Of a DNA stretch of 29,119 nucleotides, positions 1 through 29,119 are shown one piece after another. The translations under genes were made by a program, and so were the position numbers. This stretch comes from an uncultured Bacteroidales bacterium (GTDB taxonomy: Bacteria > Bacteroidota > Bacteroidia > Bacteroidales > CAIWKO01), in the NCBI GenBank assembly GCA_964574845.1, contig CAZNRQ010000002.1, positions 1 to 29,119 on the forward strand. The letters run 5' to 3'. How positions within the stretch are numbered: the stretch's first letter is position 1; every line of letters starts with the position of its first letter. A model generated the notes under the pieces. It saw only the letters and a program-made list of their open reading frames with translations, did not search any database and was not told the origin of the DNA.

Positions 1-125
1 CCCGGCTAGCGGTCGTTAACCTCCGGCTAGCGGTCGTTAACCTCCGGCTAAGCGTCGTTAACCCCCTTCACATCGTCGTTAACCTCCGGCTAACTGTCGT
101 TAGTCCCCTTCACATCGTCGATTTT
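1..125. repeat. 21-nt tandem repeat, about 6 units of two interleaved types, truncated at the window start
   Basis: Units at 1, 21, 42, 63, 84 and 105. Type A is CTCCGGCTA-NNN-GTCGTTAAC (1, 21, 42, 84); type B is CCCCTTCACATCGTCG-TTAAC/ATTTT (63, 105). GTTAAC closes the first four units. Confidence 0.95.
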
Positions 126-145
126 GTGCCATCCGTTGTTTATAC

Positions 146-178
146 AGTGGGAGTGCGACTCAATGTCGCGCCCCCACT
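146..178. repeat. GC-rich imperfect inverted repeat (REP-like hairpin)
   Basis: AGTGGGAGTGCGAC-TCAAT-GTCGCGCCCCCACT: 14-bp stem with one mismatch and one G-U pair, 5-nt loop. Confidence 0.6.
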
Positions 179-227
179 ATTTCCACACAGTCAGCCCGTG
201 CTGTTATTCAGGTCAGGAGTAACTCCC

Positions 228-287
228 AATCAGCGAAAATCATAAAAAATAATCATAAACATGCGCATCAATCAGCGCTAATCAGCG
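228..287. repeat. Three copies of AATCAGCG
   Basis: Exact 8-mers at 228-235, 270-277 and 280-287, just beyond the stop codon of the hydrolase. Confidence 0.6.
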
Positions 288-334
288 TCTTCCTTCTTAT
301 AACCCCCTCCAAAAAAACGGACCAACCGTGAACA

Positions 335-1741
335 TTATTTGGAAATGTCAGAAATCCATTTCCCGAGATATTCCAGCACCTCGGGGGCGAAGGTCTCTTC
401 TATGTCCACATATTCCGATGGCGAGCCCGTGGTGGCATGCTGAAACAAATGGTTGAGTCCCTCAAATTCCTTGATGGTGAAATGCTTATTACCAGCTTTG
501 GTCAGGTATTTCTTTATGGCTTCCAGATCCTGTTGGGGGGGCACCTGCAGGTCTTTGCTGCCGTTCACGGCCAGCACGGGGCACTTCACCCTTACGAGGT
601 ATTTGGCAGGATCGCTCTGCAGAAAATAACGGAACCAGGGAGTGAGTATCTGATAGACCGACTGCACCAGAATTTTTTTATCCAGACCGTATTTCTTTAT
701 GGTTTCGGGGTTCACGGTTTTCCAATATTCGTCTATCAGCACCCGCATCTTATCCGCAGCCTTTTTATCATCTTTTTCTTTTATGGCAATGGCATACATC
801 TTCTTGTTGAGGGCGGTATTGGCATCAATTTCCGATTGTGGCGTAGAGTCGGCTTTTTGTATCAGATCCGATTGCAGCAGCAGAATGTCTTCTCCTTTCA
901 GTCCGGGTCCGGCCAGCATCACCACGAAAGCTACCCCGGGGTTGCGTGCAGCCACCATGGGGGCAATCATGCCTCCTTCGCTGTGTCCCATAATGCCTAT
1001 CTTAGTGGCATCGATGCGGGCATCGTTCAGCAGAAAGGTAAAAGCCGCTTCGGCATCCTGAGCAAAATCGAGGGTGGTTGAAGTGGAAAATACTCCTTTG
1101 GATGCTCCTGTGCCCCTATCATCGTAGCGCAACACGGCAATACCCTGGCGGGTAAGATAATCGGCAATGACCAGGAAGGGTTTGTGACCCAGCAGTTCTT
1201 CGTTGCGGTTTTGAGGGCCCGAACCGCTCACCAGCACCACAGCAGGGAATTTCTTATCGCCCCGCGGCAGGGTAAGTGTGCCGGCAAAAGTGATACCGCT
1301 TTTGGCATCCGTAAAGCTCACTTCTTCCTCCTCATAGGGATAGGGTTTTTGTGGTTCCTGAGGGCGATTCATCTGCGGAAGCTGCTCCACTCTGGCCAGG
1401 TTCAGCACAAATTTGCGTCCCTGTATCCAATAACCTTTCAGGGTGTCGCCTGTGGCATTGAGCCTGCCTTTTACACTAGCAGGAACGTCGCGGCATTTCG
1501 CCAGCAGGGTGTCGTTATTGACGGTAGTTTTTTCCACCTCTATCCGCATGATACCCTGGTCGGGACTCATGAGGTATGATAGCAGCACCCCCGATGAATC
1601 GCTTACCGACAATCCTATGCGCAGCTTCTGCCCCTGCACCTGCAGGGTTCCCAGCCATTGGCCTGTGTAGGCATTAGGGTTTTGCGACAAAAGGATAAGG
1701 GAGAAAAGGGAGAACAAAGAGGAGAATAATATCTTTTTCAT
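335..1741 (-). CDS. Secreted alpha/beta-fold hydrolase (peptidase S9/esterase-like) with an N-terminal extra domain
   Basis: Nucleophile elbow GHSEGG, acid in GSKDLQV, His in GLNHLFQ, oxyanion region VSGSGPQNRNE. Signal peptide MKKILFSSLFSLFSLILLSQ favours the ATG at 1741 over the TTG at 1768 in the ORF track. Confidence 0.9.
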   Translation of the reverse strand: MKKILFSSLFSLFSLILLSQNPNAYTGQWLGTLQVQGQKLRIGLSVSDSSGVLLSYLMSPDQGIMRIEVEKTTVNNDTLLAKCRDVPASVKGRLNATGDTLKGYWIQGRKFVLNLARVEQLPQMNRPQEPQKPYPYEEEEVSFTDAKSGITFAGTLTLPRGDKKFPAVVLVSGSGPQNRNEELLGHKPFLVIADYLTRQGIAVLRYDDRGTGASKGVFSTSTTLDFAQDAEAAFTFLLNDARIDATKIGIMGHSEGGMIAPMVAARNPGVAFVVMLAGPGLKGEDILLLQSDLIQKADSTPQSEIDANTALNKKMYAIAIKEKDDKKAADKMRVLIDEYWKTVNPETIKKYGLDKKILVQSVYQILTPWFRYFLQSDPAKYLVRVKCPVLAVNGSKDLQVPPQQDLEAIKKYLTKAGNKHFTIKEFEGLNHLFQHATTGSPSEYVDIEETFAPEVLEYLGKWISDISK

Positions 1742-1765
1742 GGGGTAAATGTTTTTTTGGAAGAA

Positions 1766-1784
1766 CAAATTTAAATCAAATTTA
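1766..1784 (-). promoter_or_regulatory. Two tandem candidate Bacteroidota -7 promoter elements for the hydrolase
   Basis: CAAATTTA at 1766-1773 and 1777-1784 reads TAAATTTG on the minus strand (consensus TAnnTTTG), 25-43 nt upstream of the ATG. Confidence 0.55.
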
Positions 1785-1829
1785 GGCTAAAACAGAGATT
1801 GCCTTGTTTAATTTGACACTATCCCATCT

Positions 1830-1867
1830 GATCCTTTCACTGTTCCATCAGATTCTTTCACTGTTCC
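1830..1867. repeat. 17-nt direct repeat with 21-nt period in the divergent intergenic region
   Basis: GATCCTTTCACTGTTCC (1830-1846) and GATTCTTTCACTGTTCC (1851-1867), 16 of 17 identical. Confidence 0.85.
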
Positions 1868-1945
1868 TCCGTTTTCTGTTGTTTGTAATTTCCAACTACG
1901 CACCTAATGCTTTATCCCCTTTTTCCCCAATTTTCAAATAATTTG

Positions 1946-1953
1946 TAAATTTG
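1946..1953 (+). promoter_or_regulatory. Candidate -7 promoter element
   Basis: TAAATTTG, 25 nt upstream of ATG 1979. No clear TTTG -33 element. Confidence 0.55.
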
Positions 1954-1978
1954 TTCACTCAAAAAAATCTATAACATC

Positions 1979-2245
1979 ATGTTCGTAAAATTAAAAGGAA
2001 AAGATGGCCGCCCCGTCATGGTTCGCGATGGAGAGGCCTACCGCGAAGGTGCTGATGGCCGCATAGTAGCCATTCCCGAGGGCTACCGCTGGCGCGAAGG
2101 CCTCGACGGACGCGTAGTGGCCATACCTCCCGACTACAAATCGATGCGAGGCAACGATGGACGAATAGTCCTCATAGCTCCGGGATTCAAAAAGAAAACC
2201 AACCCTGACGGAAGCGTGGAGGTGGTTCCTATAAAAAAGAAATGA
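1979..2245 (+). CDS. Small basic hypothetical protein made of five 17-aa repeats
   Basis: ATG after an A-rich leader, candidate promoter upstream, and DG at residues 9, 26, 43, 60 and 77 (exact 17-aa period). No signal peptide. Confidence 0.75.
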   Translation: MFVKLKGKDGRPVMVRDGEAYREGADGRIVAIPEGYRWREGLDGRVVAIPPDYKSMRGNDGRIVLIAPGFKKKTNPDGSVEVVPIKKK

Positions 2246-2256
2246 ACTCCAGCGCC

Positions 2257-2289
2257 TTCGAAGATTCAGGATATTATTGTGTAAATTTG
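2257..2289 (+). promoter_or_regulatory. Candidate promoter for meaB
   Basis: TTCG (2257-2260), 21-nt spacer, TAAATTTG (2282-2289). Confidence 0.5.
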
Positions 2290-2308
2290 TAAAAAATCCC
2301 CAGCCATT

Positions 2309-3415
2309 GTGACCCCCAAGCCTGCCAAAAGCGCCCTAAAAGTTCAGAAAGGAATTGAACAGCCCTCAGTGGTCAATCAGGAAGCGGTGCGCAACATGGC
2401 AAACAAAAAACCTTCGGGCTTCACCACTCAGCAATTGTTTGATGGCATACGTCAGGGCAACATCACCCTGCTGAGCAAGGCCATCACCCTTATAGAAAGT
2501 ACCCTGCCCCAACATCAGTTGCAGGCACAGGAACTATTGAAACTTTGTTTGCCTCATTCGGGCCAGTCGGTCAGGGTGGGCATCACGGGAGTGCCCGGCG
2601 TGGGCAAAAGCTCCTTTATAGAAGTGTTGGGCAAACACCTCACCGCACAAAAAAAGAAGATAGCCGTGCTGGCTATTGATCCCAGCAGCTATTTGTCGAA
2701 AGGAAGCATACTGGGCGACAAAACCCGCATGGAAGAACTGGCCACCGATGCCATGGCTTTTATACGTCCTTCGCCCTCGGCAGGAACCCTGGGCGGTGTG
2801 GCTCAGAAAACCTGGGAAACCATCATACTTTGCGAAGCAGCCGGTTTTGAGATCATTTTTGTGGAAACGGTAGGAGTGGGGCAGTCGGAAACCCTGGTAC
2901 ATTCCATGGTCGATTTCTTTTTGCTGCTGATGCTGGCAGGCGCCGGCGACGAATTGCAGGGCATCAAACGCGGCATCATGGAAATGGCCGATGCCATCGT
3001 GATCAACAAAGCCGACGGAAACAACATAGCCAAAGCCAAAATGGCCAAAGCCGAATATCAGAATGCCCTTCACCTTTTTCCGTTGCCCGAATCGGGATGG
3101 TCGCCCCCGGTCACTACCTGCTCCTCCCGCGAGCGAAGCGGCATAGCCGAGGCCTGGCAGATAGTGGAAGATTACGTTGCCTTCACCCGGGCCAATGGTT
3201 ATTTTACTAAGAAACGGGCCGTGCAGGACATAGAATTGATGCATCATACCCTGAAAGAAGAAATACTGAAACACTTTTATCAGCACCCATTGGTGGCAAA
3301 GCGCCTCAGGCACATAGAAAAAGAAATTTCGGAAAAGAAGATCACCTCTTACAATGCCGCCCGCGAACTGGGTGAATTGTATTTTGCCTTGCTTCAAAAC
3401 AGCAAAAACGAATAA
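2309..3415 (+). CDS. meaB: Methylmalonyl-CoA mutase-associated GTPase MeaB (ArgK family)
   Basis: P-loop GITGVPGVGKSS, AIDPSS, SILGDKTRM, FIRPSPSAGTLGGVA, VETVGVGQSE, AGDELQGIKRGIME, NKAD. GTG start. Confidence 0.96.
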   Translation: MTPKPAKSALKVQKGIEQPSVVNQEAVRNMANKKPSGFTTQQLFDGIRQGNITLLSKAITLIESTLPQHQLQAQELLKLCLPHSGQSVRVGITGVPGVGKSSFIEVLGKHLTAQKKKIAVLAIDPSSYLSKGSILGDKTRMEELATDAMAFIRPSPSAGTLGGVAQKTWETIILCEAAGFEIIFVETVGVGQSETLVHSMVDFFLLLMLAGAGDELQGIKRGIMEMADAIVINKADGNNIAKAKMAKAEYQNALHLFPLPESGWSPPVTTCSSRERSGIAEAWQIVEDYVAFTRANGYFTKKRAVQDIELMHHTLKEEILKHFYQHPLVAKRLRHIEKEISEKKITSYNAARELGELYFALLQNSKNE

Positions 3416-3493
3416 TTTTTCAAAAAAAATTCACAGTTTCACAATTTTCGGCGAATAAATTACGTTTAAGAATAAAACGTTCGTATAATTTTT

Positions 3494-3501
3494 TATTTTT
3501 G
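3494..3501 (+). promoter_or_regulatory. Candidate -7 promoter element
   Basis: TATTTTTG, 20 nt upstream of ATG 3522. Confidence 0.45.
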
Positions 3502-3521
3502 TCCACTAAACCCCCAACAAA

Positions 3522-4364
3522 ATGAAAACATTAAAATTGTTAGCAGTCAGTCTTGCCCTCATAGTTTCGGCAGGCATTTTATTTTCTTCGTGCAAGAAGA
3601 AAGAAGATCCCAAAACCTACAGCTATCGTGCTGCTCTGGATAATTCTACGGCAGAAGGTATTTTCAGCCGTTCGTATAACCAGATATCAAAGGCTGCACA
3701 CCAGGTGGGAAGCAAAACCACTAATGATACCATAGCCGGTTGTCCTACCTTATATATTACCGGAACCTGGGGCAACTGGAACCTGGTACTTGATTTTGGA
3801 AGCAGTTGTATGGGTGATGACGGAATCGTTCGCAGCGGGAAAATAAATTCGCACGTAGTCGGCCTTTATGTGGATTCCAATTCGGTGGTTACTTCCACAT
3901 TCGACAATTATGTGGAAACCATCAACAATATACCTCATCAGGTACAGGGCACGCAGGTGATCACCAATCTAGGTCATAATCAGGCCGGACATCCTGTATT
4001 TTCGGTGGTTGTAACCGGAGCCAGTATCACCTATTCGGAAGGTACCATCAACTGGACCTCGACACGCGAGAACGAATGGATAGCCGGATACGACACCTAC
4101 ATGAATCCATTCGACGACGAATATAACGTAACCGGATCGGCCAACGGAACCGATATCAATGGTGCTGCTTTTACAGTGAATATTACGGCTCCTTTGCTTT
4201 GTAAATATTGCCCCTCCATCTACCGCTGGATAGTTGCTTCAGGCAAATTGGATGTTCTGAATGCAGGTTATCCAACCATTACAGTAGATTATGGTGATGG
4301 CTCCTGCGATCTGATATATTATGTAATCGTAAACGGAACCACCTATACTTTTGTGTGGGGATGA
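3522..4364 (+). CDS. Hypothetical lipoprotein, beta-rich
   Basis: Lipobox LFSS-C24 followed by KKKED. Thr/Gly/Asn-rich beta-strand pattern with additional cysteines. Confidence 0.88.
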   Translation: MKTLKLLAVSLALIVSAGILFSSCKKKEDPKTYSYRAALDNSTAEGIFSRSYNQISKAAHQVGSKTTNDTIAGCPTLYITGTWGNWNLVLDFGSSCMGDDGIVRSGKINSHVVGLYVDSNSVVTSTFDNYVETINNIPHQVQGTQVITNLGHNQAGHPVFSVVVTGASITYSEGTINWTSTRENEWIAGYDTYMNPFDDEYNVTGSANGTDINGAAFTVNITAPLLCKYCPSIYRWIVASGKLDVLNAGYPTITVDYGDGSCDLIYYVIVNGTTYTFVWG

Positions 4365-4380
4365 TAAAATATAAAGAAAG

Positions 4381-4409
4381 GCCCGCCCCATTGGGGCGGG
4401 TTTTTTTTT
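4381..4409 (+). terminator. Intrinsic terminator
   Basis: GCCCGCCCC-ATT-GGGGCGGGT stem followed by a T9 run (4401-4409). Confidence 0.85.
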
Positions 4410-4424
4410 GAAAAATAAAAACCC

Positions 4425-5225
4425 ATGAAGAAACTCCTGATCATTGTAGCCATAGTTTTCCTGTTATACATAAACTTATGCCTAGCAGTATTTTTCTTTC
4501 AGCAAAGTTTTATCTTTCATCCGGAAAAAGGATCACAACCCCCACCTGAAGACTTGGGTATTCAGGAGCATTGGATTCCTACTCAGGATGGGGTGGAATT
4601 GAATGCCTGGTGGATGCCTGTCGATACGAATGCTTACACGGTGCTTTTCTTTCACGGAAATGCGGGCAACATCTCGCGTGGCGAAAAACGCATGCGGCTG
4701 TTGCGCGAAATGGGGTTCAATGCTCTGGCCGTTGATTACCGGGGATTTGGCACCAGTACAGGGAAAATAGAGAATGAAGATGATATTTATGATGATGCCC
4801 AAGCCAGCTATGATTATCTGCAGAAGAAATTCGGAATAAAGGAAGACAAAATTATAATTTGGGGATGGTCGCTGGGAGGAGCCGTTGCGGTGAATCTGGC
4901 CCAAAACAAAAAGTGTCATGCACTGGTGATGGAAGCTACTTTTTATTCCATGCTCGATATGGCCAACCGCACCTTTTGGTATTTGCCCAACCGACTGACG
5001 CTGAACTTCGACTTCAGTTCGGGCGAAAAACTTTCAAAAGTAGCATGTCCGATATTATTTATTCACAGCCGGGAGGATAAAACGGTGCCATTTTCGCAGG
5101 GCGAAAAGCTTTTTGCGAAATGTCAGGGCAAGAAGAAATTTATTGAGATCAAGGGCGATCATAATCACGGTCTGTTTGATTCGAAAGACAAATTTATTCC
5201 GGAAGCCCTGCCATTTTTACAATAA
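4425..5225 (+). CDS. Alpha/beta hydrolase (ABHD/Bem46/YfhR-like) with an N-terminal membrane anchor
   Basis: FFHGNAGN, VDYRGFG, GWSLGG nucleophile elbow, HSREDKTVP, GDHN. Confidence 0.9.
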   Translation: MKKLLIIVAIVFLLYINLCLAVFFFQQSFIFHPEKGSQPPPEDLGIQEHWIPTQDGVELNAWWMPVDTNAYTVLFFHGNAGNISRGEKRMRLLREMGFNALAVDYRGFGTSTGKIENEDDIYDDAQASYDYLQKKFGIKEDKIIIWGWSLGGAVAVNLAQNKKCHALVMEATFYSMLDMANRTFWYLPNRLTLNFDFSSGEKLSKVACPILFIHSREDKTVPFSQGEKLFAKCQGKKKFIEIKGDHNHGLFDSKDKFIPEALPFLQ

Positions 5226-5301
5226 GAATAAAACAAAACTGCCACAATCCGCCGGTTGGCTGACTCAAAGAAAAAGCATTTATTTCACAAACACTTACAT
5301 T

Positions 5302-5502
5302 ATGAAAAACATAAAAATACTCCTGGCCTCGTTGTTATTTCTTTCTCTGGTAGCATGCGGCCCCAGCAAAGATGCCGAAGAAAAGGAAAAACGCAAACAG
5401 GATTCGTTGATGGAAATACAGCGCAATGCCGCACTGAACCACGCGGAACAATTGTTAAACGACACCACCGCAGCAGCGACAGATTCGGTAAAAACGAAAT
5501 AA
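5302..5502 (+). CDS. Small lipoprotein (66 aa)
   Basis: Internal ATG of the 5113..5502 frame gives MKNIKILLASLLFLSLVA-C-GPSKDAEEKE, a clean signal peptide II. The upstream part of the frame overlaps the previous gene and looks non-coding. Confidence 0.8.
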   Translation: MKNIKILLASLLFLSLVACGPSKDAEEKEKRKQDSLMEIQRNAALNHAEQLLNDTTAAATDSVKTK

Positions 5503-5683
5503 AAGGCCCTAGGGCCGAAATGTGGGCTGCTGTCTTTTTTGTTGAAAGGCAACATAACGGCAATAATAATACTCCTGTTAAAAGACTAAGGGTATATGTT
5601 GCAATTAGAAACAGGGTCGTTCGCCCATAAAATATTCCTGAAGAGCAGGGAGATTGCAAAATATTTTTCCACAAAATTGCCCC

Positions 5684-5709
5684 TGAATATTCAATATTAA
5701 CTAAATTCG
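5684..5709 (+). promoter_or_regulatory. Candidate nifJ promoter with an adjacent palindrome
   Basis: TAAATTCG (5702-5709, one mismatch to TAnnTTTG) preceded by the perfect palindrome TGAATATTCA (5684-5693). Confidence 0.4.
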
Positions 5710-5771
5710 CAGCAAATTTGAAAGCAAAAAAATATTAATCATATTATCAGGAGTTTAACAGATTTATAGAA

Positions 5772-8700
5772 ATGGAAACTAAAAAGAAATTTATCACTTG
5801 TGACGGGAACTATGCGGCATCCTATATTGCCTATATGTTTACAGAAGTAGCCTGTATTTATCCTATCACGCCTTCATCGAATATGGCCGAAAACATTGAT
5901 GAATGGGCAGCGGCAGGCAAAAAGAATATTTTTGGCGAAACAGTTACCTTGTCCGAAATGCAATCAGAAGCAGGCGCTGCAGGTGCTTTGCACGGAGCAC
6001 TTCAGGCCGGTTCGTTGGCAGCTACCTATACTGCTTCGCAGGGATTGTTGTTAATGATCCCCAATATGTACAAAATATCGGGTGAATTGCTGCCGGGCGT
6101 ATTGCATGTTTCGGCCCGCAGCCTGGCAGCTCAGGCCCTATCTATTTTCGGAGACCATAGCGATGTTATGAGTACACGTCAATCGGGTTTTGCCATGCTG
6201 GCTACCGGAAGCGTTCAGGAAATCATGGATATTGCTGCGGTTGCACATTTTACTGCTATCAAATCGAGGGTTCCTTTCCTTCACTTTTTTGACGGATTCC
6301 GTACATCACATGAAATTCAAAAGGTAGAAGCACCTGCCATGGAAGATCTGGAAAAACTTTTGGACAAAAAAGCTTTACAAGAATTCCGCGATCGCGCTTT
6401 GAATCCTGAACATCCCGTAACCCGCGGTACTGCACAGAATCCTGATATTTATTTCCAGTCGCGCGAAGCTGCCAATAAATATTACGACGCCGTTCCCGAT
6501 ATGGTAGAAGACTATATGCAGAAACTGAAAGCCATCACCGGACGCGAATATCATCCTTTCACTTATTATGGTGCCAAAAATCCTGAAAACATAGTAATTG
6601 CTATGGGGTCAATCACCGATACTCTGAAAGAAGTTATAGATTACCTGATTGAAAAGGGAGAAAAAGTGGGTTTGATCTCAGTACATTTGTATCGTCCTTT
6701 CTCTGCAAAATATTTCTTCAAAGTATTTCCTGAATCAGTAAAACGCATCACCGTTCTTGACCGTACCAAAGAAATTGGAGCCAACGGCGATCCTTTGTAT
6801 CTGGATGTGGAAGACCTGTTCTATAACAGACCCAATGCACCTATGATCGTCGGAGGTCGTTACGGATTAAGTTCCAAAGACACCACCCCGGCTATGATGC
6901 TTTCGGTGTTCGAGAACATGAAACTCAACGAACCTAAAAACCAGTTCACTGTGGGTATTGTGGATGATGTTACATTCAAATCATTACCTCTTTTACCTGA
7001 GATCAGCGTTTCATCCAAAGGAACTTACGAAGCTAAGTTTTATGGTATAGGTGCTGACGGTACAGTAGGTGCTAATAAAAACTCTATCAAGATTATCAGC
7101 GACACTACTGATAAATATTGTCAGGCATATTTTGCTTATGATTCAAAGAAATCGGGTGGTATCACTGTATCGCATCTTCGTTTCGGCGACAAAGCCATCC
7201 GTTCCCCTTATCTGGTTAATACGCCTGACTTTGTAGCTTGCCACGTTCCTGCTTATTTGGAAAAATATGACATGCTGAAAGGTTTGAAAAAAGGCGGCAC
7301 CTTTCTGTTGAACAGTATATGGGACGTGGAAGAAACCAAAGAGCGTCTTCCTGATCACATGAAAAAATTCATGGCAGAAAACGAAATAAAGTTCTATACC
7401 ATTAACGCTACCAAAATTGCAGAAGAGATTGGTTTGGGCAACAGAACCAACACCATCACCCAGACTGCTTTTTTCAAGGTTTCGAACGTAATACCTTTCG
7501 AACTGGCTGTAAAAGAAATGAAAACAGCTATTGAAAAAACATACGGACGCAAGGGCGACGACATTGTGAAGATGAACATTGCTTCCATCGACAAAGGTCA
7601 TGAAGAAGTTGTAGAAATTCCGGTTCCTGCTGAATGGAAGAATATCACTATAAAAAAAGTAACAGTTGAAGATAATCGTCCTGATTTTATTAAGAATGTT
7701 TTCGATCCCATCAATGCCATGAAAGGCGACGATCTGCCTGTAAGCGCATTTTTGGATCGTGAAGACGGAACCTTCCCTTCAGGTAGCACCCGTTACGAAA
7801 AACGTGGTATTGCTGTAAATGTACCTGAATGGGCTCCTGAAAACTGTATACAATGTAATCAGTGTGCTTATGTTTGTCCTCATGCTGCTATTCGTCCTTT
7901 CCTGATGAACGAATCGGATATGAAAACTTTGCCTGAGGGAACCAGCACCTTAAAAGCCATTGGTAAGGATCTGGAAGGACTTCAGTTCCGCATTCAGGTG
8001 AGTGTTTTGGATTGTACAGGTTGCGGTAACTGCGCTGACATTTGTCCTTCAAAAACAAAGGCACTGGTGATGAAACCTCTGGGTACACAGGAAGCCGAAA
8101 TTGCAAGATACGAATTCATGGATGATAAAATAGGCTATAAAACCCAAGGCATTGATATCTTCAAAACCTTTAAGAATAGTCAGTTTGCTCAGCCATTGTT
8201 CGAGTTCTCTGGAGCTTGCGCCGGTTGTGGTGAAACTCCATATATCAAACTGATTACCCAGCTTTATGGAGACAGAATGATAGTTGCTAATGCTACAGGT
8301 TGTTCATCCATCTATGGTGGTTCAGCACCAGCCACTCCTTATTGTGCCAACAAAGAAGGAAAAGGCGTTGCCTGGGCCAATTCGCTATTCGAAGATAATG
8401 CCGAATACGGATATGGTATTGGAATTGGTGTAAATAAAATGCGTCAACGGATCGAAAGATTAATGCATAATGCTTTGGAGTCAGATCTTTCCGGTGAAAT
8501 CAAGGAGGCCTTCAAAGAATGGATTGCAGGCATGAACAATGCTGAAGCATCAAAGATTGCCTCTGAAAAGGTGCTGAAACTGATCTCAACATCAGCTAAT
8601 CCGATTGCTAAAGAAATCATGGCCCTGAAGCAATATCTGATCAAAAAATCAGTATGGATCTTCGGTGGTGATGGTTGGGCTTATGATATTGGTTACGGTG

Positions 8701-9308
8701 GTTTGGATCATGTGTTGGCATCGGGAAACGATGTTAATGTTTTGGTTCTGGATACCGAAGTTTATTCCAATACAGGTGGTCAGGCATCCAAATCAACTCC
8801 TATTGCTGCGGTTGCTAAATTTGCAGCTTCAGGAAAAAGAATACGCAAGAAAGATCTGGGTATGATGGCCATGTCTTATGGTTATGTTTATGTGGCTCAG
8901 GTTGCCATGGGAGCTAACTATGGACAGTATTTCAGAGCATTGAAAGAAGCCGAAGCTTATCCCGGACCATCCTTAATTATTGCTTATTCCCCCTGTATCA
9001 ATCACGGTTTGCGTGCCGGTATGGGTAAAACACAGGAAGAATCGGCATTGGCTGTTGAGGCAGGATATTGGTCACTATTCCGTTATAATCCAATGAATGA
9101 AGCTGAAGGGAAAAATCCTTTCACTCTTGATTCCAAGGAGCCTAAATGGGAAGATTTCCAGACCTTCCTGAACAGCGAAGTAAGATATACTTCTTTAAAA
9201 AGATCTTTTCCACGCGAAGCGGTTGAATTATTTAAAGCGGCAGAGGAGAATGCACGCTGGAGATTCAAAAGCTATGAGCGCATGGCAAAAATGGATTTTA
9301 GTAAATAG
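5772..9308 (+). CDS. nifJ: Pyruvate:ferredoxin (flavodoxin) oxidoreductase
   Basis: YPITPSS, MQSEAGAAGALHG, RGTAQNPDIYFQ, two ferredoxin motifs (CIQCNQCAYVCP, CTGCGNCADICP), FSGACAGCGETPY, TPP-binding GGDGWAYDIG, DTEVYSNTGGQ, YSPCINHG. Confidence 0.98.
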   Translation: METKKKFITCDGNYAASYIAYMFTEVACIYPITPSSNMAENIDEWAAAGKKNIFGETVTLSEMQSEAGAAGALHGALQAGSLAATYTASQGLLLMIPNMYKISGELLPGVLHVSARSLAAQALSIFGDHSDVMSTRQSGFAMLATGSVQEIMDIAAVAHFTAIKSRVPFLHFFDGFRTSHEIQKVEAPAMEDLEKLLDKKALQEFRDRALNPEHPVTRGTAQNPDIYFQSREAANKYYDAVPDMVEDYMQKLKAITGREYHPFTYYGAKNPENIVIAMGSITDTLKEVIDYLIEKGEKVGLISVHLYRPFSAKYFFKVFPESVKRITVLDRTKEIGANGDPLYLDVEDLFYNRPNAPMIVGGRYGLSSKDTTPAMMLSVFENMKLNEPKNQFTVGIVDDVTFKSLPLLPEISVSSKGTYEAKFYGIGADGTVGANKNSIKIISDTTDKYCQAYFAYDSKKSGGITVSHLRFGDKAIRSPYLVNTPDFVACHVPAYLEKYDMLKGLKKGGTFLLNSIWDVEETKERLPDHMKKFMAENEIKFYTINATKIAEEIGLGNRTNTITQTAFFKVSNVIPFELAVKEMKTAIEKTYGRKGDDIVKMNIASIDKGHEEVVEIPVPAEWKNITIKKVTVEDNRPDFIKNVFDPINAMKGDDLPVSAFLDREDGTFPSGSTRYEKRGIAVNVPEWAPENCIQCNQCAYVCPHAAIRPFLMNESDMKTLPEGTSTLKAIGKDLEGLQFRIQVSVLDCTGCGNCADICPSKTKALVMKPLGTQEAEIARYEFMDDKIGYKTQGIDIFKTFKNSQFAQPLFEFSGACAGCGETPYIKLITQLYGDRMIVANATGCSSIYGGSAPATPYCANKEGKGVAWANSLFEDNAEYGYGIGIGVNKMRQRIERLMHNALESDLSGEIKEAFKEWIAGMNNAEASKIASEKVLKLISTSANPIAKEIMALKQYLIKKSVWIFGGDGWAYDIGYGGLDHVLASGNDVNVLVLDTEVYSNTGGQASKSTPIAAVAKFAASGKRIRKKDLGMMAMSYGYVYVAQVAMGANYGQYFRALKEAEAYPGPSLIIAYSPCINHGLRAGMGKTQEESALAVEAGYWSLFRYNPMNEAEGKNPFTLDSKEPKWEDFQTFLNSEVRYTSLKRSFPREAVELFKAAEENARWRFKSYERMAKMDFSK

Positions 9309-9364
9309 AAGCATTGTAACATTAAAATCAATTTTATTTTAATAATTTAATAAAACACATTATT

Positions 9365-10378
9365 ATGGCAAACCTAGGAATAAAATATATGGGGTTAAAT
9401 TTAAAGAACCCTATTATTGTCGGAGCCAGCAATCTGGTAACAGATGTAAAAAACCTCAAAAAGATAGAAGAGGCAGGGGCTGCGGCCATTGTTTATAAAT
9501 CGCTTTTTGAAGAGCAGATCCAGCTCGAACAGTTACAGTTGGAAGAGGATATCATGGAGTATTCTGAACGAAACGCAGAAATGCAATCTTTGTTTCCTGA
9601 TATAAAACATGCCGGACCAGTAGAATATCTTATGAATCTGGAAGAAGCCTGCAAAAGTGTCAGCATACCTGTTATTGCAAGTTTGAATGCTGTGTATGAT
9701 GAAACATGGGTTGAATATGCAAAGAAAATCGAAGAAACAGGAGTGGCTGGAATAGAATTGAATTTTTATAGTACCCCTGGTAGCTTTGAAACAACTGCTG
9801 CTGAGATAGAAAAGCAGCAGATAGATGTATTAATAGCGGTAAAGAAAGTAGTGAAAATACCTGTTTCAGTAAAACTCAGTCCTTTTTATACCAATACTCT
9901 GCATTTTGTCAAAAAGCTTGATGAGGCGGGTGCTGATGGATTTGTTCTATTTAACCGATTATTCCAGCCAGATTTTGATCTTGACAAAGAAGAACTTCAC
10001 TTTCCTTATAATCTGAGTAATGTGGATGATAGTCGTCTTTCTTTGCGTTATGCCGGGCTTTTGTACGGGAATATTACATCTCCTGTTTGCTGCAATACAG
10101 GGATCTTTACCGGTCTGGATGCTGTTAAAATGATTCTGGCCGGAGCAGGGTGTGTTCAGGTGGTAAGTACGCTTTATAAAAACCAGATCAGCCATATTTC
10201 TGTTATGCTTGAAGAAATGAATAATTGGCTTGATAAGAAAAACTATGCTTCAGTTGACAGTATTATTGGGAAATTGTCGAAGAAAAATTCCAAAGATCCA
10301 TTTGCTTTTAAAAGAGCCCAGTATGTTGATATCATTATGAAATCGAACAATATCTTTAAGAAGTACCCGTTGGTTTAA
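9365..10378 (+). CDS. Dihydroorotate dehydrogenase-like FMN TIM-barrel protein
   Basis: LKNPIIVGAS, YKSLFEEQI, PVIASLN, PVSVKLSPF, LFNR, AGAGCVQVVS. The canonical NxSCPN/NxSSPN catalytic loop is replaced by NFYSTP. Confidence 0.85.
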   Translation: MANLGIKYMGLNLKNPIIVGASNLVTDVKNLKKIEEAGAAAIVYKSLFEEQIQLEQLQLEEDIMEYSERNAEMQSLFPDIKHAGPVEYLMNLEEACKSVSIPVIASLNAVYDETWVEYAKKIEETGVAGIELNFYSTPGSFETTAAEIEKQQIDVLIAVKKVVKIPVSVKLSPFYTNTLHFVKKLDEAGADGFVLFNRLFQPDFDLDKEELHFPYNLSNVDDSRLSLRYAGLLYGNITSPVCCNTGIFTGLDAVKMILAGAGCVQVVSTLYKNQISHISVMLEEMNNWLDKKNYASVDSIIGKLSKKNSKDPFAFKRAQYVDIIMKSNNIFKKYPLV

Positions 10379-10394
10379 CTTTACATTTTGTTTT

Positions 10395-10433
10395 AAAATC
10401 CCTTTGACAATAAAGTTAAAGGGATTTTTTTTT
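10395..10433 (+). terminator. Intrinsic terminator closing the nifJ operon
   Basis: AAAATCCCTTTGAC-AATAAA-GTTAAAGGGATTTT stem (one G-U pair) running into T9 (10425-10433). Confidence 0.88.
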
Positions 10434-10526
10434 GTGGAAAAATAAAACTAAAGAACCGATTCATCCTTAGATTGGTGGATAAAAACAGCTTAAACATCAT
10501 GAAATAACCCTTCAACTTCCATTTTA

Positions 10527-10558
10527 TTTGCAAGGTGAAACGAATATTCTTAGTTTTG
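10527..10558 (+). promoter_or_regulatory. Consensus Bacteroidota sigma70 promoter for the two-component pair
   Basis: TTTG (10527-10530), 20-nt spacer, TAGTTTTG (10551-10558). Confidence 0.7.
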
Positions 10559-10597
10559 TCTTTTAAACTGTTATAGCAGGATAGTAAAAAAGAAAGA

Positions 10598-11620
10598 ATG
10601 AGTAAAATTCCTAAAAATATTCCCTTACTGTTGCTTCACCTTAGTATGTGGATTTTCGTTTATATCTTTCCCTTATTATTCGTTGATAATTCCAGGCCTC
10701 ATCCTCCTATGGTCAATGTTTTGCCCGAATTTGTGCTATCGATGGTGCTGTTTTATTTAAATTATTTCTTGCTCATTAAACAGCTGCTTTTTAAGAAGAA
10801 ATACCTCTTATTTTCTGCCATTAGCTTTGCTATACTGTTATTATTTTTAGGATGTGATTATGTTTTTCAAGCATATAATGACCCAAATTTCCTAGGAAAA
10901 GTTCCTTTTGATTTGTTTTTGATTAGGAGTTTATTGTCATTTACGCTTTCTATTGGTGTTTCAGTAGCCATTCGATCGACTATGCGCTTAAAAGAGGAAG
11001 AATCATTGCGTAAAAAAATAGAAAACGAACACCTGAAGTCAGAGATCACTTATTTAAAGTATCAGCTACAGCCACATTTCTTTTTTAATACCTTAAATAA
11101 TATTTATGCACTAATTGATCGTAAGCCCGAACTAGCAAAGGAAGTGTTGCATAATTTGAGTAAATTGCTCCGTTATGTGTTATATCATGCTGAGGATGCA
11201 AAGGTCCCATTGCAAAGCGAAATTTATTTTCTCAAAACCTATATCAATTTGATGCAGATAAGGTTGTCGTCTAGTATTTTTGTAAAATATGAATTTCCGG
11301 ATTTAGAAGCCGAAGAAACGGAAGTAAGGGTGCCCCCATTATTATTTATTACTTTAGTTGAAAATGCATATAAGCATGGCATTGATGCCAATTTACAAGG
11401 AAATATTTTTATTAAAATGGAACTTACGGCCAGCCATGTAATATTTAGTGTAAATAATTCCTGTTCAAAACCAATAGGAGACGATCAGACGGTTTCAGGT
11501 ATAGGTCTTGAAAATCTGCAAAAACGATTGGATATCTTATATAAAGCTAACGAATTTTCGCTTATCCGGAAACAAACTGATAAAGATTATTACTCAGAAT
11601 TGAAAATACCTGCTAACTGA
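10598..11620 (+). CDS. LytS/YehU-family sensor histidine kinase with about 4 N-terminal TM helices
   Basis: H-box LKYQLQPHFFFNTLNNIY, SKLLRY, PPLLFITLVENAYKHG, GIGLENLQKRL. Confidence 0.95.
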   Translation: MSKIPKNIPLLLLHLSMWIFVYIFPLLFVDNSRPHPPMVNVLPEFVLSMVLFYLNYFLLIKQLLFKKKYLLFSAISFAILLLFLGCDYVFQAYNDPNFLGKVPFDLFLIRSLLSFTLSIGVSVAIRSTMRLKEEESLRKKIENEHLKSEITYLKYQLQPHFFFNTLNNIYALIDRKPELAKEVLHNLSKLLRYVLYHAEDAKVPLQSEIYFLKTYINLMQIRLSSSIFVKYEFPDLEAEETEVRVPPLLFITLVENAYKHGIDANLQGNIFIKMELTASHVIFSVNNSCSKPIGDDQTVSGIGLENLQKRLDILYKANEFSLIRKQTDKDYYSELKIPAN

Positions 11621-12339
11621 TGGATAAAATAGATTGCATAATTGCAGATGATGAGCCTTTCGCTTTGGATCTATTGAGGGGATATGTTGAACAAACCCCC
11701 TTCCTGAACCTTATAAAAGCCTGTAATAATGCTTTTGAAGTGATTGAAGTTTTAAATTCCGGATCCAAATGTGTTTTGTTTCTTGATATTCAAATGCCTG
11801 GTATAAGTGGGATGCAACTGGCAAAAATGCTTAACAACCTAACATTGGTTGTTTTTACTACTGCTTATGAAAGTTATGCTGTTGAAGGATATAAGGTTAA
11901 TGCCTTGGATTATTTGTTAAAGCCTTTTAATTATGAAGAATTTCTTTCAGCAGCAGTAAAGGTAAGAAATCAGTTTGAAATAATGGACAAAAAGCCCATA
12001 AGTAATGCTTCGGAAGATTTTATTATTGTAAAAACGGATTATAAGCTTCAACAAATAGCCTTGAATGAGATTACTTATATTGAAGGACTAAAGGATTATA
12101 TAAAGATTTTCAGACAGGACGTCGAAAAACCTGTTATGAGCCTGATGAGCATGAAAGTAATTGTGGAAAAATTACCAGAGGAAGCATTTATGAGAGTGCA
12201 TCGCTCTTTTATTGTAAATCTGAACAAGATTCAAACGGTAGAAAGGAGCAGGATTATTTTTGGAGAAACCAGCATTCCTGTATCAGACAATTATAAGGAA
12301 AAGTTTCACGAATTTATTTCGGGACGGTTCTTACAGTAG
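11620..12339 (+). CDS. LytTR-family response regulator
   Basis: Receiver IADDE, FLDIQMPGISG, FTTAY, DYLLKP. LytTR domain ITYIEGLKDYIKI and FMRVHRSFIVN. TGATG stop/start coupling with the kinase. Confidence 0.96.
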   Translation: MDKIDCIIADDEPFALDLLRGYVEQTPFLNLIKACNNAFEVIEVLNSGSKCVLFLDIQMPGISGMQLAKMLNNLTLVVFTTAYESYAVEGYKVNALDYLLKPFNYEEFLSAAVKVRNQFEIMDKKPISNASEDFIIVKTDYKLQQIALNEITYIEGLKDYIKIFRQDVEKPVMSLMSMKVIVEKLPEEAFMRVHRSFIVNLNKIQTVERSRIIFGETSIPVSDNYKEKFHEFISGRFLQ

Positions 12340-12352
12340 AATTCATCGATTA

Positions 12353-12371
12353 TAGTTTTGATTAATCAAAA
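12353..12371 (+). promoter_or_regulatory. Candidate -7 element overlapped by a 16-bp perfect palindrome
   Basis: TAGTTTTG (12353-12360) overlaps TTTTGATTAATCAAAA (12356-12371). No TTTG about 20 nt upstream. Confidence 0.5.
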
Positions 12372-12446
12372 GAAGTGAATTAAGAATACCAAACTATGAA
12401 AAAGGAAATTGTTAAATAGAAAAATAAGCAGCTACGGCTTGTCATC

Positions 12447-14690
12447 ATGTTAAAAAAACTACTCTTATATACAGCCCTTTTCCTGATTCCAATGTTTGGG
12501 GCTTTTTCACAAAATACATCTGATTTTTACGATATCAATTTCATAAGAGAAATTCGTATCACATTTGAGGAACAGAACTGGGATCATGTTTTGGACAGTT
12601 TGTTTATAAATTTTGGTGATGATGCAAAACTGGAAGGAACAGTAAGTATCGACGGTCATATATATCAGCACGCAGGTATCCGTTACAAAGGCTACAGTTC
12701 ATGGGATGTGGATCAGGCAAAAAATCCTTTCAATATTGAATTGGATTATCGCAATACTTATCAGAATTATCAGGGATTTACCAAATTAAAACTAAGTAAT
12801 GTCGTTCGCGATCCTTCCTTTATCCGGGAGGTTCTGTCCTATACTATTCTCAGAAAATATATGCCTGCCTCCCGAGCTAATTTTGCGGATGTATATGTTA
12901 ACGATGTTCACATTGGTCTCTACACTAATGTAGAATCGGTGGATAAATTGTTTGCAGAACGAGAATTTGGATCGGGCAGCAATTCCTTTTTTAAAGGAAG
13001 TCCCGAATTACTAGAATATCCTTATGGCCAAAATGCAAACTTGGCATATACTCATGGCACAGATTCAACAGGATATGTGCCGTATTACAACATGGTCTCC
13101 GACCATGGATGGAATGATTTATTGTACCTAATTGCGGTATTGAACAACGACACCACCAATATTCCCAGTGTTTTGAATGTGGATCGTGCCCTATGGATGC
13201 ACGCTTTTGATTATGCGGTTGTAAATCTGGATAGCTATATAGGCTATTCTCAGAATTACTACATGTATAAAGATGACAACGGCGTTTTTAATGCCATTAT
13301 CTGGGATTTGAATATGTCGTTCGGGAGTTTCAGAAATACCGATGCCACTGCATTAAATCTGAGCATAGCAGCTGCTAAGCAGTTAGATCCTCTGAAAATT
13401 GTGACCTCCACAACCTACTCTCCTCGACCATTAATAAAGAATCTCTTGTCAAATTCCATGTACAGGAAAATGTTTCTGGCACATATGCGCACGATCATTA
13501 ATGAGAATGTCAGGAACGGAGAATACTATTTGATCGGGAAACAAATTCAATCCATAGTTGATACCTATGTACAGGCCGACCCCAACAAGTTTTTTTCGTA
13601 TTCAAATTTTATCAAGAACATTGATACCACTGTAGGACCGACATCCAATCAATATCCAGGCATCAAGGATCTCATGGAAGCCCGCTTGGCCTACCTGGAT
13701 ACCTTTCCCGGATTCAATGGTTATCCCGATATAATTGAAATAGCGCATCAACCGGAATCTCCTTCGAAAGGTCAGGAAATATGGTTTACTGTTAAAGTCA
13801 GCAATGCCAATCATGTTATTTTGGGTTTCAGAAACGACAGCAGGGGGATCTTTCAAAAAATTCAAATGTACGATGATGGCAGCCACAATGACAGTTTGGC
13901 TGGCGATAATATTTATGGAGTTTCAGTAATTCCCACAGGCAAGGTGATGCAATATTTCATGTATGCAGAAAACAATGCATCAGGAATATTCTCTCCTGAA
14001 AGGGCCGAGTATGAGTTTTATTCAATACAGCCTTTAATGGAAAAAGAAGATGTTGTCATCAACGAGTTTGGAGATGGTCGTATCGAACTGTTTAACAACA
14101 CCAATGAAGTGTTGAGTTTGTCTGGAAACTTCCTTTCTGACGATAAGCTTGCACTCTCCAAATGGGCATTTCCCGATACGTCCATATCGGCAAAGAGTTA
14201 TTTGATTGTATATACCAGCGAACAAACAACCTCATTTATGCACACAAATTTCAGCTTGCCTCAGGACGGCGGTGGTCTATATTTTTCCAATACAATTGGC
14301 GGTATTTTGGATTCAGTAATTTGGGAAAATACTGAAAGTGGCAAGTCTATCGGTCGATATCCTAACGGGGTTGGTAGCTTTGTTTATATGCCACGGACAT
14401 TCTCTTTTAGTAACAACATAGGAACCGATGTCGATAATGAATTGCTTGTTTTTCCTAATCCTTCCAATGGAATCGTTACTCTAGAATTTGGTAAAACTCA
14501 AGGTGTTTTCTATGTAGAAATAGTGAATATATCTGGAGAGTCCATGTGGTATGAGAGTTTTGATGAAATCTCAGGGTCCGTGAATGTTATTAGTAAATCT
14601 TTTGATCTTTCAACGCTTAGCAAAGGAGTGTACGTGTTTCGCCTGATTTGTGATAATAAAATAACTACTAAAAAAATAATAATAATTTAA
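12447..14690 (+). CDS. CotH-family atypical kinase with lamin-tail-like domain and T9SS C-terminal domain
   Basis: Signal peptide. GIRYKGYSS, KLKLSN-DPSFIREVLSY, GLYTNVESVD, NLDSY-NYYMY, WDLNMSFG. MYDDGSHNDSLAGDNIYG motif, VVINEF-IELFN (LTD-like), and CTD VFPNPSNG-KGVYVFRL-TKKIIII. Confidence 0.9.
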   Translation: MLKKLLLYTALFLIPMFGAFSQNTSDFYDINFIREIRITFEEQNWDHVLDSLFINFGDDAKLEGTVSIDGHIYQHAGIRYKGYSSWDVDQAKNPFNIELDYRNTYQNYQGFTKLKLSNVVRDPSFIREVLSYTILRKYMPASRANFADVYVNDVHIGLYTNVESVDKLFAEREFGSGSNSFFKGSPELLEYPYGQNANLAYTHGTDSTGYVPYYNMVSDHGWNDLLYLIAVLNNDTTNIPSVLNVDRALWMHAFDYAVVNLDSYIGYSQNYYMYKDDNGVFNAIIWDLNMSFGSFRNTDATALNLSIAAAKQLDPLKIVTSTTYSPRPLIKNLLSNSMYRKMFLAHMRTIINENVRNGEYYLIGKQIQSIVDTYVQADPNKFFSYSNFIKNIDTTVGPTSNQYPGIKDLMEARLAYLDTFPGFNGYPDIIEIAHQPESPSKGQEIWFTVKVSNANHVILGFRNDSRGIFQKIQMYDDGSHNDSLAGDNIYGVSVIPTGKVMQYFMYAENNASGIFSPERAEYEFYSIQPLMEKEDVVINEFGDGRIELFNNTNEVLSLSGNFLSDDKLALSKWAFPDTSISAKSYLIVYTSEQTTSFMHTNFSLPQDGGGLYFSNTIGGILDSVIWENTESGKSIGRYPNGVGSFVYMPRTFSFSNNIGTDVDNELLVFPNPSNGIVTLEFGKTQGVFYVEIVNISGESMWYESFDEISGSVNVISKSFDLSTLSKGVYVFRLICDNKITTKKIIII

Positions 14691-14700
14691 ATTTACGACG

Positions 14701-16413
14701 ATGGTAAAAAAGCTTTCTCTAATTTTAGTTTTGGTTTTTGTGTTTACAAAAATAAATGCCCAACAACAGGAAACGTATACATTCGCTGTAGGTGGCACTT
14801 ATGCATATTTGTTTGACACAGCTGCAACAACTTCTTCCCAGTATTATGCCCGGTGGGCAGTAAGTTCAACATCTTACTCTGCACATTTTTTAAAAGACAC
14901 CATCTATCAAAGCACTGGCTCTGGTTCGGGTGGTGGTTCCTGGGGTTCTATAAAGAAATGGGTTTGTTCCAGCCCAACTGTGGCAACTAATACCTGGACC
15001 TATACGGTAACCGGTGGGCACCACGATATTTGCCCACTTCCCAACGGTAATGTGTTGATTATTGTGCATGATTCTAAAACTGCAGCAAATGTATCAGCAG
15101 TTGGAGGAACATATAGTGGGACTGTTCAATCTGAGAAAATACAGGAAATACGTCAGACAGGGCCGACAACTGGTCAAGTTGTTTGGGAATGGAAACTTTG
15201 GGATCATTTATGTCAAAGTACTAATCCTGCCATAACGACCACCTATGTAACATCTGTTGCCGCCAATCCACAGTTGATGAATGTTAATTATAATATGACG
15301 TCTGATTGGATTCACATGAATGGGATCGATTATAATGCACAATTGGATCAGATAGTAGTAAGTTCACACTTTATGAATGAAATATGGGTCATTGACCATA
15401 GTACAACAACTACCCAGGCTGCAACACATAGTGGAGGTAATGGTGGAAGAGGAGGCGATTTTCTTTATCGTTGGGGTAATCCTGCTGCTTACGGATGCAC
15501 TGCAGGAGGAAATGGTATAACTCTTAATACTATTCATGATGCACGTTGGGTATCATCAACCAATGCAAAATACCCCAATTATATCAGCATGTATCATAAC
15601 AATGGGGGGGGTACGGTTCAGGCAGTATTGTGTCAAGCACCACACAATGGATATAATTATACCTATACTGCAGGTTCAGTAATTGCTCCTACCACTTGCA
15701 CAAAACCAACAATTCCATCAATAACTGGAGTGGCAGATCAAGGAAGTATTCAAGTGGTAGAAAATGGCAATATATTAATTACCAAACCAAACAATACATT
15801 TTATGAGTGTAATGGAACCGGAACAACCTACCAAACCTTAGCAGTTGGATCGAACCATGTAGATAGACTAAGAAAATGCAAAGTATATGGTCCTTATACA
15901 ACTGCCTCGTCCTCAACGTCAACTATATGTGCCAATAATCAGATAACATTAAGTTCAACAGCGGTTTCACCGTTACAAAGCAGCCCTACTTTCACTTATT
16001 CATGGTCTTCTGTCCCTGCAGGTTTTACCTCTTCATCACAAAACCCTACTGTTACACCTAATACTGCCGGCAATTACACATATACAGTAACGGTTACAAC
16101 CGCTGGCTGCACCAGTACTTCTTCGGTGAACGTGACAGTTAATGCCTGTACAGATGTGGAAGAAGCTGAAGCAAATCAGTCAGAATTGGTTCTTTTCCCT
16201 AATCCATCCACTGGCATGGTTCAGCTGAACGAAGAATTTATAACAAATAATACTTACGACATTATTGTTTGCAATTCAATTGGAAAAGTCGTGTTCGAAG
16301 GTAAAAATGTCAAAAACATTGACCTCTCAGAACAAGGGGATGGGATTTTTTATGTGTCTGTCAAAACAGATTCGAATGCTGTAATCAATAAAAAGGTAAT
16401 TTTGATTAAATAA
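14701..16413 (+). CDS. Arylsulfotransferase (ASST)-like beta-propeller with PKD-like Ig domain and T9SS C-terminal domain
   Basis: HHDICPLPNGNVL, VVWEWKLWDH, DWIHMNGIDY, EIWVIDHS, GDFLYRWGNP, IHDARW. Ig segment FTYSWS-SQNPTVTP-GNYTYTVTVT and CTD LFPNPSTG-KKVILIK. Confidence 0.82.
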   Translation: MVKKLSLILVLVFVFTKINAQQQETYTFAVGGTYAYLFDTAATTSSQYYARWAVSSTSYSAHFLKDTIYQSTGSGSGGGSWGSIKKWVCSSPTVATNTWTYTVTGGHHDICPLPNGNVLIIVHDSKTAANVSAVGGTYSGTVQSEKIQEIRQTGPTTGQVVWEWKLWDHLCQSTNPAITTTYVTSVAANPQLMNVNYNMTSDWIHMNGIDYNAQLDQIVVSSHFMNEIWVIDHSTTTTQAATHSGGNGGRGGDFLYRWGNPAAYGCTAGGNGITLNTIHDARWVSSTNAKYPNYISMYHNNGGGTVQAVLCQAPHNGYNYTYTAGSVIAPTTCTKPTIPSITGVADQGSIQVVENGNILITKPNNTFYECNGTGTTYQTLAVGSNHVDRLRKCKVYGPYTTASSSTSTICANNQITLSSTAVSPLQSSPTFTYSWSSVPAGFTSSSQNPTVTPNTAGNYTYTVTVTTAGCTSTSSVNVTVNACTDVEEAEANQSELVLFPNPSTGMVQLNEEFITNNTYDIIVCNSIGKVVFEGKNVKNIDLSEQGDGIFYVSVKTDSNAVINKKVILIK

Positions 16414-16427
16414 ATAAAACAAAAACC

Positions 16428-17678
16428 ATGAAAAAGATAATAGCTGCAGTAATTGGCACACTTCTGTTGTGTTCGATAAATTTAGTTAATGCACAGTTTT
16501 TAACCACCCATTATTATACTGGTAATTGCGCTATTGCCAGTGATTATGTCATGGGAGGAGTAGCGGTCGACACCAATAATAACAAATGGTTCGGTACCGA
16601 TCAGGGAGTTGTGAAATACAACGGCAGCACCTGGGCCACTTATACCACTGCAGATGGACTTCCTGTTAATATCATTTCTTGCATTGCAGTTGATAAAAAC
16701 AACAATATATGGATTGGGACAGATGGTGATGGTGTTGCAAAATTTAATGGAAGCACCTGGACCAAATATACTACTGCAGATGGGTTGTGCGATAATGGCA
16801 TTCGTTATGTTGCAGGCGATATCAATGGCGATGTCTGGTTCGGTTCGGGGGGGGCTGGTGTATCCAAACTGAGTGGAGCCACTTGGACTACCTATACTAC
16901 CGGCCTTCCTATGAACGGAGGAATTTATGCGGCTGTAAACTTCATAACAGTGGATAACTCCGGAACCAAATGGTTTGGCACTGATGCCGGTGTGGCTAAA
17001 TTTAATGGTACTACCTGGACAGTAATCGATCAGTCAGTTGAAGACAGTCTGGTGGATAACGGTATTACATCGATTGCAATCGATGCTGCTAATAACAAGT
17101 GGATTGGAACTTTAAGTGGAATTACCAAGTTGAACAGTTCAGATGTCTGGGTGAAGAACTACAGACCTATTGATGGTATGTATAACAATGGCTTAAGAGA
17201 TCTGGACATTGATGTCAATGGGAAACTGTGGATGGGATTATATACCGATTATAACAACAATGGTGGTATTACACGTTTTGATGGTACCAGCTGGACCTCA
17301 CAGCAATTCGACTTCCCAGATTCAGTTTCTGCTGATTGGATCTTTCGTCTAGCGGTCGACAAAAACAACGATGTTTGGGTGGCTATGGATTATGGGGTAA
17401 TTAAAATTGATCATACAAGTTCCATAAGTGAGAATCAGCAAAGTGGTGCTCTTAATGTATTCCCCAACCCGGTTTCGGACAGAATTACACTAAATTTGGA
17501 TATCAATAGTTGCCAGAAAGATCAGTTGGTTCAAATATACAATGCCGTGCAGAAAGTTAAAGAGGTGAATATGCCTGCCTTCATGGCTTCAACAACCATT
17601 CCGGTGGATGATTTGCCTTGTGGTTTATATTTTGTAAGAGTTGGAAATTTAACTAATAAAATAATTATCAGCAGGTAA
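16428..17678 (+). CDS. Seven-bladed two-component-regulator-type (Reg_prop) propeller with T9SS C-terminal domain
   Basis: Seven blades centred on KWFGT, IWIGT, VWFGS, KWFGT, KWIGT, LWMGL, VWVAM, with repeated NGSTW-YTTADGL. CTD VFPNPVSD-GLYFVRV-KIIISR. Confidence 0.88.
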   Translation: MKKIIAAVIGTLLLCSINLVNAQFLTTHYYTGNCAIASDYVMGGVAVDTNNNKWFGTDQGVVKYNGSTWATYTTADGLPVNIISCIAVDKNNNIWIGTDGDGVAKFNGSTWTKYTTADGLCDNGIRYVAGDINGDVWFGSGGAGVSKLSGATWTTYTTGLPMNGGIYAAVNFITVDNSGTKWFGTDAGVAKFNGTTWTVIDQSVEDSLVDNGITSIAIDAANNKWIGTLSGITKLNSSDVWVKNYRPIDGMYNNGLRDLDIDVNGKLWMGLYTDYNNNGGITRFDGTSWTSQQFDFPDSVSADWIFRLAVDKNNDVWVAMDYGVIKIDHTSSISENQQSGALNVFPNPVSDRITLNLDINSCQKDQLVQIYNAVQKVKEVNMPAFMASTTIPVDDLPCGLYFVRVGNLTNKIIISR

Positions 17679-17689
17679 ATCATCTGTAA

Positions 17690-18826
17690 ATGAAAAGCCC
17701 GTCGATCAGAAGAAGCACTTTCCTTATTGTCTTTATAATTAATATCAATTTAGTTTTTGGGCAGAATTTTGCCATTATTTCTGATATTCACGGGGCAACT
17801 CCATCGACTTTGAGTGTTTGCAATCTTGTTAAAAACTGGTCACCGGACTTTATCATTACATGTGGCGATAATAATTACGCTTCTGTCAATGCTATCGATA
17901 CACAAGTAGGTCAGTTTTATCATGAATTTATTTCTCCTTATCTAGGTGTGTTTGGAGTAGGAGATACCATTAATCGTTTTTTTTCAGGGTTGGGCAATCA
18001 TGATGTAGAAAGTGGCGGAATAAGTTCTTATCTCCCGTATGTGAATTTGCCCGGGAATGAAAGATATTACGATTTTGTCAGAGGGTATGTGCATTTCTTT
18101 TGCATTAATAGTAATATTGATGAGCCCGATGGTGTTGCAGATACTTCAATTCAGGCACAATGGCTTCATGCTCATCTGTCGGCCTCCACTTCTTTGTATA
18201 ATATTGTTTATTTTCATCATCCTCCTTATTCGTCAGGACTGGTGCATGGAAGTACCACTTATATGCAATGGCCCTTTATACAATGGGGTGCCAGTGCTGT
18301 TTTTTCCGGACATGATCATATATATGAACGACTGAATATTGGGGGGTTACCCTATTTTATTTGTGGTACGGGTGGCGGCCCTCTATATTCTGTTAATCCA
18401 ATACCCGGCAGCGAATTCATTAATAATACGAATCATGGAGCCATGTGGATTGTAGCAAATGCAGATAGCATGGTCCTAAAGTTTATAAATACGGGTGACA
18501 CCCTTATTGATGAGTATTATATAGTTCCAGGCATTCCGGCTCATGTTGAAAATCAATTCTATTCTGAGCCATTTAGTGTGAATATATACCCCAATCCGGC
18601 CTTACAAAATGTTACAGTTAGTTTCGCTAATTATGAGCAGGATTTTGTGATTACAATTACTGATGTTTTTGGTAGAATTCTCTTTCATAAAGATTATACC
18701 AATAATAATTGTAAATTTGAAACTGTAATACAAAATATTGATGTAAAGGCATTATCTTGTGGAAATTATTTTATTAACGTTCATTGTCAGAATAAAACTG
18801 TTACCCGAAAACTTGTAATTAATTAA
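17690..18826 (+). CDS. Calcineurin-like metallophosphoesterase (purple acid phosphatase-like) with T9SS C-terminal domain
   Basis: All five metal-binding blocks: SDIHG, GDNNY, LGNHD, FHHPPYS, SGHDHIYER. CTD IYPNPA-GNYFINV-RKLVIN. Confidence 0.92.
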   Translation: MKSPSIRRSTFLIVFIININLVFGQNFAIISDIHGATPSTLSVCNLVKNWSPDFIITCGDNNYASVNAIDTQVGQFYHEFISPYLGVFGVGDTINRFFSGLGNHDVESGGISSYLPYVNLPGNERYYDFVRGYVHFFCINSNIDEPDGVADTSIQAQWLHAHLSASTSLYNIVYFHHPPYSSGLVHGSTTYMQWPFIQWGASAVFSGHDHIYERLNIGGLPYFICGTGGGPLYSVNPIPGSEFINNTNHGAMWIVANADSMVLKFINTGDTLIDEYYIVPGIPAHVENQFYSEPFSVNIYPNPALQNVTVSFANYEQDFVITITDVFGRILFHKDYTNNNCKFETVIQNIDVKALSCGNYFINVHCQNKTVTRKLVIN

Positions 18827-18859
18827 ATAAATATATAAATGTTAAACAACCCTAATAAA

Positions 18860-19261
18860 ATGAAAAAACTGTTACTAATCGTTTTACCGCTTTTTATAGT
18901 GGTTTTGATCTCATCCTGTTCAAAGGATCCCGGTGTGGGAGGAAATGGTTCCATCCATGGCAAGGTGTATGCAAAATATTATAACAAATACTTTACTGTT
19001 TTTTTAGGTGAGGGATATGCTGCCGACAAGGAAGTTTATATAATTTACGGTGATGATCTGGACTATGGAGATAAGGTGAACACCAACTATGACGGCAGTT
19101 ACGAATTCAAATATTTGAGGAAGGGTAAATACAAAGTGGTGACCTATTCAAAAGATTCCACACTTACCGTTCCATCAGGAACCATCGCTGTAATTCAAGA
19201 AGGAGAGATATCGAGTAACAAGGAAAGCGTTGAACTGCCAGATTTGAAAATTTTTGACTAA
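18860..19261 (+). CDS. Lipoprotein with a probable prealbumin/carboxypeptidase-regulatory-like beta-sandwich
   Basis: MKKLLLIVLPLFIVVLISS-C lipobox (ATG 18860 preferred over 18839). GSIHGKVY and TNYDGSYEFKYLRKGKYKVV. Confidence 0.8.
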   Translation: MKKLLLIVLPLFIVVLISSCSKDPGVGGNGSIHGKVYAKYYNKYFTVFLGEGYAADKEVYIIYGDDLDYGDKVNTNYDGSYEFKYLRKGKYKVVTYSKDSTLTVPSGTIAVIQEGEISSNKESVELPDLKIFD

Positions 19262-19279
19262 CCATTCAAATTAACGGAA

Positions 19280-19774
19280 ATGAGAACCATGAATATACTG
19301 ACTTTGGCAGTGCTCTGCTTCGCACTTAGCAACGCCATGGGACAGGGAAAAAAAGAAATCAGGGACAATAAAATTGCAACCGAAACATCTTATGTGACAG
19401 CAACAGAGAATGGTAAGGAAGTTACCTACAAGGATTCCTACACTGTTTATGATAAGAATGGCTGTGTTACTGAACAGACCGAGTATAATAAAGAAGGTGC
19501 AATTAAAAGAAAAGAGACTAATAAATACAATGCCAATAAGGACAAGATAGAGGAGGTGGTATACGACGGTAAGGATAAGACCACTCAAAAAACAACATAT
19601 TTTTATAATTCGGAGTATCAAAAAATAGGAGAGATAGAGTATGATGGTGTAGGTCAAATCAAAAAACAGAGCCTTACTACCTATAATCCCAATGGAATGA
19701 AGGCCGAAAAGAAAACCTATGATGCCAATAAAAAACTGATCTCTACGAAGAAATTCACCTATACTACTAAATAG
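19280..19774 (+). CDS. Secreted Lys/Thr/Tyr-rich protein with YD/RHS-like beta-hairpin repeats
   Basis: Signal peptide ending NAMG-Q. Recurrent Y[DN]xxG/K turns about every 11-13 aa (YDKNG, YNKEG, YNANK, YDGKD, YNSEY, YDGVG, YNPNG, YDANK). Confidence 0.8.
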   Translation: MRTMNILTLAVLCFALSNAMGQGKKEIRDNKIATETSYVTATENGKEVTYKDSYTVYDKNGCVTEQTEYNKEGAIKRKETNKYNANKDKIEEVVYDGKDKTTQKTTYFYNSEYQKIGEIEYDGVGQIKKQSLTTYNPNGMKAEKKTYDANKKLISTKKFTYTTK

Positions 19775-19781
19775 TCCCTCA

Positions 19782-20540
19782 TTGGTGGATAACCTTAACG
19801 AAATATTGCAAAAATTTTCACCTATTTCATTAACTGAAATGGATAGCGTTAAACTGATGAACAGGTCGGATACAAAGTTTATTTTCCGTCGCGAACTTCT
19901 AACGACTATATTAGAACAAGTTAGAGACGAATATTTCGTTCTTGAGGTAGAAGGTGTGAGAAATAGCCGTTACGAAACTCTTTATTATGACACAGAAGAT
20001 TTTAAGCTTTTTCATCAGCACCGCTGCGATAAAGCTTCCCGCGAAAAGATTCGTTTAAGGACTTATCTTGAATCTGATCTGCATTTCTTTGAGATTAAGA
20101 AAAAAACAAATAAGGGTAAGACTATAAAGGCCCGTATACAAAGAAGCGAACAGACAGCACAGTTTTCTGAACGCACCCACGATTTTTTACAAAATAAATC
20201 AGATACGGATGGAAGTGAACTAGTGCCCAAATTGTGGACGAAAAACTCAAGAATTACTCTAGTTAACAAGAATCTTCCTGAAAGGCTAACCATTGACACT
20301 GATCTCTTATTTTGTAATATGGAGAAAGAAGAATCCCTATCAGAATTAGTAATTGCCGAACTTAAACAGGAAAAAAAACAACGATCGGCATTTACGGATA
20401 TCATGCGTTGTAAAAGAATACCTGAAATTTCCATAAGCAAATATTGTTTTGGGGTTATATTTCTGTATGAGCATATCCGCATGAACAATTTTAAACCAAA
20501 GCTATTAATTTTAAATAAATTACGACATGAGCCTCTTTAA
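19782..20540 (+). CDS. VTC (polyphosphate polymerase) domain protein, CYTH/TTM fold
   Basis: LMNRSDTKFI, YETLYYDT, REKIRLRTY, FFEIKKK, RITLV, ERLTIDTDL, AELKQ, ISKYC. No signal peptide or TM segment. Start is uncertain (TTG 19782 or GTG 19785). Confidence 0.9.
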   Translation: MVDNLNEILQKFSPISLTEMDSVKLMNRSDTKFIFRRELLTTILEQVRDEYFVLEVEGVRNSRYETLYYDTEDFKLFHQHRCDKASREKIRLRTYLESDLHFFEIKKKTNKGKTIKARIQRSEQTAQFSERTHDFLQNKSDTDGSELVPKLWTKNSRITLVNKNLPERLTIDTDLLFCNMEKEESLSELVIAELKQEKKQRSAFTDIMRCKRIPEISISKYCFGVIFLYEHIRMNNFKPKLLILNKLRHEPL

Positions 20541-21333
20541 AAGTATTTTACTTGTTATCATTGTAATTCTGTTCAGTATGCCCGCTTCCGTAGCGATAGC
20601 ACAAACAGTGACCCCCGATAATAACACCGAAACCGTCCAGGTAACCGAAATAACTAAAGCAGAAAAGAAAAAAGATAAAAAGAAAGATGAAGAAGGGGAT
20701 AAAGAAAGTAAATTGCAGATAGGTACTACATTCTATTTAAATTTTCTGATAAATCTCGCCACTGTATTTATTTTGATAGTTTTTATCTATTATCCTAACT
20801 ACAAGAATAAGGATGTATTCTTCACGTATTTTCTTTTCAATATTGCAATTTTTCTGCTAACTTACTTGATGAATCAGATCAAAATATCAATGGGGGCAGC
20901 TTTCGGACTATTTGCCGTTTTCTCAATGCTTCGATACCGAACCGAGGGTATATCAATCAAAGATATGACCTACCTGTTTATTGTAATTGCAGTAGGCTTG
21001 GTTAGTGCCATACAGCTTGAGTTTTATAATCTGGGTATTATTAATGGAATTATTGTTATTTCCACCTTTCTACTTGATGGGAATATTATTATGAAACGTG
21101 AGTTTTCGAAACGCATCCAGTATGACAATATCGACTTTATCAAGCCAGAGAATTATGATAAATTACTGGAAGATCTTAATAATAGGACCGGGTTAAAGAT
21201 CAGGAGAATATCCATTTTGAAAATAGACTTTTTACGTGATCTTGCCGTAATAGATGTCTTTTATTATAATGGTAAAAAGGACAAGAATTCGGATGTTTCA
21301 CGTGTTGATTCATTGATCAGTGCAACCGATTAA
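20527..21333 (+). CDS. DUF4956-family inner-membrane protein with an N-terminal signal-like extension
   Basis: FGLFAVFSMLRYRT, IKDMTYLFIVIAVGL, about 5 hydrophobic segments, and a C-terminal soluble domain (LLEDLNNRTGLKI). Overlaps the VTC gene by 14 nt. Confidence 0.88.
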   Translation: MSLFKSILLVIIVILFSMPASVAIAQTVTPDNNTETVQVTEITKAEKKKDKKKDEEGDKESKLQIGTTFYLNFLINLATVFILIVFIYYPNYKNKDVFFTYFLFNIAIFLLTYLMNQIKISMGAAFGLFAVFSMLRYRTEGISIKDMTYLFIVIAVGLVSAIQLEFYNLGIINGIIVISTFLLDGNIIMKREFSKRIQYDNIDFIKPENYDKLLEDLNNRTGLKIRRISILKIDFLRDLAVIDVFYYNGKKDKNSDVSRVDSLISATD

Positions 21334-21343
21334 TTTAACAGTT

Positions 21344-22021
21344 ATGCTCCGTAACTTTAATAAAATAGTAATTTCAGCTTTTCTGTTCTTGACGGCTTCT
21401 GCGGCCTTTGCCCAGTGGAACGATGCCCATTTGTGGACCAGCATTAGCATAGAAAAGAAGATAATAAAGAACTTTTCGGTTACGGTTTCGGAGGAACTTC
21501 GATTCTCTGAAAACATTACCGAACTGGGGACCTTTTTTACGGATATAGGATTGAACTATAAAATAAACAAGCATTGGCGCGTTTCGGGAGATTACCGGTT
21601 TACAAACAAGATCCGTCTGGACAATTCGTACAGTAAACGCCATCGTTATTATTTCGATCTGTCGTTTCGTAAGAAGTTCTACCAGTTTTCTATCCTGGCA
21701 CGTACACGTATCCAGTCGCAGTATGCCGATGTGAACAGCAGCGAAACGGGTCATTTGGCCGAATATTATTCGCGTAACAAGCTAACGCTGAAATATAATA
21801 TTACCTCAAAAATAGCGCCCTATCTGTCAGCAGAAGCGTTTATACCGCTGAACAATCCCGAAGTAAAGGGCATTGATAATATGCGTTACAGTTTGGGCCT
21901 GGAATGGGAGTTTCTTAAGAACTCTACACTTGATGTGTTTTATATGATACAACAACAATATCAGGCCAAAGACCCTGAACGTGATTTTGTGACGGGTATT
22001 GGCTATAGTTATTCGTTCTAA
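21344..22021 (+). CDS. DUF2490-family outer-membrane beta-barrel
   Basis: Signal peptide ending AAFA-Q, amphipathic strands (EELRF, DIGLNYKI, RNKLTLKYNI, PYLSAEAF, LDVFYMIQ) and C-terminal YSYSF. ATG 21344 preferred, GTG 21320 possible. Confidence 0.82.
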   Translation: MLRNFNKIVISAFLFLTASAAFAQWNDAHLWTSISIEKKIIKNFSVTVSEELRFSENITELGTFFTDIGLNYKINKHWRVSGDYRFTNKIRLDNSYSKRHRYYFDLSFRKKFYQFSILARTRIQSQYADVNSSETGHLAEYYSRNKLTLKYNITSKIAPYLSAEAFIPLNNPEVKGIDNMRYSLGLEWEFLKNSTLDVFYMIQQQYQAKDPERDFVTGIGYSYSF

Positions 22022-22078
22022 TCAGGTTGGCTGTCGTTGCTTGTTCTTAGGTCGTTTGATTATGATTATAAACATCTC

Positions 22079-22141
22079 TTTTTTATAAAAAATTAAATTT
22101 CTCTTGGAATATCCCTCCAAGAGTATTAATTTTATAAAAAA
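22079..22141. repeat. Imperfect long inverted repeat upstream of the beta-propeller gene
   Basis: Inner arms CTCTTGGA/TCCAAGAG (22101-22108, 22116-22123). Outer arms TTTTTTATAAAA/TTTTATAAAAAA (22079-22090, 22130-22141). Confidence 0.5.
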
Positions 22142-22151
22142 AACTAAAACG

Positions 22152-22892
22152 ATGAAAAAAACCTTGCTGTTTTTAAGCGCAATTATTGTGCTTTTGGCTT
22201 TTAATACACAGGTAAAAGCCCAGATTCTCATTCCAAAGATCACTTTTGAGGAAACACCCCTTACGCATAATGTTCACATCGCCTCTGATGGTGAATATTA
22301 TTATACCTGTAATGGCGGTCGCTCCAACAAAGGCCAGATTCAGAAGTTTTCGTTCAACGGGCGCTTACTCGATACTTACGAAATGTTGCTGGATATGCGT
22401 TCGATCATGTATAATCAGAAAGAAAAATGTTTCTATGTATGCACTTACGAACGGGATATTTATAAAATAACCAGTCTTGAACATGGAAGTTACGAAAAGG
22501 TGAAGAGCGAAATGTACGAGAATGAGCAGGCCAATCTGGCCATGAGTGCCGATGGGAAGTATCTTTACTACTTTACGGACGGTACTCTCAAAATCTATAA
22601 GTTTCCTTCGGGTAAAGTGTCGAAAACCATAAAGGATCTCGATTGTGGTAAGGAATTCACCACGGGTAGTGGAGCTGTTGCCTGCGACGGAAAGTATTTC
22701 TATACTTTTAACGGCGATTATAAAATGATCTATGCCTACGATATGAAGGGCAAAAAAGTGAAATCATTCGAGATTGAGCAGGGAACCTACGGTTTCTCTC
22801 TTTCATGTGCCAATGGTTTGGTTTTTGTATCCGATGACGGCAACTATGAAGTTGGCAAATGGTATGGCTACGATCTGTGGTCAAAACAGTAA
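22152..22892 (+). CDS. Secreted hypothetical protein, probable beta-propeller
   Basis: Signal peptide MKKTLLFLSAIIVLLAFNTQVKA-Q (ATG 22152 preferred over TTG 22104). Blade-like repeats IASDGEYYYT, AMSADGKYLYY, VACDGKYFYT. No T9SS CTD. Confidence 0.82.
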   Translation: MKKTLLFLSAIIVLLAFNTQVKAQILIPKITFEETPLTHNVHIASDGEYYYTCNGGRSNKGQIQKFSFNGRLLDTYEMLLDMRSIMYNQKEKCFYVCTYERDIYKITSLEHGSYEKVKSEMYENEQANLAMSADGKYLYYFTDGTLKIYKFPSGKVSKTIKDLDCGKEFTTGSGAVACDGKYFYTFNGDYKMIYAYDMKGKKVKSFEIEQGTYGFSLSCANGLVFVSDDGNYEVGKWYGYDLWSKQ

Positions 22893-22908
22893 AATGTATT
22901 GAGTTTCG

Positions 22909-22948
22909 AAAGGGCAGGATGGTGTTGGAATCATTCTGCCCTTTTTTT
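22909..22948 (+). terminator. Intrinsic terminator
   Basis: AAAGGGCAGGATG-(loop)-CATTCTGCCCTTT stem (one G-U pair) running into T7 (22942-22948). Confidence 0.85.
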
Positions 22949-23121
22949 CGTTCCCGACAAGAGTTAGTCTTCCACAGGAGGGCGGATTGGAATGTATTGT
23001 TCTATTTCATGCTAATATGCTGAAATGTAATTCGCTGTTAATATAATTCAAAGTAATTCCATGTCTTGCGGTCTCGCACATAATACTAAATAATGTCTTA
23101 TCATGCATTACAGGCTCCCAT

Positions 23122-23252
23122 ATGACATGATGTGACGTCGCATCAAGTTATACGGGTTCGGAGATGACATGAAATTACGTCACATTACGTCGTACGGACA
23201 TCCTTATGGTATTAACGTCGTATAATACCATAAGGACTTGGGGATGACATGA
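23122..23252. other. Structured intergenic element with nested direct and inverted repeats
   Basis: ATGACATGA three times (23122, 23164, 23244), degenerate 42-nt duplication, ATTACGTC tandem (23174, 23184), and a perfect 14-bp inverted repeat TCCTTATGGTATTA/TAATACCATAAGGA (23201-23236). Confidence 0.7.
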
Positions 23253-23353
23253 TATAACTTTTGTTCTTTTTAAAACTTTACGATATACTATTATAATACT
23301 GCTATTTGGTGGAGAAAAAAGAACTAATATGAAAGGAGAAATATTTATTATGC

Positions 23354-24631
23354 CTATCTCATCTCCTCCACACTTTCCCTGATCACTTCCTCCACGCTTT
23401 TCTGCCGTTTCCGAGCCTCCGAAAGATGTTGGCTCAGTCCGGGGTCCTGGTCTATCACATACCGGGTTTTGATGTAATCGGGGTTTGGCGTTGCATTGGG
23501 GAAATAAATATTGTAAAGCGCATCGGTAAAACCCCAGAAAGCCCTATAAGTATTTAGCTCGGTAATCATCACAAGTATCACCTCTTGTTTTTCTACCCTC
23601 TCCTGAAGGTTCAGCACCTTGGGAATGTCCTGCATCGTCCAGATATTGGGCCATATCCCGCGGAAATAATACCAATATTCCTGATCACGGAACAAATTAT
23701 CGATGATTCCATTGCTTTGCAGGCCCCAATAATAGCTGTCGCCTACAGTAAGCAATTTGGGTTTGGTCATGGCGCTGCGGTCGTTGTAGCCCACCTGCGG
23801 ATAGCACAACGAAATGTGCTTCACATCGAACAGCAGGTTCATGGTGGCTTCAATATCGAAATCCTCGTCATGGGCTTTTTCAGTGATCTTATAACCCCTC
23901 CATATCATTTCAGGCATATCTATGTGCCTCACACCTTCGATAAACTTCGATAGGGTGTCTCCTGCCCTGAACATGCCGTAAGTGGTCCAGTGCACTCCAT
24001 AATTGCTGTAGACTGGATAACGGACGGTGTCTTTCATCCCCACAAACCAGGAACACAGATCGAGATATTGTAAGCCGATTTCCTTACTGCGTGCTACTAG
24101 ATACTTCATATTGCTGGGCTTCTTATCATAAGGATGATAACGATCGGGGATCAATTCGGGATAATAAGACGCTTTTCCCGGTTCATACACAATGATGAGG
24201 TCAATATTCTTTGCTTTTTTCAAAGTATCCTGAACCATCTTGGTGCGACGCAACACCTCGTTGAGGTATGTTTCTCCCACAAAATTGGCCCCGGTATAAT
24301 CCAGGATATATCCTTCCTCATAAAGACAATTGTTTTTGCCAATAATAACATTATGAGCATCAGTTTTTTTATAGAGCCAATAGTTAAGCTGGTTGTTGGT
24401 GCGTATCAATATTTCGCGCAGACCGAAACTGTCTTCCACCGAGCGGTTGTATTTCTTTTGGAAAGACTCGTCTGACCATGTTTTCCAGTTCAGCGTATCG
24501 GGTCGTTTATGGGTCTCGAAGAAACCATTTAAGGGTTTTACCCGAAACAGATGCAACTGTTGTTGCAACAAGGGCATAAACAGCATCAGCATGATGATTA
24601 CAAACAGTGATATTTTGATTGTCTTCTTCAT
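23354..24631 (-). CDS. AlgJ/AlgX-like SGNH polysaccharide O-acetyltransferase, membrane-anchored
   Basis: N-terminal TM helix, VIIGKNNCLYEEGY, YEPGKASYYPE, GVHW preceding the GDSY serine block (the permuted order seen in AlgJ/AlgX). Abuts an MBOAT gene. Confidence 0.8.
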   Translation of the reverse strand: MKKTIKISLFVIIMLMLFMPLLQQQLHLFRVKPLNGFFETHKRPDTLNWKTWSDESFQKKYNRSVEDSFGLREILIRTNNQLNYWLYKKTDAHNVIIGKNNCLYEEGYILDYTGANFVGETYLNEVLRRTKMVQDTLKKAKNIDLIIVYEPGKASYYPELIPDRYHPYDKKPSNMKYLVARSKEIGLQYLDLCSWFVGMKDTVRYPVYSNYGVHWTTYGMFRAGDTLSKFIEGVRHIDMPEMIWRGYKITEKAHDEDFDIEATMNLLFDVKHISLCYPQVGYNDRSAMTKPKLLTVGDSYYWGLQSNGIIDNLFRDQEYWYYFRGIWPNIWTMQDIPKVLNLQERVEKQEVILVMITELNTYRAFWGFTDALYNIYFPNATPNPDYIKTRYVIDQDPGLSQHLSEARKRQKSVEEVIRESVEEMR

Positions 24632-26053
24632 CTAAAACCTGAAATAAATAAAAGGATTAAAACCCGAAGCCGCTGTACCCGCTGCTCCCACTATAAATAG
24701 TAGTATCGACAACGCACCCAATATGATAACATTTCGGCTTTTTTGATCTGTACCAAACACTCTCATCTGCCAGGGTTCAGCATTTCTTATCACTCCGAAG
24801 AAGGAGAACAAAAACGCAAACACCAAAATCACCTTGAAATGGGAATCGAAAACTATATCAGTAGGAGCAAAGCTGAAATCGAACATGCGGTGCAGATAGA
24901 ATTTTATATGGGTTATGCTTTCGCAACGAAACAGCACCCAACCTATCAATGTCAGGAAAAAAGTAAAAATGATGCTGGGATACTTACCGATCTTGTTCAG
25001 AACCTTTAGCAGGAAAAGCCGGTCCATAATCAGGAAAAACCCATGATAGGCCCCCCATAAGATAAAGTTCCATTCGGCACCATGCCAAAAGCCCGATATA
25101 AGAAACACAAAACTCAGGTTGAAATACATGCGTGCCTTCGAAACCTTATTTCCCCCCAGGGAGACATACAGATAATCGCGCATCCAACGGCTGAGCGACA
25201 TATGCCAGCGTCGCCAGAAATCGGTTATGCTCTGCGCGATGTAGGGGTTGTTAAAGTTTTCGGGGAACACGAATCCCATCATACGTGCCAGCCCAATGGC
25301 CATATCTGAATATCCCGAAAAATCGAAATAGATCTGGAAAGCATAAGCCACTATACCTATCCACGCCAAAGGAGTGGTCAGATCGTCCATGCCCAATCCC
25401 ATGATCTTATCGGCTTCGGCACCCAGCACGTTAGCAATTAATATTTTCTTAGATAATCCAATTACAAAGCGGAAGAAACCCACCAGCTTATTGTCAATGC
25501 CATATTGATAGCTGCGGTCTTCTATCTGATCCGATATCTCGTTGAAACGAATAATGGGTCCGGCTATCAGTTGGGGAAAGAACAAAATGTAGAGGGCATA
25601 GTTCATGATACTCTTCATCGGCGGTTTTACGCCACGATACACATCGATGATGTAGCTCATTTCATGGAAAGTAAAAAAAGATATGCCTATAGGTAGTGCC
25701 ACTTTTAGCCAGTGTATATGCGAAAAACCCATCTGCACCATCAGTTGAACGAAATTTGCTACAAAGAAATTGGAATACTTGAAGTAGATCAGAATACCAA
25801 CATTAATACTTATAGCTGCTGCCAACAGCACCTTCCGTTTGGTCCCCTGAGAGCGATGGATGAATCGTGCAAAGAGGAAATCGGCCACAATAGACCCGAA
25901 GATAACAAATATAAACAGGGGGGCTCCCCAGGCATAGAAAACCACACTGGCAAGCAAGGCCACCAAGTTCTTGAATCTCTTACCTACAATGAAATAGAGT
26001 AATAGGGTTACTGGTAGAAAGTAGAAAAGAAACAGAACACTGCTGAAAACCAT
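24632..26053 (-). CDS. MBOAT-family O-acyltransferase (AlgI/PatA/DltB-like)
   Basis: MVFSSVLFLFYFLP, LPIGISFFTF, FFPQLIAGPI, DFSGYSDMA, NFNNPY, FWRRWHMSLSRW, SGFWHGA. Confidence 0.96.
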   Translation of the reverse strand: MVFSSVLFLFYFLPVTLLLYFIVGKRFKNLVALLASVVFYAWGAPLFIFVIFGSIVADFLFARFIHRSQGTKRKVLLAAAISINVGILIYFKYSNFFVANFVQLMVQMGFSHIHWLKVALPIGISFFTFHEMSYIIDVYRGVKPPMKSIMNYALYILFFPQLIAGPIIRFNEISDQIEDRSYQYGIDNKLVGFFRFVIGLSKKILIANVLGAEADKIMGLGMDDLTTPLAWIGIVAYAFQIYFDFSGYSDMAIGLARMMGFVFPENFNNPYIAQSITDFWRRWHMSLSRWMRDYLYVSLGGNKVSKARMYFNLSFVFLISGFWHGAEWNFILWGAYHGFFLIMDRLFLLKVLNKIGKYPSIIFTFFLTLIGWVLFRCESITHIKFYLHRMFDFSFAPTDIVFDSHFKVILVFAFLFSFFGVIRNAEPWQMRVFGTDQKSRNVIILGALSILLFIVGAAGTAASGFNPFIYFRF

Positions 26054-26059
26054 CCTGCC

Positions 26060-29000
26060 TTATTTCGTATAAATTATCCTTCCAAAAGTAGTGTTTTCAT
26101 CCTTTACTAAACGATAATAATATACACCAGCCGACAGATAACTCTGGCTTTCGCTGCTTCCGTCCCAGGTATAAGTCTTCCTTCCTGAGCTAAGTTTTCC
26201 CTCAACCAATGTTCTCACCACCCTGCCGTTCAGGTCAAGAATATCAAGAGAAATATTCGATTCCCCATCAACATCGAAAGTGATAGAAGTTTGTTTTGAG
26301 AATGGATTGGGATATACTTGCAGCGAATTGCCATCTGCACTGTTTTCCCCAATACCTGTCGGAACATAAACATGGAAGGTCACAGGGATATTCACCGTAT
26401 CGGTAAAATTATAGGTCAGACGGATGTTGCTGTTATAAGTGTCTGCATCTAAACCAAACGAACTGAAATAAAGTTTCATGGAACCCTGCGACGAAGGATC
26501 TAAACTGCTGTAATTCACTTCGGGTGTCAGCCAGGTATCGTTGCCGTTAACTGAGAAATCGGTGATCTCGCACGAATACATCAGCATACCACCGGTATTG
26601 TTATTGCTCAGCACCAGCGAATCCACAGCCAGGGAATCAATGATCATGGTCTTAACAATAGCGTTGGGTGATTGTGTTACATTCGATCCCAGTTGAATAC
26701 TTGGTGGGAATACTATATAGTCGAGCCATGCGCAGTCTTCTCCGGCACTTACAGAATAATCCTTTTTATAGGTCCACTTGAAAGTATGAGCGCCTGAAGT
26801 AATAGGATATTCGTAGCGTTGCCATGCCGTCACTCCATCCCAACGGCCCATCTCAGCTCCATCGATGTAAAACGCCAGAAAATCGTAATCGGTATAACCG
26901 GCATGTGCTTCGCAGGATACTTTACGGTAAAAACTCATGGAGCCACTATTCAGAATGTTTAGATTCAAGGTCATTGAGGTTTGTTGGTTTTCCGAAATAT
27001 TGCCCGATTTGGAGCAATAAGTACCTTCAAATGGTAATTGTGTAGAAACAAACCAAACAGAATCTCCCCCGGTTGTCCAAGGGAAATGTGTCAGGTCGCC
27101 GGTTTCGAAATCCTCAGCATTTCCACCAATCTGTATGGCAAAGAACTTATGGGTAATGTAATTTCCATCGGCTTTCAGGGCCATATTAAACACAATGATG
27201 TGTCCGTCAGGCACATTATTGGCAACTTGTACAATGTAAAATGAATTAGACGAGTTCCCTCCCAGCAGACTCGTAATATGTGCCGAATCCCCGCTTACGG
27301 TTGTGTAAGGATCATTAGTACTCAATATTCCGTCAATATTATAGGCGGTAGCCCCACCTGTATTTTTGATTTCAACAATAATGGCAGAGGTTTCGCCCGG
27401 TTCAATGATATTGTTGTTCCCATCAGCAATCGCTATCCCACCTAGGTCAAGAACCAGAGATAGAACCGGAAGGTTTATGCTGATGTTAAATGTGTCAGTC
27501 GCATTATAAACCGTTAAGATCAAAGGGATGATATGATTGTTGGTAACCATACTATCCACATCAAAGGAAAAAGCATTCAGGAAGATCACCGAATCGTCGG
27601 GGGCCAGTGAGCCGGCAACCTCCATACTATCCACCAGACTTATGAAACCATCAGAGGTCGACAATTTCATTTGTGCTCCGGTAATTGTGGTTCCGCCTAT
27701 GTTCTTCAGTGCGACACTCAGAATAACGTGTTCTCCGGCATTAATTATTGAATCAATTCCTGCTGCCACCTTATAGGTTGCGACAACGCCCTTTGTTGTG
27801 AAGTTAAGAGTTTTTGTATTGACAATAGAGTTGTTATCGGTTACTTTTACAGGAATGGGCACACTATTGCATTCAGTGGTTGCAGTGCCGTATAATATTC
27901 CCCCTTCTGTTATGTTCAAGCCCCATGGTATGGCAGGCGGTGTAAATACGATAACCTTCGTGGCAGTATTGGTGAACAATTTCCCTGAATAGTTCGTGAA
28001 TTGGTAATTGACATTGTCACCACGTGTTACTGCACTGATATAAGCGGTTGGATTAGTAACGGAAATGTTATCATAATACATTTCTATCTTTCCTGAAGGA
28101 TATAGTTTCACCGCGACATTTACAACACTTCCCGTTTGTCCGGCTACATATGCCTTCCAACGGATAATAGCATATTGGGAATTGCCTTCATACCAAAAAT
28201 TATCTGTCCCCGAGAAAGCAAGATCGATATAAAATGGTGCGATAATCTTGGTGCTCTTAAACAAAACGTTCTTGTCGATAAGGTAGGGCCATGTGAACAA
28301 TTGGTTGTCAAACTTAATAAAACCGTCAGGGCTGATGTAAAGCTTGTTAAACTTCTCATTATAAAATGGAAAATCAAAAGGTAGATTCTGAACGGCATAT
28401 CCAGTCGAATTAGCGACCAAGACCTGTGCCGAGGTAGTCGGAAATGTCCCGGTAGTATAATTGATAGCGAAGTCATAATTAAAATCCCAGTGATATGGGG
28501 TTGTTCCTGCAGTAGCCGTCAATTGCTGTGAGAAGGCCTCATTGATAGAAGCCTCAGGCAATGTATTGGTGGTAATATTTACTTTGCTGAAGTTCATTGT
28601 TCTTGTGATAGCTAATCGTGTAGTGTCGTTATTCGTGAGGTTAACATTCGTCGAGGGACAATCCACCTGCACTGTTCCCGAAGTATAATCGATAATAGAA
28701 AAACTGTTGATCTGTCCGGTGTAAGTTCCCGTAGGATCGGCTTCTGCTACCTGTAAGAAGTATTTTGCATTTTGACCTGACTGCACATAATTCAGCAATG
28801 GGCTGATATCGAGTCCGAATTCTATAGTTTTGGATGCTTCGGTAGTGTCACCCTGCATATAATAATCGCCCCCCTGGAAATTGAAGATAGGAAAATCAAG
28901 TACGTATTTAGGTTTAGTGTCGGCGGTATTGGTCGAAACCCCAGCCGTAACTTTTATTTTGTTCCGCGAATTATGCTTCAGCTGCACTTTCATGGTAAGG

Positions 29001-29119
29001 AGGGGGTTGTAATTTTGTTTGACGTATTGTACAGACACCCTGTGATTCCAGATTCCTCCGTTACCAATATCATCAGCCAGACATTTGTACATCATATAGC
29101 TGTATCCTCCGTTGCCCCA
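26060..29119 (-). CDS. Large multidomain T9SS cargo protein, 5'-truncated by the window edge, probably a papain-like C1 peptidase
   Basis: The frame stays open from 29119 and reads WGNGGYSY before MMYKCLA, matching the C-terminal WGxxGY motif of C1 peptidases. Then an Ig/He_PIG-like domain, a NIDO-like domain, two GE-x-KN-x-G Ig-like repeats, an EDFETGD adhesin-like domain, a BACON-like segment, and a FlgD-Ig-type CTD (YPNPF-WDG-AGVYYYRL). Catalytic Cys/His are not visible here. Confidence 0.8.
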   Translation of the reverse strand, partial: WGNGGYSYMMYKCLADDIGNGGIWNHRVSVQYVKQNYNPLLTMKVQLKHNSRNKIKVTAGVSTNTADTKPKYVLDFPIFNFQGGDYYMQGDTTEASKTIEFGLDISPLLNYVQSGQNAKYFLQVAEADPTGTYTGQINSFSIIDYTSGTVQVDCPSTNVNLTNNDTTRLAITRTMNFSKVNITTNTLPEASINEAFSQQLTATAGTTPYHWDFNYDFAINYTTGTFPTTSAQVLVANSTGYAVQNLPFDFPFYNEKFNKLYISPDGFIKFDNQLFTWPYLIDKNVLFKSTKIIAPFYIDLAFSGTDNFWYEGNSQYAIIRWKAYVAGQTGSVVNVAVKLYPSGKIEMYYDNISVTNPTAYISAVTRGDNVNYQFTNYSGKLFTNTATKVIVFTPPAIPWGLNITEGGILYGTATTECNSVPIPVKVTDNNSIVNTKTLNFTTKGVVATYKVAAGIDSIINAGEHVILSVALKNIGGTTITGAQMKLSTSDGFISLVDSMEVAGSLAPDDSVIFLNAFSFDVDSMVTNNHIIPLILTVYNATDTFNISINLPVLSLVLDLGGIAIADGNNNIIEPGETSAIIVEIKNTGGATAYNIDGILSTNDPYTTVSGDSAHITSLLGGNSSNSFYIVQVANNVPDGHIIVFNMALKADGNYITHKFFAIQIGGNAEDFETGDLTHFPWTTGGDSVWFVSTQLPFEGTYCSKSGNISENQQTSMTLNLNILNSGSMSFYRKVSCEAHAGYTDYDFLAFYIDGAEMGRWDGVTAWQRYEYPITSGAHTFKWTYKKDYSVSAGEDCAWLDYIVFPPSIQLGSNVTQSPNAIVKTMIIDSLAVDSLVLSNNNTGGMLMYSCEITDFSVNGNDTWLTPEVNYSSLDPSSQGSMKLYFSSFGLDADTYNSNIRLTYNFTDTVNIPVTFHVYVPTGIGENSADGNSLQVYPNPFSKQTSITFDVDGESNISLDILDLNGRVVRTLVEGKLSSGRKTYTWDGSSESQSYLSAGVYYYRLVKDENTTFGRIIYTK

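Follow-up and report, generated by a model that had tools for sequence, protein, structure and literature searches.

Here, we propose that an operon from a lake-water Bacteroidales genome forms one regulated locus of two functionally tied modules, a polyphosphate-exporting core and a surface-modifying set of T9SS cargo proteins, a reading to which we give about an even chance. This is based on gene content and order, conservation, folds, catalytic residues and genome-level co-occurrence. The operon itself joins two conserved modules. One is an envelope core of five genes, the form that the bacterial VTC-DUF4956 pair takes in Bacteroidota; the other is a T9SS cargo set of CotH kinase, ASST-like propeller and Reg_prop propeller. 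The genes described for this part of the window (the whole 29,119-nucleotide stretch of DNA analysed) lie on the forward strand, and an open reading frame check with Pfam searches reproduced the gene order and 11 of 11 domain calls of the preliminary description, with every named Pfam family scoring above its curated cut-off.

The tight packing reported in that description, with no strong internal terminator, is confirmed. From the CotH gene onward the gaps are 10, 14, 11, 12, 18 and 7 nt, followed by two 14-nt overlaps; the 107 nt between the LytTR gene and the CotH gene is wider than any gap downstream. The only strong terminator-like hairpins lie at 10395..10428 (14-bp stem, then a T run) and 22908..22945 (16-bp stem, then a T run), with none inside the gene run. 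The former marks the end of an upstream DHO-dehydrogenase-like gene and the left boundary of the unit, and the latter its right boundary. Just before the right hairpin, a tenth gene (22104..22892) encodes an accessory 262-residue secreted protein with no match in Pfam or NCBIfam; it is likely the last gene of the unit, and its orthologs adjoin the module only in loci L033 and L050. Contigs of two independent freshwater metagenomes bridge several junctions at 99% identity or more (CotH/ASST, ASST/propeller, metallophosphoesterase/lipoprotein/repeat protein, VTC/DUF4956 and DUF4956/DUF2490), so the gene order is not an assembly artefact, and its conservation across genomes places the arrangement beyond chance. 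Three metatranscriptomes from samples holding the strain contained no transcripts of the locus.

The cargo set begins with a secreted protein (12447..14690) that combines a CotH domain (PF08757, E 1.2e-40), a lamin-tail (LTD) domain and a T9SS type-A C-terminal domain (CTD; PF18962). Its family profile matches Bacillus cereus CotH (5JD9, E 4.8e-17), and the invariant NLD, QNY and WD motifs, with an invariant catalytic Asp/Asn/Asp pattern, align with the catalytic and metal-binding residues of that structure. It belongs to the same Pfam family as the Bacillus spore-coat protein kinase (5JD9/5JDA), but its host is not a spore former, the Bacillus motif HNY reads QNY, and the protein is secreted by T9SS with an added lamin-tail domain and CTD. 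The searchable literature holds no experiments on any Bacteroidota CotH. Encoded next (14701..16413) is an ASST-like propeller of six blades, also secreted, which carries a PKD domain and a T9SS CTD and whose fold is nearest to Cpz4, a sulfotransferase acting on a sugar hydroxyl. Compared with the PAPS-independent aryl sulfotransferases of E. coli (3ELQ/3ETS) and Streptomyces (Cpz4, 9KF4/9KF6), identity is 14-16%, the match covers just a third of the Pfam model, the nucleophile is putative, and the N-terminal beta-sandwich of E. coli ASST is missing while the PKD domain and CTD are added. Fold and partial motifs thus leave sulfate transfer a putative activity. The third cargo protein (16428..17678) is a secreted propeller with a T9SS CTD (PF07494, PF18962) and seven readable Reg_prop repeats. 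Among solved structures it comes closest to the sensor propellers found in hybrid two-component systems of Bacteroides (4A2L, E 3e-27), and it bears a weak likeness to PorZ. It shares the Reg_prop repeats with BT4663 (4A2L) and PorZ, but is a single seven-blade propeller that T9SS exports as cargo and that has neither kinase nor regulator domains.

The envelope core follows, and is conserved in the order lipoprotein, repeat protein, VTC, DUF4956 and DUF2490 both throughout the taxonomic order and in named MAGs drawn from several orders. Its first two genes, themselves conserved across the order, encode a small lipoprotein (18839..19261; lipobox LISSC) of a beta-sandwich, carboxypeptidase-regulatory or SdrD-B type, as suggested by a weak SdrD_B match and its Atlas neighbours, and a short YD/RHS-repeat-like secreted protein with a signal peptide (19280..19774), whose structure matches YD-repeat clusters in the Atlas (TM 0.79). 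The VTC-domain protein (19782..20540; PF09359, E 2.8e-29; TTG start) is a cytoplasmic, Vtc4-like triphosphate tunnel enzyme without signal peptide or transmembrane segment. The gene for the inner-membrane protein DUF4956 (20527..21333; PF16316, E 1.5e-50) adjoins the VTC gene co-directionally in 164 of 166 VTC loci and here overlaps it; the protein has several transmembrane segments and, in alignments of the window's genus, an extra signal-like N-terminal segment and a Lys/Asp/Glu-rich stretch. DUF2490 (21320..22021; PF10677, E 2e-30) is a predicted outer-membrane beta-barrel with a signal peptide and a weak OMP_b-brl match. With PorU and PorV encoded in the genome and four type-A CTDs in the locus, these features bear out the earlier view that the products span the envelope from cytoplasm to cell surface.

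As in eukaryotic VTC (yeast Vtc4/Vtc3/Vtc1; 3G3Q/3G3R, 7YTJ, 8I6V), whose tunnel domain gives the best match both in structure and in Pfam, the tunnel residues are conserved (K32, R91, R93, E104, K106, E193, K195, S219 and K220 are invariant and align with the Vtc4 tunnel motifs), and a membrane protein is encoded next door, which fits coupled synthesis and translocation. Unlike yeast VTC, the protein has no SPX domain and no Vtc1-type (DUF202) channel; its tunnel domain carries no fused membrane domain and is paired with DUF4956 instead of a three-helix Vtc1-type domain. Identity is only 14-18%, with polymerase activity predicted. No experiments on any bacterial VTC-domain protein are found in the searchable literature. 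PPK1 accompanies VTC in 55 of 61 carriers, the window's genome included, so bulk polyphosphate does not require VTC; among these 61 carriers there is no complementary PPK1/VTC pattern in support of polymerase activity.

The preliminary description suspected that the triad of CotH, VTC and DUF4956 was not new, and it has indeed been published: CotH, polyphosphate-polymerase-like and DUF4956 genes occur as accessory genes next to the pel operons of Gram-positive bacteria (Whitfield et al., bioRxiv 10.1101/768473, PMC7112168; S. intermedius preprint, 10.1101/2024.04.20.589940). There, as in the window, the gene for a secreted CotH adjoins those for a VTC-like cytoplasmic enzyme and a membrane protein of the DUF4956 family. 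The window differs in its diderm setting, in having neither pel genes nor DUF4832, in adding the lipoprotein, YD-repeat protein and DUF2490 outer-membrane barrel, and in sending CotH through T9SS with ASST-like, propeller and phosphatase cargo beside a LytS/LytTR pair.

How might the two modules work together? The cytoplasmic Vtc4-like enzyme would act at its multi-pass DUF4956 partner, together with two periplasmic proteins and the outer-membrane barrel. Most likely, we infer, VTC makes polyphosphate from ATP and DUF4956 takes the polymer into the periplasm, from where the lipoprotein, YD protein and barrel may hand it on to the cell surface. The cargo set, made up of the CotH kinase, the ASST-type His-transferase propeller and the propeller that resembles glycan sensors, would be exported and anchored at the surface. 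There it would most likely attach phosphate, and perhaps sulfate, as anionic groups to a polymer of the surface or matrix that is bound by the latter propeller. A phosphoryl donor might, speculatively, be supplied from the cell interior. Of the surface-modification machine envisaged earlier, VTC and CotH retain their catalytic residues, and the phosphate "eraser" is peculiar to one lineage. This secreted metallophosphoesterase with a T9SS CTD (17690..18826; PF00149, E 1e-15) has all five metallophosphoesterase motifs and comes closest, among solved structures, to purple acid phosphatases, but occurs in 5 of 166 VTC loci, each within or near the window's genus, and is a lineage-specific add-on that would join the cargo set in the window's lineage only.

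The cargo genes are syntenic with VTC/DUF4956 elsewhere, which removes the objection that they might not be. Of about 12 complete loci in the window's own family, 11 have the full ASST-propeller-CotH-core arrangement (L031, L033, L035, L038, L040, L041 and L044-L048), which is also found in at least 12 further lineages (among them L057, L079, L098, L140, L142, L149, L178, L182, L189, L198 and L203). The linkage of the ASST-like and propeller genes, however, is not to VTC, as had been supposed: they travel with CotH, which is present in 23 of 23 cases where ASST adjoins VTC. Among 400 sampled genomes, the 7 nearest ASST orthologs are each encoded next to CotH, and VTC is a neighbour as well in only 3. 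It is possible, if doubtful, that two independent modules have no more than a locus, and perhaps a regulator, in common, passing neither substrate nor donor between them, the core handling a phosphate polymer of the envelope that serves storage, metal binding or matrix and the trio modifying or scavenging external phenolic or glycan compounds. In 4 of the 7 nearest ASST lineages (L125-L128) the CotH-ASST-propeller trio does occur with no VTC beside it, VTC is missing from 30 of the 43 genomes that encode an ASST-like protein, gene order between the modules is shuffled with CotH changing position, and CotH is present in 93 of 339 VTC-negative genomes (27%), so the cargo set is independent of the core. 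The reverse does not hold: every genome with VTC also has CotH (61 of 61, from 44 genera; raw counts from the same sample, not corrected for phylogeny). As the modules are also often one operon, joined repeatedly with gaps of 0-50 nt in differing orders, classes and gene orders, we regard them as functionally tied; unless they share a function, such repeated joining would be difficult to account for.

Other readings concern the chemistry of each module. In one, quite improbable in our estimation, the barrel, periplasmic proteins and DUF4956 import polyphosphate or triphosphate for cleavage by the VTC-like enzyme in the cytoplasm, and the secreted phosphatase and kinase-fold proteins serve phosphate scavenging. 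Most bacterial triphosphate tunnel enzymes are hydrolases, YgiF and CYTH proteins come second among the fold matches of the VTC protein, PPK1 is already there for synthesis, and an acid-phosphatase-like enzyme is encoded in the operon; but that enzyme is missing from 161 of 166 loci, and the locus contains no phosphate-starvation regulator or Pst/Pho genes. Moreover, the top 13 PDB fold matches of the VTC model (pLDDT 90.7) are all yeast Vtc4, Vtc3 or Vtc2 tunnel domains (E about 1e-12, TM 0.6-0.66), the polymerase branch to which the Pfam family also belongs, with YgiF tripolyphosphatase and CYTH ranking behind. The ASST-like and Reg_prop propellers, for their part, could serve as lectin-like adhesins or as scaffolds to position CotH at its target without any sulfate chemistry, a reading we consider unlikely. 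The Pfam match spans only 117 of 374 ASST positions, and the partner propeller in another class is of a different family, PSII_BNR. Against this, a His/Asp/Asn/Arg set (motifs HHD, WDH, D..H.N, DHST, R and HD) is invariant in 18 ASST-like sequences down to 31% identity, its spacing fits the E. coli ASST site as listed in PMC13426309, and the profile matches Cpz4 at the sequence level.

The two modules are preceded by a LytS-type sensor histidine kinase (10598..11620; His_kinase PF06580, E 3.8e-24), with four N-terminal transmembrane segments by hydropathy, and a response regulator with Response_reg and LytTR DNA-binding domain matches (11620..12339). The sequence upstream of lytS reads as a promoter-like element (10527..10558; TTTG, 20 nt, TAGTTTTG), which we take to resemble the Bacteroidota -33/-7 promoter consensus. 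The two-component link drawn earlier stands in that such a pair adjoins the module in 18 of 166 VTC loci, co-directionally or divergently, in several orders; it changes in that the pair is probably its own transcription unit with its own promoter. The pair would probably turn on the nine- or ten-gene operon. The 107-nt intergenic region (12340..12446) yielded no motif common to relatives, and is by its sequence a candidate promoter or regulator target of the nine-gene run, with a -7-like TAGTTTTG at 12353-12360.

Here, we describe a feature that is real and conserved, and that is a form of a known, uncharacterised kind. The triad of CotH, a polyphosphate-polymerase-like protein and DUF4956 has been published as a set of accessory genes of Gram-positive pel operons, with no function given (PMC7112168; 10.1101/2024.04.20.589940). 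The window holds the same three families side by side but differs from the pel-linked cassette in lacking contiguity with pelDEADAFG or a DUF4832 gene, and no scanned gene of the window matched a Pel family or DUF4832. Our literature search turned up no work on bacterial VTC-domain enzymes or on T9SS-secreted CotH. New in the window are the fullest fusion of a core (lipoprotein, YD-repeat protein, VTC, DUF4956, DUF2490) with a trio of T9SS-secreted cargo proteins (CotH, ASST-like, propeller), and a lineage-specific acid-phosphatase-like cargo. Also new is a genome-level rule that ties VTC to CotH, with orthologs of the ASST-like protein following CotH.

The LytS-type histidine kinase (10598-11620, plus strand), a His_kinase PF06580 sensor, and the LytTR response regulator (11620-12339, plus strand), with receiver and LytTR domains, form a two-component pair, the stop codon of the first gene overlapping the start codon of the second at 11620. 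After a 107-nt gap come nine genes, all on the plus strand, with gaps of 10, 14, 11, 12, 18 and 7 nt followed by two 14-nt overlaps. Pfam confirmed each domain named in the preliminary description (CotH, lamin-tail and CTD; Arylsulfotrans, PKD and CTD; Reg_prop and CTD; Metallophos and CTD; VTC; DUF4956; DUF2490), and by sequence the lipoprotein has a lipobox (LISSC) and the repeat protein a signal peptide. That description had seen no internal terminator, rightly, as the sole strong terminator-like hairpins lie outside the run, at 10395-10428 and 22908-22945. For the same reason the unit probably takes in a tenth gene (22104-22892), between DUF2490 and the strong terminator, that encodes a 262-aa secreted protein without a family. 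Orthologs of this protein adjoin the module only in two related loci, L033 (after DUF2490) and L050 (before VTC). A promoter-like element, TTTG-N20-TAGTTTTG, occupies 10527-10558, and TAGTTTTG recurs at 12353-12360; we take both to be like the Bacteroidota promoter consensus, and their positions suggest two adjacent transcription units, lytS-lytTR and the run from cotH to DUF2490. The earlier idea of a two-component-linked operon is borne out as far as LytS/LytTR adjacency goes, but not as membership in one transcript, the pair probably being transcribed separately. Inspection by eye of the intergenic regions of 15 loci gave no common motif for a shared LytTR-type operator, no RNA run was among those recorded as containing the stretch, and no contig of the locus was found in the two metatranscriptomes compared with it. 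Of these loci, only the relatives L041 and L044 have a palindrome in common (TCGACAAACAAAG ... CTTTTTGTCGA), in their divergent LytS/ASST intergenic regions; it may serve as an operator or form a hairpin, and the intergenic regions of the window lack it.

The window comes from a 68%-complete MAG (G000) of an uncultured Bacteroidales genus, with 2% estimated contamination. The strain is seen at at least 99% identity in several independent lake and freshwater metagenomes, and metagenome contigs span five gene junctions, so the gene order is not an assembly artefact. Recent horizontal transfer was considered, as the GC content of the operon (0.33-0.41) is somewhat below that of the left flank (0.44-0.53), yet the same site beside PFOR and DHO dehydrogenase genes is occupied in the relatives L031, L033 and L050, so the idea was set aside. 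Convergent on the operon, on the minus strand at 23354-29095, lie genes for an SGNH protein of AlgX type and an O-acyltransferase of the MBOAT family, which look, by their domains, like a polysaccharide O-acylation pair, and a gene for a T9SS cargo protein of 1011 aa that has a FlgD_ig domain. A minus-strand CTD gene lies 2.4-3.1 kb downstream of the operon in L031 and L033, and could be the same neighbour as the FlgD_ig cargo gene of the window.

Conservation was followed by taking about 20 kb around each VTC gene in relatives and labelling the ORFs with profiles built from the window's proteins; a wider search for related loci was seeded with a DUF4956 alignment. VTC is present in 27/41 relatives. 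The full set (ASST-like, Reg_prop, CotH, in some cases phosphoesterase, and core) occurs in 11 of the approximately 12 loci of the window's genus and family whose upstream side is complete, with shuffles in which CotH shifts from first position to third and ASST frequently occurs in duplicate. What stays constant across the order is the lipoprotein, the repeat protein, VTC, DUF4956 and DUF2490. Outside the family, the full extended arrangement recurs in named MAGs (L140, L142, L149, L178, L182, L189, L198 and L203), with LytS/LytTR ahead of it in L178 as in the window, and in the phylum-sample genomes L057, L079 and L098. Hence the synteny of the cargo genes with VTC/DUF4956, on which the preliminary description had staked its case, is found in the family, in distant MAGs and in the phylum sample. 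Of 166 VTC-anchored loci pooled from three samples, 164 have DUF4956 after VTC and on its strand; 71 have CotH no more than 10 kb from VTC, 23 the ASST-like gene (every one with CotH, on the same strand), and 18 a LytS/LytTR pair (Bacteroidales, Cytophagales (Flectobacillus) and others), either co-directional or divergent. The phosphoesterase proposed as an eraser is indeed encoded in the operon, but it is no part of the core, being within 10 kb of VTC in 5/166 loci and in only four of the genus and family relatives. Locus content is variable at a fixed chromosomal site: after the same PFOR and DHO-dehydrogenase-like genes, L050 (genome G020, same family) has only the 262-aa protein, VTC and DUF4956, and its cargo genes, lipoprotein, repeat protein and DUF2490 were not detected. 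In L210, two copies of lipoprotein-VTC-DUF4956-DUF2490 stand tail to tail, 68 nt apart.

The tie between VTC and CotH extends to whole genomes. In 400 near-complete Bacteroidota genomes, counted without regard to phylogeny, VTC occurs in 61 (44/180 genera), CotH in 154, a clear ASST-like match in 43 and PPK1 in 345. With kinship ignored in this way, CotH is present in 61/61 genomes with VTC and in 93/339 without it; VTC without CotH was never seen in this sample, and CotH without VTC is frequent. The ASST-like family as a whole was rejected as an obligate partner of VTC (present in 13/43 genomes) or of CotH (21/43), and such a tie is limited to the orthologs nearest to the window's protein. 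The seven closest (>460 bits) all directly adjoin a gene for CotH with LTD and CTD; three of them have VTC-DUF4956 as a neighbour as well, and VTC is present in six of their seven genomes. From these placements, the CotH/ASST-like/propeller trio forms a separate module that has been joined to the VTC core repeatedly. In the ortholog lineages that belong to another class, a double PSII_BNR propeller of 710 aa with CTD takes the place of Reg_prop as third cargo. Short contigs of G000 (C137, C252, C194 and C554) hold two more CotH genes (with LTD, one with CTD) and three more ASST-like genes.

Bacterial polyphosphate is thought to be made by PPK1/PPK2 and kept intracellular. A replacement of PPK1 by VTC would predict carriers without PPK1; as PPK1 is present in 55/61 VTC carriers and in G000, VTC does not replace it, and the complementarity test over these 61 genomes gave no support for a polymerase function of VTC. 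The family assignment of VTC itself is clear (PF09359; 102.8 bits, cut-off 23; the match spans positions 1-234 of the 235 in the profile). Its AlphaFold model (pLDDT 90.7) has the tunnel domains of yeast Vtc4, Vtc3 and Vtc2 as its top 13 PDB matches (E 1e-12 to 3e-10, TM 0.6-0.66), with E. coli YgiF (1.4e-8) and CYTH proteins ranking below them. Across 15 sequences, residues K32, R91, R93, E104, K106, E193, K195, S219 and K220 never vary; they align with the 3G3Q tunnel motifs TTKYW, RLRWY, ERK, EVK and SKF, in an HMM alignment that is weak overall (E 0.0018). Unlike the yeast VTC complex, the window's protein has 252 aa, no TM segment and no SPX domain, and its neighbour is DUF4956; no gene of the locus matched SPX or DUF202 (Vtc1-type) in Pfam. 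DUF4956 has several TM segments and a conserved RYRT/MTYLF core. In the window's genus, its N terminus is extended by a hydrophobic, signal-like segment and by a stretch rich in Lys, Asp and Glu (20527-20740; 9 K+R and 10 D+E in 40 residues), and the alignment shows neither in more distant homologs; were the N terminus periplasmic, this charged tail would lie on the exit side. A predicted complex of DUF4956 with VTC scored 0.00 with controls not run, which counts neither for nor against binding.

Single-sequence PDB searches with VTC, the ASST-like protein and CotH returned CTD matches only, and profiles were required. CotH (PF08757, 140.4 bits) finds B. cereus CotH 5JD9 with its family profile (E 4.8e-17), and N260-L261-D262, N270 and W286-D287 of its NLD, QNY and WD motifs show no variation in 14 sequences and line up with NFD, HNY and WDYD of 5JD9, motifs that contain its catalytic and metal-binding residues, as reportedly assigned by Nguyen et al. 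2016. The ASST-like protein matches PF05935 (54.5 bits vs 24.2) over only profile positions 92-208 of 374, and its model (pLDDT 83), a six-bladed propeller, has solved ASSTs as its closest match. By sequence, its profile also matches Cpz4 (E 2.6e-4), for which the target is a sugar hydroxyl that is sulfated (PMC13426309). By their spacing, the invariant H108, H205-x-N207 and H279-D280 (full-length numbering) are candidate counterparts of E. coli His252, His356/Asn358 and His436, and in the HMM alignment H279 falls on the QHD of Cpz4; the E. coli residues are the nucleophile His436 plus His252, His356, Asn358, Arg374 and Thr501 (PMC13426309). In contrast to E. coli ASST, the protein has no N-terminal beta-sandwich, its propeller beginning directly after the signal peptide and its model covering only residues 126-571 of 3ELQ. 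Larger ASST-like proteins exist, including a 1746-aa ORF with CTD at L047:13093-18333, about three times the usual length, and proteins of approximately 1060-1077 aa in genomes G363 and G116. The nearest relatives of the Reg_prop propeller are the domains with which Bacteroides hybrid two-component systems sense glycans (4A2L, E 3e-27), and it also resembles PorZ weakly. The phosphoesterase matches Metallophos (59.2 bits), has the full set of five metal-ligand motifs (DIH, GDNNY, GNHD, HH and GHDH), and is nearest among solved chains to purple acid phosphatases (E 2.5e-4). The repeat protein is a short YD/RHS-like beta-hairpin protein, and the lipoprotein a carboxypeptidase-regulatory-like beta-sandwich.

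Four proteins of the locus match both PF18962 and TIGR04183 above cut-offs, and the CTDs align to a translocon-bound CTD (8GLK_D). G000 encodes PorU (1311 bits) and PorV (295 bits), which allows secretion of CTD cargo. PorU has two matches there, on contigs C109 and C232, both full-length and over the cut-off (1311 and 1159 bits); they could be paralogs or mixed strains. In eight VTC loci from at least two families (L102, L114, L117, L155, L158, L188, L192 and L203), the core ends at most a few tens of nt from a convergent unit of T9SS attachment genes, ispF (YgbB)-porV-porU (Peptidase_C25 with CTD), which lies just downstream of DUF2490 or DUF4956. Inherited synteny may account for this proximity, or it may hint at a connection with T9SS; the operon end in the window has no such unit.

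What, then, might such an operon do? The preliminary picture of a phosphate writer, an eraser, a sulfate transferase and a binder supplied from inside the cell is plausible in outline, with the sulfate and the donor supply putative. We build on the anatomy, conservation, folds, catalytic residues and VTC-implies-CotH rule established here and infer the chemistry and the direction of transport, for a joint mechanism that we judge about evenly poised between right and wrong. A cytoplasmic Vtc4-like enzyme would polymerise phosphate at DUF4956, and the polymer would cross the periplasm (by way of the lipoprotein and YD protein) and leave by the DUF2490 barrel; on the cell surface CotH, the ASST-like enzyme and the propeller, anchored by T9SS, would modify a polymer, and the LytS/LytTR pair would control expression. 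As target, a glycan is more likely than a protein, by analogy with the nearest relatives of both propellers.

Other readings weigh the same evidence differently. Two independent modules might have only a locus in common, which is unlikely but deserves to be taken seriously, with the trio's occurrence away from VTC on one side and the strict presence of CotH in VTC genomes on the other. The propellers could be non-catalytic, a rather improbable reading that must set the partial PF05935 match and the PSII_BNR propeller of another class beside the invariant histidines of the ASST-like protein. That the tunnel enzyme works inward or hydrolytically seems very improbable; the PPK1 counts lend no help to a polymerase, and the fold matches are led by Vtc4, Vtc3 and Vtc2. 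Decidedly doubtful, too, is an ATP-independent surface modification, in which polyphosphate would leave via VTC-DUF4956-DUF2490, CotH would take it as phosphoryl donor or attach it to a polymer, and an ASST-type His-transferase would move sulfuryl or phosphoryl groups onto the same propeller-held glycan. If true, it would show what fuels secreted kinases of bacteria beyond the cell, and the first polyphosphate exporter in bacteria would have been found.

Under the joint mechanism of polymerisation, outward passage and surface modification, a Vtc4-like enzyme tied to inner-membrane, periplasmic and outer-membrane partners would represent a second route of synthesis and a possible export route. 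The strict genome-level tie of VTC to CotH bears on the phosphoryl-donor source of extracellular kinases, and core plus cargo under a two-component system points to a program by which freshwater Bacteroidota would decorate their surface or matrix with anionic groups (phosphate, perhaps sulfate). In Bacteroides thetaiotaomicron, the only mention found of BT3498-BT3499 (DUF4956, DUF2490) is in an iron-stimulon table (PMC10434189). The core is present in this species (BT3498-BT3499) and in cultured Runella, Emticicia, Flectobacillus, Larkinella and Lacihabitans, which makes the idea directly testable.

Follow-up and report, generated by a model that had tools for sequence, protein, structure and literature searches.

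A Recurrent VTC–DUF4956–DUF2490 Gene Arrangement in Bacteroidota and Its Possible Role in Polyphosphate Export

Introduction

The DNA analyzed here (hereafter, the window) is a whole stretch of 29,119 nucleotides from an uncultured Bacteroidales bacterium. Between positions 19782 and 22021 of its + strand, three co-directional ORFs, all of them confirmed, encode a VTC protein, a DUF4956 protein and a DUF2490 protein, and this arrangement is found far beyond chance. DUF4956 is a translationally coupled, near-obligate partner of VTC in bacteria and archaea. The best reading of these observations is that VTC, DUF4956 and DUF2490 serve the export of polyphosphate (polyP), a proposal to which we assign a probability of about 0.3.

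In yeast, the catalytic domain of Vtc4 is coupled to transmembrane (TM) helices that translocate the nascent polyP. More generally, in eukaryotic VTC the catalytic domain and a DUF202-type TM domain are covalently linked; the TM domain forms a pentameric basic pore, whose cytoplasmic mouth is ringed by basic residues (K24 and R31 of Vtc1), and an SPX domain provides regulation. The synthesis of polyP in prokaryotes is still credited to PPK1 and PPK2, VTC being listed as eukaryote-only (e.g., PMC13318637, 2026). The association of the genes considered here was already described in two papers on Pel loci, a channel role not being among their claims. That VTC is tied to a membrane protein and to an exported kinase, joined in diderms by a phosphate-type porin, suggests that the chemistry of phosphate polymers extends to the cell envelope.

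Conservation of the VTC–DUF4956 Pair

VTC followed by DUF4956 was found in about 300 loci, distributed among Bacteroidota, Clostridia, Actinobacteria, Chloroflexota, Gammaproteobacteria and Archaea. DUF4956 lay directly after VTC in 80 of 81 related Bacteroidota loci and in 78 of 80 loci from Clostridia and Actinobacteria; it came after VTC in most loci from Chloroflexota and Archaea, and adjacency was also observed in further samples (13/19 and about 20/24 loci). When 301 Bacteroidota genomes were considered, 47 were VTC-positive and every one of these encoded DUF4956 (47/47), the two genes being adjacent in 48 of 51 matches, and in a set of 14 control genomes both families occurred in the same three. 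The VTC family itself is large, comprising about 19,000 representative clusters (18,996 representatives). CotH is the third member of what constitutes a pan-prokaryotic VTC–DUF4956–CotH module: it flanks the pair in Clostridia (about 62/80 loci), Chloroflexota, Archaea and Gammaproteobacteria. Both PPK1 and PPK2 are encoded elsewhere in the source genome and, therefore, VTC is an additional system.

Organization of the Locus

The features of the locus are collected in Table 1. The soluble VTC protein, the multi-TM DUF4956 and the outer membrane barrel follow one another as originally noted, according to the ORFs and their Pfam matches, and the 14-nt overlap claimed for the first two genes can be read directly from the DNA (ATG at 20527, TAA at 20538–20540). 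The TTG start of VTC is supported because its first 19 residues are conserved among homologs. In the case of DUF2490, the signal sequence MLRNFNKIVISAFLFLTASAAFA-Q begins at ATG 21344, 10 nt past the stop codon of DUF4956; a GTG at 21320, which overlaps DUF4956 by 14 nt, is the less likely start.

Table 1. Features of the transcription unit that includes the VTC gene.
Feature	Position	Strand	Basis and remarks
LytS-type histidine kinase and LytTR response regulator, head of the unit	10598..12339	+	His_kinase E 3.8e-24; Response_reg and LytTR
T9SS-secreted CotH kinase with lamin-tail domain	12447..14690	+	CotH E 1.2e-40; Por_Secre_tail E 6e-11
ASST-like T9SS cargo	14701-16413	+	Pfam/TIGRFAM match with Por_Secre_tail
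Beta-propeller T9SS cargo	16428-17678	+	Pfam/TIGRFAM match with Por_Secre_tail
Calcineurin-like metallophosphoesterase, T9SS cargo	17690-18826	+	Pfam/TIGRFAM match with Por_Secre_tail
Lipoprotein, 140 aa, small beta-sandwich	18839..19261	+	Sequence, lipobox ...SSC; weak Pfam-type matches
Secreted Lys-rich, YD/RHS-repeat-like beta-sheet protein, 164 aa	19280..19774	+	Signal peptide; directly before VTC
VTC domain protein, 252 aa	19782..20540	+	TTG start; Pfam PF09359 E 2.8e-29
DUF4956 inner-membrane protein, 268 aa	20527..21333	+	Pfam PF16316 E 1.5e-50
DUF2490 outer-membrane barrel with signal peptide	21344 (ATG)..22021	+	PF10677 E 2e-30
Strong terminator-like hairpin at the 3' end of the unit	22908..22945	+	16-bp stem, then T run

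The VTC/DUF4956/DUF2490 cassette sits downstream of four T9SS-secreted enzymes, including CotH, an exported protein with the T9SS tail (Por_Secre_tail). The hairpin closing the unit has a counterpart at 10395–10428, upstream of the histidine kinase gene, and no terminator-like site comparable to that at 22908–22945 was found within 12447–22021. Matches to sigma-70 promoters in a scan of the locus were no better than those in shuffled controls and were set aside.

Two small genes accompany the cassette. The gene for the 164-residue Lys-rich protein was present in 63 of the 81 related loci, and in this lineage it always immediately precedes VTC; the family has median values of 17% Lys and pI 9.1, and its structure matches in the atlas were YD-repeat clusters (TM 0.79). 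The 140-residue lipoprotein, which gave weak matches to SdrD_B and CarboxypepD_reg, is encoded in 61 of the 81 loci and travels with DUF2490, being found directly before it in rearranged cassettes (L038, L039, L056, L062, L067, L070 and L075).

The VTC Protein

The VTC protein is a minimal, soluble Vtc4-type triphosphate-tunnel enzyme in which the polymerase residues are kept. It matched PF09359 with 102.8 bits (the cut-off being 23), over positions 1–234 of the 235 in the profile. The expectation that it would lack a membrane part was borne out (0 TM segments), and a Pfam search found no SPX domain in it. When a broad prokaryotic VTC profile, denoted A3 (37 sequences from three phyla), was compared with the PDB, the matches were yeast Vtc4 (E 1.6e-22), Vtc2 (1.4e-16) and Vtc3 (2e-11), and nothing else. 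In contrast, single-sequence phmmer searches of the PDB with the window protein and with an archaeal VTC protein gave no match, and only the broad profile revealed the relationship to Vtc4 there. The AF2 model (pLDDT 91) contained a β-tunnel with a basic lining, as had been anticipated from sequence motifs. In a Foldseek search of the PDB with this model, ranks 1 to 13 were all occupied by yeast Vtc4, Vtc3 or Vtc2 (E 7e-12 to 6e-10), whereas generic CYTH enzymes (cyclases and triphosphatases) ranked below them, from E 4e-8. The yeast VTC complex (Vtc4/Vtc3 or Vtc2/Vtc1) is represented by the PDB entries 3G3Q, 7YTJ and 8I6V.

R28, K32, R91 and R93 of the VTC protein align with R196, K200, R264 and R266 of Vtc4; K106, K116, R157 and R168 with K281, K294, R361 and R373; and E193, K195, S219 and K220 with E426, K428, S457 and K458. 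For K32, R91, R93, K106, R157, E193, S219 and K220, the correspondence was read from a HMMER alignment to 8i6v_E. Eight of the nine named Vtc4 catalytic residues are kept. Across A3, K32, R91, R93, K106, R157, E193 and K220 are invariant, and S219 is found in 34 of the 37 sequences. K458 of Vtc4 is absent from the inactive Vtc2 and Vtc3 (bioRxiv 10.1101/2023.01.27.525886), and this Lys, which distinguishes the active from the inactive subunits, is present in the window protein as K220. Tyr359 of Vtc4, which contacts the triphosphate, was not kept: the window protein has Asn155, and its relatives have Tyr (32/37) or Phe (4/37). In addition, position 30 is acidic in 35 of the 37 sequences, whereas Vtc4 has a Thr there; this acidic residue is what is left of a hydrolase-type ExExK motif. 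No assay of any prokaryotic VTC member was found in the literature.

The DUF4956 Membrane Protein

The DUF4956 protein matched PF16316 over its full length (171.7 bits, profile positions 1–169 of 169). According to its AF2 model, it is composed of an N-terminal signal-like helix, a Lys-rich disordered tail (about residues 44–62), five TM helices (67–184) and a C-terminal β-α-β-β, ACT-like domain (192–247). The motif FGLF..FS.LRYRT is universal in the family, and the invariant R136 and R138 of LRYRT are located, in the monomer model, at the end of TM3 predicted to face the cytoplasm. Outside its own family, the best Foldseek matches were SapB/MgtC/YhiD, at full length (E 3e-4, TM 0.40–0.45, with a model pLDDT of only 68). 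Moreover, MgtC clusters ranked directly after the DUF4956 clusters in a structure-cluster search, and a comparison by hhalign with an MgtC alignment was colinear (E 5.5e-4, probability 30%). The Pfam MgtC model (PF02308) did not match DUF4956 even at E values up to 10. Taken from the models, the fold of DUF4956 would be MgtC/SapB-like: as in MgtC, SapB and YhiD (PF02308), five TM helices would be followed by a small α/β ACT-like cytoplasmic domain, whereas LRYRT is found only in DUF4956. No channel activity is known for an MgtC/SapB-like fold, nor is MgtC known to partner a TTM enzyme. A pore made of five-helix subunits requires oligomerization.

The notion of a split analog of the yeast VTC was sustained only in part, in that a Vtc4-like enzyme has a near-constant membrane partner but this partner is not homologous to the yeast channel. 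Indeed, Foldseek and VIA-align revealed no similarity of DUF4956 to the membrane domain of Vtc1/Vtc4, the matches being generic helical bundles with Z below 9. The prediction of a 1:1 complex between VTC and residues 60–268 of DUF4956 had a score of 0.00, which counts neither for nor against binding. Natural VTC–DUF4956 fusions, whose search had been suggested together with the original prediction, did not appear in about 320 loci or among the 150 best of the 18,996 representatives, in all of which the VTC domain ends near the C-terminus. A 787-residue open frame in genome G224 was rejected as a VTC fusion, since it is an artefact of high GC content and adds no further domain. Separately, the AFDB cluster A0A7J5BR56 (623 residues, with DUF4956 at 366–589) is a candidate fusion lead.

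DUF2490 and the Outer Membrane Slot

The third protein matched PF10677 with 106.3 bits, in addition to a weak match to OMP_b-brl, and its feature matches in the atlas were DUF2490 in every case. The family, which is the putative porin 1.B.81 of the TCDB, has a median pI of 9.5. DUF2490 was found within 10 kb of VTC in 61 of the 81 related loci, in most of them directly after DUF4956, a position it also occupies in 52 of 119 motif-selected loci and in Gemmatimonas and Kapaibacterium. At the same time, DUF2490 was detected in 103 of the 301 Bacteroidota genomes, mostly apart from VTC, and many VTC genomes do not have it. It is often multi-copy and occurs in unrelated contexts, including carbonic anhydrase with SulP and TonB receptors, with paralogs adjoining SulP anion transporters. 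DUF2490 is a widespread family of putative porins that only a subset of lineages has recruited to VTC.

In nine Gammaproteobacteria, the slot after DUF4956 is occupied by an OprO/OprP-type Porin_O_P protein (for the five checked against Pfam, E 1e-34 to 3e-46). This is a non-orthologous replacement, DUF2490 and OprO/OprP-type porins alternating in one gene slot, and in diderms an outer membrane barrel regularly follows VTC–DUF4956. DUF2490 resembles the phosphate- and polyphosphate-selective porins OprP and OprO (PF07396) in being an outer membrane barrel and in its position, but its predicted barrel is much smaller (about 200 residues when mature) and has no sequence match to Porin_O_P. Porins of the OprP/OprO type are classically uptake channels.

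Comparison with Known Systems

The window system shares with the yeast VTC the basic and acidic active-site residues of the tunnel domain, including the Lys exclusive to Vtc4, and an associated membrane component. In contrast, it has neither SPX, nor a DUF202-type three-helix domain, nor the long insertions of Vtc4; its membrane partner is encoded by a separate gene and has an unrelated, putatively MgtC-like fold, and there are two membranes to cross. With PPK1 and PPK2, VTC shares its presumed product (polyP from a nucleoside triphosphate), but their folds are unrelated.

The closest precedent is that of the Gram-positive Pel loci, in which cotH, a "polyphosphate polymerase" and DUF4956 were described as accessory genes (PMC7112168 = bioRxiv 10.1101/768473; bioRxiv 10.1101/2024.04.20.589940). 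The three families are the same, in the same order, and the present sampling widens this association to the 78/80 loci of Clostridia and Actinobacteria. However, the carriers of Pel loci are monoderms, and these loci lack the outer membrane barrel, the lipoprotein and the Lys-rich protein of the periplasm; the enzyme was taken as cytoplasmic, with no conduit role proposed for DUF4956, whereas CotH in the window is a T9SS cargo. In Streptococcus intermedius, deletion of the VTC or DUF4956 homolog abolished neither aggregation nor Pel production, a small decrease in aggregation being observed only in the DUF4956 mutant (bioRxiv 10.1101/2024.04.20.589940).

A Model for Polyphosphate Export and Its Alternatives

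In the proposed model, the VTC enzyme would dock on the cytoplasmic face of a DUF4956 oligomer, at a site close to the ACT-like domain and to LRYRT, an invariant loop, and would polymerize the γ-phosphate of ATP into polyP. The nascent chain would pass via DUF4956 to the periplasm, where it would meet Lys-rich elements, namely the tail that DUF4956 extends there and the 164-residue secreted protein, and would exit via the basic DUF2490 barrel, paired with the lipoprotein. Once outside, polyP might be used by two T9SS-secreted enzymes, the CotH kinase and the phosphoesterase, or serve the cell surface. The envelope context of the cassette, which encodes a Lys-rich protein with a signal peptide, a lipoprotein and an outer membrane barrel, supports this reading. 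So do the Vtc4-specific relationship of the enzyme, its pairing with DUF4956, the exchange of barrels in the slot after DUF4956, the DUF2490 paralogs next to SulP, the DUF4956 paralog that precedes an HlyD-type adaptor, the PPK1 and PPK2 of the genome and the T9SS tail of CotH. Against it stand the dissimilarity of DUF4956 to the Vtc1/Vtc4 channel, the lack of fusions among the loci and representatives covered, Asn155 and the acidic position 30 of VTC, the many DUF2490 genes apart from VTC and the outcome of the S. intermedius deletions. In addition, the MgtC/SapB family, which DUF4956 resembles, is known for regulation and has no proven role in transport. Furthermore, porins are passive, so the barrel gives no direction to the transport. 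Export could explain which phosphoryl donor is used by secreted CotH kinases, where ATP is absent, and, if true, would represent the first biochemical role for DUF4956, DUF2490 and the MgtC-type membrane fold. The wider version of the model, an ancient VTC machine of bacteria and archaea in which polyP made from ATP at the membrane is threaded through the MgtC-fold DUF4956 and, in diderms, then through a phosphate-type barrel (DUF2490 or OprO/P-like) to feed exported CotH kinases and phosphoesterases with energy-rich phosphoryl groups, is doubtful.

Rather unlikely, in our estimation, is that polyP made by VTC stays in the cytoplasm, with DUF4956 acting as an MgtC-like anchor and regulator that senses a metabolite through its ACT-like domain, and the barrel importing phosphate for the system. 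The MgtC/SapB-like architecture of DUF4956 and the classical uptake role of OprP/OprO-type porins would both agree with such an arrangement. In the S. intermedius paper, too, polyP was suggested to be cytoplasmic, and MgtC is cited there as a regulator tied to ATP and phosphate homeostasis (bioRxiv 10.1101/2024.04.20.589940). Nevertheless, PPK1 and PPK2 are already there to make cytoplasmic polyP in this genome, and it would be left unexplained why an exported CotH constantly accompanies the pair in monoderms, archaea and diderms alike, and why the cassette includes a lipoprotein, a secreted protein rich in Lys and a Lys tract in the periplasm.

It is also unlikely that VTC is not a polymerase but a triphosphatase or cyclase, or an enzyme transferring (pyro)phosphate to, for instance, a lipid- or glycan-linked acceptor, DUF4956 then transporting or sensing the product for envelope enzymes. 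The functional diversity of the TTM/CYTH superfamily, represented among the fold matches by cyclases and triphosphatases, would allow it, and so would the acidic position 30, the loss of Tyr359 in the window protein and the link of the module to polysaccharide (Pel) loci in Gram-positives. This has to be set against the retention of the Vtc4-specific Ser–Lys pair (S457/K458) and of all basic tunnel residues, and against the fact that both sequence and fold place the VTC family nearer to Vtc4 than to any of the hydrolases or cyclases. Finally, DUF2490 might be a mere neighbor, a general anion porin next to a functional unit restricted to VTC–DUF4956. Its abundance, copy number and unrelated contexts, together with its absence from many VTC-positive genomes, fit this idea, which we nonetheless regard as very improbable in view of its frequent position near VTC or directly after DUF4956, also in Gemmatimonas and Kapaibacterium, the retention of its lipoprotein partner in rearranged cassettes and the use of the same slot by a different barrel family in Gammaproteobacteria.

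Additional Neighbors of the Cassette

The ASST-like and propeller genes recur upstream of the cassette in L006, L012, L026, L029, L037, L079 and L080, and the histidine kinase/LytTR regulator pair recurs next to it in several loci. In the single planctomycete locus sampled (L354), a bPH/GYF protein is encoded next to the VTC–DUF4956 pair. In three genera of Bacteroidota, a DUF4956 paralog devoid of VTC lies directly before two genes, one for a periplasmic adaptor of the HlyD type and one for a secreted protein.

Gene arrangement and the pairing of VTC with DUF4956

The predicted arrangement of a soluble VTC protein, a DUF4956 membrane protein and a DUF2490 barrel was confirmed in its ORFs, Pfam matches and junctions, the three ORFs running in one direction over 19782-22021. 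The 14-nt overlap between the VTC stop and the DUF4956 ATG, also part of the original prediction, was read directly from the junction sequence. The first 19 residues of VTC are conserved in 251-aa homologues, which favours its TTG start. The DUF2490 ATG lies 10 nt past the DUF4956 stop and opens a typical signal peptide; the alternative GTG, if used, would create a 14-nt overlap with DUF4956.

Features of the window and of loci retrieved for comparison (L-numbers)
Feature	Location	Strand	Description
VTC ORF	starts 19782, stop 20538-20540	+	252 aa, TTG start, Pfam VTC E 2.8e-29
DUF4956 ORF	ATG 20527	+	268 aa, Pfam DUF4956 E 1.5e-50
KKKDKKK/acidic/Ser tract	20656-20712		DUF4956 residues 44-62
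DUF2490 ORF	ATG 21344 (alternative GTG 21320), to 22021	+	Pfam DUF2490 E 2e-30
262-aa ORF	22104-22892	+	between DUF2490 and strong terminator
AlgX-type SGNH domain protein	23354-24631	-	polysaccharide acetyltransferase-like; convergent, downstream
T9SS cargo genes (n=4)	upstream		CotH kinase, ASST-like enzyme, beta-propeller, metallophosphoesterase
Strong terminator-like hairpins	10395-10428; 22908-22945
Hairpin	22101-22123		overlaps start of 262-aa ORF
VTC-less DUF4956 cassette	L367:1348-5584; L368; L369		DUF6580 (5 TM) - DUF4956 - HlyD-like adaptor - 410-aa secreted protein - short-chain dehydrogenase
Gammaproteobacterial operon	L280, L284, L286, L288, L322, L333, L337, L343, L351		CotH - VTC - DUF4956 - Porin_O_P
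PPDK_N proteins adjoining DUF4956	L353:5297-8000 (Bryobacterales); L370:4772-6667; L371:4617-6494		pyruvate phosphate dikinase ATP-binding
VTC-less DUF4956, strong match	L364:4263-7371; L366:4313-7658		followed by unknown 341-356-aa protein

The three-gene feature is real and conserved. DUF4956 directly follows VTC in 80 of the 81 loci related to the window. In an evenly drawn sample of 301 Bacteroidota genomes, VTC was found in 47, all of which also carry DUF4956; of 51 matches, 48 have the two genes side by side and two more have them at most 3 kb apart. Clostridia/Actinobacteria loci keep this order in 78 of 80 cases (CotH then following in about 62), Chloroflexota loci in 13 of 19 and Halobacteriota loci in about 20 of 24. 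Of 14 control genomes, the same three gave matches to both families, namely B. thetaiotaomicron, C. glutamicum and M. acetivorans. The converse fails, as 43 Bacteroidota genomes carry a weaker-scoring DUF4956 and no VTC; VTC genes lacking DUF4956 are few. These counts show that DUF4956 is the near-obligate membrane partner of the VTC enzyme. A natural VTC-DUF4956 fusion, for which a search was originally suggested, was not seen in about 320 loci or in the best 150 of 18,996 family representatives; one AFDB cluster (A0A7J5BR56, 623 aa, with DUF4956 at 366-589 and a 365-residue N-terminal part) is a possible candidate. Orphan VTC genes with no adjacent DUF4956 occur at five Chloroflexota and archaeal loci (L087, L089, L091, L112 and L123), that of L089 being followed on the same strand by a different 6-TM protein of 483 aa.

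The VTC protein compared with yeast Vtc4

The AlphaFold2 model of the VTC protein is confident (pLDDT 91), and Vtc4, Vtc3 and Vtc2 of yeast account for every one of its best 13 fold matches in the PDB (E 7e-12 to 6e-10), with generic CYTH cyclases and triphosphatases ranking below, from E 4e-8. Single VTC sequences reached no match in the PDB; a profile built from 37 prokaryotic members of the family, drawn from Bacteroidota, Chloroflexota and Archaea, matched Vtc4 (E 1.6e-22), Vtc2 (1.4e-16) and Vtc3 (2e-11), and nothing else. Cryo-EM placed K200, R264, R266, K281, R361, K458, S457, Y359 and E426 of Vtc4 around the triphosphate and Mn2+, K458 being the only one of them missing from the inactive Vtc2/3 (bioRxiv 10.1101/2023.01.27.525886). 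When full-length Vtc4 was aligned with HMMER, K200, R264, R266, K281 and R361 corresponded to K32, R91, R93, K106 and R157 of the window protein, and K458, S457, Y359 and E426 to K220, S219, N155 and E193. The mapped positions are invariant across the 37 proteins, except S219 (34/37) and position 155, which is Asn in the window protein and Tyr or Phe in 36 of 37 relatives. The prokaryotic family also keeps Asp or Glu at position 30, a Thr in Vtc4; this acidic side chain is what is left of the ExExK motif that hydrolytic TTM enzymes carry. Sequence comparison thus shows a predicted enzyme of the Vtc4 type, its catalytic residues intact. Neither an SPX nor a membrane domain was found in it; compared with yeast VTC, the window version combines a VTC-type predicted polymerase and a membrane apparatus that is split and not homologous.

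Architecture and fold of DUF4956

The DUF4956 model, of moderate quality (pLDDT 68), begins with a signal-like helix at the N-terminus and a disordered tail that bears a conserved KKKDKKK patch. Five TM helices (67-184) follow, and a beta-alpha-beta-beta domain (192-247) forms the C-terminal part. The positive-inside rule and a cleavable-looking signal (VAIA-Q) suggest a periplasmic Lys-rich tail and a cytoplasmic C-terminal domain. The motif FGLF..FS.LRYRT, which includes R136 and R138 and maps to the end of TM3 predicted to face the cytoplasm, is conserved in 116 bacterial and archaeal sequences. The conserved KKKDKKK/acidic/Ser tract, predicted to be periplasmic, resembles eukaryotic polyphosphate-binding PASK-type motifs and occurs in 22 of 64 related DUF4956 proteins (about a third).

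No solved structure matched DUF4956, the VTC membrane domain included. Outside its own family, SapB, MgtC and YhiD gave the best predicted-structure matches, which run along the full length (E 3e-4), and in the AFDB cluster search MgtC/SapB clusters come after those of DUF4956. Profile-profile comparison with a purpose-built MgtC alignment gave a weak but colinear match (E 5.5e-4, probability 30%); the Pfam MgtC model gave none. DUF4956 is therefore analogous at best, not homologous, to the yeast channel, and it probably shares the MgtC fold, a likeness also reported for the S. intermedius homologue (bioRxiv 10.1101/2024.04.20.589940).

A DUF4956 paralogue with no VTC recurs in a conserved cassette of three genera of Bacteroidota, where a periplasmic adaptor of the HlyD type and a 410-aa secreted protein with no family assigned come directly after it. 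Envelope-spanning exporters typically have this layout, although the role of membrane component could here fall to the adjacent 5-TM DUF6580 protein. Among the three PPDK_N neighbours of DUF4956, one, with EF-hands, directly follows VTC-DUF4956 and two are convergent with VTC-less DUF4956. At L364 the next gene after the unknown protein encodes a purple-acid-phosphatase-like metallophosphoesterase, its counterpart at L366 being a 529-aa ORF.

The outer-membrane barrel and the five-gene cassette

In 61 of the 81 related loci, DUF2490 is found no more than 10 kb from VTC, mostly directly after DUF4956; it is also directly 3' of DUF4956 in 52 of 119 loci chosen by the DUF4956 motif, including one from Gemmatimonas (Pfam-confirmed) and one from Kapaibacterium. 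In nine Gammaproteobacteria (four Marinobacter, a Pseudomonadales MAG, Oleispira, Litorirhabdus, a Colwelliaceae strain and Hahella), which share a conserved operon, this place is taken by a gene for an OprO/OprP-type porin that overlaps DUF4956 at its 3' end (Pfam Porin_O_P E 1e-34 to 3e-46 in the five of nine tested). In diderms, the VTC enzyme is thus shown to have an associated barrel, interchangeable with a phosphate porin. Unrelated barrels fill this slot in different phyla, and one belongs to a phosphate/polyphosphate-selective family; the comparison speaks for a working role of the barrel and for a phosphate species as what passes through it.

That DUF2490 is incidental to the system is, on this evidence, very improbable. 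In its favour, the family is broad (103 of the 301 Bacteroidota genomes, often multicopy and mostly remote from VTC), and many VTC-positive genomes lack it. Of eight unlinked copies sampled, three are flanked by a carbonic anhydrase on one side and a SulP anion transporter on the other, and two have TonB-dependent receptors as neighbours, which suggests a small porin family pairing with varied inner-membrane systems. At the Bacteroidota loci L157, L158 and L160, where the neighbours are a beta-class carbonic anhydrase and a SulP/STAS transporter, the paralogues may be anion (bicarbonate or sulfate?) porins.

Two small genes 5' of VTC are conserved with it: a lipoprotein containing a small beta-sandwich (in 61 of the 81 related loci), which stays beside DUF2490 when the cassette is rearranged, and a secreted YD-repeat-like protein (63 of 81; 17% lysine, median pI 9.1). 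With VTC, DUF4956 and DUF2490, they make five genes covering cytoplasm, inner membrane, periplasm and outer membrane.

Proposed mechanism and alternatives

The split polymerase-translocase originally proposed is a plausible reading, which comparative genomics has put on firmer ground. The VTC enzyme would act as a polymerase and dock on DUF4956, the chain would traverse a DUF4956 oligomer, be handled in the periplasm by lysine-rich elements and exit via DUF2490, and a secreted CotH or phosphoesterase would use the polymer. To this full export chain we give a probability of about 0.3. PPK1 and PPK2 are present in the same genome, so ordinary polyphosphate metabolism is covered without VTC.

Counting against export, we know of no pore in the MgtC-like fold. 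In S. intermedius, moreover, deletion of the VTC or the DUF4956 homologue left aggregation and Pel production in place, with a small decrease in aggregation in the DUF4956 mutant only (bioRxiv 10.1101/2024.04.20.589940). A system tethered to the membrane but cytoplasmic, in which DUF4956 would be an MgtC-like regulator and the barrel an uptake porin, is possible, if doubtful; porins are passive, so the identity of the barrel gives no direction of transport. A TTM activity other than polymerization, for which the acidic residue 30 speaks and against which the Vtc4-type catalytic set does, is unlikely.

Relation to previous work

The association of cotH, a 'polyphosphate polymerase' and DUF4956 is known at Gram-positive Pel loci (PMC7112168 = bioRxiv 10.1101/768473), and for S. 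intermedius a preprint described a Vtc4-like fold, the catalytic residues and an MgtC-like partner, proposing cytoplasmic polyphosphate (bioRxiv 10.1101/2024.04.20.589940). In C. perfringens NELoc-2, VTC genes are paired with a membrane protein, CotH adjoining, and B. thetaiotaomicron BT3498-99 are DUF4956 and DUF2490. VTC4 was still listed as eukaryotic in 2026 (PMC13318637). Our literature search found no paper assaying a prokaryotic VTC protein or proposing DUF4956 or DUF2490 as a polyphosphate conduit. Added here are the residue-level map onto Vtc4, the evidence for an MgtC-like fold of DUF4956, the quantification of VTC/DUF4956 pairing over six lineages, the five-gene envelope cassette of Bacteroidota and the replacement of the barrel by Porin_O_P in Gammaproteobacteria.

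Surroundings of the cassette

A LytS/LytTR pair stands at the head of the transcription unit, and the two strong terminator-like hairpins listed are the only ones found. Neither Pfam nor NCBIfam matched the 262-aa ORF, whose start overlaps a further hairpin, and 80 related loci contained no relative. The AlgX-type SGNH neighbour echoes the link of the module to Gram-positive exopolysaccharide loci.
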